Positions 1 to 49,132 are shown, counted from the first letter of the stretch. The stretch: DNA of 49,132 nucleotides from Chloroflexota bacterium (GCA_018263575.1 JAANWX010000057.1:1-49132), one strand, 5' to 3'. Numbers and translations are program-made. The notes: generated from the sequence alone by a model not told the origin.

Positions 1-60
1 GGTCTCCTGACCGAGCGGTAGAGGGTAGCGCAGCCGTTCGGTGAGGACACCTTCACTATC
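1..60. repeat. Partial copy (cut by the window edge) of a dispersed palindromic repeat family with GGTCTCCTGACC and GACACCTTCACTATC modules
   Basis: ggtctcctgacc (1-12) recurs at 1463-1474 and inverted at 20857-20867. gacaccttcactatc (46-60) recurs at 4974-4988 and 5003-5017, and inverted at 39080-39094. Confidence 0.6.
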
Positions 61-142
61 CCGAGGAGTCAGCAGGCTAAATGCGATTGCCCTAGCATCT
101 CCCCGACTCTGCGTTAAGTATTTTGGAGGAATATGATAAAAT

Positions 143-195
143 CTCACCCATAAACTCATCACCCCTTCACCTCACCACCCCACCACCTCACCCCC
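143..195. repeat. Degenerate CTCATCA/CCTCACC short-unit array directly upstream of the first CDS
   Basis: ctcacccataaactcatcaccccttcacctcaccaccccaccacctcaccccc. The same kind of array sits upstream of the starts at 1689 and 20940. Confidence 0.6.
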
Positions 196-208
196 GGAGC
201 AAACACCT

Positions 209-1363
209 ATGCCGAAAACCCATCCCAAAATCGACACCAAACTCATCCACGCCGGAGAACCGCAGCCGCGCATTCAAGTCTCAGTGAGTTTGCCCGTCTT
301 CCAGACCTCCACTTTCCTCTACGCCAGCACGCCCGGCGCGGATGACGTGCGCTACGGACGCTGGAACAATACGCCCAACCACATCGCCCTCCACGAAAAA
401 CTGGCCGCCATTGAAAATGCCGAGGATGCCCTCGTTTCCGCGAGCGGGATGGCCACCATCTCCACCACGCTACTGACTCTGCTTTCTACGGGGGATCATC
501 TCCTGGCCCAGGATAAACTCTACGGTGGCACACACCAATTTTTTACTCAAGATTTACCGGCTTTAGGAATCGAGATGGATTTCATCTCCGGGGTTGACCC
601 CGACTCCTGGGAGGAGCAACTCCGCCCTTCCACAAAGGTGATCTATGTGGAGGCCATGACCAATCCCACCCTCGAGGTAGCCGATCTAGAGGCCGTGGTC
701 GAGTTTGCCCGCGCTCACAATTTGATCTCGATCATCGACAACACCTTCCCCAGTTCCTTCAACTTCCGGCCCTTGGACTGGGGATTTGATCTCTCCCTTC
801 ACAGCGCGACGAAATACCTCAACGGCCACGCGGACATCATCGCCGGGGTGGTGATGGGACAGGGAGAACTCGTCGAAGAAATCCGCCAAAAACTGAAGAT
901 TCTGGGCGGAACCCTCAACCCGCACGCCTGTTTCCTCCTCTACCGGGGATTGAAAACCCTGGCGGTCAGGATGCGCCACCAAAACCGGAGTGCGCTCCAA
1001 ATTGCCCAATTCCTAGAGGGACATCCGCACATTGCCCGCGTCAACTATCCCGGCCTGACCAACCACCCCCAGCACGACCGAGCGGGTAAACTCTTTGACG
1101 GGTTCAGCGGGATGCTGAGTTTCGAGGTGCGCGGCGGCATAGAAGCGGCGGAGAAGTTCGCCCGTAAAGCTCAATTCCCCATCAATGCCCCCAGCCTGGG
1201 GGGATGCGAAACCCTCCTCACCCGCCCGGCCCAAACCTCCCACGTGGGCGTCCCGCCTCAAAAACGCCGGGAACTGGGCATCCCCGACAATTTGATCCGC
1301 CTCTCGGTAGGGATTGAAGACCCCCAGGATCTGATAGATGATTTTGAGCAAGCGCTGGGGTAA
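209..1363 (+). CDS. PLP-dependent Cys/Met-metabolism enzyme (cystathionine gamma-synthase / beta-lyase / methionine gamma-lyase family)
   Basis: 384-aa ORF with the family-typical N-terminus DTKLIHAGE and PLP-lysine motif SATKYLNGHAD. GGAG lies about 10 nt upstream of the ATG. Confidence 0.85.
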   Translation: MPKTHPKIDTKLIHAGEPQPRIQVSVSLPVFQTSTFLYASTPGADDVRYGRWNNTPNHIALHEKLAAIENAEDALVSASGMATISTTLLTLLSTGDHLLAQDKLYGGTHQFFTQDLPALGIEMDFISGVDPDSWEEQLRPSTKVIYVEAMTNPTLEVADLEAVVEFARAHNLISIIDNTFPSSFNFRPLDWGFDLSLHSATKYLNGHADIIAGVVMGQGELVEEIRQKLKILGGTLNPHACFLLYRGLKTLAVRMRHQNRSALQIAQFLEGHPHIARVNYPGLTNHPQHDRAGKLFDGFSGMLSFEVRGGIEAAEKFARKAQFPINAPSLGGCETLLTRPAQTSHVGVPPQKRRELGIPDNLIRLSVGIEDPQDLIDDFEQALG

Positions 1364-1366
1364 GTT

Positions 1367-1448
1367 GGGAATCAGGCAACCAGGGAAACAGGGGAACAGG
1401 GAACAGGGGAACAGGTATCAGGGGAACAGGTATCAGGTATCAGGTATC
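1367..1448. repeat. Tandem 7-8-nt repeat array (GGGAAYAG / GTATCAG units) starting 4 nt after the stop codon
   Basis: gggaatcaggcaaccagggaaacaggggaacagggaacaggggaacaggtatcaggggaacaggtatcaggtatcaggtatc. Related arrays follow the stops at 4773 and 48954. Confidence 0.85.
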
Positions 1449-1561
1449 TCACGATGTGCGTCGGTCTCCTGACCACGCACAACCCGCTGACCGCAGGTCT
1501 CCCTACCTCACCGCAGCGGAGACCTCCGGTCGGGGAACCGGCGCGGTCGGGAGACCTGCGC
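1449..1561. repeat. GGTCTCC/GGAGACC palindromic dispersed repeat (mosaic element)
   Basis: gaccgcaggtctcc ... ggagacctccggtc forms a long imperfect hairpin. Modules tgaccgcaggtctc and gggagacct recur at 20776-20840, and ggtctcctgacc recurs at 1-12. Confidence 0.75.
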
Positions 1562-1565
1562 CGAT

Positions 1566-1605
1566 CTCCCCTCTACCCCTGGGAGAGGGGCCGGGGGTGA
1601 GGGCC
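1566..1605. repeat. GC-rich hairpin repeat (the type that translates as GEGxGVR)
   Basis: ctcccctctacccctgggagaggggccgggggtgagggcc. An inverted relative lies at 11634-11684 (ggccctcaccccctcccctcggcagaggg). Confidence 0.7.
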
Positions 1606-1621
1606 CCGGCGAACTAACACT

Positions 1622-1683
1622 CTCACTTTTACTCATTACTCATTACTCTTCACTCATCACTTATCACCTCATCACTCATCATT
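1622..1683. repeat. CTCATCA-type heptamer array abutting the next start codon
   Basis: ctcacttttactcattactcattactcttcactcatcacttatcacctcatcactcatca. Confidence 0.8.
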
Positions 1684-1688
1684 CCCCT

Positions 1689-2621
1689 ATGAAATCTCTC
1701 AGACCCATCCTCCTCCCCCTCCTACTCCTCTCCACCTTGGCCTGCAACCTGAGCCGATTCGCGCCTCCCACCGCGACCCCGCTCCCTACCCAGACCTCGG
1801 CCGCTCCCTTCGACGCAGAAAAGCTGGGCAGCACCCTCACCGACATCACCTTCTGCACCGCGGACGGACAATCCCTGCTAATGGACATGTACTACCCCGA
1901 GCAAGCCCAGGGTCCCCTCCCGGTCACGGTCTATGTGCACGGCGGGGCCTGGAGGATGGGTGATAAATCCAGCGGAGCAGGGTATCGCTTTGTTGAACCT
2001 TTGCGAAGACAAGGATACCTGGTGGTAACCATTAATTACCGCCTTTCTCCGGATTACAAATTCCCGGCCCACATCGAAGACGTGAAGTGCGCCATCCGCC
2101 ACCTGCGGGCCAACGCCGAAAGCTACGGTCTCGACCCGGAACGGGTCGGCGCCTTTGGGGGCAGCGCGGGCGGCCACTTGGTCGCCCTTCTGGGAACCAG
2201 CGATGAAAACGCCAACCTGGAAGGCACAGGGGACTATCGCGAATATTCCAGCCGCGTCCAGGCCGTAGTGGATATGTTCGGGCCTATCTACCAATCCTTT
2301 CTTTGTAATCCTCAAATTATCTATAATGTTTTTGGGACCTGGGATTGCCAAGCCGAGATCATCTCCATCGCCAACCCTGGTAACTCTATCACCCCCGACG
2401 ATCCACCGTTTTTGATTTTGCACGGCGAGTATGACGATGTGGTGCCCGTCAACCAATCGGAGATCCTGCACAGCCTCCTCACATCCGCCGGTGTGCCCTC
2501 TGAGCTGATCATAATACAGAACGCTGGGCACGCATTCGAAAGTGTGTGGGGCGCACCCGATCCCAGCATCACGGCTTTGAAAAAAATTGTCCTAGACTTT
2601 TTTGACCAACACCTAAAATAA
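1689..2621 (+). CDS. Secreted or lipoprotein alpha/beta-hydrolase (esterase/lipase, HGGxW type)
   Basis: Signal/lipobox LLLLSTLAC, oxyanion motif HGGAW, and nucleophile elbow GGSAGG (GxSxG). Confidence 0.8.
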   Translation: MKSLRPILLPLLLLSTLACNLSRFAPPTATPLPTQTSAAPFDAEKLGSTLTDITFCTADGQSLLMDMYYPEQAQGPLPVTVYVHGGAWRMGDKSSGAGYRFVEPLRRQGYLVVTINYRLSPDYKFPAHIEDVKCAIRHLRANAESYGLDPERVGAFGGSAGGHLVALLGTSDENANLEGTGDYREYSSRVQAVVDMFGPIYQSFLCNPQIIYNVFGTWDCQAEIISIANPGNSITPDDPPFLILHGEYDDVVPVNQSEILHSLLTSAGVPSELIIIQNAGHAFESVWGAPDPSITALKKIVLDFFDQHLK

Positions 2622-2631
2622 GGAGAGCCGC

Positions 2632-4773
2632 TTGAAACGCCGAAATCTACTTTTCCTCAGCCTTATAATCTTTTTCATGTTCACGTCCGCTTGTTCCTTC
2701 GGGAGGGAAAACACGCCAGCAGAAGCCCCATCCCCACCGCCTGCCAGTGAGGGACGCTGCGGTGACGGGTCCTGCGCCGGGCCGGAGACCTCCCAATCCT
2801 GCCCGGAAGACTGCCCCGAAACCGAGGACGCCTCGGAGCCCATCATCCCCCCGACCGACCTCCCGGCCTCTGTCTTCGTCGTACACTGCGAACCGACCAA
2901 CGCGAACCAACACATGTGGATTAAGCTCGTTGAGTTGGTCGATCTCGCCGATTCTTATCATGTGCCTCTCTCCATTGATTTCCCCGCCCAATGGGCCGAG
3001 ATGGTCTTGGACGATCATTTCAAGCAAAAGGTGGTCGAAGGCTGGCTGGAAAATGGGCACGAGATCGGCGGTCATCACCACGCTTACTGGGCCACCAAAG
3101 AGCGCTCATCCACCTGGGATGGCTATACGAATACCCCCAAAAAAGAAATAGACCCAAAAGACCAGAAGAACTACCTGGGCACGATGGACGACTACATGGA
3201 ACTTCTTAACGCCCTGCCGGGGGAGAGAACCTCAGGGGCGATGGGGACTACCGGGTCCCCTCAAGACAAACAAGACTGGCCCTGCCAACTCCTCTACGGG
3301 ACAACGGGCTACGCGCTCGAAGATGCTGTCAGCCAACCCCAGGAAACCACGATTGGCAATTGCCGGATCACGCAAATTGGGCACACTTTAATTGTGCCTC
3401 AAGAGGGCGGTGCCCTAGCAGAGTTATACGCCAATACTGCTCCCGGATCCATCTTCGGCGTCGTCGGCCATGTCTTTAATTATGATGAGTTCCCAACCGC
3501 CTTCGAGGAATGGTTCAAGTTCCTGCACGAGCAGGATCCGAGCGGAGAACGCCGCTCCACGGTGACGGCATTGTTGGAGGATTGGGATGCAAATGCCTCA
3601 GATACAGGCTTAGACAAATGGAGTTTGTGGGTGGACGGCCCTCATTTGCGCGGGGCCAACATTTACCAACGGCGAGTCTATCCCGAATTGGACGGGCCGG
3701 AGTTCATGGGCCCGGGCCCCCTTGGCCCGCCCTACACGCAGGAGGATTTCGACAAGTTAGCTTCCTGGGGCGCCAATTACGTCAACATCTCCCACCCAGG
3801 TATCTTCAGCGAAGAAACGCCCTACACCCTGGATGAAGAAGTACAGGCTAACTTGGATGAACTTTTGGGGATGATAGAAAAAGCCGACATGTTCGCCGTG
3901 ATCAGCTTCCGCACAGGGCCGGGACGGAGCGAGTTTGGCGTGTGCTGCTTAGAAGACGCCGGGGATTGGTACGACGAAAGCTACCTCAACGATGAGGTGT
4001 GGCGTGATGAAGACGCTCAGATAGCTTGGACTGAGATGTGGTACTACACGGCAGAACGCTACCGCGATAACAAGATTGTAGTAGGCTACGACTTGATGGT
4101 AGAACCGAACAGCAACGAAATCTGGCTGGACGAGTGGGATCATGATGTGTTCTATGAGCAACACGGCGGCACACTCTACGATTGGAATCAACTTTTCCCG
4201 CGCATCACGCAAGCCATCCGGGAGGCGGACACCGAGACTCCAATACTTATTGGCGGCATGGGCTACAGCGCCGCGGATTGGATGCCGTACCTGGAACCCA
4301 CCGGGGATCCGCGCACGGTTTATACGGCGCACCAATACGCCCCCCACAACTATACGCATCAAGGGTTCTTCGGGGAACACGCCTACCCGGGAATGTTGGA
4401 CACTGACTGGGATGGAGAAGAAGAGACCTTCGACCAGGATTGGCTGGAGGACGAGGTCTTCGCCGTTTTGGGTGAATTTGCCACCCAGCACCAGGCTCCC
4501 GTGGCCGTGAACGAGTTCGGCGTGGTGCGCTGGGTACCTGGAGGCGCGGAGTTCGTGGCCGACCAGATGGCGCTCTTCGAGGAGCAGGGAATCAACTACG
4601 CCCTCTGGCAATGGGAATCCTCCTGGCCGCCCATCCAAGAGGAGATCGACGCCTTCAACTTCCGCCACGGGCCGGACCCCTACCACCACGAGGACGTCGC
4701 TAGCAGTGATTTGATTGAGGTCATCAAAGGGTATTGGGGGTTGAATACGGTGCGGCCATCGGGGGGAAATTAG
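2632..4773 (+). CDS. Secreted lipoprotein: N-terminal deacetylase-like domain plus C-terminal clan GH-A (GH5-like) glycoside hydrolase
   Basis: TTG start with AAGGAGA 5 nt upstream and lipobox FMFTSAC. The C-terminal half has YDLMVEPN (acid/base region) and VNEFGV (nucleophile region), both typical of GH5-like enzymes. Confidence 0.7.
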   Translation: MKRRNLLFLSLIIFFMFTSACSFGRENTPAEAPSPPPASEGRCGDGSCAGPETSQSCPEDCPETEDASEPIIPPTDLPASVFVVHCEPTNANQHMWIKLVELVDLADSYHVPLSIDFPAQWAEMVLDDHFKQKVVEGWLENGHEIGGHHHAYWATKERSSTWDGYTNTPKKEIDPKDQKNYLGTMDDYMELLNALPGERTSGAMGTTGSPQDKQDWPCQLLYGTTGYALEDAVSQPQETTIGNCRITQIGHTLIVPQEGGALAELYANTAPGSIFGVVGHVFNYDEFPTAFEEWFKFLHEQDPSGERRSTVTALLEDWDANASDTGLDKWSLWVDGPHLRGANIYQRRVYPELDGPEFMGPGPLGPPYTQEDFDKLASWGANYVNISHPGIFSEETPYTLDEEVQANLDELLGMIEKADMFAVISFRTGPGRSEFGVCCLEDAGDWYDESYLNDEVWRDEDAQIAWTEMWYYTAERYRDNKIVVGYDLMVEPNSNEIWLDEWDHDVFYEQHGGTLYDWNQLFPRITQAIREADTETPILIGGMGYSAADWMPYLEPTGDPRTVYTAHQYAPHNYTHQGFFGEHAYPGMLDTDWDGEEETFDQDWLEDEVFAVLGEFATQHQAPVAVNEFGVVRWVPGGAEFVADQMALFEEQGINYALWQWESSWPPIQEEIDAFNFRHGPDPYHHEDVASSDLIEVIKGYWGLNTVRPSGGN

Positions 4774-4820
4774 GTATTGGGTATTGGGTATTGGATATTG
4801 GGATCAGGGAACAGGGAATC
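4774..4820. repeat. GGTATTG heptamer array plus GGGAAYAG units directly after the stop codon
   Basis: ggtattgggtattgggtattggatattgggatcagggaacagggaatc. Confidence 0.85.
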
Positions 4821-4945
4821 GTAGGGCAGGTTTCTTACCTGCCGGAGAAGTGAATGGCGAAGTGAAAGTAGGGCAGGTTTCTTACCTGCCGGGGGATACA
4901 AATGACGAGGTGAAAGTAGGGCAGGTTTCTTACCTGCCGGGGGAA
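4821..4945. repeat. Three tandem ~47-48-bp units, each carrying a GGCAGGT-TTCTT-ACCTGCC hairpin
   Basis: gtagggcaggtttcttacctgccgg occurs at 4821, 4868 and 4916. The array lies between convergent genes and is a likely bidirectional terminator or REP-like element. Confidence 0.85.
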
Positions 4946-5030
4946 CTCCAGACCAAGCGGCATCGTTCGGTGGGACACATTCACTATCATGTTTCTCAGT
5001 GGGACACCTTCACTGTCATGTTTTAACTCC

Positions 5031-6737
5031 TCACTTTTTCCGGCGGCGTGAAAAGACCACGCCGGCCAGAGCCATCGTTCCCAGGCCGAGGGCCATGGAG
5101 CCGGGACACAGGCTAGGGCCACCTCCACTTTCGGGTTCCGGTTGGGACTCGCTCTCCCCGGCCAGGGCAGGCTCACGCTCCCCTACCGCTTCCTCACCGG
5201 AAGATTCTTCTTCTGGCGCGGCATCCCCCAGGAGCTGGAAATCGTCGATCCACACCGTGCCAGTCTGGGTCTCTCCAGTGCCGGTGCCGATCCCAAAGCT
5301 GAATCCGTTCACCTGGGCGGGATCCACAGGGTAACCGGCGTTCTCCTCCCATTCCACGCGGCGGATCTGATCCCACGACAACTCGACGTAAACCCAGCTA
5401 TCCACGCTCTCGGCGGTGGTCTCCACGGGGTAATAGTAACTCGTGCGAGCGTCCGATGTGCCGCCATGGGCATCGACATTAAAGACCAACCCCGAAGCAC
5501 TGGCCCGGTAGTAGAAGGCAATCCCATTCGTCCCTGCATAACCGCCCTCCCCGGTAAAGAAGCGCGAACAAGTCCCCCAACTTTCGGGCGCGATCTCAAA
5601 ATCGAGGCGCAGAGAAAGATCGCCGTCATGAGCTTCGTTGCCATCAGCAGTACAAGAGAAGGTGGTAGGAGCGGCCTCGTCCCAGAAAGCCTCCCATGCA
5701 TCCATGCCGGACTCAAAATCATCGATCACGCCGCCGGGGGCAAAGGCAGAGGGCGCTTCCGCTGGGGGCTGGGATTCTTCCTCCTCTTCCGCAGGGGGTG
5801 CCTCCTCTTCCTCTTCGACTGCCTCAGGAGTCTGGCCACTTTCCGGTTCTGGGGGTGACCCCGGGGCCTCGGCAATCCAGCGGTTGTAGAAAATGTTCAG
5901 CATGGGCACAAACTCCGCCGTGGCTTTTTGATTCCCTTCCTCACGGGGATGGTTGTCGCCGCTGCTGTCGTAGTAGAGCGTGCCATCCCCATGGCCGGTG
6001 ACATATTCGAGAGCGCCGTCCCGTTAGCGGTGGTGGTTGTCGGGATGAGTGAGAACGTGGTGGAAATCCCACACGGCGACATTGTTGAGGGAGTACCCAT
6101 TCTCGGCCAACCAATCCCTGACCAGCCACTCGCTGAAGGCCCGGGCGTTTTGGGCGTAGGTGGGATCCAGGACAGGGGGCGGGGTAATGACCACAAAGAG
6201 CTTATCGGGGCGGGTACGGAAATAGGTCAGGAGTTGGTTGTAGACGTATTTAGCGCCGCCTACCGAATAGCCGGGGCTGGAAGCGGGGGGATCGGTGGGG
6301 TTGCCTTCCAGGTTGGAGTTGGGAAAGCAGGATTTGAAGATGATGATCCGGTTTTCTCCACCCGCGTCGGAGATAGTTCTAGTGTAAGAGGAATTTTGGC
6401 CGCTTTCGTTATAGAGGGCATCCATGTAGCGCCCGCTTTCCGGGCCGGTGAACCACTGCGGCCAATTGACAATGTCGGTAGCGTCTCCAATGGAGTCTGG
6501 CCCCCAGCCGTAGTTCGTGTCACTGACAAAGTAGTTATTTTCTGAGAGCATGCGGCCTAAATCGCCGTCCCCATCCGTGAGCCAGTTTTCCCCAACCGAG
6601 TGGTGGATGAAGATCAATTTTACAGGTTCGGCGGGGGGATTAGGGTTCTCATCTTGGGCGTGTGAGGGAGAGAAAAGCAAAAGACTAAAAAGAAGGGTAA
6701 GAGCAATTACGAAGAGAGGGTAATTTTTCTGCCTCAT
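5031..6737 (-). pseudogene. Secreted two-domain protein (N-terminal hydrolase-like domain, acidic linker, CBM11/CIA30-like domain, C-terminal hydrophobic anchor plus RRRKK) interrupted by a single in-frame TAA
   Basis: ORFs 6024..6737 and 5031..5909 are in the same frame. My translation across the gap is open except for TAA at 6024-6026 (...DNHHR*RDGALEYVTGHGDGTLYYDSSGDNHPREEGNQKATAEFVPMLNIF...). A signal peptide is present at the N-terminus. Confidence 0.7.
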
Positions 6738-6801
6738 GGGCTTCCTCCTGGGGTATGCGTGTAGGGTATCTAAACTATAACATAAAATCCCTTAGAAGGT
6801 A

Positions 6802-6896
6802 GATGTGCATTGCACCTGCTTTTAGGTGCGTTGCACATCGGGTTAGCTCACGCCCGACCTGCAACGCACTTGAAAAACATAAGTGCAATGCAGGTC
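6802..6896. repeat. Two tandem 16-bp-stem hairpins of the GTGCAWTGCAC family in a divergent intergenic region
   Basis: gatgtgcattgcacct/aggtgcgttgcacatc (6802-6839) and gacctgcaacgcactt/aagtgcaatgcaggtc (6856-6896). Related motifs occur at 34262-34420. Confidence 0.75.
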
Positions 6897-6970
6897 TTGG
6901 AGCAGACGCCCTTGCCGCAAGGAGGACATTGGCTATAATGAGCAAGGTTTAAAACAAACAAGGAGATTGC

Positions 6971-7867
6971 ATGAATTTCATCGGAGAACTGGCCGCTTTA
7001 GGGACCGCCCTGGCTTTCGCCATCAATTCCGGTTTGTTCACCAGCGCGGGACGGCGGGTGGGGTCGATGGTGGTCAATCGGGTGCGGTTGATTTTTGCGG
7101 CCGGCTTTGTCACCCTGGCCCATTGGCTCGTAGTGGGGACGTTCGGCCCCTGGGAGGCGGAACCAGAGCGCTGGCTGTGGCTGGGTCTCTCCGGGTTGGC
7201 GGGCTTTGTGTGGGGGGATATTTTCCTCTTCCAGGCTTTCGTGTGGGTGGGAGCGCGGCTCTCGATGTTGATGATGAGCCTGGCCCCAGTGATTGCCGCT
7301 CTGGTAGCTTGGGTATTTTTGGGAGAAGCCCTGACGTCCTGGCAAGTCCTGGGAATGGGCCTCACCCTGGGCGGGGTGGCGTGGGTGATCTGGGAGGGCA
7401 ACCACCGCCAAAAGGTGAACAATAAGAATTACGGGCGGGGGATTCTCTTCGGGTTGGCGGGGGCGACCGGTCAGGCGCTGGGAGTCGTCCTGGCCAAGAA
7501 CGGGATGGCGGGGGATTTCTCCCCTCTCTCCGGAAACTTCATGCGCCTGATGACGGCCCTGGTGGTGATGTGGGCCGATGCCCTTGTGAGGGGAGAAGCG
7601 AGAAGCACCCTCCGAGGATTGGTCGGGGAATCCAAAGCCTTGGGGGCCATTGGGGGAGGCGCGTTCATCGGCCCTTTCTTGGGCGTGTCCCTTTCCCTGT
7701 TTGCCCTCCAACACGCGCCGGTGGGCGTGGTGAGCACCCTCACGGCGCTTTCGCCCATTTTTCTTTTACCTATCGGGTATTTCTACTTCAAAGAACGCTT
7801 TGGGTGGGGCGCGGTGGCGGGGACGGTGATGGCCATGACCGGGGTGGGGGTGCTGTTTTTGGTATGA
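6971..7867 (+). CDS. EamA/DMT-family transporter
   Basis: 298 aa with about 10 hydrophobic segments and a duplicated EamA-like architecture. AAGGAG lies upstream of the ATG. Confidence 0.8.
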   Translation: MNFIGELAALGTALAFAINSGLFTSAGRRVGSMVVNRVRLIFAAGFVTLAHWLVVGTFGPWEAEPERWLWLGLSGLAGFVWGDIFLFQAFVWVGARLSMLMMSLAPVIAALVAWVFLGEALTSWQVLGMGLTLGGVAWVIWEGNHRQKVNNKNYGRGILFGLAGATGQALGVVLAKNGMAGDFSPLSGNFMRLMTALVVMWADALVRGEARSTLRGLVGESKALGAIGGGAFIGPFLGVSLSLFALQHAPVGVVSTLTALSPIFLLPIGYFYFKERFGWGAVAGTVMAMTGVGVLFLV

Positions 7868-7940
7868 GAGGGATTGGCATTTTTGTACACGGATGGCACG
7901 GTGTACGCGGAAAATGAGCAGGGGGGTTTTGTTATTTTTA

Positions 7941-7949
7941 TGCTATAAT
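7941..7949 (+). promoter_or_regulatory. Candidate extended -10 promoter element (TGcTATAAT)
   Basis: tgctataat lies about 120 nt upstream of the methyltransferase start. There is no good -35. Confidence 0.3.
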
Positions 7950-8068
7950 GTGGCGCTTAGAGGGTGACCTACATCCCACCCATTGTCACCCTGTAGAAGC
8001 GAGATTTAGAAATCTCGGCTACTTCTCTGCCTTTTTAAAAAAAAGATACGATCAAAGGAATCACATCC

Positions 8069-9076
8069 ATGCTTAAAAAAATAACAGGAAAATTATTCAG
8101 AAAAATCGCCGCAAGTCGCGGGTACAAATTGGTCCCAGGAAAACTCCTTTTTGATTGGCAAAAAGAACTTGGCGTGCATAAATCGCCCCCTAAAATCGAC
8201 CTTCCTCCAGGTGCAGCAGAAGCCCTGCGTTATCAGAATCCAACCCTAGTCGAGTACTGCCAGCGATATGCCGCCTTCGACGAGCGGGTGACCACGCCCC
8301 TCAAGTGGACCCAAGACTTAGTCTCAGATCGTGACCTGCAAACCTTCCGGGGCCATAACGCCTACGTGTATCAAACAGGAAGCCTGACCCGGAATATTGT
8401 GGCGTACACATTAGCCGCGTACTATATCAAAGCCAACGACCCGTTCGGGCTATGGGACACGCTTCAGGAAAAGGGGGATTTTGGCGTCCTGGCCCACAAG
8501 GTAGATGGCAAATTAATTTCCAGGGACCTTTTAGACTCCATCCTAGAGATCAATTTTCTAGAATCACTACTCAAACTATCCTCCTGGGAGAATCTTTCCG
8601 TCCTAGACATTGGCGCCGGCTACGGTCGATTGGCGCACAGGATGGTGGCCGCTTATGACAATCTGGGTCAATACCTGTGCACAGACGCCTTTCCGGTTTC
8701 GACCTTTCTTTGTGATTATTATTTGCGCTATAAGGGTATCGGTGAAAAAGCAAAATCTATCCCCCTGGATGAAATTGAAAAACGACTTGAAAAAACCACG
8801 ATCAATTTAGCAGTCAATGTCCACAGCTTTTCAGAATGTCAATGGTCCGCCATCGACTGGTGGATGTCGCTCCTGCAAAAGAACCGTGTGAAATACCTTA
8901 TGATCGTGCCCAACACGGGGGAACAATTACTGACCTTCGACCGCAAGGATTTCCTCCCTTTAGTGGAAGAGAAAGGGTACCGGCGGATAGCCCTAGCGCC
9001 AAAGTATAACGATCCTGCCGTTCAAAAATACGGCGCAAACCCCGATCATTATCACCTCTTCCAACTCGCTTCCTAA
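8069..9076 (+). CDS. Class I SAM-dependent methyltransferase (substrate unknown)
   Basis: Motif I VLDIGAGYGRLA. GC content is lower than in the neighbouring genes. Confidence 0.65.
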   Translation: MLKKITGKLFRKIAASRGYKLVPGKLLFDWQKELGVHKSPPKIDLPPGAAEALRYQNPTLVEYCQRYAAFDERVTTPLKWTQDLVSDRDLQTFRGHNAYVYQTGSLTRNIVAYTLAAYYIKANDPFGLWDTLQEKGDFGVLAHKVDGKLISRDLLDSILEINFLESLLKLSSWENLSVLDIGAGYGRLAHRMVAAYDNLGQYLCTDAFPVSTFLCDYYLRYKGIGEKAKSIPLDEIEKRLEKTTINLAVNVHSFSECQWSAIDWWMSLLQKNRVKYLMIVPNTGEQLLTFDRKDFLPLVEEKGYRRIALAPKYNDPAVQKYGANPDHYHLFQLAS

Positions 9077-9088
9077 GAAATTACACAA

Positions 9089-10150
9089 CTACTGATTCCG
9101 CTGCAAATACCGGGCAATCTGGCGGTCGATTTTCCCCATCGGGTACCCGTCCAGTTCTCCCACTCCCGCCCACTTCCAATCCGTGTGCTCCCTTAGCTGG
9201 ATCTCCTCCGTCACAAGCTGGCATTGAAAGGCGTGCAGCGTGATCCGAAAATGTGTATAAGCGTGATCATACACCCCCAGCGTCTCCCCAACCGCAATCT
9301 CCACCCCCAACTCCTCTTGAATTTCGCGTCTCAGGCAAGCGGATAGACTTTCACCCGCCTCCTGTGTTCCACCGGGGAATTCCCACATCCCGCCCAACAA
9401 CCCATCTGGGGGACGGCGGGCAATGAGCACTCGCCCAGCTTGGGGAATAACGGCCGCGGTCACCGTGTGGTGGGGGATGGGGGACTTCGCCTTCCGCACC
9501 GGCCGTTCTTCTTGTATCCCCAACACTCGTGCCTGGCAACCGCCCTTAACGGGACAGCGGGAACAGTTGGGGGTGCGGGACGTGCACACCAAGGCCCCCA
9601 AATCCATCAGAGCCTGGTTATAGCGGCTGGCGTGTGCGGGAAGGTGTTCCCCCGCCAAGGCCCACAGGCGCTTCTCTCCCGCGCTGGTGTGGATGGGAAT
9701 GGTGACGTTGAAGAAACGGGACAACACCCGGCGGATGTTCCCGTCCAGGGCCGGCTCGTCCGCACCAAAAGCTATCGAGGCCAGGGCCGCGGCCGTGTAG
9801 CGGCCAATCCCCGGCAAGGTGCGCAAAGTTTGGGCATCCCCCGGGAGAGTTCCCCCGTAGTCCTCCATCACCATCCCCGCCGCCCGATGCAAGGCTCGCG
9901 CGCGGCGGTAATAGCCCAATCCCTCCCACAAGGACAAGACCTCCTCCTGGGACGCCTCCGCCAGGGACTGAAGGGTCGGGAAACGGGCCATCCAGCGCTC
10001 AAAATAGGGTATCACCGCCGTCACCCGCGTCTGCTGAAGCATGACTTCCGAGACTAAGACCGCATACGGGTCGGACATCCCCCGCCAGGGTAGATCACGG
10101 GTATTTTCAGCATACCAGGTTAATAATTTTTCAGGAAAGTTTTCGCTCAT
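9089..10150 (-). CDS. mutY: A/G-specific adenine DNA glycosylase
   Basis: HhH-GPD region (LPGIGRYTAAA), 4Fe-4S loop CTSRTPNCSRCPVKGGC, and a C-terminal NUDIX-like domain. Confidence 0.9.
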   Translation of the reverse strand: MSENFPEKLLTWYAENTRDLPWRGMSDPYAVLVSEVMLQQTRVTAVIPYFERWMARFPTLQSLAEASQEEVLSLWEGLGYYRRARALHRAAGMVMEDYGGTLPGDAQTLRTLPGIGRYTAAALASIAFGADEPALDGNIRRVLSRFFNVTIPIHTSAGEKRLWALAGEHLPAHASRYNQALMDLGALVCTSRTPNCSRCPVKGGCQARVLGIQEERPVRKAKSPIPHHTVTAAVIPQAGRVLIARRPPDGLLGGMWEFPGGTQEAGESLSACLRREIQEELGVEIAVGETLGVYDHAYTHFRITLHAFQCQLVTEEIQLREHTDWKWAGVGELDGYPMGKIDRQIARYLQRNQ

Positions 10151-10153
10151 ACT

Positions 10154-11581
10154 TTAATAAACCGGCATGCTAGGATCAACTTCAACAGCCCAGTTGTTGA
10201 TTCCCCATTTTAGATTCTTTATCCTGCGAAATCCCGCGCTGGCCAAGATTTCCAAGGCACGCGTGGAGCGGGTGCCAGATTTGCAAAAGAGAACAATTTC
10301 TTCTGCGCTGTCCAGCTTATGCATTCGAGAAGCCAATTGCCCCATCGGGATCAGGTCAGCGCCCTCTAGGCTGGAGATTTCTAACTCATGCGGTTCGCGG
10401 ACATCAATCAGGTGAATATCGTCCTCTTTCTCTAATCGTTCTTTCAACTCAAGGGCGGTGATGTCCCACTCTTCCCCGGCCGAGCCTGCGCCATGGTCGT
10501 GAGCGGGCATGCCGCAGAACTCTTCGTAGTCGATTAATTCCGTCACTTCGGGGTCAGAACCGCACACCTTGCAATCCGGATTCTTGCGCAGGTTGACGAA
10601 ATCAAAGGACATGTCCAGGGCGTTATAGAGCAATAATTTACCGGCCAGAGAATCTCCAATACCCAAGATCAATTTTATGGCTTCGGTAGCCTGAATGGTG
10701 CCTATGGTGCCTGGCAAAACCCCCAGCACCCCACCCTCAGCGCAGGAAGGCACCAATCCCGGTGGGGGCGGTTCGGGGAAGAGACAACGATAACATGGCC
10801 CCTCTTGGGCATCGAAAACGCTGGCCTGTCCCTCGAAGCGGAAAATCGAGCCATAGACGTTGGGCTTCCCGGTCATGACACAGAGGTCGTTGACCAAATA
10901 CCGGGTGGGGAAATTATCTGTCCCATCGATGATGAGATCATAGGGCTTGGCTATACGAAAGGCGTTTTCCGAAGTGAACAATTCGTTATAGACATCAACC
11001 TCAATGGAGGGGTTGATGTCAAGCATGCGTTCGCGAGCGGACTCCACCTTAAGTTCATCCAACTGGGATTCGCCATGAATGACCTGGCGCTGCAAATTGG
11101 AAAAGTCCACCACATCATAATCAACCAGGCCAATGCGGCCAATCCCAGCCGCGGCCAGGTAGAGGGCCACTGGCGACCCCAATCCCCCTGTGCCGATGAC
11201 CAAGACGGAGGCGGCCTTAAGTTTTTTCTGCCCCGCCAAGCCAACCTCGGGGATCAGCAAATGGCGGGAGTAACGGTGAATCTCCTCGTGAGACAGTTCA
11301 GGCAAGTCAGTGCCACCGGCAATGCTGGGAATAATTTTAAGTATATCCTCCTCATTTATCGAGGTATCAACACCCTGTAGATGACGAATATTCTCCGAAC
11401 CAAGAAAAAGATTGACGAATGGCCGAAGTTCTCCAGCCTCGGAAAAGAGATGTTTCTTAAGCGCCGGATGCTGCGTCACGAGATCATCCAATGCTTCGGC
11501 GACATTCTGCCCCTTAACGTTGACTTCGGTTTGGTCGTCCGCGTAGGGGCGAAGGGGTGTGGGAATTTTTAAAGTTGTCAC
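10154..11581 (-). CDS. moeZ: Fusion protein: CysO/MoaD-like beta-grasp sulfur carrier (ends ...IAGG) plus MoeB/ThiF adenylyltransferase plus rhodanese (MoeZ-type)
   Basis: GTG start at 11581 with AGGAG 8 nt upstream. The 52 codons upstream in the tracked ORF run through a repeat element. Residues 1-90 resemble mycobacterial CysO (IPTPLRP...FVNLF...IAGG), followed by RYSRHLLIPEVG, GTGGLG, CYRC/CKVC and the rhodanese loop CKSGTRS. Confidence 0.85.
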   Translation of the reverse strand: MTTLKIPTPLRPYADDQTEVNVKGQNVAEALDDLVTQHPALKKHLFSEAGELRPFVNLFLGSENIRHLQGVDTSINEEDILKIIPSIAGGTDLPELSHEEIHRYSRHLLIPEVGLAGQKKLKAASVLVIGTGGLGSPVALYLAAAGIGRIGLVDYDVVDFSNLQRQVIHGESQLDELKVESARERMLDINPSIEVDVYNELFTSENAFRIAKPYDLIIDGTDNFPTRYLVNDLCVMTGKPNVYGSIFRFEGQASVFDAQEGPCYRCLFPEPPPPGLVPSCAEGGVLGVLPGTIGTIQATEAIKLILGIGDSLAGKLLLYNALDMSFDFVNLRKNPDCKVCGSDPEVTELIDYEEFCGMPAHDHGAGSAGEEWDITALELKERLEKEDDIHLIDVREPHELEISSLEGADLIPMGQLASRMHKLDSAEEIVLFCKSGTRSTRALEILASAGFRRIKNLKWGINNWAVEVDPSMPVY

Positions 11582-11633
11582 GATTATTACTCCTGGATAT
11601 GGATAATGAATACGGTTTGGTTTATTTCTTCTC

Positions 11634-11684
11634 CTCACCGCGAGGCCCTCACCCCCTCCCCTCGGCAGAGGGAAGAGGGTGACG
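11634..11684. repeat. GEGxGVR-type GC-rich hairpin repeat (inverted relative of 1566-1605)
   Basis: ctcaccgcgaggccctcaccccctcccctcggcagagggaagagggtgacg. Confidence 0.65.
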
Positions 11685-11705
11685 AAGGGTTGGGATATTA
11701 TAAAA

Positions 11706-11996
11706 TCAGCACCCTTCTCTCTCAACAACGGTCTCACAGTGAGAGGCGGGGTGGATTTCTACCGGGCCCGCCTGCTGGAAAGGTTGCATGAAATTTTCAA
11801 TGTTTTCAACTTCATCCGATTCGAGGATCAGATTGAACGTGTGTTTGCCATCAAGAACGGCATCGGCGTGGAGTTTGACGCCGAATTTACGGGCGTTCAT
11901 GGGGCTGATGTGTTGCAGCAGCATATTCCCCATTTCCGGGTCGCGAGCCGGGCAAGTTTCAGAATCATGTTTGTGGGTAACGAAATAGAGAGACAT
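11706..11996 (-). CDS. Small uncharacterised cysteine-containing protein in the cysM-mec-moeZ operon
   Basis: 96 aa with GGAGG 5 nt upstream of the ATG. Contains HDSETCPARD and C-terminal HCETVVEREGC. I do not recognise the family. Confidence 0.65.
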   Translation of the reverse strand: MSLYFVTHKHDSETCPARDPEMGNMLLQHISPMNARKFGVKLHADAVLDGKHTFNLILESDEVENIENFMQPFQQAGPVEIHPASHCETVVEREGC

Positions 11997-12021
11997 TTTT
12001 TCCTCCAGTTGTCAGTTTGGG

Positions 12022-12450
12022 TTAAGATTTTACTTGTATTGATTCTTCTTCGAAGGTCGAGCGATCGTCGGTCAGACGCCATGAGTGAGATTCGACGGCC
12101 TCACCTGCGTTCACGCTGGTGATGAGGTAGGAAAACCAGGGCAAGGCCCACTCCCGGTCATAGGCCGAGGGCCGGTTAGGATGGTCGGGGTGAGAATGGA
12201 AAACGCCAATCACGTCTAAGCCGCGCTCAGCAGCAATTTCTTCAGCACGCAGCATATCTTCGGGGGCCAGCATATACCGGTTATGGCGGGCGGAATCCTC
12301 GCGAATATTATCCAACATTAAAATATCGCTCACCGTCCGCGCGTCTTCTCGGTTCTGTCCTAATAATAAACCAGCCCCCTCATCTGGGTAGGTTTCCTCG
12401 CCATGAGCATGGATACGGTGAAGTAGTTTTTTAGAAATGATTATTTTCAT
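12022..12450 (-). CDS. mec: MPN/JAMM metalloprotease (Mec+-like)
   Basis: JAMM signature HSHPDHPNRPSAYD (HxHx7Sx2D) plus an upstream conserved Glu (YPDEGAG). Confidence 0.85.
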   Translation of the reverse strand: MKIIISKKLLHRIHAHGEETYPDEGAGLLLGQNREDARTVSDILMLDNIREDSARHNRYMLAPEDMLRAEEIAAERGLDVIGVFHSHPDHPNRPSAYDREWALPWFSYLITSVNAGEAVESHSWRLTDDRSTFEEESIQVKS

Positions 12451-12480
12451 AAGCTTGTCTTTTCCTCGCAGCGCGGATTA

Positions 12481-13464
12481 TTACGCCCAAAGCGCTTCAT
12501 CGCTGAGATATTTATAACCAGCATCAGGGAAAACGGTGACCACCACCCCCTCCTCCAATTGCGCGGCAACCTGGAGGGCAGCAACAGCCGCCGCTCCGGA
12601 GGAAATGCCTACAAAATAGCCCTCTTCGCGCGCCAGACGCCGCACCATCTCATAAGCTGCTTCGGTAGCAACTCCCAGAATTTGGTCAGGGGCCTCAGGG
12701 TCATAGATTTTGGGCTGAATGGCGGTGGTCATGTGTTTGAGACCTTCCAAACCATGGAAAGCCGCCTCGGGTTGGACAGCGATGGCCTTAACCGAAGGGT
12801 CGTGTTCCCGCAAGGCACGCGACACGCCCATAAAGGTTCCCGAAGTACCCAAACCGGCCACAAAATGTGTGATTTCGCCCGCAGTTTGGGTGATGATCTC
12901 AGGGCCAGTGGCGTGGTAATGGGCTTGCCAGTTGGCTGGGTTATCGTATTGATTCGCGTAATAATACCGCTCGGGGTGCTGTTTGGCCAACTTCCGAACA
13001 GCGTGGATGGCGCCGTCAGAACCTTCCATGGGATCGGTGAAGATCAGTTCCGCGCCCAAGGCGCGCAAGATGGCCACTCGCTCCGGGCTGACGTTCTCGG
13101 GTATGACCAGCGTCACGGGGACATCGAGCGAGGCCCCAAAAGTGGCATATGCGATTCCCATATTTCCAGACGTAGAATCCAGCAAGCGGGTGCCAGGGAG
13201 GATTTTTCCCTCGAACAACGCGGTGCGGATAATGTTGAAAGCCGGGCGATCTTTAACCGATCCTCCCGGGTTGAGCCATTCAGCTTTTGCGTAAACATGT
13301 ACAGCGGGAGAGATGTGCCCATTTATGCTGCGCAAGGACAGCAAGGGTGTATTCCCAACCGATTTTAACAAGTCCATTCCTTCCATATCCATGGGGGATG
13401 GGCCTGGAACAGGGGTTGTAGTTGGACGTGATGGGGTTGCTATGGTTTTAGTCGGGGCAATCAT
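12481..13464 (-). CDS. cysM: Cysteine synthase, CysM-like (PLP-dependent)
   Basis: SVKDRPA PLP-lysine motif, GLGTSGTFMG loop and GNTPLL. I place the start at ATG 13464 (AAGGAGA 5-6 nt upstream) rather than at 13539. Confidence 0.85.
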   Translation of the reverse strand: MIAPTKTIATPSRPTTTPVPGPSPMDMEGMDLLKSVGNTPLLSLRSINGHISPAVHVYAKAEWLNPGGSVKDRPAFNIIRTALFEGKILPGTRLLDSTSGNMGIAYATFGASLDVPVTLVIPENVSPERVAILRALGAELIFTDPMEGSDGAIHAVRKLAKQHPERYYYANQYDNPANWQAHYHATGPEIITQTAGEITHFVAGLGTSGTFMGVSRALREHDPSVKAIAVQPEAAFHGLEGLKHMTTAIQPKIYDPEAPDQILGVATEAAYEMVRRLAREEGYFVGISSGAAAVAALQVAAQLEEGVVVTVFPDAGYKYLSDEALWA

Positions 13465-13779
13465 TAAGTCTCCTTTAACCAAAAAAGCCAATAGACATAA
13501 AATAAGCAGCGGGTAAGCCGCCGTAAACACGTGCTTCAATGCTCGCGGAGTCGCGACTACCCTTCGCCTGTCTATTGGTCGGAGATTGTACTAGAAATTT
13601 GACGAGACGGGTAGCGTTACGATCCCCGCCCCATACAGATGCAAAGTAACAAAGTTATTTCCTCCAAAAGTTTTTTATGATAATATTGATGTAAATTATA
13701 TTTATATTATGGGATTTGTCAAGGCTTAGGATTATATCAACTTGACAAGTTTCAAGTTAATAATTAAACTTGTCTATAT

Positions 13780-15659
13780 GACTCCACTGAAAAAAGGTGA
13801 CTTTTAACACTTGCAAAATGCATAAATTAACATAGAATAGAATCGTAATTAACATACGTATCTAAAGGAAAAATCTATGTTTATGCCAAATGAAAGTCAT
13901 CGTCAAACAGGTATTTTCGACACCATCAATGAGTTACCTGACAAGCAATTAGAACGCTTAGAAGAATCCTGGGCAGACACATTTTACAAAGAAGTATTCA
14001 TGAGGATTAATGAAGACATCTTTGCAGAGCTGTACTCCGAAAAACCATCTCGACCCAACGTGCCGATTAACATACTGGTAGGCCTGGAAATCCTAAAATA
14101 CGGTTGCGGATGGACAGACCATGAGATGCATGACTTTTTTACTTATAACGTACAAGTGCGTTATGCCTTAGGTTGCAGAGACTTGGCAAGCGAACACTTT
14201 GAATTACGAACCATGTACAATTTTCGGCGAAGGCTAGTCAAACATGAACAAGAAACAGGGGAAAACTTATTTGAGAATGTGTTTGAGCAGGTTACAGACG
14301 AGCAACTGGAGGTTCTCCCGGTAAAAACAAATCAGTTGCGGAAAGATAGCACGCTCATCATGAGTAATATTCGAGAAATGACTCGCATCCGGTTATTAGT
14401 AGAAGTATTGCAAAGAGTCCATAGGATGTTAAGTGAAGAAGACCAAGAAAAATATCAAGACGAGTTTAAGCCGTACCTGAAAGGAAGTTCAGGGCAATAT
14501 ATCTACAACCTTGAAGAGGGAGAGTATAAAAGCAGCTTAGAAGCGATTGGTCAAGTGATGCAACAGTTAGTGATAGAGCTAGCGGAAGAGTATGGGGAGG
14601 AAGCATGTTACACAATATTGCAACGAGTATTTGAAGAGCATTATACTCTGGAAGACAATGCCTTACGCCCAAAACAGGGTCAAGAACTGAAAGCAGACAG
14701 CCTCCAATCGCCAGATGATCACGGTGTGCACCCAACTGGTGAGGGAGGCTACATATCGGAAAAAACGTGGAGAAGATTACCAAGGGTACACATTTAGCGC
14801 AACGGAGACCTGCAATCCGGAAAATGATCTGCAATTGATTGTCTCTATCCAAACAGAGCCTAACAACACTGACGACGCTGAAATGTTGGAAGAAGAGATA
14901 CCCGACTTGAAAAAGCTGACTGATGTAGAGGAAATATATATCGATGGTGGGTTTGGAAGCTCTGATGTAGATAAAGCGGCATCCAAAAATGAAATAGAGC
15001 TTTTTCAAACCGCTATTCGAGGGCGGAAGCCATCTTCAGATAAATTGTATTTATCTGATTTCACATGGGAAGTGGACGAGGAAAGTCTTCCATCCACGAT
15101 AACGTGTCCCAATGGGCAAGAAGTGGCAGTTGAAAATGGTAGAAAGGAACATAGATACTTGGCCTATTTTGATAGTGACCAGTGTGCTACTTGTTCTCGG
15201 ATAGATATATGTCCAACTGCTGAGCTAAAAACAAAACCGCTGAGAGTGTTGAGGTTTTCACAAGAGGAGCTTTGTGTCGCCAAAAGGAGGAAAAATAGTG
15301 AAGCACTCCGAAATTCGGGAAAGAACTTACGTAGTGCGGTTGAAGCCACTATGCGTTCAGTACAACATCCTTTTGGAGAGAAATTACCGGTGAGGGGTGA
15401 TCACCGCATTAGTACAGCGATGGCCGGATCAACGCTTATGACGAATTCGCGTCGAATTCATCGTTACGAAGTAGAAAAGAGGAAGAAAAAAGCTCAAGAG
15501 CAAGAAAAAAAACAAAATGAAGAGACAAAAAATGACTTGGGTATTTCTTTGCCTTCTTTTTTAACTCATTTTATCCGCAGATTGCGAAGCTTAAAAGTTG
15601 ACTTTGGGTATACTTTTGCTTTTTCTAGTGTTTAAACCCAGTGTTTTTTCAGAAGAGTC
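13780..15659 (+). mobile_element. IS1182/IS5-like insertion sequence (~1.9 kb) with imperfect ~34-bp terminal inverted repeats
   Basis: The left end gactccactgaaaaaaggtgacttttaacact matches the reverse complement of the right end gactcttctgaaaaaacactgggtttaaacact. The element is AT-rich relative to its flanks and carries the transposase ORFs. Confidence 0.75.
13877..15635 (+). pseudogene. IS1182-like DDE transposase split into two overlapping ORFs by a +1/-2 frame change
   Basis: ORF1 has a DUF772-like N-terminus (VPINILVGLEILKYGCGWTDHEM). ORF2 continues with ATYRKKRGEDYQGY and CPNGQEV...CATCSRIDICP. The frame switch falls between about 14718 and 14740, where I see no slippery motif. Confidence 0.7.
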
Positions 15660-16349
15660 CTAATTTGTTTATCGCTAGATGGATTATATGCAAATGGGCC
15701 AGTCATGCAAATTTGTGAAGACAACAATTGGAGGTACATCATTGTTTTGCGAGATAAGAAATTACTCAATCTGCACCGCTCTTATCAGACAGTATTACCT
15801 CACGTACCAGAAAATCATAAAAAACTGCTACTGGGCCAACAGAGAGAGATTTCTCAAGATTATCGATGGGCACTTAATATAGAATATAAAGACAGTGAAG
15901 GACGTATTCATACTCCAAATATTTTGGTATGTGAGGAATGTAAACCCGTAAAAGGGGAACGAAAAACGTCTAAGCACATGTGGATTACCAATTTCACTAT
16001 CACCAATCAAAATGTTGGTGTCATAGCTAATGAGGGCGGTCGTTTACGTTGGAAAATTGAGAATGAAGGCTTCAATGAGCAAAAGAATTCTGATTTTGCC
16101 CTTGAGCATTCTTACAGCGAGGATGAAGTTGCAGCAAAAGTATTTTACTATCTCCTGCAAATGGCTTATACAATCTTCCAACTCCTAGAAAAAGGTAGTG
16201 ATTTCCGTAAAGCTTTTCCAAATGGTGTAGGCAGTCTGAAGAATATCGCTTCCAGATTACTAGAAGCTTGGCGGACTCTACGATTAAGTACAATTGGTTT
16301 CTGTAGTCTATACAACGGCAGGTACCAGATTCGATTTGACACTTCCTGA
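15660..16349 (+). pseudogene. 5'-truncated IS4/IS701-like DDE transposase remnant
   Basis: The open frame starts at the IS junction (LDGLYANGPVMQICEDNNWRYIIVL...) and contains RLRWKIENEGFNEQKN. The N-terminal half is absent. Confidence 0.65.
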
Positions 16350-16741
16350 CTTAATACGGAAGTAAGTTTGCGGCTTCTATCTTTATCCTCTAGTTGGCCT
16401 TGGTGGGTATAAGACAATTAGTGCGAAAATTATCTTCCGCTAAAACTTCAATTTGGTGCAAGTCAAGATTTTTTCTTATTACAAACAAGTAGAGGCCTCT
16501 TTACCAAGTTCCCCAAGCGGGGGAAGGGGGGACGTGTGTCATTTTTACGCTGCATTTTCACTAAAAGTTGATTTGCTTTCTTTTGGGCTATTTGTCTTTT
16601 TTGTTTTATCAACTCATTCTTCACCGCTGACTAGAAAATACAATTTATGCAAGTAAAAAATACTTGTGCATACCTAAGAAGCTATCTACTTCCCTTTTTG
16701 AGCACACCAATCTCCATGCTGCTTATTTCGTCCTAAAACAC

Positions 16742-16770
16742 TTGTTTTAATCCTATATTCGTGGTATTAT
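16742..16770 (+). promoter_or_regulatory. Candidate sigma70-type promoter for the Lrp-led gene cluster
   Basis: TTGTTT, a 17-nt spacer, then TGgTATTAT (extended -10). Short inverted repeats attcg/cgaat overlap it. Confidence 0.4.
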
Positions 16771-16809
16771 CGAATTACCTTTCCGAATATCGCAGTAAGG
16801 GTGACCAGA

Positions 16810-17268
16810 ATGGATGAGTTAGATATTAAAATTCTTCAGTTTTTGCAAGAGGATGGAAGAACCCCCTTTACACAAATTGCCAAGAAAACTGGGGTCTCAG
16901 AATCAACAATTCGCAGCCGGTACGCAAGTCTTATCGAAACAGGTGTCGTTCACACGGTGTCGATCGTTGATCCATTTGTGCTTGGATTCCAGGCTCCGGC
17001 CATTATTGGCATTTCCGTAGAAGTGGGTAACATAGACAATGTTGCTCAAGAGATCATCGCTTTGCCAGAGGTAAGTTACCTTGTGATGACCTTAGGCACT
17101 TACGACATTGTTGCCGAAGTCTTCTGTCGCGATCTTTCGCACCTTGTTGATCTAATTACAAATCGCTTTCACGAGGTAGCTGGTATTCGGGAGACCGAAA
17201 CCCTGGTGATCGGAAAATCTTATAAACTCAGTTACCGTTGGTCCCCTCGCTTTGACGATTTAGAATAA
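16810..17268 (+). CDS. Lrp/AsnC-family transcriptional regulator
   Basis: MDELDIKILQFLQEDGRTPFTQIAKKTGVSESTIRSRY HTH plus a C-terminal RAM/AsnC_trans_reg domain. The tracked ORF starts at GTG 16801; ATG 16810 fits the family N-terminus better. Confidence 0.85.
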   Translation: MDELDIKILQFLQEDGRTPFTQIAKKTGVSESTIRSRYASLIETGVVHTVSIVDPFVLGFQAPAIIGISVEVGNIDNVAQEIIALPEVSYLVMTLGTYDIVAEVFCRDLSHLVDLITNRFHEVAGIRETETLVIGKSYKLSYRWSPRFDDLE

Positions 17269-17284
17269 CCTGAAAAATACTCTA

Positions 17285-17524
17285 ATGAAAATCACGCTAA
17301 AAATGCTGGGAACTTATCGAGAACACCTCCTGCCCAAAGGCGAGAAGGGTATTTTGGAAGTGGATGTTGCCTCTGGCACCACAGTGGGGGAAGTACTTGA
17401 GCAATTTGATATTCCATTGGAGCACCAGAGCGTGATTTTAGTCAACGGCCGCACGTTAGAACTAGATCACGTTCTTAACGACAACGATGTCATTGCCGCC
17501 TTCCCGGCTATGGCCGGTGGATGA
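17285..17524 (+). CDS. MoaD/ThiS-family beta-grasp sulfur carrier with a free C-terminal Gly-Gly
   Basis: 79 aa ending ...AFPAMAGG followed by the stop codon. Confidence 0.8.
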   Translation: MKITLKMLGTYREHLLPKGEKGILEVDVASGTTVGEVLEQFDIPLEHQSVILVNGRTLELDHVLNDNDVIAAFPAMAGG

Positions 17525-17542
17525 GAATAAAGGAGTTACTGT

Positions 17543-19375
17543 ATGAATGGATGGCACGGAAAGATATTGAAAGTTGACCTTGAAAGAAGCACAATAACAA
17601 CCGAGACCCTTGATCCAAAAATGGCCAAAGATTTTATTGGAGGCCGAGGTTGGGCGATTAAGTATCTTTATGAAAACATGGATCCTACCGCGGATGCCTT
17701 ATCGCCGGAGAATATGCTCATCTTTGCGACCGGCCCATTGACTTCGACTCCCGCCCCAACCGGGAACCGCTACATGGTGGTCACCAAGTCGCCGCTTACG
17801 GGAGCAGTCTCCAACTCTAATTCCGGCGGAGAGTTCCCCACATGGATGAAACGCACAGGATTTGATTTGTTTATTTTCACCGGGAAAGCGCCCAGACCGG
17901 TTTATCTGTGGGTCAATGAGGAGGAGATCGAAATCCGGGACGCTGAACACCTATGGGGAAAGGATGTCCACACCAGTACCGATATTTTGCTCGAAGAGAC
18001 GGAACCCAAAGCCAAGGTGGCTTGCATAGGTCCCGCCGGTGAGAATTTAGCCCTCATGGCGGCCATCATGAACGACAAACACCGCGCCGCGGCCCGGTCC
18101 GGGGTGGGAGCGGTGATGGGCAGCAAAAACCTCAAAGGCGTCGTTGTCCAGGGAAAGAAAAAGCCCTCCCTTTTTGACAAGGAAGGCATGCGCGCATTCA
18201 GCCGTGAAATTACCAAAGAAGTCGCCTCGGACGTGAAAGCCGGCTCATCGCTGCACGAATATGGCACAGCTTATGTCCCCCAGGTGACCAACGAATTAGG
18301 GATATTGCCCACGCGCAACTTCCAAAGCGGCCAATTCGAAGGGGTAGATGGGATTGACGGCCCTACCCTAAAAGAGAAATATCTTATCCGCCCCAAAGCC
18401 TGTTACCGCTGTCCCATTGCCTGCGGACGCCTCACCAAAGTGGATGACGCCAAATACAAAGGAGAGGGCGAAGGACCTGAGTACGAAACGCTCTCAGCCA
18501 TCGGGAGTGCGTGCGGGATAGACAACCTTGCCGCGGTGACAAAGGCCAATTATGTCTGCAACGAAATGGGCCTGGACACCATCACGGCGGGAATGACAGT
18601 GGCAACCGCGATGGAAATGTACGAAGAAGGCCTTATCCCCGAAGAAGATATTGGGTACCCGCTGTCCTTTGGAGACCCCGATGCCTTGATTGAATCCCTT
18701 AAAATAATGGCTCATCGAGAAGGCTTTGGGCATATATTAGCCGAAGGAAGTTACCGCATGGCTGCCAAATATGGTCATCCTGAGTTCTCGATCTCGGCTA
18801 AAAAGCTTGAGTTCCCAGGCTATGACCCGCGCGGCGCTAAAGGGATGGGTTTGCTCTACGCGACCTCGAACATCGGCGCCTCTCACATGGCCGGTGACCT
18901 GGCCTACGCGGAAGTATTCGGCGTCCCCAAAAAGATTGACCCCCTCACTATCAAAAACAAAGCCAAACTAATCAAACACTGGGAGGATGCCTTTGCCATC
19001 ATCGACGCTGCTGGCTTATGCGTTTTCTTATCCGTCCGCTATATGTTCAACCCGGAGATTATGATCGCGCCCGATAACCTCACGCAAATTATGAACTTCA
19101 CGACCGGAGCGGATTACAGCATGGAATCTCTCCTGGAGGCGGGAGAACGGATTTATAACTTGGAGAGAATGTTCCTGGTCAGAGCTGGATTCAATAAAAC
19201 TGACGACACGCTCCCCCCCAGAATGCTGGAAGAGCCCATGCCCACCGGCCCGGCCCAGGGAGAGGTTGTGGAATTGGAAGACATGCTGAGTGAATTCTAC
19301 AAACTTCGGGGCTGGGACGAGAACGGCATTCCGACCCCGGAAAAATTAAATGCGTTAGGGTTGAGTGAAGCATGA
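17543..19375 (+). CDS. aor: Tungsten/molybdopterin aldehyde:ferredoxin oxidoreductase
   Basis: 610 aa. The AOR-typical N-terminus is GKILKVDL and the 4Fe-4S ligand motif is CYRCPIAC. Confidence 0.9.
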   Translation: MNGWHGKILKVDLERSTITTETLDPKMAKDFIGGRGWAIKYLYENMDPTADALSPENMLIFATGPLTSTPAPTGNRYMVVTKSPLTGAVSNSNSGGEFPTWMKRTGFDLFIFTGKAPRPVYLWVNEEEIEIRDAEHLWGKDVHTSTDILLEETEPKAKVACIGPAGENLALMAAIMNDKHRAAARSGVGAVMGSKNLKGVVVQGKKKPSLFDKEGMRAFSREITKEVASDVKAGSSLHEYGTAYVPQVTNELGILPTRNFQSGQFEGVDGIDGPTLKEKYLIRPKACYRCPIACGRLTKVDDAKYKGEGEGPEYETLSAIGSACGIDNLAAVTKANYVCNEMGLDTITAGMTVATAMEMYEEGLIPEEDIGYPLSFGDPDALIESLKIMAHREGFGHILAEGSYRMAAKYGHPEFSISAKKLEFPGYDPRGAKGMGLLYATSNIGASHMAGDLAYAEVFGVPKKIDPLTIKNKAKLIKHWEDAFAIIDAAGLCVFLSVRYMFNPEIMIAPDNLTQIMNFTTGADYSMESLLEAGERIYNLERMFLVRAGFNKTDDTLPPRMLEEPMPTGPAQGEVVELEDMLSEFYKLRGWDENGIPTPEKLNALGLSEA

Positions 19376-20886
19376 AAAAACGAAAAGCGCCCCATCTCGT
19401 TGAGAGCATCCCCGGCCCGAACGCGGAAAAATACCTGGCCCAGAATGAGGCCTTCGTCTCCGGATCACTTCCCCACGTCTACCCCTTAGTGGTCAAAAAA
19501 GCACAAGGGTGTATTGTAGAAGATGTGGATGGGAACCGTTACCTGGATTTTGCGTCGGGGATAGCTGTGTGCTCAACCGGTCACTGCCACCCAAAGGTTG
19601 TCGAGGCCATCAAAAGCCAGACTGAGAAGCTGATCCACATCTGCGGGGCCGATTTCTATGATCCCCAATATATTTCTCTGGCAGAACGGCTGGCAAAACT
19701 AGCCCCCGGTGATTCCCCCAAAAAAGTATTCCTGGGGAACTCAGGCGCGGAAGCCGTGGAAGCTGCCCTTAAGTTAGCCCGTTACCACACCGGCCGTTCG
19801 CACGCCATCGCCTTTTTTGGCGCCTTCCACGGCCGCACCCTAGGGGCCGTCTCCTTGACCGCCAGCAAGCCGATCTACCACAAAGGCTTTGGCCCCCTTT
19901 TACCCAGCGTGACCCACGCCCCTTATGGCTATTGTTATCGCTGTCCCTATAACTTGACACATCCTGAGTGCGATTTAGCTTGCGTGGATTACATCGAAAA
20001 CACCCTCTTTGCCCATACAATTGACCCCACGGAAGTGGCGGCTATCTTTGTAGAACCGATTCAAGGGGAAGGGGGATATATTGTGCCCCCTGCGGGTTGG
20101 TTAGCCAAGATTAGGGCGCTTTGTGACCGATACGGCATCATGTTGGTTGATGATGAAGTACAGGCCGGAATAGGGAGAACGGGAAAGATGTTTGCCGCAG
20201 AACATTGGAACGTGGAGCCCGACATTATCTGCTCCGCCAAAGCTTTAGGCTCTGGGATGCCAATTTCCGCCATGATCGCCAAAGAAGAGGTGATGACCTG
20301 GCCCCCGGGCGCGCACGGCAGCACCTACGGGGGGAACCCGGTGGCCTGCGCCGCCGCCCACGCCACCCTCGACGTGATCGAAGAGGAAGGTTTAACAGAA
20401 AATGCCACCCGGGTTGGCGGCGAGCTGGTAAGAAAATTACAAGATTTACAAAAATCGAGCCAACTGATCGGCGATGTGCGCGGATTAGGATTGATGATCG
20501 GGGTTGAACTTGTCACAGATACTATCTCAAAACAAAGGGCTAAGAAAGAAGTCGAAAAAGTGATTCAAGAGAGTTTCCAACGCGGTCTAATCACCCTCCC
20601 CTGCGGCCCAAACACGATCCGCTTTGCACCCCCTCTAAATATCACCGTTGACGAGATGAATGTGGCTTACGATATTTTCGCTGAAGCGTTGGCGTATGTG
20701 GAATCAGAGATGAGTGAGGCGTTGCGTGATCTCACCTCTTCACTCCACGATGTGGCTGTGTCTCCCGACCAGCCACCTGGCACTGACCGCAGGTCTCTAA
20801 ATTATCGAATTAGGCCATCGGGCAATACGGGAGACCTACGGTCGTTTTGGGTGCGCGGTCAGGAGACGCTGCGCACAGCGGGGTGA
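19372..20886 (+). CDS. Class-III aminotransferase (GabT/omega-amino acid type) with a repeat-derived C-terminal tail
   Basis: The start ATG overlaps the aor stop (ATGA). Motifs GNSGAEAVE, DEVQAGIGRTG and CSAKALG are present. The last ~55 codons run through GGTCTCC-family repeats. Confidence 0.85.
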   Translation: MKKRKAPHLVESIPGPNAEKYLAQNEAFVSGSLPHVYPLVVKKAQGCIVEDVDGNRYLDFASGIAVCSTGHCHPKVVEAIKSQTEKLIHICGADFYDPQYISLAERLAKLAPGDSPKKVFLGNSGAEAVEAALKLARYHTGRSHAIAFFGAFHGRTLGAVSLTASKPIYHKGFGPLLPSVTHAPYGYCYRCPYNLTHPECDLACVDYIENTLFAHTIDPTEVAAIFVEPIQGEGGYIVPPAGWLAKIRALCDRYGIMLVDDEVQAGIGRTGKMFAAEHWNVEPDIICSAKALGSGMPISAMIAKEEVMTWPPGAHGSTYGGNPVACAAAHATLDVIEEEGLTENATRVGGELVRKLQDLQKSSQLIGDVRGLGLMIGVELVTDTISKQRAKKEVEKVIQESFQRGLITLPCGPNTIRFAPPLNITVDEMNVAYDIFAEALAYVESEMSEALRDLTSSLHDVAVSPDQPPGTDRRSLNYRIRPSGNTGDLRSFWVRGQETLRTAG

Positions 20887-20928
20887 CCTAATCACCTCCT
20901 CACTCATTACCCCATCACCTCATCACCT
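20745..20928. repeat. GGTCTCC-family mosaic repeat followed by a CTCATCA-type array (same composite as 1449-1683)
   Basis: ctccacgatgtgg, actgaccgcaggtctc, gggagacctacgg and gcgcggtcaggagacgctgcgcac, then cctaatcacctcctcactcattaccccatcacctcatcacct. Confidence 0.75.
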
Positions 20929-20939
20929 GTGGAGACACA

Positions 20940-21860
20940 ATGAAAATAAAATCCATGCCAGAAGCAATCGCTGAATATGTCCATGATGGGGATACTATCG
21001 CCATCGAGGGATTCACGGCCTTTATTTGCTTCTCGGCTGCCCATGAGATCATCCGCCAAAGACGGCGTGACCTCACCCTGTGCCGCATGACGCCCGACTT
21101 GATTTATGACCAAATGGTGGCGGCTGGCTGCGCCCGAAAACTGGTCTTTAGCTATCTGGGCAATCCCGGCGTGGGCTCCCTGCACTGCATCCGCCGCGCG
21201 GTTGAGAAAGGCATCCCCCATGCTCTTGAGATCGAAGAATATTCACATTTTGGGATGGTGAGCCGCTACATGGCCGGCGCGTCCCATCTGCCATTTTTCC
21301 CCCTCCAAAGCTATACCGGGACAGATTTGGATACCGCCAATCCCAAAATACAATATGTAGAAAGCCCGTATGGAAACGGACAAATAGCCGTTGTCCCGCC
21401 CCTCAACCCTGATGTGGCCATCATCCACGCCCAACGGAGCGATGAACTTGGCAACACCCAACTGTGGGGATTGGTGGGGATGCAGAAAGAGGTCGCTTTT
21501 GGGTCAGAACACGTCATCGTCGTCGTTGAGGAAATCGTAGACGAATCGGTGATCCGCAGCGACCCCAACCGCACCCTCATCCCCCACATCACCGTCGATG
21601 CTGTCGTCCACCAGCCCAAGGGAACACATCCTTCCTACGTACAAGGCTACTATGACCGGGACAATCGCTTCTACCTCGAATGGGATAAAATTTCACGAAG
21701 CGAAGAAGAAACCAAAGCCTGGCTCGATGAGTGGGTCTATGGTGTCGAAAATTGGGAAGGATACCTGGAAAAATTGGCCGCAAAAGAACCGGAAATTTGG
21801 AAACGTCTTGCGCCCGGTGAAGCGCTTTCGCAGCCAGTGAATTATGGCGTTTATGGCTAG
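20940..21860 (+). CDS. CoA-transferase subunit A (glutaconate/3-oxoacid CoA-transferase family)
   Basis: 306 aa with a family-typical N-terminus (KIKSMPEAIAEYVHDGDTIAIEGF). Confidence 0.8.
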   Translation: MKIKSMPEAIAEYVHDGDTIAIEGFTAFICFSAAHEIIRQRRRDLTLCRMTPDLIYDQMVAAGCARKLVFSYLGNPGVGSLHCIRRAVEKGIPHALEIEEYSHFGMVSRYMAGASHLPFFPLQSYTGTDLDTANPKIQYVESPYGNGQIAVVPPLNPDVAIIHAQRSDELGNTQLWGLVGMQKEVAFGSEHVIVVVEEIVDESVIRSDPNRTLIPHITVDAVVHQPKGTHPSYVQGYYDRDNRFYLEWDKISRSEEETKAWLDEWVYGVENWEGYLEKLAAKEPEIWKRLAPGEALSQPVNYGVYG

Positions 21861-21899
21861 GCTTACCACAAAGGACTCGAAGTACACAAAGGAAAACTT

Positions 21900-22295
21900 T
21901 TGATGTCTAATTACAAGCCCATTCCAGATAAAGTGGAGCATTTAGGCAAATCACTGCTTGATGCTGCTTTTGAAGTACATACGGTTCTAGGAGCAGGATA
22001 CTTGGAACGCATATACGAAGAAGCTTTATGCCATGAGCTATCGTTGCGGCATGTGCCTTTTGAACAGCAAAAGCCCATTACCGTCCCTTACAAAGATTTA
22101 CGGATAAAGGGACAGCGTCTTGATTTGATCATAGGCGATCTAGTTATTGTTGAACTTAAAGCAGTAGAATCTATTCACCCTATTCATCAAGCGCAATTGA
22201 TGTCCTATCTTAAAGCCACGGACTTGAGGTTGGGCTTTATTCTCAACTTCAACGTGCCACATCTTAAAAACGGTATTAAACGCATTGTTATGTAA
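21900..22295 (+). CDS. GxxExxY-family protein (PD-(D/E)XK nuclease superfamily)
   Basis: 131 aa containing GYLERIY (GxxExxY) and DLIIGDLVIVELKAV (D...ExK). GC is low relative to the flanking CoA-transferase genes. Confidence 0.8.
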   Translation: MMSNYKPIPDKVEHLGKSLLDAAFEVHTVLGAGYLERIYEEALCHELSLRHVPFEQQKPITVPYKDLRIKGQRLDLIIGDLVIVELKAVESIHPIHQAQLMSYLKATDLRLGFILNFNVPHLKNGIKRIVM

Positions 22296-22351
22296 AAAAA
22301 ATTACCACAAAGGGATAAATGGCCACAAAGGAAAACCAAATATAAGTGTTT

Positions 22352-22469
22352 CCTTTGAGTCCGTAGTGTCCTTAGTGGTAACAATCTTCCCCCCTTTGAG
22401 TCCGTAGTGTCCTTAGTGGTAACAATCTTCCCCCCTTTGAGTCCGTAGTGTCCTTGGTGGTAACAATAA
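22352..22469. repeat. Three tandem 41-bp repeats ending at the CoA-transferase B start codon
   Basis: cctttgagtccgtagtgtccttagtggtaacaatcttcccc is present three times (starts 22352, 22393, 22434). It is an inverted relative of ttaccacaaaggactcgaagtacacaaagg at 21863-21892. Confidence 0.85.
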
Positions 22470-23240
22470 ATGACAAATTACTCTTCATCCGAAATGATGA
22501 TCGCATCCTCCGCTAGAGCATTAGCGGGAAAAAAGATGGTTTTTGTGGGCGTAGGGATGCCCAATATCGCCTGCAACCTGGCCCGGCACACCGTTGCCCC
22601 TCACTTGGAATTGGTTTACGAATCGGGCGTGTTTGGCGCTAAACCTGCCCGGCTGCCGCTTTCCATCGGTGACCCGACTTTGATAAGCGGGGCCACGTCT
22701 GTGTGTTCCATGTCCGATTTATTCATGAATTACCTCCAGGGCGGCCGCATTGAAGTCGCTTTTCTGGGAGCGGCCCAAATTGACCGCTATGGCAACATCA
22801 ACACCACTGTAATTGGTGATTATGACAATCCCAAGGTACGCCTGCCCGGAAGCGGCGGGGCTTGCGAAATTGCCACCCACGCCCAAAAAACTTTTATCAT
22901 CGGACGTTTGAAAAAACGCACATTTGTTGAAGAATTAGATTTTAGAACCAGCGCAGGGCACTTGAATAGTAGCCCGAAGACAAGAGAATCTCAAGGTATG
23001 CCCGGTGGAGGTCCCGAAGTCGTTGTCACGGACAAAGCAATCTTCCGTTTTGACACTGAATCAGGCGAAATGACGCTCACCTCCCTCCATCCTGGGGTCA
23101 CGCTGAAAGAAGTTCAGGCTGAGGTAGGATGGCCATTGAAGGTTGCCAGTGATTTAAAAACGACCAGCCCGCCTACCTCTGATGAAATCCGCATCATTCG
23201 AGAAGAATTGGATCCGGATGGCATGTATACATCGAAATAA
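22470..23240 (+). CDS. CoA-transferase subunit B
   Basis: 256 aa. Contains ESG(V/I)FG-type motif YESGVFG and GSGGACEIA. Confidence 0.8.
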   Translation: MTNYSSSEMMIASSARALAGKKMVFVGVGMPNIACNLARHTVAPHLELVYESGVFGAKPARLPLSIGDPTLISGATSVCSMSDLFMNYLQGGRIEVAFLGAAQIDRYGNINTTVIGDYDNPKVRLPGSGGACEIATHAQKTFIIGRLKKRTFVEELDFRTSAGHLNSSPKTRESQGMPGGGPEVVVTDKAIFRFDTESGEMTLTSLHPGVTLKEVQAEVGWPLKVASDLKTTSPPTSDEIRIIREELDPDGMYTSK

Positions 23241-23255
23241 AGTTAGGAGATATAA

Positions 23256-24443
23256 ATGCACGAAGTAGTCATCGTATCAGCAGTTCGGACACCGATTGGG
23301 AATTTTGGCGGCGGATTAAAAAAGGTTTCTGCCGCGGCCCTGGGCGAAGTTGTCGCCAAAGAGGCTATCCGGCGGACAGGATTGACGCCCGACCAGGTGG
23401 ATGAATCTATTTTTGGCTGCGCTCGCCAAGCGGGAATCGGTCCCAACATCGCCCGGCAAATCTCCTGGCGGAGTGGCATGCCGCAAGAAAAGACCGCCTT
23501 CACCGTCAACAAAGCTTGCGGTTCAGGGTTAAAATCGCTCACCCTGGGAGCGCAATCCATCATGTTGGGAGAAAATGACATCGTCCTGGCTGGCGGAGTC
23601 GAGCAAATGTCACAAATCCCCTATCTCTTGATGGATGCTCGGTGGGGTTACCGCCTGGGCCACGACACCCTGGTCGACTCGAACTACCGGGACGGGTATA
23701 TGTGCCCCCTGAGCAAGATGGTCATGGGAGAGACCGCCGACATCCTGGCGGAAGAATACGGCATCACCCGAAAAGAACAGGATGAGTTCACAGTAGAAAG
23801 TCATCGCAAAGCAACCGCCGCCTGGGAATCAGGAGCCTTTGACCCCGAAGTGGTGCCAGTCGAGACAAAAGGGCGCAAAGGAAAAGTCATTATCATTGAC
23901 CGCGATGAACGCCCACGGTCCAAATCCACAGTGGAAAAACTGGCCAACCTGCGAACCGTTTTCCGTGATGTGGAGGAGGGCGGTACCATCACCGCCGCCA
24001 ACGCCAGCGGCATCACCGACGGGGCCGCGGCCCTCATCTTGATGGGGGCCGACAAGGCCAAATCTCTGGGAATAGAACCCATGGCCCGGATCGTGGGATT
24101 CGCCAGCGCGGGGGTACGCCCCGCTCGGATGGGTCTGGGGCCCGTCCCCGCCACCCACAAAGTGCTGGATCAAACCGGCCTCACTTTAGATGACCTTGAC
24201 CTCATTGAACTGAACGAGGCCTTTGCCGCCCAGGTACTCACAGTCGAAAAAGAACTCCAGTGGGATGTCAATCGGCGCAACGTAAACGGCGGCGCGGTGG
24301 CGCTGGGTCATCCCACCGGCTGCACCGGGGCGCGCATTGTGGTCACGCTCGCGCACGCCATGCAGCATCGGGATGTTGAACTGGGCCTGGCAACGCTGTG
24401 CATTAGCGGCGGTTTGGGAATGAGTCTAATTATCAAGCGTTAG
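23256..24443 (+). CDS. Acetyl-CoA acetyltransferase (thiolase II)
   Basis: [10 protein letters not shown] (active-site Cys), [11 protein letters not shown] and CISGGLG. Confidence 0.9.
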
Positions 24444-24537
24444 TTATAGGAGTCGCTCAAGCTGGATCGCCAGATCCAGCGGGCTAAAGCCGGAGGAACT
24501 GGCGTTCCTCCTCTAGCTTGCATAAAGGAGTGAATCT

Positions 24538-25893
24538 ATGAGCAATTATGTTCATCCCCACGGGCACGTTTTCTATCGCCGCATGAGCCACCTGCACCCC
24601 ATGATCCAGCGCGGTGAGGGAGTCTATCTCTACGACAGCGAGGGCAAACGCTACCTAGACGGCTCTGGGGGGCCGATGGTAGCAAATATCGGGCACGGCG
24701 TGGAGCGCGTGGCAAAGGCCATGGCAAAGCAAGCCTCGCAGGCGGCCTACATTCACGCGACGATGTTCACCAGTGAAGCTATTGAAAAATACTCCACCGC
24801 CCTAGCGGAAATTACCCCCATCCCGGAGGCGCGTTTTTATTTTCTATCCAGTGGCTCAGAAGTCATAGAGGCAGCCATTAAATTAGCCCGGCAAGTGCAA
24901 TATGAACGCGGAAAAACCAGCCGTTATTTACCCATATCGCGGTGGCAATCTTACCATGGCACTTCGATGGGAGCCTTGGCGGTGGCGGGCAAACCCAAAA
25001 TGCGCTCACTTTTCAAGCCTATGTTCAAGGATTACCCGCACATCCCACCCCCCTATTGTTACCGCTGTCCCTACGGTCTGGAGCATCCAGAGTGCGATTT
25101 GCGTTGCGCGACCGCGCTCGAAGGTGAAATCAAAATACAAGGTACTGAAACTATATCTGCTTTTGTGGCTGAACCCATCAGCGGCGCAACTTTGGGAGCC
25201 GCTGTTCCCCCTCACGGTTATTGGCCCCGCATCAGAGAAATTTGCGACAAGTACGAAATTTTGTTGATAGCGGATGAGGTGATGACGGGCATGGGGCGGA
25301 CTGGGAAGTGGTTCGCTATGGAGCATTGGGGCGTCGAAGCGGACATCCTCACCATGGGCAAGGGCACGGTGGGGGGATATTTTCCCTTGGGGATTGTGGC
25401 GACCCGGGGGGAGATCGTCGACCACATCGCGGCGGGGACGGGTGATTTCGTCCATGGGGGGACGTACTCGCACCACGCGGTGGGGGCCGCGGCGGGGCTG
25501 GGGACTCTCCACCATATCCAAGAAAACAAGCTAGTCCGAAACATGCCCCAAAGAGAACGCAGCCTGGAGCACGCGCTTCGCACCCATCTGGGCGACCTGG
25601 AATGTGTCGGCGATATTCGAGGCAAGGGCCTTATGTGGGGCGTAGAGCTGGTAGCGAGCCGAGATACCAAAAAACCTTTTGATGCCAATGCCCATTTTTC
25701 GCGGCAAGTGGCTGATGAAGCTTTTGAGCGCGGCTTGATCATCTATCCTGGCAGCGGCTGCGTGGACGGTGTGTCGGGCGATTTGCTGATGTTTGGGCCT
25801 CCCTTTGCTATTAATGATGAGCAAATAGAGGAGATGGTTTCGATTGTTAGGGAAGTGATTTTCCATGTTTGTGAAGCGCAGCGGATGTACTAG
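24538..25893 (+). CDS. Class-III aminotransferase (omega-transaminase-like)
   Basis: AAAGGAG lies upstream. Contains SGSEVIEAAIKLAR, DEVMTGMGRTG and TMGKG (PLP Lys). Confidence 0.85.
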   Translation: MSNYVHPHGHVFYRRMSHLHPMIQRGEGVYLYDSEGKRYLDGSGGPMVANIGHGVERVAKAMAKQASQAAYIHATMFTSEAIEKYSTALAEITPIPEARFYFLSSGSEVIEAAIKLARQVQYERGKTSRYLPISRWQSYHGTSMGALAVAGKPKMRSLFKPMFKDYPHIPPPYCYRCPYGLEHPECDLRCATALEGEIKIQGTETISAFVAEPISGATLGAAVPPHGYWPRIREICDKYEILLIADEVMTGMGRTGKWFAMEHWGVEADILTMGKGTVGGYFPLGIVATRGEIVDHIAAGTGDFVHGGTYSHHAVGAAAGLGTLHHIQENKLVRNMPQRERSLEHALRTHLGDLECVGDIRGKGLMWGVELVASRDTKKPFDANAHFSRQVADEAFERGLIIYPGSGCVDGVSGDLLMFGPPFAINDEQIEEMVSIVREVIFHVCEAQRMY

Positions 25894-26037
25894 AAACCAT
25901 TCATTTTTCCAGTCACTCATGAGGCTGCCGCGTCAGCCAGGCTCAAAACCCGAGCCTAGTCTCCTCGCAACGACATCTCTTTGGATCTTTTTCTAAATGC
26001 GTTTGCCCTGCTCAGTGATGAAGTGATGAACCACCAC

Positions 26038-26066
26038 TTGACATTAAGGGCAACCTTTGGTATGTT
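26038..26066 (+). promoter_or_regulatory. Candidate strong sigma70 promoter
   Basis: TTGACA, a 17-nt spacer, then TGgTATGTT. Confidence 0.45.
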
Positions 26067-26091
26067 TAACTGACTTCTTATTGTATCTAGA

Positions 26092-26320
26092 AAGTCTCAT
26101 CCCTCAATGGGGAGTTAGTGAAGATTATCCAGCAGAGTTTTGCTCTGGATTGGGATGAATTGGAAGAGGAACTGAACGCAGTGGCAGTTTCCGTTTTGTT
26201 TAATAGGGGGGATATTACCGTCGCTGGTGTATCGCGTACTCGTATCTTTTCACAAAAGAATGGCTCGCGAAATTGGCAGAGTTGACTGGTAGTTTATGCA
26301 AGCAACTTTCCGTCAATAGG
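26092..26320 (+). pseudogene. Possible C-terminal remnant of an IclR-family regulator (frameshifted, no N-terminal HTH)
   Basis: My translation reads ELVKIIQQSFALDWDELEEELNAVAVSVLFNRGDITVAGVS, then in another frame EWLAKLAELTGSLCKQLSVN. This resembles the IclR effector-domain end. Confidence 0.35.
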
Positions 26321-26456
26321 AGAGATGCCTATTCTCTGTTCCCTGAGACGTTCGAAAGGAGGTGTTCTGTAAAAGATTAACTGAATAACTATCTTCACCC
26401 AAGGTCCGATTTGTCTAAAACAAATACCAAAATTCATACCTAGTTAAGGAGGAAGC

Positions 26457-27854
26457 ATGTTTCGCACAAAACGTTACATTTACGCTTTATTGATTCTGGT
26501 TGTAGCAGCCCTGATATTCGCGGCCTGCGCAACACCTGAGGTGATAGAGAAAGAAGTTATCGTCACCGTCGAAGTCGAGAAAGAAGTCGAGGTCGAGAAA
26601 GAGGTCGTAGTCACCGAGATCGTCGAGGTTGAGGCCGAAGCTCCCCCGGTTGGCCGCTGTGCCCCCATGGACGCTGCAGATGTTGAAGTTATCAAGATCG
26701 GTGTTCCGCTGCCCATGTCCGCCCCTGGCGCTGTTGGTGGTGGTCTGGCCATGCAATACGCCGTCAACATCGCTGTTGATCAACTTAATGCAGATGGCGG
26801 CGTGCTTGGCAAGCCAGTACAGCCCGTATTCTATGACACTGCCAGCCTGCCCGAGCGCGGTACCGCAGCCATGGAATACTTTATCACCCAGGAATGTGTT
26901 GTCGCTGTTGTTGGCGAATACCACAGTTCCGCCGGTGTGGCAGAGAAAGAAGTTGCCCACAAATACCATATCCCCACCGTCTTCGCAGAAACTTGGAACG
27001 ACACTATCACAGGTGCTGGCTACGCCGAAGTCTTCCGCATTGCACCTGCTTCATCGATGGTAGCTGCTGCCGATGTGAATTACATCTCGAACTTGGAAGG
27101 TATTGAATTCGTCGTCATCGTCACTGAAAACACCGACTATGGCTTGCCGGCTGCCGATCAAACCGCAGAAGCTTTGGCTACCATTGGCATCGAAACTGAA
27201 ATTTACTCTGCTGATAAGGGTGTTGCCGATTACTCCGCGATTATCACCCGTATCCAAGCTGGTCCGGTTCCTGACATTGTTATGACCCTGACCACCGGCG
27301 AAGACTCCTACAACTTTGAAAATCAGGCTATTGAAGCTGGTCTCATGCCTACCGCAGACACCATTTGTATTGCGAATCAGGTTGCCATTCAGCCTGCCTT
27401 CTGGGATGCTGTTCCCGGCGGTAATTACTGCTCCTTCCGCAAGGTGGGATTGGTACCGGCGCTGGCTAACGAAGTAACCCAAACCTTCGAGGCAGAATAT
27501 CGCAAACGCTTTGACATCTTCCCCGAGTCCTACGCTCTTGAAGCTTATGACGCGATGATGATTATGGCGAACGCAATAGAGAATGCTGGCTCCCTGGACC
27601 CCGATGCGATCATCACCGCTCTGGAAGCCACCGACATCACGCTGGCGCAAGGCCGCTACTACTTCCCTTATGGTTCTGACAATCCTGTACCTGATGATGA
27701 ACCAGATTGGATGTGGCACCAGTGGCCAGATCCCGCTGTGCTTTTCATTCAGTACTTCGAAGAAGGACAGAGCGCAACTGATGCCGCTGTCATTTTCCCC
27801 GAAGTTTACCAGACTCACGACACCTTCCTGATTCCATTTGGGGAGACCCCGTAG
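26457..27854 (+). CDS. ABC transporter substrate-binding lipoprotein (LIV/HAAT family)
   Basis: Lipobox ALIFAAC, a Val/Glu-repeat linker, and a periplasmic-binding-protein type 1 body. It is followed by LivHMGF-type genes. Confidence 0.85.
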   Translation: MFRTKRYIYALLILVVAALIFAACATPEVIEKEVIVTVEVEKEVEVEKEVVVTEIVEVEAEAPPVGRCAPMDAADVEVIKIGVPLPMSAPGAVGGGLAMQYAVNIAVDQLNADGGVLGKPVQPVFYDTASLPERGTAAMEYFITQECVVAVVGEYHSSAGVAEKEVAHKYHIPTVFAETWNDTITGAGYAEVFRIAPASSMVAAADVNYISNLEGIEFVVIVTENTDYGLPAADQTAEALATIGIETEIYSADKGVADYSAIITRIQAGPVPDIVMTLTTGEDSYNFENQAIEAGLMPTADTICIANQVAIQPAFWDAVPGGNYCSFRKVGLVPALANEVTQTFEAEYRKRFDIFPESYALEAYDAMMIMANAIENAGSLDPDAIITALEATDITLAQGRYYFPYGSDNPVPDDEPDWMWHQWPDPAVLFIQYFEEGQSATDAAVIFPEVYQTHDTFLIPFGETP

Positions 27855-27880
27855 TTTGAGTAAAAATCACAAGATATAAA

Positions 27881-27917
27881 CAAGAAGGGGCGTCTGATTA
27901 TCAGACGCCCCTTCTTG
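27881..27917 (+). terminator. Perfect 17-bp-stem hairpin between the SBP and permease genes (intra-operon attenuator or RNA stabiliser)
   Basis: caagaaggggcgtctga-tta-tcagacgccccttcttg. There is no clear U-tract. Confidence 0.55.
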
Positions 27918-28035
27918 TAAGCGTGAATGAAATTATCCATTGTGAATTGCGAATGATTTCATCATTTTGGCAGTGAATTAATGGTTAGTGATTGACAGTG
28001 GATAACTCACAACCATTATTCTCGAGGAGGAAAAT

Positions 28036-28980
28036 ATGGACTATATTACCGGTCAATTCCTGGTAAATCTACTCATGAATGGGATTCTCATTGGCCTCAT
28101 TTATGGGTTGATGGCCTTGGGCTTGACGCTCATCTTTTCTGTTTTAGGTATTGTTAGTTTCGCGCATGGAGAATTCTACATGATCGGGGGATATGTAGTG
28201 TATTATTTACTCCAAGCTTTTGGCAATTTAGAACCCATGATTGCTATTCTCATTGCAGGAGCAGTTACATTTGTCATTGGGGTCATCTTTGAGTTGTTAT
28301 TCCTGCAACCAATGGGCAAAGGTGATATCGAACGACCTGGCGAATACGCTATTCTTTTGACCTTTGGATTGGCATTCTTTTTGCAACATGTAATGATTGG
28401 CATTGTTGGACCTTTCCCGACAAAAGTAGATCGTTTTTATGATTTCGCAGAAATAGATTGGGGTTGGTTGAGAATGAAAGCTGCTACGGTTTGGTTCTTC
28501 GACATGCCCATCAGTTCCAGTCGTCTCATTGCTACCGGAGTTGCAGTTGTTCTCACCGCGCTCATGATCTGGTTTATGAGCAAAACGTGGACAGGACGAG
28601 GTTTACAGGCCGTCAGCCAAGACAGGCAGGCTGCATCTGTTGTCGGTATCAACCCCTCGCACATGAACACTTTGGCATTTGGGTTAGGAACAATGCTCGC
28701 AGGCATGTCTGGAGCGGCATTGGTGACGGTTTTTGCCTGGGTACCCTGGGTGGGGATGCCAGCCTCTAGCAAATCCTTTATCATTATCGTATTGGGCGGT
28801 ATGGGTTCCATGCCCGGCGCTCTTCTGGGAGGATTGGTTTTGGGGATTGTTGAATCCTTTGGCGCTGGTTTATACCCCGATCCATCCAAGGCCCTAGCTT
28901 ATAAAGATGCTTTTGGCTTGCTGGTTTTCGCCTTAGTACTTTTGGTCAAACCTACTGGCTTCTTTGGGAGGAAACTATGA
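28036..28980 (+). CDS. livH: Branched-chain amino acid ABC permease (LivH type)
   Basis: 314-aa polytopic membrane protein whose stop overlaps the next start. Confidence 0.85.
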   Translation: MDYITGQFLVNLLMNGILIGLIYGLMALGLTLIFSVLGIVSFAHGEFYMIGGYVVYYLLQAFGNLEPMIAILIAGAVTFVIGVIFELLFLQPMGKGDIERPGEYAILLTFGLAFFLQHVMIGIVGPFPTKVDRFYDFAEIDWGWLRMKAATVWFFDMPISSSRLIATGVAVVLTALMIWFMSKTWTGRGLQAVSQDRQAASVVGINPSHMNTLAFGLGTMLAGMSGAALVTVFAWVPWVGMPASSKSFIIIVLGGMGSMPGALLGGLVLGIVESFGAGLYPDPSKALAYKDAFGLLVFALVLLVKPTGFFGRKL

Positions 28981-30068
28981 AACGCATACCAATTCAAGGG
29001 GTATTACTTGTTCTCCTGCTCATATTTGCGTTTGCATTTCCTAGAATAATGCAAGGTCAGCCATATTGGCTTTATGTTGCTCTACAATCCTTTTTCTGGG
29101 CAATGATGGCAGCTAGTTGGGCTTTGCTTGCTGGTTATGCAGGGCAATTTTCCTTTGCACATATTGCCTTTATGGGAATCGCTTCCTATACCAGTGGTAT
29201 TTTAGGACGGGACTTGGGGTGGTCGCCTATTTCAGGAATTATTCTTGGTACGCTTATGGCAGGTTTGGTCGGAGTTCTCGTTGGCTACTTATGCCTTCGT
29301 CTCCGACGTACCTACTTAGCCCTCTTTACTATCGCATTCTCTGAAATTGTGCGCCTCATTATCAACGCGGAACATGAATTTACAGGCGGCCCAATGGGGC
29401 TTTATATGGAGCCTCTGCTTGAGACAACCTCCTATGTGCCTACCTACTATATTATGTTGGTGGCACTAATCGTTTCACTTGCCATCATGTATGCAATCGC
29501 AAACTCTCGCTTAGGATTATTTTTACGCTCCATCCGAGAAGATGAAGAAGCCGCAGCCGCGATGGGCGTTCATGTTGTTCGCTATAAAATCTTGGCATTC
29601 GTCATTACCTCGATGATTGCAGGCATAGCAGGAGCGCTCGACCACCACATTATCGGGTTCATCGCTCCTAACGAATTGATGATTCCCCGCATGAGTTTGG
29701 TTATTGCTATGGCCGTCATCGGCGGCACAGAAAGCCTTATCAGCGCGTCGCTGGGCGCGATCTTTATTCACTTCGCAATGGAATGGCTCCAAAAAATCCC
29801 TGTTCCAGCAAGTTGGATGCCAAGCCTGAGAGAAAACACGGCAACCTTACAACAATTCGGGCTGTCTCTTGGCGAGGGCTATCTTCAAACGAATGCCTGG
29901 CGTATGGTTTTATTCGGCCTGATGTTGATGTTGACATTGCGTTTCTGGCGAAATGGGTTGATTCAACCCTTGCTGGAAAAAATTGGACGGCAAGGCGTCG
30001 CTGAAGAAACGGTTGCCAAACGAAAATTTTCCCAAGAAGAAAATGAAATAGAAGGCACGGAGGCTTAG
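28977..30068 (+). CDS. livM: Branched-chain amino acid ABC permease (LivM type)
   Basis: 363-aa polytopic membrane protein with a 4-nt overlap with livH. Confidence 0.85.
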   Translation: MKRIPIQGVLLVLLLIFAFAFPRIMQGQPYWLYVALQSFFWAMMAASWALLAGYAGQFSFAHIAFMGIASYTSGILGRDLGWSPISGIILGTLMAGLVGVLVGYLCLRLRRTYLALFTIAFSEIVRLIINAEHEFTGGPMGLYMEPLLETTSYVPTYYIMLVALIVSLAIMYAIANSRLGLFLRSIREDEEAAAAMGVHVVRYKILAFVITSMIAGIAGALDHHIIGFIAPNELMIPRMSLVIAMAVIGGTESLISASLGAIFIHFAMEWLQKIPVPASWMPSLRENTATLQQFGLSLGEGYLQTNAWRMVLFGLMLMLTLRFWRNGLIQPLLEKIGRQGVAEETVAKRKFSQEENEIEGTEA

Positions 30069-30070
30069 CC

Positions 30071-30802
30071 ATGAAGTTAGAAATTAAAAACATTACAAAG
30101 AACTTTGGTGGTATGCAAGCCCTCAACAACGTGGAACTCACCATCGATAAATCGGAAATCATCGGGCTTATCGGCCCCAACGGAGCCGGAAAAACCACGC
30201 TCACTAATGTAATCGACGGTGTTTACAAACCGTCGGAAGGAGAAGTGTGGCTCAATGATGAACGAATTGACCACCTTCCGCCCTACAAAATTGCCCGCCG
30301 CGGGCTGGGACGTACCTTTCAGGTGACACGTGCCTTCCGGCGTATGACGGTGATGGAAAATATGATGGTTCCTGCAATGGCGATAAACCCGGGCGCAAAA
30401 CGCCAAAACGTGATCAACAAAGCCCAAGGGATTTTAGAATTCTTGACCTTTGAGCATCTGGCCAACGAATACGGACGCGGTCTCTCTGGCGGGCAGCAAA
30501 AATTGCTCGAATTAGCTCGCTTGCTGATGCTTGACCCAGATTTTGTCATCCTGGATGAGCCTTTCGCTGGGGTACACCCCACGCTTCAGGAAACTATCTA
30601 CGGCTATATTGACAAAGTCCGGCAAGAAGGCAAGGCCATCATCTTGATCAGCCATGATATGGATTCTATCTTTACCCTAAGTGAACGACTGGTGGTACTT
30701 GACTTTGGTGCGATTATTGCCGATGGTAATCCCCAGAATGTAAAACAAGACCCTGTTGTCATCAAAGCTTACCTGGGTGAAGATGAAGAGGAGGATTATT
30801 AG
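30071..30802 (+). CDS. livG: ABC ATP-binding protein (LivG type)
   Basis: Walker A GPNGAGKTT, signature LSGGQQK, and Walker B ILDEP. Confidence 0.9.
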   Translation: MKLEIKNITKNFGGMQALNNVELTIDKSEIIGLIGPNGAGKTTLTNVIDGVYKPSEGEVWLNDERIDHLPPYKIARRGLGRTFQVTRAFRRMTVMENMMVPAMAINPGAKRQNVINKAQGILEFLTFEHLANEYGRGLSGGQQKLLELARLLMLDPDFVILDEPFAGVHPTLQETIYGYIDKVRQEGKAIILISHDMDSIFTLSERLVVLDFGAIIADGNPQNVKQDPVVIKAYLGEDEEEDY

Positions 30803-30804
30803 AA

Positions 30805-31506
30805 ATGCTTGAAATTAAAGACCTATATGTTGGGTATTACAGTGACTTGAATATCATTCAAGGTGTAGACCTCATTGCTCGAGAACAACAGATCACTGCT
30901 ATTTTGGGCGCCAATGGTGTGGGTAAATCCACATTACTTAAGTCAATTTACGGGTTTCTAAAACCTAATAGTGGCGAAATCTGGATGGGAGATCGGCGGG
31001 TGGATGGTACCCCCACCCATGAATTGATCAATCTCGGCATCTCCTATATTCCACAACACACTGGCCTTTTCAAATGGATGTCGGTGGAAGAGAACATCGA
31101 ACTAGGCGGCTGGACTTTCCGCAAGGATAAAGATCGTCTCAAGCAAAAGCTGGAAGAAAGCTATGAACGTTTTCCCGTCCTGAAAGAAAAACGCAAGCAA
31201 GCCGCTGGCGAACTCTCAGGTGGACAGCAACGCATGGTCGAGATCAGCCGTACATTGATGACAGATCCAAAAGTAATCCTGGTGGACGAACCGACCGCTG
31301 GATTGGCTAAACTATTGTCTCAGGATGTATATGACATGTTGACCGATCTACGTGATAACGATGGTCTGACCATTGTTTTGGTAGATCAGGAAATTCGCTC
31401 GGCTTTGAAGGTGTCGGATTACGTTTATGTGCTTGATCTGGGCCATAATCATTTTGATGGGCCAGTGGATGAGAACATTGACCTGGAGGAAGTGTTCTGG
31501 GCATAA
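30805..31506 (+). CDS. livF: ABC ATP-binding protein (LivF type)
   Basis: GANGVGKST, LSGGQQRM and LVDEP. Confidence 0.9.
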   Translation: MLEIKDLYVGYYSDLNIIQGVDLIAREQQITAILGANGVGKSTLLKSIYGFLKPNSGEIWMGDRRVDGTPTHELINLGISYIPQHTGLFKWMSVEENIELGGWTFRKDKDRLKQKLEESYERFPVLKEKRKQAAGELSGGQQRMVEISRTLMTDPKVILVDEPTAGLAKLLSQDVYDMLTDLRDNDGLTIVLVDQEIRSALKVSDYVYVLDLGHNHFDGPVDENIDLEEVFWA

Positions 31507-31600
31507 CTGGTGGCTTGGGGAATTGGTAGATTAGTAGATTGGTAAACGATCCACGCGACCAATATACCAGATTATCAATGTACAAAATAAGGAGTTTAAA

Positions 31601-32248
31601 ATGTTAGTAAAAGAGCGTATGAGTTTGCACCCACTGACGATGAAATCTGAAGCATCTATAACAGAGGTGCATCGGTATATGAAGGAGAATAATATTCGTC
31701 ACTTGCCCGTTATGAACAAGAAAGAGAAACTAGTGGGGTTGGTCAGCCGTGAGACGTTGATGGAGGCAATGCCCTCGTCAGCGACCACACTCAACATCTG
31801 GGAAATCAACTACGCGTTGAGCAAAGTCAAGGTTGGCGATGTGATGGTGCGGGATGTAATCACCGTGGAAGAAAACGTTACCATAGAAGAAGCTGCCCGT
31901 GTGATGATCGAGAAACAAATTGGTTCCTTACCCGTGATGCGTGGGGAAGTGTTGGTCGGTATCATCACCGAGACTGACATGCTCTCCACGTTAATGGAAC
32001 TCGTAGGTACCCGCAGGGCCGGGGTACGGATCACACTCCAGGGGCCGACCGAGACAGGAGTGCTGGCCGGGATCACGGGGGCAATTGCGGAGAAAGGCGG
32101 GAGCATCGCCGCATGCGGCACCTATGAGGCCGAAGAACCGCTGAGGTTCAATGTCGTTCTTAAGGTCAGACATATACTCCAAGACGACTTGGTCGCCACA
32201 CTGGAAGCCCTTAATGAAATAGAGGTACTGAACGTTAGAACAAGTTAG
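31601..32248 (+). CDS. CBS-pair plus ACT domain protein (AcuB-like)
   Basis: Two CBS repeats (IRHLPVM..., IGSLPVM...) followed by an ACT-like C-terminus. AAGGAG lies upstream. Confidence 0.75.
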   Translation: MLVKERMSLHPLTMKSEASITEVHRYMKENNIRHLPVMNKKEKLVGLVSRETLMEAMPSSATTLNIWEINYALSKVKVGDVMVRDVITVEENVTIEEAARVMIEKQIGSLPVMRGEVLVGIITETDMLSTLMELVGTRRAGVRITLQGPTETGVLAGITGAIAEKGGSIAACGTYEAEEPLRFNVVLKVRHILQDDLVATLEALNEIEVLNVRTS

Positions 32249-32467
32249 CAGGGCGAGGTGCGGAGCGATTTTTAAGCATTTCAGGTAGCATCAAAGATGA
32301 GGGGCAAGACTTCACCCAACGGGTGTGCAAGGCACGAAGTCTAACGGCTTTTGAAGACTTCGGAAGTCTTTGCCCCAAAATATTGAGAAGATACTATTTC
32401 TGCTTTGCGCTTCAAACTTCCGTCAAGAGTGCCTCGTACTTAGGATCTGTCCACTAATAACTTTCTT

Positions 32468-32525
32468 CCAGGAACACGGTTCCTCAGCCCTTTTAGGGTG
32501 TTTTGCAAAGGAACCGTGTTCCTGG
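32468..32525. repeat. Perfect 16-bp inverted repeat hairpin
   Basis: ccaggaacacggttcc, a 26-nt loop, then ggaaccgtgttcctgg. Confidence 0.7.
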
Positions 32526-32721
32526 TTTGGACGCAAATCACGAAGTTAATAATGGACAATTCAGGATGGTTCACAATTAACTTTACACTTTGGGTAGTGA
32601 GCCAACCGTGTTGGCGGCTCAATCAGACCTGCCCAACTCGGTTGGGCGCCTACCCGTGAGAAAAAGTGTCAAGCTATTTGTTTAGCAAAATGAACCATCC
32701 CGACAATTACAGTTTATTTAT

Positions 32722-34095
32722 ATGGCTCAATCGGCAGAAGTTGTCATTTGTGGAGCGGGCAGTGCAGGTGTTGCCGCAGCCTACTATTTGGCTAAACAAC
32801 AGACCATTACCAATGTTCTAGTGTTGGATAAGCACCCACCACTAACGCAGACCAGCGCCAAATCAGGCGAAAACTATCGTAACTGGTGGCCTACCGAGGT
32901 CATGGTGCGTTTTATGAATCGCAGCATTGATCTCATGGAAGCGCTTAGCGAAGCCTCCAACGATATCTTCAACATGGAACGCCGTGGCTATGCCTACGTC
33001 ACAGAGTCCATTGCAGATATACATAACTACGTCCATCATTACAGTCAATTGAGTGTTGGTGACATACGATTTCACAGGGGCACACACCAAAACGGCACAG
33101 CGACTTATTCCCCTCCAGCCTATCGGGGTTTCGAAGGACAACCTGATGGTGCAGATTTGCTACTTGATAAACAGATTATCCAGACAACTTTCCCCCACTT
33201 TTCAGACGATATACAGGCTGTCATCCATGCCCGGCGTTGCGGCGCAATCAGCGCCCAGCAATTGGGCATGTACTTGTTGGAAGAGGCAAAGAAGCTCGGC
33301 GTCAGGGAACTGCGCGGCGAGCTTATTGCTATCGAGCAGGATCACTGCGGCGTTAGGGCTGTCGAGGTCAAGACGGCAAACGGAAAAGAACGCATAGAAA
33401 CGCGCCGAGTTATCAATGCGGCTGGCCCATTCGCACCTCATGTTGCCGCTATCTTAGATGTTGAACTGCCCATTTTCTCTGTCTTGCAACAGAAAATAGC
33501 CATACAGGATCACCTCGGAGTCGTGCCGCGCGATACTCCATTCACTATCTTTATGGATGAACAACATCTCGATTGGTCCGCAGATGAAGAGCAACTCCTG
33601 CAGTCGGAACCAGAATACCAGTGGATGCTGGATAAATTCCCTGGTGGATTGCACATCAAACCGGAGGGCGGTAAAGATAGTCTTTGGATCAAACTAGGGT
33701 GGGCCTTCAACCGCACCATCGAACAACCATTATGGGAACCCGAAGGGACACTAGAATTCCCCGACATTGTTCTGCGCGGCGCATCCAGACTAATTCCTGA
33801 GTTAAAGCGATATATTGATAATATCCCCAAGCCGGTTGTGCATTACGCCGGCTATTATACGAAAACAAAAGAGAACCTACCCGTTGTTGGCCCTCTTGAT
33901 GTCGAAGGCGCTTATATTGTTGGCGCTTTGTCAGGTTTTGGCACTATGGTCAGTTGTGTGGCCGGTGAGCTAATAGCAGCCTGGGTAGCGGGAAGTGAGT
34001 TACCTGACTATGCCCACCAGCTTTCGTTGGCACGCTACGATGATCCTGCTTACCTTGCTTCTCTCAGCGGGATGCGATTAGACGGTGAACTTTAG
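32722..34095 (+). CDS. FAD-dependent oxidoreductase (DAO / amino-acid or amine oxidase-dehydrogenase family)
   Basis: N-terminal dinucleotide fold VVICGAGSAGVAAAYYLAK; 457 aa. Confidence 0.75.
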   Translation: MAQSAEVVICGAGSAGVAAAYYLAKQQTITNVLVLDKHPPLTQTSAKSGENYRNWWPTEVMVRFMNRSIDLMEALSEASNDIFNMERRGYAYVTESIADIHNYVHHYSQLSVGDIRFHRGTHQNGTATYSPPAYRGFEGQPDGADLLLDKQIIQTTFPHFSDDIQAVIHARRCGAISAQQLGMYLLEEAKKLGVRELRGELIAIEQDHCGVRAVEVKTANGKERIETRRVINAAGPFAPHVAAILDVELPIFSVLQQKIAIQDHLGVVPRDTPFTIFMDEQHLDWSADEEQLLQSEPEYQWMLDKFPGGLHIKPEGGKDSLWIKLGWAFNRTIEQPLWEPEGTLEFPDIVLRGASRLIPELKRYIDNIPKPVVHYAGYYTKTKENLPVVGPLDVEGAYIVGALSGFGTMVSCVAGELIAAWVAGSELPDYAHQLSLARYDDPAYLASLSGMRLDGEL

Positions 34096-34444
34096 TTGTA
34101 ATTATCTACGAAGCTTCGCCTCAAGCCAACGAGATTCAACGCAGAGCCGCAGAGGGGCAGAGTCGCAGGGGGCGCGTAAAAAGCACGCGGGCGTAAAAAA
34201 CACGCCTAACAAAAATAAAAACCCTGCGTCTTTGCATCTCCCCAGGGTACTTGCTCAAAATGTTAGTGGTGCAACGCATCTGTTTTTGATGCGCCATCCG
34301 CTTTCACGGTGTGCGCCCTTGGCGTGGGTGCGTTGCACCACGAGTTTGTCTGTGAAAGCCGAACTGCAATTATTATGCCCTCCGGGTACGCACTTTGCCA
34401 ACCAAGTGCAATACGGTGTTGCCGAGGCACAGCCTCGGGGCTGC

Positions 34445-34510
34445 ACACCGTGAGCACTAGCCTGTGGGCTCGCTCTACGATGTTACGGTGTACAGCCCAC
34501 GGGCTAGTGC
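34445..34510. repeat. Interleaved inverted repeats (17-bp stem plus 7-bp stem) built from a dispersed motif
   Basis: acaccgt (34445-51)/acggtgt (34485-91) and gcactagcctgtgggct (34454-70)/agcccacgggctagtgc (34494-510). cagcccacgggctag recurs at 37772-37786. Confidence 0.6.
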
Positions 34511-34751
34511 AGTTCTACCACCATGATTTTGAGCAACTACTCCCCAGGCGTGTCTTGTACGCCCACTCTGCGTTAAAATTTATGATTTGCAGTGGAAATC
34601 TTGTCTCATCTGTAAAGAATTTTGGGTATAAGGAGTTCACTCCCCTGCCAAGACCTCCGAGGTTTTTGGGGTGCAAAACCTCGGAGGTCTGCCCCGTTAG
34701 GATGGGGAAGGTGAACGGTTGCCTTTAGTATTTAGAAAGGAGTTTCTAACT

Positions 34752-35765
34752 ATGTCAGAAAACATTCGAGTAATACAATACGGGCTTGGTCCCATTGGAA
34801 ACGCCACAGCACGCTACATCGTGGAACGTGCAGGGCTAGAGTTAGTCGGTGGGGTAGATATTGACCCGGCCAAGGTCGGCAAGGATGTCGGCAAGGTCAT
34901 TGGCCTGGAACGGGACCTGGACTTTGCCGTGACCGAGAATCTGGCGCAAATTAAGGTCACCGCCGATGTAGTGCTGCACGCCACCAGTTCTTACTTTGAC
35001 CAGTTCGAGGATCAAATTATAGAGATATTGGAAGCAGGCCTGGATGTCGTCTCCACAGCGGAGGAACTTTCTTTCCCCTGGCTGGCTCATCCCCAACAGG
35101 CCGCCGAGATCGATGCTGTAGCCAAGCGCGTTGGAAAAACCGTCCTAGGTACCGGCGTCAATCCCGGTTTTATTATGGACTCATTTCCCCTCAACCTGAC
35201 GGCCATCTGCCAGCAGGTCGAAGGCATTGACGTGACACGGCGCATCAACGCTTCCACCCGGCGCGGACCATTCCAGGCTAAAATTGGTTCCGGCATGACA
35301 GTGGATGATTTCAATGCCAGGATTGCCGCTGGCCGCATGGGCCACGTGGGACTGCCCGAGTCTATGGGCATGGTCTTGGACACCCTAGGCAAGAGGCTAA
35401 TTCGTTACGATTCTGACATTGAGCCAGTTGTGGCTGACCATTTGATCACGACTGACTATTTTGAGGTGCAGCCTGGTCAGGTGCAGGGACTCAGACAGGT
35501 GGGCCGAGCCTACGTCAACGGGGGGAATGATCAGGAAACCGACCCCAGGGAGTTTTTGACACTCACCTTTATTGCCGCCCTTGAATTGGAAAATGAAGGT
35601 GATATAATACAAATCTTTGGCAGCCCCAACCTTGAGGCCAATCTCAAAGGTACCAACGGCGACATTGCCACAGTAGCCATCGCCGTCAACAGTATTCGCC
35701 GTGTGAAAGAGGCTGCGCCAGGTCTGGTTACGATGCGAGATCTGCCCATCGTGACTTTCTGGTAA
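34752..35765 (+). CDS. NAD(P)-dependent amine dehydrogenase of the 2,4-diaminopentanoate dehydrogenase / DapB-like family
   Basis: Rossmann N-terminus IRVIQYGLGPIGNATARY. I place the start at ATG 34752 (AAAGGAG upstream) rather than at 34719. Confidence 0.65.
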   Translation: MSENIRVIQYGLGPIGNATARYIVERAGLELVGGVDIDPAKVGKDVGKVIGLERDLDFAVTENLAQIKVTADVVLHATSSYFDQFEDQIIEILEAGLDVVSTAEELSFPWLAHPQQAAEIDAVAKRVGKTVLGTGVNPGFIMDSFPLNLTAICQQVEGIDVTRRINASTRRGPFQAKIGSGMTVDDFNARIAAGRMGHVGLPESMGMVLDTLGKRLIRYDSDIEPVVADHLITTDYFEVQPGQVQGLRQVGRAYVNGGNDQETDPREFLTLTFIAALELENEGDIIQIFGSPNLEANLKGTNGDIATVAIAVNSIRRVKEAAPGLVTMRDLPIVTFW

Positions 35766-35793
35766 AAATTCTTAGAAAACAAAGGAGACATTT

Positions 35794-37659
35794 GTGAACG
35801 ACATTAAAACCCGCTCTGAAGGAACGGCACAGGACAATCTATGGGAACACGACAATCAGGTTCACCGCATCTTGCAGGCTAGCGGGGACGTTGAAGAGGG
35901 ACGAACCGCTTTGGTCACCTACCTCAACGACCTTGAGTGGGAATACCGCAGCGATGGCAAAGCGGATGGACAACATCCGGCGGATAAACAACATCCGTTG
36001 GAGTACGCCACGGCTATAGAAGCCCTGCGTGTCTTCCGCAACCTGCTCTCGCCGCGTAATGAAGAAATCGCTGAGTTCAGCACTATTGAACACCTCTGGC
36101 AATTGGCTAATGGAAAAGCCGACAACCTTTCCCTGGGATTCATTGAGGAATTCGAGCATCTCTTCAAGGCAATTAACGGGCAAGCCAACTTTTCTGAGGG
36201 TTGGCTGGGGTCAGCCTTGGCTGATGCTGGAGTGGAGGCAGTGGATTTCGCTACTATTGGGGGACGAGAGGCCGGCATTGCCCGCTCAGGTTTCCTTGAT
36301 CACGTAAGCGACAGGATGATGGAGTTGTTGAAACGCCACACTACCGGCCTGGACCCCGATCTGATCGCCAAACGGGAGCAGAACCGGCAAAAGATCATGG
36401 ATCACTTCGATACCACGTTGGATTATTGGAACGACTACCGCTGGCAGTTGAAACGTATCATCAAAGATGAGGATGGATTAGAACATCTCCAGCAGCTTGT
36501 ACCTTTGAACGACGAAGAGTTAGAAGCGGTCCGCTTGAGTGTAGAGTACGACATTCCCTTTGGTATTACCCCTTACTATCTATCTCTCTTCGATTTCGAT
36601 TCGCCTGATCGCAAAGAGGACGCCCAAGTCAGATCACAAGTTATTCCACCTGCGCACTATGTCGAGGAACTGATGGCACACCAGGAGGACCGGAAGCGTT
36701 ATTTTGATTTTATGGGGGAGTACGACACTTCACCCATTGATCTGGTCACCCGGCGTTATCCCACCGTAGCAATTATTAAACCTTTTGATACCTGTCCCCA
36801 GATTTGCGTCTATTGCCAAAGAAACTGGGAGATAACCGGTCCCATGATGCCCAAGGCAATGGCTCCGCAAGATAAACTGGATGCGGCTTTGGATTGGTTC
36901 GCCGCTCACACAGCCCTTCGCGACGTCCTCATTACCGGTGGCGATCCCTTGTTCATGAGTGACACCAAGATCAAGTACATGATGGAACGCTTTAGCAGCA
37001 TGGATCACATAGTCAACATCCGCTGGGCAACGCGAGGCCTTGTGACAATGCCCATGCGCGTCACAGAAGAGTTAGCCGAGATGTTGGGTGAGTACATAGA
37101 GCCTGGTCGCAGGAACGTGTGTTTCGTCACCCACATTGAGAGCGCGGCGGAAATCACGCCAGACATGGCCGATGCTGTCTACCGGTTGCGCCGGCAAGGT
37201 ATCTATGTTTATAATCAGCAAGTCTTTACGCTGAACACCAGCCTCCGTTTCCAGACCGTGGTTAACCGCATCGCAATGAAAAAAATTGGCATAGACCCCT
37301 ATTACACCTTCTATCCCAAAGGAAAAGAGGAAACAAAGGACTATCTAACTCCACTGGCACGGGTTCTTCAGGAACGCAAGGAGGAAGCGCGGTTGTTGCC
37401 GGGCATATTCCGCACCGACGAGCCAGTCTTCAACGTTCCCCGCCTGGGGAAGAACCACATCCGCTCTTGGCAGGATCGGGAACTGATCGCTATCCGTCCC
37501 GATGGGCGCCGCGTATACCTCTGGCATCCGTGGGAAAAAGGCATCACTTCGATGAAACCCTGGCCCTACGTAGATAACTCTATCAGCGAATATCTGCAGC
37601 GACTAGAGGAAATCGGAGAGGATCCGCAAGATTACGAAAGCATCTGGTACTACTATTAG
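35794..37659 (+). CDS. KamA-family radical-SAM, PLP-dependent aminomutase, long form with a ~205-aa N-terminal extension
   Basis: GTG start with AAGGAGA 5 nt upstream. Contains DYWNDYRWQL, ITPYYLSL, CPQICVYC (CxxxCxxC) and ITGGDPL. VPRLGKN sits at the position of the LAM PLP-lysine loop. Confidence 0.8.
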   Translation: MNDIKTRSEGTAQDNLWEHDNQVHRILQASGDVEEGRTALVTYLNDLEWEYRSDGKADGQHPADKQHPLEYATAIEALRVFRNLLSPRNEEIAEFSTIEHLWQLANGKADNLSLGFIEEFEHLFKAINGQANFSEGWLGSALADAGVEAVDFATIGGREAGIARSGFLDHVSDRMMELLKRHTTGLDPDLIAKREQNRQKIMDHFDTTLDYWNDYRWQLKRIIKDEDGLEHLQQLVPLNDEELEAVRLSVEYDIPFGITPYYLSLFDFDSPDRKEDAQVRSQVIPPAHYVEELMAHQEDRKRYFDFMGEYDTSPIDLVTRRYPTVAIIKPFDTCPQICVYCQRNWEITGPMMPKAMAPQDKLDAALDWFAAHTALRDVLITGGDPLFMSDTKIKYMMERFSSMDHIVNIRWATRGLVTMPMRVTEELAEMLGEYIEPGRRNVCFVTHIESAAEITPDMADAVYRLRRQGIYVYNQQVFTLNTSLRFQTVVNRIAMKKIGIDPYYTFYPKGKEETKDYLTPLARVLQERKEEARLLPGIFRTDEPVFNVPRLGKNHIRSWQDRELIAIRPDGRRVYLWHPWEKGITSMKPWPYVDNSISEYLQRLEEIGEDPQDYESIWYYY

Positions 37660-37965
37660 GCCGTTGAGCAAGCTAGTACCCAACGGCAGAAGTTCTTACC
37701 ATGGGTAGATAGCCAATCGTATTGGCGGAGATGATTTAGTGGGAGCGTAAGCGGCTGGGGGATGTGGTGCGCAGCCCACGGGCTAGAGTGAAGCCTCGCC
37801 CCGGTGCGGATTTCGCCCCCCACATGGCAACCTCTCCCCCCCTGTGTGTCACCCTCCCCCTGCGTGGCAACCTCCCCCCCCCAAAACCGCCCAATTTGAT
37901 TGGGCTACTACCCTTAAGTTGATGCATATATCCCAAATCCACGGAATCACTCATCAAGGTAATTT

Positions 37966-39030
37966 ATGACCACAACCATAGGCCCCATTAAATATCTTGA
38001 GGTAACAGGATCTCACTTCGAGGTTGGATTTGCAATTGGAGAACGGTTTTCTGAGCAAATTCATCAACTCTTGGACAACTATCGCTTGTTCCAAAACCAG
38101 ATTTTGCCTTACAATCGTACTCCAGAAGGACGGACACGATATGAAAAGCTCCTTGACTTGAACCAGGCTCAGTATCCAGGCTATATGGATGAGATAGGAG
38201 GGTTAGCCCAGGGAGCCGGACGAGCCTTCGAAGACCTGTTTTTGGTCAACTTGCGCGGAGAATATGAGAAGTATCTGGTTTCATCTGATTTGAATGGGTG
38301 CTCCGATTTTTCTCTGGTCACGGACGATGTAGCCTTGATTGGGCATAATGAAGATAGTGCCCCAGAATTTCGAGGTAACATGTATCTTGTTCACGCCGAT
38401 ATCGAGGATGGAATCCCTTTTACCGCGCTCGCGTATCCCGGATTTCTATGTGGCAACGCTTTTGGATTCAATGCTGCGGGAGTGTGTTACTCCATTGACA
38501 ATGTCCGGCCTAGAACTGCTGAAGTGGGTCTAGGCCGGCACTTCGTCGCCCGTTCCCTCCTGGACGCGGAATCTCTGGATGATGCCATTGACCGCGTGAC
38601 ATCGCCGGGCCAGGCTCTGGGCTTTAGTTACACCATCGGTTCCGTGCGCGAACGGCGCGTGATGCACGTAGAGGTTGCGTCAGAGACCAACTTTGTGCAT
38701 GAGATCCAGGGCCGCTACTACCATGCCAATCATTATTTGGAGCTTAGTGGTGTGGATCAGATTATTGGGGCTTCCAGCCAGGCACGTGTGGAGCGAGCTA
38801 ACGCTCTATTGCAAGACTTCACCCCTTTGGACGACGCGGCAGTCCTAGAAATCCTTGGTGACCAGATGAATGCGCAGTATCCCATCTACCGTACAGCTAC
38901 TCCCCCAGACGATCTTGCAACATTGTATACCACACTATTTGACCTGGATGCTCGCAGGCTAAGGATATATACCGGCCATCCTGTCCTAGCCCCACAAGAA
39001 TTCGTTGAGTTTGCCATCCCAGCCCCGTAA
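37966..39030 (+). CDS. Peptidase C45 / acyl-CoA:6-aminopenicillanic-acid acyltransferase-family Ntn hydrolase
   Basis: 354 aa. The Gly111-Cys112 (LNGCSDFSL) autoprocessing or nucleophile site is at the family-typical position. Confidence 0.65.
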   Translation: MTTTIGPIKYLEVTGSHFEVGFAIGERFSEQIHQLLDNYRLFQNQILPYNRTPEGRTRYEKLLDLNQAQYPGYMDEIGGLAQGAGRAFEDLFLVNLRGEYEKYLVSSDLNGCSDFSLVTDDVALIGHNEDSAPEFRGNMYLVHADIEDGIPFTALAYPGFLCGNAFGFNAAGVCYSIDNVRPRTAEVGLGRHFVARSLLDAESLDDAIDRVTSPGQALGFSYTIGSVRERRVMHVEVASETNFVHEIQGRYYHANHYLELSGVDQIIGASSQARVERANALLQDFTPLDDAAVLEILGDQMNAQYPIYRTATPPDDLATLYTTLFDLDARRLRIYTGHPVLAPQEFVEFAIPAP

Positions 39031-39185
39031 TTGTGAATGGAGATTAGAGATTGTCTCATTTGGCTCCCCTGTCCCTAATGATAGTGAAGGTCTCCAGACC
39101 GAACGCCCCCACAACCACGCAACACGCTACACGTAACACAAGCTTTGAGACAATTATTTTCTTAGAACTCCTTTAAGGAGAACAA

Positions 39186-41027
39186 ATGACTGAAGAAAAA
39201 CCTAAACCTGGGCCTGTCGTGAATGATTTTTCCATCACCATCGGGACAGTGAATGGCTCAGGAAGCCAAACCGCGAACACGACCCTGATGCGGGCCTTCT
39301 TCAAGATGGGCATCCCCGTATCAGGCAAGAATATTTTCCCCTCCAATATCCAGGGTTTGCCGACGTGGTACACCATACGGTTGAGCAAAGACGGGTATGT
39401 GGCCCGCTCAGAAACCACAGAGATTGTGGTCGCCATGAACAAAGACTCATTTCAAGAAGACCTGGAGAAATTGATTCCGGGTGGCGTTTTTCTTTACGCG
39501 GATGATATTCGCCAAGAAGTATTCAGAGAAGATGTCCTTGCCTTTCCCATGCCGGTGAAAAAGATCATCCGGGAGTCAGATACCCCTCGAAAACTCCGGG
39601 ATTATTTGAACAATATGGTCTATGTGGGCATTTTGGCGCACTTGCTGGGGATCGAGGTTGAAAAACTTCAACAGGCTTTAGACTTCCATTTTAATGGAAA
39701 ACAGACCCCCATTGACTTGAACATGGAGGTCATTAACCGGTCGATGAAATGGGCCGCTGAAAACTTGGAGCATGAATCCCCGTATCGCGTGGAAGCCATG
39801 GATGGGACGGATGACTATATTATGTCCAGTGGTAACACGGCCGGCGCGTTGGGTTCCATATACGGCGGTTTGCAATTTGCGGCCTGGTATCCCATCACCC
39901 CGGCTACCGGTCTCCCCGAAGCGATCATGAAATATCGCCCTGAAGTACAAACTGACCCGGAAACTGGAAAATATAAATCCGTTGTCGTGCAAGCGGAGGA
40001 TGAGTTGGCCGCCGCCGGGATGACCATTGGGGCTGGGTGGGCCGGCCTGCGTTCCATGACGGCTACTTCGGGGCCAGGGTTGAGTCTGATGGGGGAATAC
40101 ACCAGCCTGGCGTATTATGCCGAAGTCCCCGTCGTCCTATGGAACGTTCAGCGGATGGGACCCAGCACCGGATTGCCCACCCGCACCTCCCAGGGCGACA
40201 TTAACCTGGCTCATTACCTGGGACAGGGCGATACCCAACATCCCATCCTTTTCCCTGGTTCCGTGAACGAGTGTTTCGAGTTTGGCTGGAAAGCCTTAGA
40301 TTTGGCCGAAGAACTTCAAACGCCTATCATGGTACTCATTGATTTGGATTTGGGCATGAACCAGTGGATGACGTCTCCTTTCGAATATCCTGACACGCCC
40401 ATCAAACGTGGCAAAATTCTCTGGGAAGAGGACTTAGAAAACTTGGATTGGGAGTGGGGGCGGTATCTCGATAAAGATGGGGACGGCATCCCCTACCGTA
40501 CTGTGCCCGGCAACACCCATCCCAAGAGCGCGTATTTCACGCGGGGAACCGGTCACGATGATTATGCCAACTACAGCGAAGACCCAGAAACCTGGGACGA
40601 GAACATAAAACGCCTCAATCGAAAATTTGAGCTGGCACGCACCCTGGTTCCGAAGCCGAAAATCCACCGCAGAGACGGTGCAGAAATTGGCGTCATCGCT
40701 TTTGGTTCCACCGACCCAGCCGTTAGCGAAGCTGGTGATATTTTAGAAGCAGCAGGCGTCAGAGTGGACTATTTGCGGTTGCGGGCTTTGCCGATCACGA
40801 CCGAGGTGGTGGAATTCATTCAGGAACACGACCGGGTCTATGTCGTTGAGATGAATCACCATGGCCAATTACATCAGATCATTAGCCAGGATATCCCTGA
40901 GCAAGCTCTGAAAATGGTCTCATTGACCTATAACACCGGCTTGCAGTTAACGGCAGATTGGGTTAAAAACGCTATCTTGACTGAGGAACCGGGTTTCTCC
41001 GAGAAACCTGGTTCCTTCTCAGATTAG
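39186..41027 (+). CDS. korA: 2-oxoacid:ferredoxin oxidoreductase alpha subunit with a fused N-terminal gamma domain
   Basis: 613 aa. Gamma-like GTVNGSGSQTAN is followed by the alpha core. The last ~14 codons overlap a hairpin repeat. Confidence 0.85.
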   Translation: MTEEKPKPGPVVNDFSITIGTVNGSGSQTANTTLMRAFFKMGIPVSGKNIFPSNIQGLPTWYTIRLSKDGYVARSETTEIVVAMNKDSFQEDLEKLIPGGVFLYADDIRQEVFREDVLAFPMPVKKIIRESDTPRKLRDYLNNMVYVGILAHLLGIEVEKLQQALDFHFNGKQTPIDLNMEVINRSMKWAAENLEHESPYRVEAMDGTDDYIMSSGNTAGALGSIYGGLQFAAWYPITPATGLPEAIMKYRPEVQTDPETGKYKSVVVQAEDELAAAGMTIGAGWAGLRSMTATSGPGLSLMGEYTSLAYYAEVPVVLWNVQRMGPSTGLPTRTSQGDINLAHYLGQGDTQHPILFPGSVNECFEFGWKALDLAEELQTPIMVLIDLDLGMNQWMTSPFEYPDTPIKRGKILWEEDLENLDWEWGRYLDKDGDGIPYRTVPGNTHPKSAYFTRGTGHDDYANYSEDPETWDENIKRLNRKFELARTLVPKPKIHRRDGAEIGVIAFGSTDPAVSEAGDILEAAGVRVDYLRLRALPITTEVVEFIQEHDRVYVVEMNHHGQLHQIISQDIPEQALKMVSLTYNTGLQLTADWVKNAILTEEPGFSEKPGSFSD

Positions 41028-41052
41028 TGAGAAGTTGCGAGGAGAAGAAATA

Positions 41053-42081
41053 ATGGCTAGAAAGAAAAGAGTGAACGAGTTGGGTTTGTCGAAAAGTGAC
41101 TACGCTGGCGCGTCGACCACGCTGTGCGCCGGGTGTGGGCATAATGCCATCATTGGTCAGATGATAGCGGCCTGTTTTGAAGAAAATATCCCGCCTGAGA
41201 AACTTGTCAAATTTAGCGGGATTGGGTGTTCGAGCAAGGCCCCAACTTATATGTTGAAGCGATCTTTTGGGTTCAATGGCCTGCATGGACGAATGCCCTC
41301 CTTGGCCACAGGGGCCTTGTTGGCCGATATGTCTCTCATTGGGATAGGCATGAGCGGAGACGGGGATACGGCCAGTATTGGCATGGGGCAGTTCAAGCAC
41401 ATTATGCGTCGCAATGTACCTTTGGTTTATGTAGTTGCCAACAACGGCGTCTATGGCCTCACCAAGGGGCAGTTGTCTGCCACGGCTGAAGAGGGTTTGG
41501 CGCTCAAACGTCAGGGGCAAAATAAATATATGCCCATAGACATCGTCTGGGAAGCCCTGGTTGGCCGGGCCTCGTTTGTGGCCCGGGGATTCTCTGGTGA
41601 TCCCAAACAACTTAAGACCTTGTTCAAAGCGGCCTTGCACCATCGTGGTACAGCCGTCATTGATGTCATTAGCCCTTGTGTGACTTTCAACAATATGGAT
41701 GATTCACATCACTCCTACGCCTGGGGCAAGATCCATGAGGTTGCCTTGCACGAACTCTCTTTTGTTCCGCCAGGAAAATCTATCAAAGTGAAATATGAAA
41801 AGGGTGAGACTGCGGAAGTTACATTACACGACGGGTCGCAAATCATACTCAAGAAATTAGGGCGCGATTACGACCCCAATAACCGTGGAGCCGCCCTTCA
41901 GCTTCTCGAAGAGGCTAATAAAAAGAACGAGTTGGTCACCGGATTAATCTACATCAATCCCAAACAAATATCCATCTTCGACATCGAATACCTCCCACCC
42001 TCCCCCCTCAACCGTGTCCCCGACGAGGAACTGCGCCCCAGCCGGGATTCGCTGGATAAGGTGAATGCGATGATGTTTTAG
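41053..42081 (+). CDS. korB: 2-oxoacid:ferredoxin oxidoreductase beta subunit (TPP-binding)
   Basis: CAGCGH and GMSGDGD motifs. I place the start at ATG 41053 (GAGGAG upstream). Confidence 0.85.
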   Translation: MARKKRVNELGLSKSDYAGASTTLCAGCGHNAIIGQMIAACFEENIPPEKLVKFSGIGCSSKAPTYMLKRSFGFNGLHGRMPSLATGALLADMSLIGIGMSGDGDTASIGMGQFKHIMRRNVPLVYVVANNGVYGLTKGQLSATAEEGLALKRQGQNKYMPIDIVWEALVGRASFVARGFSGDPKQLKTLFKAALHHRGTAVIDVISPCVTFNNMDDSHHSYAWGKIHEVALHELSFVPPGKSIKVKYEKGETAEVTLHDGSQIILKKLGRDYDPNNRGAALQLLEEANKKNELVTGLIYINPKQISIFDIEYLPPSPLNRVPDEELRPSRDSLDKVNAMMF

Positions 42082-42093
42082 GGGAAGCCCTTT

Positions 42094-42127
42094 AGACTTC
42101 AAAAGTCTTCGAAGACTTTTGAAGTCT
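42094..42127 (+). terminator. Perfect 34-bp palindrome followed by a T-run (terminator candidate; member of the GAAGTCTT palindrome family)
   Basis: agacttcaaaagtcttcgaagacttttgaagtct followed by ctgtttt. Confidence 0.55.
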
Positions 42128-42156
42128 CTGTTTTCATAGGTGAAGGTTTAAAAGAA

Positions 42157-42184
42157 CCAGACCCCGCTCAAGGGCGGGGTCTGG
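42157..42184 (+). terminator. GC-rich 11-bp-stem hairpin
   Basis: ccagaccccgc-tcaagg-gcggggtctgg. Confidence 0.5.
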
Positions 42185-42520
42185 TTGTAAGTACGGCAAA
42201 GAATTCAATGTGGTTTTCTATTTACTGGACACCTCGATTTGCAAGGTGTTTTGTAATTCTTCCGCTGTGTCTTGAACCTGGCTTGCGGTCTCCTTCACCG
42301 CCCGGATTCTACCTAATTGATCATGCCAGAACGAGCTTCCAGCACTTGCCGCTAAGCCTGTAATGACCATCCCCCCGATATTTACTATTGGCATCCACTT
42401 TTCAGGGATGTCGCCAAGTTGTATTAACTCGCTAAGTAGTTCAAACGTGTTAAGTTGTAATAGTAAAGCTAGTACAATCCCAACGCATGCAGAGATAAGT
42501 CTCAGCCATTTTATCCAAGT

Positions 42521-42883
42521 ATGATAGCCGGTTTAGCAGGCACTATATTTGCCCACTATATCACAATCATCACCCCCAATATGTTGGTTTTACCACAAAT
42601 GGGCATCGTCATAGCCATGGGCATTATTGGTGGTGTAGAAAACTTAATAGCGGCCGCCATAGGTGGGGTCATTATCCAAGTCAGCTTAGAAATTCTCCGA
42701 GAATTTGGCGCTTGGCGCTTGGTCATTTTTGGGGGAGTATTAATAATTACCTTGCGCTTTGCACGCAATGGATTAATTGCTCCCTTGCTCCAACGAATTA
42801 GTGGAACAAGTCCCAAAGCTGAATTAAGACAAGAAGCCCCTCATTCAACAAAAGAAGGGGAAGGAGATTCTCATGAAGCTTGA
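42521..42883 (+). pseudogene. 5'-truncated LivM-type permease fragment (last ~95 aa only)
   Basis: MIAGLAGTIFAHYITIITPN...ITLRFARNGLIAPLLQRI parallels the C-terminus of LivM at 28977..30068 (MIAGIAGALDHHIIGFIAPN...LTLRFWRNGLIQPLLEKI). The similarity stops abruptly at about 42520. Confidence 0.7.
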
Positions 42884-43604
42884 AACCCAAGGTATAACAA
42901 AGAATTTTGGCGGCATTCAAGCCCTCAACTACGTATCTTTGACAGTTGGGGATGATGAGTTAGTCGGCATCATTGGTCCCAACGGAGCGGGAAAAACCAC
43001 CTTTGTCAACACCATCACAGGATTCTATAAACCTACGAAGGGAAAATTACTTCTCAATGGTAATAACATTACGAACTTGAAGCCAAACCAAGTAGCCAAA
43101 CGCGGTATCGGTCGCACATTTCAGGTTACACGCGCTTTCAGGCGTATGACCGTCATGGAGAATATGCTCGTTCCTGCGCTGGCATTTTCTCCGGATAAAA
43201 AGCGAGAGGAGGAAAAAGAACGCGCCCGCGAAGTACTCAATTTCCTTACCATAGACCACTTACGAAACGACTACGCCCGCAGCCTGTCCGGTGGCCAACA
43301 AAAACTTTTGGAATTAGCCCAACTATTGATGACAGACCCAGACCTGCTCATCTTGGATGAGCCGTTCGCGGGTGTACACCCCAAGCTAATGGAAACCATC
43401 TTCGAGTACATCCACACTGTTCACGCCCAAGGCAAATCTTTCATCATCATCAGCCATGACATGTCGTCAATTTTTGCTCTCAGCAAACGCCTAGTCGTGC
43501 TCAACTATGGTGAAGTTTTAGCAGATGGTAATCCCGATGTCGTTAAAGAAGACCCACGCGTCATAGAGGCCTACCTGGGAGAAGAGGAGAATGAATATGA
43601 TTGA
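42873..43604 (+). CDS. ABC ATP-binding protein, LivG-type paralog
   Basis: Collinear with the 30071..30802 product. I estimate roughly two-thirds identity by eye. Contains GPNGAGKTT and LSGGQQK. Confidence 0.85.
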   Translation: MKLETQGITKNFGGIQALNYVSLTVGDDELVGIIGPNGAGKTTFVNTITGFYKPTKGKLLLNGNNITNLKPNQVAKRGIGRTFQVTRAFRRMTVMENMLVPALAFSPDKKREEEKERAREVLNFLTIDHLRNDYARSLSGGQQKLLELAQLLMTDPDLLILDEPFAGVHPKLMETIFEYIHTVHAQGKSFIIISHDMSSIFALSKRLVVLNYGEVLADGNPDVVKEDPRVIEAYLGEEENEYD

Positions 43605-44298
43605 GATAAAAGACCTATACGTAGGATACTACAAAGACCTCGACATCCTCCAAGGAGTTTCTTTAAAAGCTGAAAAAGCTCAAATTGTCTCCGTTCTGGG
43701 CGCTAACGGTGTGGGAAAATCAACGCTGCTAAAAGCAATTTACGGTTTCTTGAAACCTCGCGCCGGGGAAATTTTACTGGATGGCAAAGAAATAACTGGT
43801 TTACCTTCTCATGAATTAATCTCGCAAGGCATCTCCTATATCCCCCAGCACTCAAGCGTTTTTCCACACATGTCCGTCGAAGACAACCTAACGCTAGGGG
43901 CTTGGACATTTCGAAGAGAAAAAGAACGGGTTCGAGAAAAACTTGAAGAAAATTACCAACGATTTCCCATCTTGCGAGAGCGTAAAAACGACGATGCGGG
44001 GTTGTTATCTGGCGGTATGCAACGCATGGTAGAAGTAGGTCGCACCCTGATGACCGATCCCAAAGTGATCCTTGTTGACGAGCCTACCGCTGGTTTGGCG
44101 AAAATGCTCTCTGCCGAGGTTTATCAAATGCTAACAGATTTACGTGACAATGATGGCCTCAGCATCATTCTGGTAGACCAAGAAATCCGCCAAGCGCTTA
44201 AAATTACCGACAACGTCTACGTCCTAGAGTTGGGTAAAAACAGAGTCGAAGGTCAAGCGCAAGAATTCACCGATCTCAAGAAAGCGCTCTGGGATTGA
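43597..44298 (+). CDS. ABC ATP-binding protein, LivF-type paralog
   Basis: MIEIKDLYVGYY... parallels the 30805..31506 product. I prefer ATG 43597 (GAGGAG 7 nt upstream) over 43591. Confidence 0.85.
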   Translation: MIEIKDLYVGYYKDLDILQGVSLKAEKAQIVSVLGANGVGKSTLLKAIYGFLKPRAGEILLDGKEITGLPSHELISQGISYIPQHSSVFPHMSVEDNLTLGAWTFRREKERVREKLEENYQRFPILRERKNDDAGLLSGGMQRMVEVGRTLMTDPKVILVDEPTAGLAKMLSAEVYQMLTDLRDNDGLSIILVDQEIRQALKITDNVYVLELGKNRVEGQAQEFTDLKKALWD

Positions 44299-44301
44299 TA
44301 C

Positions 44302-45381
44302 ATGGATAAAGCCAACTTAGAAGCTGCTTTTCATCAAGCTTTCAGCAACACCCTTCTAGGAATTGACTCGCACGTGGGAGGGGAACCAGCCCGGATGATC
44401 GTTGGCGGCCTCCCCCCCATACCCGGCCAAACCACCAACGACAAGCGCCTGTATCTAGCTGAGAACCTGGATGAGATCCGTTTGCGAGTCACCCGAGAGC
44501 CGCGCGGTCATCGGGACATGTTCGCTACAATCCTTGTCGAACCAGAAAGTGCAGGGGCAGCTTTTGGCCTCGTTTACATGGATGCCCGCCGTTATCCCTA
44601 TCTTTGCGGGCATGCCACCATTGCCGCTGTGAGTACCCTTATCGAGTTGGGCATGATCGAGCCACAACTTCCCGAAACACCCATCGTCGTAGATACCCCA
44701 TCCGGCCCCTGGAATACCGTCGCCCATGTGCATAAAAACCCCGTCGGTGAAGGGCGCCGCTTCTTGGTCGATTCTGTCTCCATCCAACCCGAAATGGCAT
44801 TTGCACATCAACTTGACCAGCCCCTGGATGTGCCCGGGTTGGGACGCATTCAGGTAGATGTCGCATTTACAGGCGGATTCTTCGTCATGGTCTCTGCCGA
44901 CCAAATTGGACTTGATTTAACGGTCGAAAATGCCCCTCGCCTAGCACAATTGGGGATGGACATCATCGAGGCAGGAAACGCCCAGTTAGACGTGCAGCAT
45001 CCTCAGCGGTCATACATCGACACCGTTGACGTGGTAGAATTCTTTGACCCGCGCGGTCACGAGGAAAAACGCGGCAAAAATTTTGTCGTCTATGGTGAGA
45101 GCCATGTGGATCGTTCACCATGTGGGACTGGGACCTGCGCCAAACTAGCCCTGCTCAACAAGCGTGGCCAGTTGGAAGTCGGGGAAACCTTTATCAACGA
45201 GGGTTTGCTGGGGACAACTTTCGACGCCCACATCGTGCGCCAAACATCACTCGAAGACCCAACTACCGGGCGCAAATGGCCTGCCATTGTCCCCGAAGTC
45301 AGTGGAAAAGCGCACATCACCGGGCTTCAACATTTTGTTCTCACCCCAGAAGACCCGTTCCCTGAAGGATTCTTAATTTAA
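44302..45381 (+). CDS. Proline racemase / 4-hydroxyproline epimerase-family enzyme (Cys/Cys type)
   Basis: Both catalytic cysteines are present (YLCGHATIA and DRSPCGTGTCA). Confidence 0.8.
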   Translation: MDKANLEAAFHQAFSNTLLGIDSHVGGEPARMIVGGLPPIPGQTTNDKRLYLAENLDEIRLRVTREPRGHRDMFATILVEPESAGAAFGLVYMDARRYPYLCGHATIAAVSTLIELGMIEPQLPETPIVVDTPSGPWNTVAHVHKNPVGEGRRFLVDSVSIQPEMAFAHQLDQPLDVPGLGRIQVDVAFTGGFFVMVSADQIGLDLTVENAPRLAQLGMDIIEAGNAQLDVQHPQRSYIDTVDVVEFFDPRGHEEKRGKNFVVYGESHVDRSPCGTGTCAKLALLNKRGQLEVGETFINEGLLGTTFDAHIVRQTSLEDPTTGRKWPAIVPEVSGKAHITGLQHFVLTPEDPFPEGFLI

Positions 45382-45407
45382 TATAGACACATCATCTCAA
45401 CAATCTG

Positions 45408-45452
45408 GGGAGGAAAAACCAGGTTTCTCAGAGAAAGCTGGTTTTTCCTCCC
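45408..45452. repeat. 22-bp-stem TTTCTC-loop hairpin repeat just upstream of the next RBS
   Basis: gggaggaaaaaccaggtttctc-a-gagaaagctggtttttcctccc. The core accNggtttctcNgagaaaNctggtt also occurs inside korA at 40985-41015. Confidence 0.75.
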
Positions 45453-45468
45453 GTCAAAGGAGATCATC

Positions 45469-47073
45469 TTGCCGAACCTCATCCTCTACAACGGAAAACT
45501 ATACACCCAAGACCCCCAAATCCCTCACGCTTGCGCCTTGGCTATTCAAAACGGGCACATTTTGGCAGTGGGGGATGATGCCACCATCCGCGCTTTGGCA
45601 ACCTCCCACACGCAGCAACTTGACCTGGAGGGGCAGAGAGTCCTGCCCGGGCTGACAGACGCCCATTTCCACTATTACTATTGGGCCTTAGGTCTCAGGC
45701 GATTAGCCTTGGCGAATGCCAACTCCTTAACCGACCTCCGAAAACGTGTAGCACAAAGAGCAAGCGAGACACCACCCGGCCAATGGATCTTGGGCCAGGG
45801 TTGGAACGAAAGCCGTTGGCCCGAGGGCCGCATGCCCACCCGCGCCGACCTGGATGCCATTACAAGGGAACACCCCGTCATCCTCTGGCGCAACGATCTC
45901 CACTTGGCCGTGGTCAACACGCCAGCCCTCCAAAAAGCGGGTATCACAGCTAATACACCGAACCCACCGGAAGGCATCATCAACCGTGACGAATCAGGGC
46001 AACCCAACGGCATCCTGCGGGAATTAGCCATCAGCCTGGTGACCGACATCATCCCCCCACCCACCGAGAGGGAGACCATTGAAGCCATGCGGGAGGGGTT
46101 CACAATCCTGCACCGCCTGGGCCTGACCGGCGTCCACGACTACCGCATCATGGGCGGAGCCGATGGGCCGCCGGCTTTTCACGCTTACCAGCACTTAGCC
46201 GCCGCGGGCGAGTTAGCCCTGCGCATGTGGATGCTCCTCCCCGGCGAGCGGCTGGACGAGGCAATCTCTTTAGGTTTGCGCACAGGCATGGGGGGAGACA
46301 GGCTGCGCGTCGGGCACGTGAAACTATTCTCCGATGGCGGGCAGGGGGCGCGCACAGCCTGGATGCTGGAACCCTACCTGGACACGGGTGACTGCGGCAT
46401 CCCCCTGACGCCAATGGAGGAAATCGCCCACGCTATCCGCAAAGCGGACAAAGCTGGCCTGGCAGTGGCCGTTCACGCTATTGGCGACCGTGCCAACCAC
46501 GAATTGGTGAACGTCTTCGAGCAACTCGCCACGCCCCACTCGCAACCCGCCACTCGCGTCCCCCATCGTATTGAACATTTGCAAATGATTCAACCTCAAG
46601 ACGTGACCCGCCTCGGACAACAAAATGTGGTAGCCTCGGTGCAGCCAATCCACTGCCCAGACGATATCCCCATGGTTGAAAAATCAGTTGGCCAGCGCGG
46701 GCGCTTAGCGTATCCTTTCCGCGATATGCTCAACGCGGGTGTTACCCTGGCTTTCGGCTCTGACTGCCCAGTGGCTTCTCCTAATCCGTTTTTGGGCATA
46801 CACGCTGCCGTAACACGCCAACAAAGAGACGGAAAGCCGGAAGGGGGGTGGTATCCATCCCAAAGGCTGACTGTCCCCGAAGCCATTTGGGGTTTCACGA
46901 TGGGATGCGCCCTTGCCAGCGGCCAGGAAGATATACAAGGTAGCTTGACCCCTGGAAAATTTGCTGATTTAATTGTATTGGATCGAGATATATTCGACAT
47001 CCCACCAGAGCAGATTCCCGCTACCCAAGTTATGATAACCGTGCTCGATGGGCAAATCGTTTACCGGCAATAA
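45469..47073 (+). CDS. Amidohydrolase-3 family metal-dependent hydrolase
   Basis: TTG start with AAGGAG 6 nt upstream. Contains LTDAHFHY (HxH metal site); 534 aa. Confidence 0.75.
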   Translation: MPNLILYNGKLYTQDPQIPHACALAIQNGHILAVGDDATIRALATSHTQQLDLEGQRVLPGLTDAHFHYYYWALGLRRLALANANSLTDLRKRVAQRASETPPGQWILGQGWNESRWPEGRMPTRADLDAITREHPVILWRNDLHLAVVNTPALQKAGITANTPNPPEGIINRDESGQPNGILRELAISLVTDIIPPPTERETIEAMREGFTILHRLGLTGVHDYRIMGGADGPPAFHAYQHLAAAGELALRMWMLLPGERLDEAISLGLRTGMGGDRLRVGHVKLFSDGGQGARTAWMLEPYLDTGDCGIPLTPMEEIAHAIRKADKAGLAVAVHAIGDRANHELVNVFEQLATPHSQPATRVPHRIEHLQMIQPQDVTRLGQQNVVASVQPIHCPDDIPMVEKSVGQRGRLAYPFRDMLNAGVTLAFGSDCPVASPNPFLGIHAAVTRQQRDGKPEGGWYPSQRLTVPEAIWGFTMGCALASGQEDIQGSLTPGKFADLIVLDRDIFDIPPEQIPATQVMITVLDGQIVYRQ

Positions 47074-47082
47074 CTACTTCAT

Positions 47083-47394
47083 ATGAAATACTGCATTGTC
47101 ATTACCACCTGTGAAAACAGAGGAAAAGCAAAGTCCTTAGCCGATGCCATCCTTGAAAATCGCTTAGCGGCCTGCGTCCAATTGAGTAACATATCCAGCT
47201 TGTACCACTGGAAAGGAAAAATCGCTGAGGACGAGGAAATCAAGCTCCTCATCAAGACAAGAGAAGAGCGCTACAAAGAATTGGAAGCCTTTATTTCCCG
47301 GACACATGACTACGACGTTCCGGAAATTATCAAAGTGCCCATCGCCGAGGGGTCCCAGGAATATCTTGGCTGGATAAGCGATGTTACAATGTAA
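47083..47394 (+). CDS. cutA: Divalent-cation tolerance protein CutA
   Basis: 103 aa containing LAACVQL...YHWKGKI...KT. Confidence 0.85.
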   Translation: MKYCIVITTCENRGKAKSLADAILENRLAACVQLSNISSLYHWKGKIAEDEEIKLLIKTREERYKELEAFISRTHDYDVPEIIKVPIAEGSQEYLGWISDVTM

Positions 47395-47444
47395 GGAGTA
47401 AACAGAAATCCTTTCTCAAAACCTACCTTTAATGGAGTCAAACT

Positions 47445-48128
47445 ATGCAATACAAAATCAAAGGTTCAACAATGGAAACAATTGACATTCTCCTCGATAA
47501 GGGAGAATCGATATACACCGAATCAGGCGGTATGGCCTGGATGCGGGGCAATATCGCCATGGACACCAACACGCGGGGGGGCGTGATGGCTGGCCTGGGA
47601 CGCATGCTATCGGGTGAATCCCTTTTCCTGACCACCTACACTTGCCAGGGCAATCAAGCCCTGATCACCTTTGCCCCCGAGGTGCCGGGTAAAATTATGG
47701 ATGTGGAGCTAAACGCCGGGCAAAGTCTCATCTGCCAAAAGGACGCCTTCATGTGCGCCCAAGATTCTGTCACCTTGGAGATGCACTTCCGTAAAAAATT
47801 AGGAGCTGGCCTCTTTGGCGGTGAGGGATTCATCCTCCAAAAAATTACCGGGCCCGGCACAGCTTTCCTGGAAATCCCTGGAGAGGTTCGAGACTATGAG
47901 CTTAAAGCTGGCGAAGTGATGCGGGTAGACCCAGGCCATATTGCCATGTTCGAGCCAAGCGTGAGCTACGATATCAGCCGCGTGAAGGGATTCAAGAACA
48001 TCTTCTTCGCCGGGGAAGGTCTCTTCCTAGCCCAGCTCAAAGGCCCCGGCAAAGTATGGCTCCAAAGTCTCCCGCTTGCCAACTTGGCCGCCAAGCTTTA
48101 TAAGTACATGCCAAAATCGAGTAGCTAA
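47445..48128 (+). CDS. AIM24/TIGR00266-family protein (function unknown)
   Basis: 227 aa with a family-typical beta-rich sequence (ESGGMAWM...GEGFILQKITGPG...VWLQSL). Confidence 0.7.
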   Translation: MQYKIKGSTMETIDILLDKGESIYTESGGMAWMRGNIAMDTNTRGGVMAGLGRMLSGESLFLTTYTCQGNQALITFAPEVPGKIMDVELNAGQSLICQKDAFMCAQDSVTLEMHFRKKLGAGLFGGEGFILQKITGPGTAFLEIPGEVRDYELKAGEVMRVDPGHIAMFEPSVSYDISRVKGFKNIFFAGEGLFLAQLKGPGKVWLQSLPLANLAAKLYKYMPKSSS

Positions 48129-48191
48129 ATAACTGTTCGTAACTCCCAAATTAGGATCAGTAGCGAATTAATTCACTTAGCACCTTGATGC

Positions 48192-48223
48192 GAAAAATCC
48201 TCAGCGTATGCTGGGGATTTTTC
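48192..48223 (+). terminator. Rho-independent terminator candidate
   Basis: gaaaaatcctcagc-gtat-gctggggatttttc gives a 14-bp stem with one G-U pair, ending in a T-run followed by attatt. Confidence 0.6.
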
Positions 48224-48381
48224 ATTATTCCAACAATAACTTTCCCCAAAAACTTATTTATCCCAGGTCACCAATATCCAATATCTAATACACCATTTCT
48301 TCCCCTTCCCTACTCCAATCCCCGTACATATTGTACAATCAACGGCAAGAAAAGCCCTTACACATCCCATTAGGAGAAAAC

Positions 48382-48954
48382 ATGAAAACTCTCAAAGAAC
48401 GCATCTTGGCGGAAGGCGAATACCTTGGCGATGGAATCCTCAAGGTGGATAGTTTCGTCAATCATCAGGTAGACCCCAAGCTCATGGATGAAGCTGGCAA
48501 AGAATTCTCGCGCCGCTTTAAAGACGTGGGGGCCACAAAAATCCTCACCGCGGAAATCTCCGGGATTGCTCCCGCAGTGGCCACTGGCCTTCACCTGGGA
48601 ATCCCCGTCGTCTACGCCCGCAAGCGCAAACCGATCACCATGCCCGACCAGGTCCTCCTCACGCTGGCCCCCTCCCACACCAAGGGCCGCACCGTAGAGC
48701 TGATCGTCTCACCAGAATATCTAGCTGGTGGCGAACGTGTGCTAATTATTGACGACTTCCTGGCTACTGGAGCCACCATCATGGGCTTAGTCCGCTTAGC
48801 AGAAATAGCGGGCGCCAAATTAGTGGGCATTGGCACCTTGATAGAAAAAACATTCGAACGCGGCCGAATGGAATTAGAGAAATTAGGCATTCCCGTTCTC
48901 TCCCTTGCTCCCATTGTCTCCATGGATGAGAATGAAATTGTGTTCAAGGAATAG
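48382..48954 (+). CDS. xpt: Xanthine phosphoribosyltransferase
   Basis: MKTLKERILAEGEYLGDGILKVDSFVNHQVDP and PRPP loop VLIIDDFLATGAT. I place the start at ATG 48382 (AGGAG 5 nt upstream). Confidence 0.85.
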   Translation: MKTLKERILAEGEYLGDGILKVDSFVNHQVDPKLMDEAGKEFSRRFKDVGATKILTAEISGIAPAVATGLHLGIPVVYARKRKPITMPDQVLLTLAPSHTKGRTVELIVSPEYLAGGERVLIIDDFLATGATIMGLVRLAEIAGAKLVGIGTLIEKTFERGRMELEKLGIPVLSLAPIVSMDENEIVFKE

Positions 48955-49132
48955 GGAATAGGAAATCAGGGAATCAGGGAATCAGGAAACCAGGGAATCA
49001 GGGAATCAGGAAACCAGGGAATCAGGGAATCAGGAAACCAGGAATCAGGGACTAGGGAACTACCAGACTATCAGACTATCCTACTACCAGACTAACGACT
49101 ACCAGACTAACGACTACCCGACTACCAGACTA
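48955..49132. repeat. Long tandem-repeat array directly after the xpt stop: (GGGAATCA GGGAATCA GGAAACCA)x3, then ACTACCAGACTAACG-type 15-mers, running off the window
   Basis: agggaatcagggaatcaggaaacc occurs three times, followed by ctaccagactatcagactatcctactaccagactaacgactaccagactaacgactacccgactaccagacta. Confidence 0.9.

Follow-up and report, generated by a model that had tools for sequence, protein, structure and literature searches.

How can a sulfur carrier be activated when its Gly-Gly is locked in a peptide bond to its own activating enzyme? In the cysteine pathway of Mycobacterium tuberculosis, MoeZ adenylates and thiocarboxylates CysO, CysM uses the thiocarboxylate, and Mec+ hydrolyses the CysO-Cys adduct. 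The question is raised by an operon on the minus strand of a 49,132-nucleotide stretch of DNA from a Chloroflexota bacterium (the window), in which one gene encodes, in this order, a CysO-type ThiS domain (residues 1-90, ending in IPSIAGG), a two-residue linker, a ThiF/MoeZ E1 and a rhodanese. Because the GG is bound to the E1, the carrier almost certainly needs to be excised, an extra maturation step that the first-pass annotation had assigned, as the most economical solution, to the JAMM protease encoded next to it.

The fusion occupies an uninterrupted frame of 475 aa (11581..10154, minus strand). Its start codon, GTG at 11581 with AGGAG 8 nt upstream, is as first annotated, and an alignment of relatives shows it to be the right one, since homologues begin at the same residue and share the N-terminus MPxLRIPTPLR; a 527-aa ORF from 11737 was rejected because homologue N-termini match GTG 11581 instead. 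Codons 89-90 (GGT GGC, 11317-11312) are not followed by a stop, and the frame reads on as TDLPELSHEEIHRYSRHLLIPEVG, with a TAA at 10156-10154. The GG is not the C-terminus of the translated product, as it would be in a mature ThiS/MoaD/CysO protein; with no stop after it, the product is a carrier precursor, like QbsE, CxnE and MoaX. The linker, Thr-Asp (11306..11311, minus strand), lies between the GG and the start point of unfused MoeZ (M-LPxLSH). When the junction was checked for a missed stop or a frameshift, Logan contigs from four runs in three studies reproduced positions 11150-11450 free of indels and with an identical junction. The exact 475-aa protein was found on several contigs, as was a near-identical second 475-aa variant; a co-occurring variant contig differed by 15 substitutions in 192 nt with no indel at the junction, and for several marine samples the Logan contigs indicate a population depth of more than 100. 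These data show the fusion to be genuine and reproducible rather than an assembly error.

The first 90 codons (11312..11581, minus strand) had been described as a CysO-like carrier ending in GG, and every comparison agreed. Pfam ThiS matched residues 5-90 with 34.6 bits (cut-off 22.5), the SAMP1 profile gave 59.6 bits, and the domain aligned along its entire length with solved CysO structures (4n6e_B, E=1.6e-13; 3dwg_C from M. tuberculosis, E=7.5e-12). In agreement with these matches, an AF2 model placed beta-grasp secondary structure in the domain (pLDDT 70-93), so that a ThiS/MoaD-homologous beta-grasp fold of ~90 residues and the closing Gly-Gly are both present. The motif IPSIAGG spans residues 84-90, its GG being invariant in free and fused relatives. 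Residues 1-90 are 70% and 64% identical to the free CysO of two sister loci (L002 and L003, respectively), and on the basis of sequence and shared operon position the fused domain is assigned as the orthologue of the free CysO of sister genomes. No second CysO-like ORF was found in the 49-kb window, which makes visible only part of the genome. The AF2 model gives the junction, residues 85-109, a pLDDT below 50 between two confident domains; this segment is therefore predicted to be, presumably, flexible.

Beyond the linker, Pfam ThiF matched residues 104-339 (10565..11272, minus strand; 276 bits) and Pfam Rhodanese residues 376-465 (10187..10456, minus strand; 54.8 bits), in line with the MoeB/ThiF E1 and rhodanese that had been recognized in the translation. 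The E1 carries GTGGLG, CYRC...CKVC and the crossover-loop Cys280 in PSCAEGG, and the rhodanese carries CKSGTRS. The zinc cysteines C263/C266/C337/C340, loop C280 and rhodanese C433 are invariant across 26 relatives, and GTGGLG and rhodanese R438 are likewise invariant among the relatives aligned. A GxGxxG loop, two CxxC zinc motifs, a crossover-loop Cys and a C-terminal rhodanese with its active-site Cys, the predicted persulfide carrier, are all present, as in MoeZ/MoeZR/Uba4-type enzymes. Foldseek retrieved Uba4 (6yub, 1.7e-32), MoeB (1jw9) and ThiF (1zud) for the E1, and among NCBIfam models MoeB NF006444 scored above its cut-off (461.6 bits, cut-off 449), the values for MoeZ NF005902 and PRK07411 being 501 (cut-off 647) and 528 (cut-off 633) bits. 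Only 14 residues separate the GG from RYSRH, the N-terminal helix of the E1.

The operon runs cysM–JAB–DUF3303–fusion, and Pfam (PALP, Prok-JAB, DUF3303) bore out the CysM-type PLP enzyme, the JAMM protein and the 96-aa ORF first noticed upstream of the fusion; catalytic motifs are intact in all four operon proteins. The leading gene (12481..13464, minus strand) encodes a 327-aa CysK/CysM-family enzyme of PLP fold type II, whose PLP lysine lies in SVKDR and which scores 241 bits with PALP. The TIGR01138 cysM model gave 338 bits (cut-off 394), and M. tuberculosis CysM (3dwg_A, E=2e-59) was no better a match than other cysteine synthases (3.5e-61). In 80 Anaerolineales loci cysM heads the conserved operon; its product is predicted to accept the CysO thiocarboxylate. 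The next gene (12022..12450, minus strand) encodes a 142-aa Mec-type JAMM/MPN+ metalloprotease (Prok-JAB 83 bits; structure 2kcq_A, E=1.4e-28) with the motif E...HxHx7Sx2D in an MPN fold, the Glu lying in YPDEGAG and the remainder in HSHPDHPNRPSAYD; it is the predicted maturase cutting after the GG as well as the predicted hydrolase of the CysO-Cys adduct. The DUF3303 gene (11706..11996, minus strand; 96 aa, 23.6 bits) has the same position, between JAB and cysO, in 17 of the 80 Anaerolineales loci, one of them the fused locus L034, and by this comparison appears as a recurrent but optional operon member. Upstream of cysM, a sigma-70-like consensus match (TTGACA-16-TATAAT, 12/12; 13695..13722, minus strand) is the likely operon promoter; just ahead of the operon there is a split transposase. 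The 124-nt spacer before the fusion gene contains a 15-bp GC-rich hairpin (11649..11682, minus strand), for which a search of Rfam gave no match; the whole 138-nt stretch folds at -45 kcal/mol (z=-2.5), and a promoter-like site at 11725-11697 precedes the hairpin. Past the fusion's stop, mutY (9089..10150, minus strand; TIGR01084 319 bits, above cut-off) begins after 3 nt, as annotated, and is a neighbour only, loci L001-L003 having other genes downstream of the operon.

The first-pass annotation was right that the architecture exists but overstated how unusual it is: it has precedents and is widespread, not rare, in public data. Among close relatives, the same fusion is present in at least 22 clusters. 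Of the 150 best representatives (50% identity) from a search with residues 1-140, a query that favours fusions, 95 span the GG–E1 junction; they come from several phyla and usually have JAB adjacent. JGI already labels such proteins 'sulfur-carrier protein adenylyltransferase/sulfurtransferase'. The distance from GG to RYSRH varies from 9 to 53 among the 95 fused representatives, and the linker of close fused relatives from about 0 to 25 residues. All intact fused forms keep the GG, and nearly all keep IPSIAGG; two degenerate exceptions are P0022, which looks frameshifted near the GG, and P0043, whose ThiS domain carries an internal deletion. In fused loci of Gemmatimonadales-like and Firmicutes-like type, and in a ThiS-Rhd-E1 variant, JAB lies immediately upstream; in Teredinibacter waterburyi (P0177, WP_188152452.1) JAB, ThiS, Rhodanese and ThiF form one polypeptide.

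Among 80 Anaerolineales species, CysO ends at GG in 40, bears a tail of 1-33 residues in 29, is fused to DUF4395 in 10 and to the E1 in one; JAB is present in the operon of all 80 CysO genes, and free, tailed and fused genes share one operon slot across sister genomes. The closest E1 belongs to an unfused protein (P0012, 87.7% identity), with a CysO that ends in GGRQSR and overlaps moeZ by 4 nt; among the other fused E1s, the best match to that of the window reaches only 81.4% identity. Sequence comparison therefore points to a recent and independent fusion event in the window, the E1 tree being a neighbour-joining tree without support values on a score-selected set of matches. Within a clade of 16 fused clusters E1 identity falls to 70.6%, and a fusion can therefore persist over long times.

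The conserved GG and CysO domain, the variable linker, the shared slot and the adjacency of JAB make excision by the operon's JAMM the best-supported reading, as originally proposed. Probably, then, the gene would encode a pro-protein in which the Gly-Gly of CysO is linked to the N-terminal end of the cognate MoeZ-type E1/rhodanese, and which enters the standard CysO/MoeZ/CysM pathway after a cut behind the GG. The Mec-type JAMM would hydrolyse the predicted scissile Gly90–Thr91 peptide bond and so set free a CysO of 90 residues with GG at its end and a MoeZ of ~385 residues that begins at the usual start point of unfused MoeZ proteins. MoeZ would then adenylate the C-terminal glycine of CysO, and the rhodanese persulfide would turn it into a thiocarboxylate; the CysM-type PLP enzyme would condense this with activated serine, and the same JAMM would free cysteine from the CysO-Cys adduct. 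Since in this lineage cysO lies next to moeZ, in many cases with an overlap, and a GG-cutting JAMM would always be present, a small indel merging the two frames is proposed to cost little or nothing, and fusions may in this way arise repeatedly and persist. Against excision by the JAMM we count that Mec-type cysteine release already accounts for JAB, and that, with a linker of only 2 residues, a JAMM might not readily reach a GG lying close against the N-terminal helix of the E1.

A stronger claim, which we regard as doubtful, is that the C-terminal blocking of CysO is itself a selected pro-carrier strategy instead of drift that is tolerated, with the JAMM as an obligate maturase gating activation. 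If so, carrier and activator would be delivered in 1:1 stoichiometry and, with RYSRH only 14 residues from the GG, the exposed glycine would be left beside the adenylation site. A ubiquitin-precursor-like maturation, so far undescribed, would then operate within the primary cysteine metabolism of several bacterial phyla.

The JAMM need not be the enzyme that makes the cut. Another cellular protease, or self-cleavage, might process the fusion after the GG while JAB only releases cysteine in the Mec manner, an explanation that draws on JAB being equally present where CysO ends exactly at GG: occurring in unfused operons too, JAB is neither specific to the fusion nor diagnostic of processing. We nevertheless consider it unlikely, since the JAB gene adjoins or overlaps the fused gene in four architectures unrelated to one another and is part of the same chain in P0177, and since in PMC8832034 and PMC5925218 only JAMM proteases are reported to cut after a carrier GG.

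Decay of the locus is likewise unlikely. That the fusion is a recent neutral or mildly deleterious accident, inactivating carrier, E1 or both in a lineage that is losing the operon, would fit a young event, as indicated by the unfused nearest E1 relative, together with the degenerate fused forms elsewhere (P0043, P0022) and the split transposase just upstream. Intact catalytic motifs in all four proteins, a population depth that passes 100 in several marine samples, a co-occurring variant that has accumulated its 15 substitutions in 192 nt without an indel across the junction, and other fused lineages maintained to about 70% E1 identity make such an accident improbable.

Very unlikely, too, is that the carrier domain is never released and stays tethered as a beta-grasp domain with a regulatory or docking role, the sulfur being borne by a free carrier encoded elsewhere. 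In some Anaerolineales loci another CysO-like gene does precede cysM, the visible part of this genome is 49 kb only, and Campylobacter-type Ubl-ThiF fusions, for which a different role has been proposed, co-occur with a solo ThiS (PMC1779556). The fused domain nonetheless belongs to no distinct Ubl family but is a genuine CysO orthologue whose GG is invariant, the operon and the 49-kb window hold no solo carrier, the nearest relative's free CysO occupies exactly the same slot, and the freely varying linker length fits a discarded spacer. An artefact of sequencing or assembly, with a stop or frameshift missed at the GG junction, found nothing in its favour and has practically no chance of being the explanation, given the identical, indel-free junction in contigs of four runs and three studies, the exact protein on several contigs and dozens of independent fused homologues.

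The predicted release of CysO by the operon's JAMM can be set beside several known systems. The M. tuberculosis pathway has the same GG carrier, CysM-family PLP enzyme, JAMM/MPN+ protein and E1 with C-terminal rhodanese, but its carrier is free-standing, whereas here the GG is peptide-bonded to the E1 and a DUF3303 gene is added. Eukaryotic ubiquitin precursors (polyubiquitin, Ub-ribosomal protein fusions) are likewise made C-terminally blocked and released after GG, a cut that is predicted here; ubiquitin, however, is not fused to its E1, and its processing DUBs are mostly cysteine proteases. The E1+rhodanese architecture is that of Uba4/MOCS3 (Foldseek 6yub, E=1.7e-32), whose partner Urm1 is free-standing. 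Iyer et al. (2006) classified M. tuberculosis-type operons as types 4c/4d, described type 4c, E1+rhodanese included, for Chloroflexus among others, and predicted for JAB a role in liberating ThiS/MoaD from fusions with other proteins (PMC1779556). The Campylobacter-type Ubl-ThiF fusions also join a beta-grasp domain N-terminally to a ThiF-family E1, but they belong to thiamine operons with neither JAB nor rhodanese, and their Ubl is distinct from ThiS and accompanied by a solo ThiS, for which reason a non-carrier role was proposed (PMC1779556). The fusion described here was not assigned to that type, its CysO orthologue being the operon's sole carrier, with no thi genes and no second CysO-like ORF in the window.

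Precedents come from carriers that are cut, or proposed to be cut, after GG. According to PMC8832034, the MoaD-MoaE fusion of D. radiodurans (DR2607) is cited as cut by the JAMM DR0402, HvJAMM1 of H. volcanii cuts linear fusions such as SAMP1-MoaE, and M. tuberculosis MoaX is likewise a linear fusion. There too the carrier is GG-fused to a pathway partner and cleavage by a JAMM protease exposes the glycine carboxylate, but the partner is the sulfur acceptor MoaE and the product molybdopterin, whereas here they are the activating E1 and cysteine. As described in PMC5925218, QbsD removes two residues (CF) after the GG of QbsE, and CxnF is proposed to remove the decapeptide SEAARAEESR after that of CxnE; a cluster JAMM thus trims, or is proposed to trim, past the GG before MoeZ-type activation. 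The 29 tailed Anaerolineales CysO genes, including that of the window's nearest relative (GGRQSR), match this pattern, with the difference that the QbsE and CxnE tails measure 2-10 residues and the 'tail' here is a 385-residue enzyme. All in all, the layout is real and recurrent, and builds on a principle that was known before.

The fusion gene lies on the minus strand of the window, with a GTG start at 11581, AGGAG 8 nt upstream of it and 475 codons closed by TAA at 10156-10154. Codons 1-90 encode (M)TTLKIPTPLRPY...ILKIIPSIAGG, and the codons of the terminal Gly-Gly (GGT GGC, 11317-11312) are followed by ACT GAC TTG CCT (T-D-L-P), with no stop. Pfam recognized ThiS (residues 5-90), ThiF (104-339) and Rhodanese (376-465) domains, all above the gathering score, and the nearest NCBIfam models were SAMP1/MoaD for the N-terminal domain and MoeZ/MoeB for the remainder. 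Residues 1-90 aligned end to end, by sequence, with solved CysO structures (4n6e_B, E=1.6e-13; M. tuberculosis CysO 3dwg_C, E=7.5e-12). Upstream and in the same direction are genes for a CysK/CysM-family PLP enzyme (13464..12481), in which a specific affinity to M. tuberculosis CysM was not seen, a Prok-JAB protein with a complete JAMM motif (12450..12022) and a 96-residue DUF3303 protein (11996..11706); mutY starts 3 nt past the fusion stop. The start, Gly-Gly codons, missing stop, domains and neighbours described in the first-pass annotation were all correct on re-reading and by Pfam and NCBIfam. A longer frame from GTG 11737 was ruled out as the start of the fusion, since all homologues begin at MPxLRIPTPLR.

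A sigma-70-like promoter match (12/12) was located upstream of cysM, and directly upstream of this promoter region we found a frameshifted or split IS element (13877-15635, plus strand), whose two overlapping 306-aa ORFs, in different frames, correspond to the DUF772 (N-terminal) and DDE_Tnp_1_6 parts of one transposase. Two features share 11646-11725 (minus strand): a further match (11/12), within the end of the DUF3303 gene, and past it a hairpin (11682-11649) with a perfect GC-rich stem of 15 bp, situated in the fusion gene's 124-nt leader. Judged from sequence, these two elements could be an internal promoter and a regulatory or stabilising stem. An Rfam search for riboswitches or other known RNAs in the operon leaders, hairpin included, gave no match at E<=1 over 8000-15000. 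Downstream of mutY and on the opposite strand, a 335-aa ORF (8069-9076, plus strand) had no Pfam match at E<=0.01.

E1 enzymes of the MoeZ/ThiF family adenylate a free C-terminal glycine carboxylate. In M. tuberculosis the CysO thiocarboxylate is the product of MoeZ and the substrate of CysM, and cysteine is then set free by Mec+. We propose that the JAB of the operon would cut the fusion between Gly90 and Thr91, giving a carrier fragment, CysO-GG, that ends ...ILKIIPSIAGG and a MoeZ with the same starting point as its unfused counterparts, its predicted N-terminus being TDLPELSHEEIHR. Once released, CysO-GG would enter the usual CysO/MoeZ/CysM/Mec+ cycle. We consider this reading as a whole to be probable; it draws directly on the domain composition, the intact motifs, the conserved GG, the variable linker, the operon, the recurrence of the architecture and its association with JAB. 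In an AlphaFold2 model built with a 26-sequence alignment (mean pLDDT 78.7), residues 1-85 displayed a beta-grasp-like pattern (pLDDT 70-93), the fold that the first-pass annotation had claimed for them, and the E1 and rhodanese domains were modelled confidently. The segment 85-109 around the GG had a pLDDT <50, in keeping with a connector that is exposed and flexible. Foldseek of the whole model returned E1 structures only (Uba4, 6yub, E=1.7e-32; MoeB-MoaD and ThiF-ThiS entries) and is uninformative on the carrier domain. In linear fusions and in precursors with a tail, JAMM enzymes cleave the carrier immediately past its GG (PMC8832034, PMC5925218).

In Anaerolineales, operons with an extended and with an unextended CysO alike contain JAB, so its presence there is not specific to fusions; outside this order, the association is tighter. 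Gemmatimonadales-like fused loci showed the gene order Rrf2-PALP-JAB-fusion, in Firmicutes-like loci the JAB gene overlaps the fusion start, and a ThiS-Rhodanese-ThiF variant has a JAB overlapping upstream and a PLP enzyme downstream. In Teredinibacter waterburyi, JAB, ThiS, Rhodanese and ThiF follow one another in that order in a single 634-residue chain (WP_188152452.1; L090:5001-6905, MRUH01000169.1). Adjacency and the single-chain protein provide Rosetta-stone evidence that JAB would act on the fused carrier. Cleavage by some other activity would fit the operons in which JAB accompanies an unextended CysO; set against the tighter association elsewhere, we find it unlikely. Neighbours of the Teredinibacter gene are MacB/FtsX ABC transporters, a LuxI/LuxR pair and a gene resembling lanthipeptide dehydratases, and the locus looks like a self-contained sulfur-donor module within a natural-product cluster.

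The architecture recurs widely. Among the 120 best protein-collection matches, 22 other clusters (434-490 residues) aligned over the full query, and all of them except the degenerate P0022 and P0043 have IPSIAGG or a close variant, then a linker of ~0-25 residues and LPxLSHxEILRYSRHLL. A phmmer search of 1.84 billion representatives with residues 1-140 (the carrier and the first 50 E1 residues) gave 95, among the best 150 matches, in which the E1 N-terminal helix lies 9-53 residues (median 18) beyond the GG of a CysO-like domain, a proportion that is not a frequency because this query favours fusions. Eight of the 95 are full-length (452-516 residues) and the rest are contig-truncated; identities reach down to about 37%. 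By source names, fused members extend beyond Anaerolineales to Gemmatimonadales, Evtepia (Firmicutes) and Teredinibacter (Gammaproteobacteria). Fusions of ThiS, ThiF and rhodanese, for which the first-pass annotation proposed a domain-architecture search, were recovered in several lineages, with neighbourhoods that include JAB. Other arrangements past a CysO-like GG were ThiS+Glyoxalase in P0222 and a ThiS-ThiS tandem, which Pfam calls in P0225 and for which the sole sign in P0263 is that IPSIAGG occurs a second time. In its predicted layout the tandem is like polyubiquitin-style precursors.

The two degenerate clusters are what a decaying gene might look like; beside the intact motifs and conserved GG of the window's protein, decay has about as little chance as cleavage by another activity. 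Slightly less probable still is a docking domain that is never released, with the carrier encoded elsewhere; against it, a six-frame profile search for a second free CysO-like ORF recovered only the fused domain in the window. An internal TTG start (Leu93) could additionally yield free E1, and nothing supports it. An assembly artefact or a stop missed at the GG junction, the check raised in the first-pass annotation, has practically no chance and is excluded by the recovery of 11150-11450 without substitutions or indels in Logan contigs of four runs, which belong to three separate marine/seawater studies (a minor variant contig in one run differed at 15 of 192 nt and aligned ungapped), by the finding of the exact 475-residue protein and of a second 475-residue variant on several contigs, and by the full-length fused relatives.

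A CysO-domain profile scan of one genome per species (GTDB) gave 80 loci, 79 labelled Anaerolineales/Chloroflexota and one Saprospiraceae (L084). Gene order was conserved and took two forms: cysM-JAB-cysO-moeZ, with nothing, DUF3303 or DUF4395-thioredoxin between JAB and cysO, and cysM-JAB-cysO-DUF4395-thioredoxin-moeZ. When each CysO frame was followed to its stop, 40 of the 80 ended exactly at GG, 29 had a tail of 1-33 residues, 10 continued in frame into DUF4395, the membrane protein encoded next downstream (247-258 residues), and one (L034) was fused to E1. In half of the species, then, the carrier as translated is predicted to be closed to adenylation, and, from these frames, CysO is often joined to whichever gene sits downstream (E1 or DUF4395), such fusions being recurrent. 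Because JAB is always present, extensions past GG would be nearly neutral and hence accumulate. The CysO::DUF4395 fusions (L024, L029, L030, L032, L038, L074, L075, L079, L081 and L084; also P0232 and P0240) would tether a soluble carrier to a membrane protein, so that cleavage would be needed there too. DUF4395 and thioredoxin are recurrent members of the cysteine operon. DUF3303 (96 aa, a conserved Cys near both ends) is optional between JAB and cysO, in 17 of the 80 loci and in the window (11706-11996, minus strand), and may be a redox or sulfur-relay accessory, since its slot is taken in other loci by DUF4395-thioredoxin. In some Anaerolineales loci (L047, L056, L061, L065, L067-L070, L076 and L077), an extra CysO-like gene precedes cysM and an extra cysM-like gene follows moeZ; by gene content, the carrier/synthase pair is duplicated around one JAB and E1.

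The E1 part of the window's protein is closest to an unfused enzyme, P0012 (87.7% identity), at whose locus CysO ends IPSIAGGRQSR and there is a 4-nt overlap between the cysO stop and the moeZ start; in another relative, CysO stops at GG with a 75-nt spacer ahead of moeZ. An alignment of the three DNA junctions shows the pattern that a small deletion merging two overlapping frames would leave. In a neighbour-joining tree of the E1 part, made from a score-selected set of the 120 best matches and carrying no support values, the window's protein and P0012 form a pair nested in an unfused clade. Its best fused relative has only 81.4% identity; likewise, the E1 of P0003 is 90.8% identical to an unfused versus 84.5% to a fused relative, and that of P0043 91.6% versus 78.7%. 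Apart from these, 16 fused clusters form a group in which identity falls to 70.6%. Identity values by themselves point to several independent fusions, some recent and at least one long-lived.

The fusion is solid, its principle was established before, and the architecture can be seen in public annotation: JGI names some fused proteins 'sulfur-carrier protein adenylyltransferase/sulfurtransferase'. On the question, raised in the first-pass annotation, of whether this architecture has been characterised, no description or test of a CysO-MoeZ or ThiS-ThiF-rhodanese fusion was found by full-text literature searches or in PMC1779556, PMC12596934 and PMC1949818 (a mention in the E1-superfamily survey of Burroughs et al. 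2009 is possible). The principle was predicted in 2006 by Iyer et al. as a JAB role wherever ThiS/MoaD is fused (PMC1779556), and the architecture is recurrent. New to a specialist would be the comparative pattern, namely blocked carriers in half of the species, recurring downstream-gene fusions and a four-domain JAB-ThiS-Rhd-E1 protein, and this is a more useful result than the single fusion. Pathway reconstructions may wrongly call the carrier missing, because at least one database entry holds only a 379-residue E1 called from an internal start. This entry, P0275 (HEY8257299.1, Gemmatimonadales; NCBI; cluster of P0129), is annotated as MoeB and has lost the carrier domain, and its 90% cluster holds 477-aa fused forms. 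If the JAMM cut is true, carrier-to-E1 fusions join the short list of bacterial sulfur-carrier precursors, and a Mec-type JAMM would have two jobs in one pathway, carrier maturation and product release, the same division of labour as in eukaryotic deubiquitinases.

The window's system corresponds to the CysO/CysM/JAMM/MoeZ operon type (type 4c of Iyer et al., PMC1779556), with one difference, that its carrier is made as a precursor joined to the E1. It was rejected as a member of the Campylobacter-type Ubl-ThiF family, since there the Ubl is non-ThiS, a solo ThiS lies alongside and JAB is absent. The closest precedents are the MoaD-MoaE fusions cut by DR0402 or HvJAMM1, together with the tailed carriers QbsE and CxnE.

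Follow-up and report, generated by a model that had tools for sequence, protein, structure and literature searches.

A long-form KamA aminomutase and its amino-acid importer in a putative mosaic utilisation locus of a marine Anaerolineales bacterium

Described systems and layout of the locus

The clostridial fermentation clusters (KamA-KamDE-Kdd-Kce-Kal and Orr-OraSE-Ord-OrtAB) place an aminomutase beside an amine dehydrogenase, with CoA-dependent cleavage enzymes near by, and the locus that we analysed, on a contig of a marine Anaerolineales MAG, likewise does so. It differs from them in that its aminomutase is of the glutamate type, its dehydrogenase is not of the Ord type, the adjacency of the two is not conserved, and no pathway-defining partner was found in the genome. 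The first-pass annotation had claimed that these partners are absent: this stands for Kce (the BKACE model, PF05853, found no match in the 90.7%-complete genome but did give matches in the control), whereas for the B12 aminomutase alpha subunit PF09043 found nothing in the genome but was silent in the control too.

Among individual enzymes, lysine 2,3-aminomutase (LAM) of Clostridium subterminale (2A5H) has its cluster, SAM and PLP motifs in common with the long KamA described here, but LAM holds the lysine epsilon-ammonium with Asp293 and Asp330, whereas long KamA has Lys509 and Asn547 and lacks KamDE, Kdd, Kce or Kal partners. The Eam of the Clostridioides difficile type shares with it the core, the CxxxCxxC cluster, the Arg after the third Cys, the PLP lysine, and Lys/Asn at the two LAM Asp positions. 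Their sequences are nevertheless only ~25% identical, and long KamA differs in having a ~205-aa helical N-terminal domain, core insertions, a distinct C-terminal domain ending in WYYY, and a shorter glycine loop before the PLP lysine. The glutamate 2,3-aminomutase of Methanococcus maripaludis, also of the KamA family, reportedly carries ~160 extra N-terminal residues (vs ~205 in our family), and is said to have been predicted from its substrate-binding residues and shown to produce beta-glutamate. Unlike that archaeal enzyme with its osmolyte context, the family described here sits with importers and catabolic genes.

The dehydrogenase has the two-domain fold of the Ord/AmDH4 family (DapB_N plus DAP_DH_C), and keeps the catalytic Glu at P3, the G-V-N-P-G-F motif and the P15 His, but P12, P13, P14, P18 and P19 depart from the highly conserved pocket of the G2 (Ord) group, and the locus lacks the OraSE or OrtAB context of Ord systems. 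Its P12 Arg is as in G1, whereas P2 Ala and P10 Asn are unlike the G1 consensus. The C45 protein retains the Gly-Cys self-processing site of the Penicillium acyltransferase IAT (2X1D), which its Gly111-Cys112 matches in a weak alignment (59 bits).

Features in the window, by which we mean the whole 49,132-nucleotide stretch analysed, are as follows.

17543-20886: AOR and a second class-III aminotransferase
20940-21860, + strand: CoA-transferase A (Pfam CoA_trans)
22470-23240, + strand: CoA-transferase B (Pfam CoA_trans)
23256-24443, + strand: thiolase (Pfam Thiolase_N/C; TIGR01930, 473 bits)
24538-25893, + strand: class-III aminotransferase AT3b (Pfam Aminotran_3)
26457-31506, + strand: LIV-type ABC importer (Pfam), with SBP 26457-27854, LivH 28036-28980, LivM 28977-30068, LivG 30071-30802 and LivF 30805-31506
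31601-32248, + strand: CBS-CBS-ACT protein (Pfam CBS, twice)
32249-32721: spacer with palindromes and dispersed repeats, inverted repeat I5; one border of the putative inserted segment
32722-34095, + strand: DAO-family FAD oxidoreductase (PF01266, 125 bits)
34096-34751: non-coding spacer, 656 nt, rich in REP-like repeats
34752-35765, + strand: Ord-like native amine dehydrogenase, nat-AmDH family (DapB_N and DAP_DH_C)
35794-37659, + strand: long-form KamA-family radical-SAM/PLP aminomutase, 621 aa (TIGR00238, 324 bits)
37660-37965: KamA/C45 spacer, with a second REP-like copy (37772-37786) and a C-rich 40-nt direct repeat
37966-39030, + strand: C45-family autoproteolytic Ntn hydrolase/acyltransferase (NF040521, 204.8 bits)
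39186-41027 and 41035-42081, + strand: KorA and KorB, probable two-subunit 2-oxoacid:ferredoxin oxidoreductase (TIGR03710 on the alpha subunit)
42094-42127: terminator-like palindrome after KorB (15 pairs)

The five co-oriented genes, the 28-nt Ord-KamA gap and the Gly-Cys site of the C45 protein, all reported earlier, were borne out on the + strand. KamA starts at a GTG 28 nt past the Ord stop codon, behind its own ribosome-binding site (AAGGAGA), and the Ord-like gene is best started at ATG 34752, with AAAGGAG upstream, to give the same 337 aa as database gene calls (its longest ORF begins at 34719). The 656-nt DAO-Ord spacer holds no credible ORF, and neither Pfam nor Rfam gave a match in it. 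KorA scores 537 bits on TIGR03710 (cut-off 482.75), and KorB contains TPP_enzyme_C and scores 186.9 bits on TIGR02177 (cut-off 261.9). Downstream of KorAB lie LivG/LivF ATPases, a proline-racemase-family gene and an Amidohydro_3 gene.

The aminomutase and the Ord-like dehydrogenase

The long KamA is a genuine aminomutase. It belongs to the KamA family by TIGR00238 (cut-off 199 bits), and the cluster cysteines C334, C338 and C341 are invariant in 24 of 24 sequences. R343 is invariant too, and K553 falls at the PLP lysine (GGGGK in LAM-type sequences). Among solved folds only 2A5H is close (Foldseek E 6e-15; 29% identical in the core). The AF2 model has a pLDDT of 78.8 but is poor (pLDDT < 50) around residues 505-560, which include K509, N547 and K553. 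Membership of the EpmB group, named earlier as a result that would refute the idea, is not borne out by the TIGR03821 score of 93 bits against a cut-off of 369, and the score on the lysine 2,3-aminomutase model TIGR03820 is 151 bits against 525.

Among NCBIfam equivalogs, glutamate 2,3-aminomutase (TIGR04368) matches best, and inspection of the LAM Asp positions, proposed at the outset, revealed Lys/Asn as in bona fide glutamate 2,3-aminomutase rather than Asp/Asp: K509 and N547 are invariant across the long-KamA family and share columns with the Lys/Asn of an Eam (L141) that passes TIGR04368 at 694 bits. Long KamA itself scores 209 bits there, far under the cut-off of 650, so that the glutamate assignment is predicted from these two residues and the transporters. 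As for the latter, a TAXI binding protein adjoining KamA in Atribacterota matches 1US4/1US5, a Thermus protein reportedly solved with glutamate bound, at 1.5e-48. Judged from these features, long KamA is a putative 2,3-aminomutase that acts on an acidic amino acid, probably L-glutamate, and would yield beta-glutamate. The long form is a conserved family that extends to hyperthermophilic archaea: homologues that match along all 621 aa, including the N-terminal domain, at 51-79% identity were found at 80 genome loci and in many metagenome proteins, with holders in Anaerolineae, Atribacterota, Thermotogae, Pyrodictiaceae, Desulfurococcales, Ignicoccus and Thermoplasmata. A true Eam and a long KamA occur together in one Alkaliphilus MAG, which argues that their roles are not identical.

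The dehydrogenase is not a true DapB, a concern raised by the earlier annotation: TIGR00036 (cut-off 122 bits) matches nothing in the genome, the Ord-like gene included, and the model matches in 11 of 14 control genomes. The closest solved structures are 7XDU and AmDH4 (6G1H/6G1M). Mapping the pocket with the AmDH4 alignment and with Supplementary Data 5 from PMC11164908 gave Arg at P12, Ile at P14, Asp at P18 and Arg at P19, in place of the Phe, Gln, His and Gln of the G2 group; this non-G2 pocket, together with an NF040740 score of 269 bits (cut-off 400), led us to reject 2,4-diaminopentanoate dehydrogenase proper. Of the residues that mark G1, the enzyme has the P3 Glu and the Arg residues at P9 and P12, but P2 Ala and P10 Asn are as in G2, and the G1 consensus has Cys at P2. 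In its orthologues P9 is Val and the Arg sits one position before it; they pair with a HemL-like PLP enzyme, which was not found in the present genome.

Gene neighbourhoods and the history of the segment

In all eight of the closest relatives (L014, L017, L018, L028, L143, L144, L145 and L146; 74-78% identity), the LIV ABC genes are followed by CBS-ACT and directly by KamA, usually with an IclR gene ahead. Across Anaerolineae, no neighbour of long KamA is more constant than the LIV-type importer, and orthologues of its SBP also occur at Thermotogae and archaeal long-KamA loci. The Atribacterota order is RpiR, KamA, TAXI-TRAP, GntR, a four-subunit OFOR and acetate kinase. Amine-oxidising genes beside KamA vary: L014 has a DAO, L146 saccharopine-dehydrogenase-like genes, and L028 such genes together with an Ord-like remnant. 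At several long-KamA loci, among them L023, L037, L051 and many from archaea, KamA has no catabolic neighbour at all.

The first-pass annotation had drawn a short pathway from the direct pairing of KamA with an amine dehydrogenase, but that pairing is not conserved: the 86 other long-KamA loci, with 1.1 Mb of context, yielded no intact Ord-like gene, KamA, DAO and C45 were all missing from the 23 Ord-like loci, and the one trace is a truncated, frameshifted Ord-like remnant, 49% identical, behind KamA in L028, the closest relative. Among 300 Anaerolineae genomes, long KamA occurs in 8, the Ord-like gene in 36 and both in 2, about one such genome being expected by chance; in those two genomes the genes lie on different contigs. 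Long KamA and the Ord-like gene thus occur independently in the class. We therefore rejected a conserved functional Ord-like and KamA pair, as the adjacency recurs, intact, at none of these loci in related or unrelated genomes. The Ord-like dehydrogenase beside KamA appears to be a lineage-specific newcomer, and the short pathway with this enzyme as its dedicated partner accordingly finds no support in gene-neighbourhood conservation.

The DAO gene is accessory. Its orthologue (77% identical) follows long KamA in L014, homologues at 62-69% identity sit in unrelated contexts, and the best match in the 300 genomes of the class is 49% identical. The C45 gene and the 2-oxoacid:ferredoxin oxidoreductase are recurrent, optional neighbours. 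C45, whose NF040521 score compares with a cut-off of 85, adjoins or lies near long KamA in L019, L020, L024 and L039, a minority of loci, and is also found in other contexts in six genomes that lack long KamA. OFORs that are not orthologous to KorAB of the window follow long KamA in L017, L144, L145 and ~13 Atribacterota loci.

The distance from CBS-ACT to KamA is 3545 nt here vs about 32-270 nt in the eight closest relatives, and repeats stand at the borders of the additional DNA. The motif CAGCCCACGGGCTAG occurs at 34493 and, inverted and diverged, at 34457, and a second REP-like copy stands at 37772, between KamA and C45; this REP-like motif has 21 copies in the genome vs 0 for the control. 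These observations suggest that a segment flanked by REP-like repeats, bearing the DAO and Ord-like genes, was inserted between CBS-ACT and KamA in the present lineage. Independent Logan contigs from three runs carry Ord, KamA and C45 on one piece, but end or branch at the dispersed repeats 32356-32391 and 34433-34510, that is, at both DAO borders. Because the contigs break there, the placement of the 2.1-kb DAO segment between CBS-ACT and Ord depends on the path that the MAG assembler took across these repeats. Depth doubles at 32356-32391 and rises 4- to 10-fold in the DAO-Ord spacer, and the three pieces agree in depth.

A possible route and its rivals

We tentatively read the region as a mosaic amino-acid utilisation locus with an importer/CBS-ACT/long-KamA core, and not as a dedicated five-gene module, with a probability of roughly 0.4. 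The core operon would comprise the LIV-type ABC importer, the CBS-ACT protein and long KamA, predicted to convert L-glutamate to beta-glutamate. The beta-amino acid would then be deaminated to a beta-keto acid, most likely by AT3b, with the DAO or the Ord-like enzyme as possible lineage-specific alternatives; the CoA-transferase could activate this keto acid, or else the acetoacetate left when 3-oxoglutarate loses CO2, and the thiolase would cleave the activated product to acetyl-CoA. The proposed downstream role of the CoA-transferase and thiolase at 20.9-24.4 kb gains weight, since orthologues of both and of AT3b abut the KamA operon in L025, L039 and L044, and from sequence and context the three enzymes are better candidates for the steps after the aminomutase. 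The same module stands alone in at least 12 Anaerolineae genomes without long KamA, and AT3b was found in only one of eight sampled long-KamA genomes, so that its link to KamA appears local rather than general. Of the original scheme, the sequence from aminomutase through beta-keto acid to CoA activation and thiolysis thus remains plausible, while the Ord-like enzyme as its dedicated partner finds no support.

One could instead suppose that long KamA makes beta-glutamate from imported glutamate as a compatible solute, as in marine methanogens, and that the surrounding catabolic genes are neighbours without a common pathway. A transporter and a regulator are indeed the sole near-universal partners of long KamA, every holder comes from a marine, subsurface or hydrothermal lineage, the runs with the present DNA are labelled marine metagenome, and the second nearest ESM Atlas cluster (score 0.98) is a 557-aa form with Methanobacteriota as its commonest phylum. 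Marine methanogens and a few bacteria are known to have beta-glutamate as an osmolyte that is metabolically static (PMC1224877). We nevertheless consider this role somewhat unlikely: IclR, RpiR and GntR regulators together with substrate importers typify catabolic operons; OFOR and acetate kinase in Atribacterota, and AT3b, CoA-transferase and thiolase in four Anaerolineae loci, recur by KamA; and no beta-glutamate-modifying or salt-responsive gene was seen nearby. The Ord-like enzyme could also have been recruited as the partner of KamA in this lineage only, deaminating a beta-amino dicarboxylate to 3-oxoglutarate or 3-oxoadipate. The 28-nt gap on the same strand, the KamA ribosome-binding site and the single Logan contig in each of the three runs are consistent with such a pairing, as are the missing HemL-like partner, the remnant directly behind KamA in L028, and the Arg residues at P12, P9 and P19, which suit the acidic substrate of a Lys/Asn-type KamA. 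However, the lack of an intact pair at the 86 and 23 other loci, the genome-level independence, and the flanking REP-like repeats, which point to recent rearrangement, make it distinctly unlikely. The L028 copy is a decayed pseudogene, and the pairing was therefore dispensable there; moreover, the pocket geometry would suit amines at C4 rather than at C3, and G1-type enzymes were inactive on every dicarboxylate tested (PMC11164908).

The window might also encode an anaerobic lysine route with L-2-aminoadipate as the KamA substrate: a class-III aminotransferase and aldehyde:ferredoxin oxidoreductase would yield 2-aminoadipate, KamA 3-aminoadipate and AT3b 3-oxoadipate, from which CoA-transferase and thiolase would give succinyl-CoA and acetyl-CoA. 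The Lys/Asn signature is compatible with any acidic side chain, and the AOR with the second class-III aminotransferase lies at hand upstream. Elsewhere, L028 and L146 have saccharopine-dehydrogenase and AlaDH/PNT-type genes converging on KamA, and homocitrate/isopropylmalate-synthase-like and homoaconitase-family genes follow KamA in several Pyrodictiaceae loci. We find this route very improbable, as the evidence is contextual throughout, with each context in few loci. The thiolase, although it reaches 375 bits on the pcaF model, is under the cut-off, and neither it nor the CoA-transferase is PcaF/PcaIJ by curated cut-offs. The TAXI likeness to 1US4/1US5, if that Thermus protein was indeed solved with glutamate, points to C5 ligands.

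For the mosaic locus that we favour, the conserved unit consists only of long KamA and its amino-acid importer, and those long-KamA loci that have no catabolic neighbours would fit a biosynthetic or an osmolyte role equally well.

Gene content of the window

All of the genes named in the first-pass annotation are present, as judged by ORF listing and family scans. The window corresponds to contig C75 of a 2.7-Mb assembly (completeness 90.7%) that belongs to the Anaerolineales (Chloroflexota), and the sequencing runs that contain it are labelled as marine metagenome.

Genes of the window that bear on the long-form KamA (forward-strand positions)
32722-34095, + strand: DAO-family flavoenzyme (ORF listing, family scan)
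34752-35765, + strand: DapB_N plus DAP_DH_C dehydrogenase, Ord-like, with ATG 34752 as the best start (family scan)
35794-37659, + strand: KamA-family radical-SAM protein, 621 aa, with its own AAGGAGA
37966-39030, + strand: C45 proenzyme, Gly111-Cys112
39186-42081, + strand: KorA and KorB, the pair closed by a 15-pair palindrome
Upstream, same strand: AOR, two class-III aminotransferases, CoA-transferase A/B, thiolase, LIV-type ABC importer and a CBS-CBS-ACT protein

The KamA gene does start 28 nt past the dehydrogenase stop, and the Gly-Cys site noted for the C45 protein aligns to its processing-site counterpart in Penicillium IAT. ORF, family and Rfam scans of the 656-nt spacer between the DAO and dehydrogenase genes returned no family-matching gene and no Rfam family, and in the window as a whole no spacer matched a riboswitch or other RNA family in Rfam. 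Promoter and terminator counts were near the shuffled expectation, the only convincing signal being the palindrome behind KorB. RNA run X5 yielded short pieces only, mostly on repeats, plus one 236-nt piece within KamA (36370-36605, 0 mismatches); this is not enough for a claim of transcription.

The dehydrogenase beside KamA

The first-pass annotation had proposed a short route in which the Ord-like dehydrogenase acts directly on the product of KamA. We assembled 87 long-KamA loci (80 from species-representative genomes and seven from metagenome contigs; 1.1 Mb of context, 63 loci of at least 8 kb) and compared their neighbourhoods by tblastn with all window proteins and by clustering of all neighbouring ORFs. 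In this set, neither approach found an intact Ord-like gene at any of the other long-KamA loci. The closest relative, L028 (KamA 78% identical), carries an Ord-like pseudogene 14 nt past the KamA stop (11865-12364): it is truncated and frameshifted, and spans only residues 114-212 and 291-344, with 49% identity. Saccharopine-dehydrogenase-like and AlaDH/PNT-like genes converge on this pseudogene. Seen from the other side, KamA, DAO, C45 and KorA are all absent from the 23 loci with dehydrogenase orthologues (62-79% identity). A single sample of 300 Anaerolineae genomes contained the dehydrogenase in 36 and long KamA in eight; the two genes occurred together in two genomes, on separate contigs, where about one would be expected by chance. 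In a set of 24 genomes from the window's genus, no other one carries long KamA. The proposed partnership is not supported, there being no intact pair in the other KamA loci or in the 23 Ord-like loci: the placement of the dehydrogenase beside KamA is a one-off adjacency, a testable lead rather than evidence for a pathway.

The gap between the CBS-ACT and KamA genes is 3545 nt in the window versus at most 270 nt in the eight closest relatives, and it contains the DAO gene, the spacer and the dehydrogenase gene. A REP-like motif (CAGCCCACGGGCTAG) occurs in 21 copies in the window's genome versus 0 for the reversed control; copies lie at 34457-34507 and 37772-37786, and the dehydrogenase–KamA segment lies between direct copies at 34493 and 37772. 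Logan contigs from three runs branch exactly at both DAO borders, at REP-like or dispersed repeats, and one Logan contig covers the dehydrogenase, KamA and C45 genes. At two Logan joints (32625/37888 and 37913/32592), the sides are short and separated by other letters; we rejected the alternative gene order that these joints would imply and attribute them to dispersed repeats with copies elsewhere. In our reading, the DAO and dehydrogenase genes were inserted into an older operon in this lineage specifically. One adjacency in such a repeat-rich, rearranged region should not be annotated as a pathway.

As for the dehydrogenase itself, it is not a true DapB, since the dapB model has no match anywhere in the genome; nor is it a true Ord, scoring 269 against the NF040740 cut-off of 400. 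Its pocket, mapped through an AmDH4 alignment and the P1-P21 positions tabulated in the PMC11164908 supplement, is S A E G V N F I R N A R Q I H V G D R G T, with the catalytic Glu kept at P3. The G2 (Ord) group has Phe at P12, whereas the window enzyme has Arg, and P14, P18 and P19 differ as well; Arg at P12 is a mark of the G1 group (PMC11164908). The window copy also stands out for its Arg at P9 and for eight residues inserted into the P18-P19 loop.

At 14 of the 23 Anaerolineae orthologue loci, the dehydrogenase gene lies directly behind that of a HemL-like class-III PLP enzyme (glutamate-1-semialdehyde aminomutase family, score below cut-off), often with an Amidohydro_3 gene; examples are L121:6378-8999 and L126:6205-8996, as well as L098, L100, L122, L125, L127, L129-L132, L134 and L136. 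The two form a conserved pair for a subgroup of the nat-AmDHs. We did not find the HemL-like partner in the window's genome, and tblastn, blastn and tblastx searches of four spacers detected neither a HemL-like nor any other coding remnant between the DAO and dehydrogenase genes. The sole coding remnant from these searches, at about 42.5 kb, is a LivM stump downstream of KorB, which is a rearrangement scar. This permease stump (42521-42883) covers no more of the BPD_transp_2 profile than its last ~80 positions, and an intact second LivG/LivF pair follows it. For the nat-AmDH group, the conserved HemL-like pairing and the one-off placement beside an acidic-amino-acid aminomutase both provide substrate leads.

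A separate observation concerns lysine synthesis: neither dapA (TIGR00674) nor dapB (TIGR00036) was found in this 90.7% complete genome, although both models match most control genomes. The diaminopimelate route to lysine may be absent from the organism.

The long KamA family and its probable substrate

Long KamA proteins are 51-79% identical across their whole length in bacteria and archaea, from uncultured marine subsurface bacteria (Anaerolineae, Atribacterota) to hyperthermophilic archaea. They have in common a helical domain of ~205 aa at the N-terminus and a WYYY C-terminal end. Invariant residues are the cluster cysteines, the Arg that follows them and the PLP lysine. The window protein is not EpmB (93 against a cut-off of 369). 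Its only close solved relative is LAM (2A5H), whose Asp293 and Asp330 are replaced by invariant Lys509 and Asn547 in long KamA. At both of these columns the glutamate 2,3-aminomutase (Eam) of an Alkaliphilus MAG (694 bits, above the TIGR04368 cut-off) also carries Lys and Asn. Glutamate 2,3-aminomutase is likewise the best-matching NCBIfam equivalog of the window protein, at a score of 209 that is far below the cut-off of 650. Finally, a TAXI binding protein encoded beside long KamA in Atribacterota matches 1US4/1US5 at 1.5e-48, a Thermus protein whose structure was reportedly solved with glutamate bound. Given the Lys/Asn signature, the Eam columns, the best equivalog and the TAXI match, the most likely predicted activity of long KamA is conversion of L-glutamate to beta-glutamate. 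Some neighbourhoods hint at a longer acidic substrate, for example 2-aminoadipate: L028 and L146 have genes of the saccharopine-dehydrogenase type, and Pyrodictiaceae loci have homocitrate-synthase- and homoaconitase-like ones. In the AF2 model, residues 505-560 have pLDDT below 50, which made it unsuitable for inspecting the substrate pocket.

To our knowledge, glutamate 2,3-aminomutase is represented by one clostridial and one methanogen enzyme; the latter was published by Tunckanat et al. in 2022 and reportedly has an N-terminal extension. In the ESM Atlas (one row), the second-nearest cluster to the window KamA is a 557-aa form with Methanobacteriota as the commonest phylum. It may be that methanogen work has already characterised the long-form glutamate-type aminomutase.

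Several variants of the family deserve mention. In the Alkaliphilus MAG (G339), loci L141 and L142 encode the canonical Eam and a long-form KamA beside a TAXI-TRAP transporter. Five long-form homologues (P0366, P0374, P0383, P0385 and P0392) reach 822-1357 aa, with several hundred extra residues preceding an N-terminus that is itself extended; P0374 and P0392 have further sequence past the C-terminal end of the match as well. In the window, an 18-nt tandem duplication (35962-35997; GCGGATGGACAACATCCG / GCGGATAAACAACATCCG) within the N-terminal domain encodes a short insertion, ADGQHPADKQHP, that is not found in relatives (alignment A1).

Conserved neighbours and possible pathways

The eight closest relatives (74-78% identity in KamA) all share one gene order, LIV-ABC importer, CBS-ACT, KamA, usually with an IclR regulator in front, of which no homologue was found within the window. 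In Atribacterota, long KamA has an RpiR gene on one side and a TAXI-TRAP transporter on the other, and GntR, a four-subunit OFOR and acetate kinase come next. Archaeal long KamA has LIV-type or TRAP transporters as neighbours, or stands by itself. From these neighbourhoods, a transporter and a regulator emerge as the only general partners of long KamA.

Other neighbours are optional. OFORs of non-orthologous types recur (the window, L017, L144, L145 and Atribacterota), as does C45, present in four long-KamA loci (L019, L020, L024 and L039); C45 is not an obligate partner, since six genomes carry it without long KamA, in other contexts. DAO was rejected as a general partner: a single locus, L014, has an orthologue (77% identity), there behind KamA, and the neighbourhoods of homologues with 62-69% identity are unrelated. 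The set of class-III aminotransferase AT3b, CoA-transferase and thiolase is found near long KamA in L025, L039, L044 and the window, and without long KamA in at least 12 genomes; at the genome level we saw no association of AT3b or CoA-transferase with long KamA.

Stand-alone copies of the AT3b module (window counterpart 20940-25893) in Anaerolineae without long KamA include those at G048:C191, G055:C144, G096:C1 and G169:C1, and its unusual CoA-transferase A/B has no NCBIfam match; the module may be a beta- or omega-amino-acid route of its own. In the Pyrodictiaceae loci L071, L077, L080 and L084, a homocitrate/isopropylmalate-synthase-like gene follows long KamA; we did not see this gene in L059 or L070. 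Genes for an aconitase-family large subunit are present in L059, L070, L071, L077 and L084, and those for a small subunit in L059, L071, L077 and L084.

The general scheme of the first-pass annotation (aminomutase, deamination, CoA activation, thiolysis) retains partial support, unlike its specific KamA–dehydrogenase pairing. The beta-amino acid would be deaminated by AT3b or, in the window's lineage, by the DAO or Ord-like enzyme, and CoA activation and then thiolysis would follow. The deaminating-type neighbours of long KamA vary by relative (DAO, the Ord-like remnant, a class-III aminotransferase, saccharopine-dehydrogenase-like genes), a pattern that fits catabolic use with interchangeable deaminating steps but is seen in only about a third of Anaerolineae loci. 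A serious rival is that beta-glutamate from long KamA would serve as an osmolyte, a role documented for this compound (PMC1224877). The literature that we searched describes no catabolic route for beta-glutamate. We consider it unlikely that, in this lineage, a G1-like nat-AmDH, with Arg at P12, was recruited beside a glutamate-type KamA, opening an undescribed fermentation of glutamate or 2-aminoadipate through beta-glutamate, NAD(P)-dependent deamination, 3-oxoglutarate, acetoacetate, CoA-transferase and thiolase; if true, this would give the orphan G1-type nat-AmDHs their first physiological substrate.

The object of interest is the long-form glutamate-type aminomutase with its importer: being generally tied to an importer, long KamA may mark either a common, unrecognised glutamate fermentation or a common osmolyte pathway.
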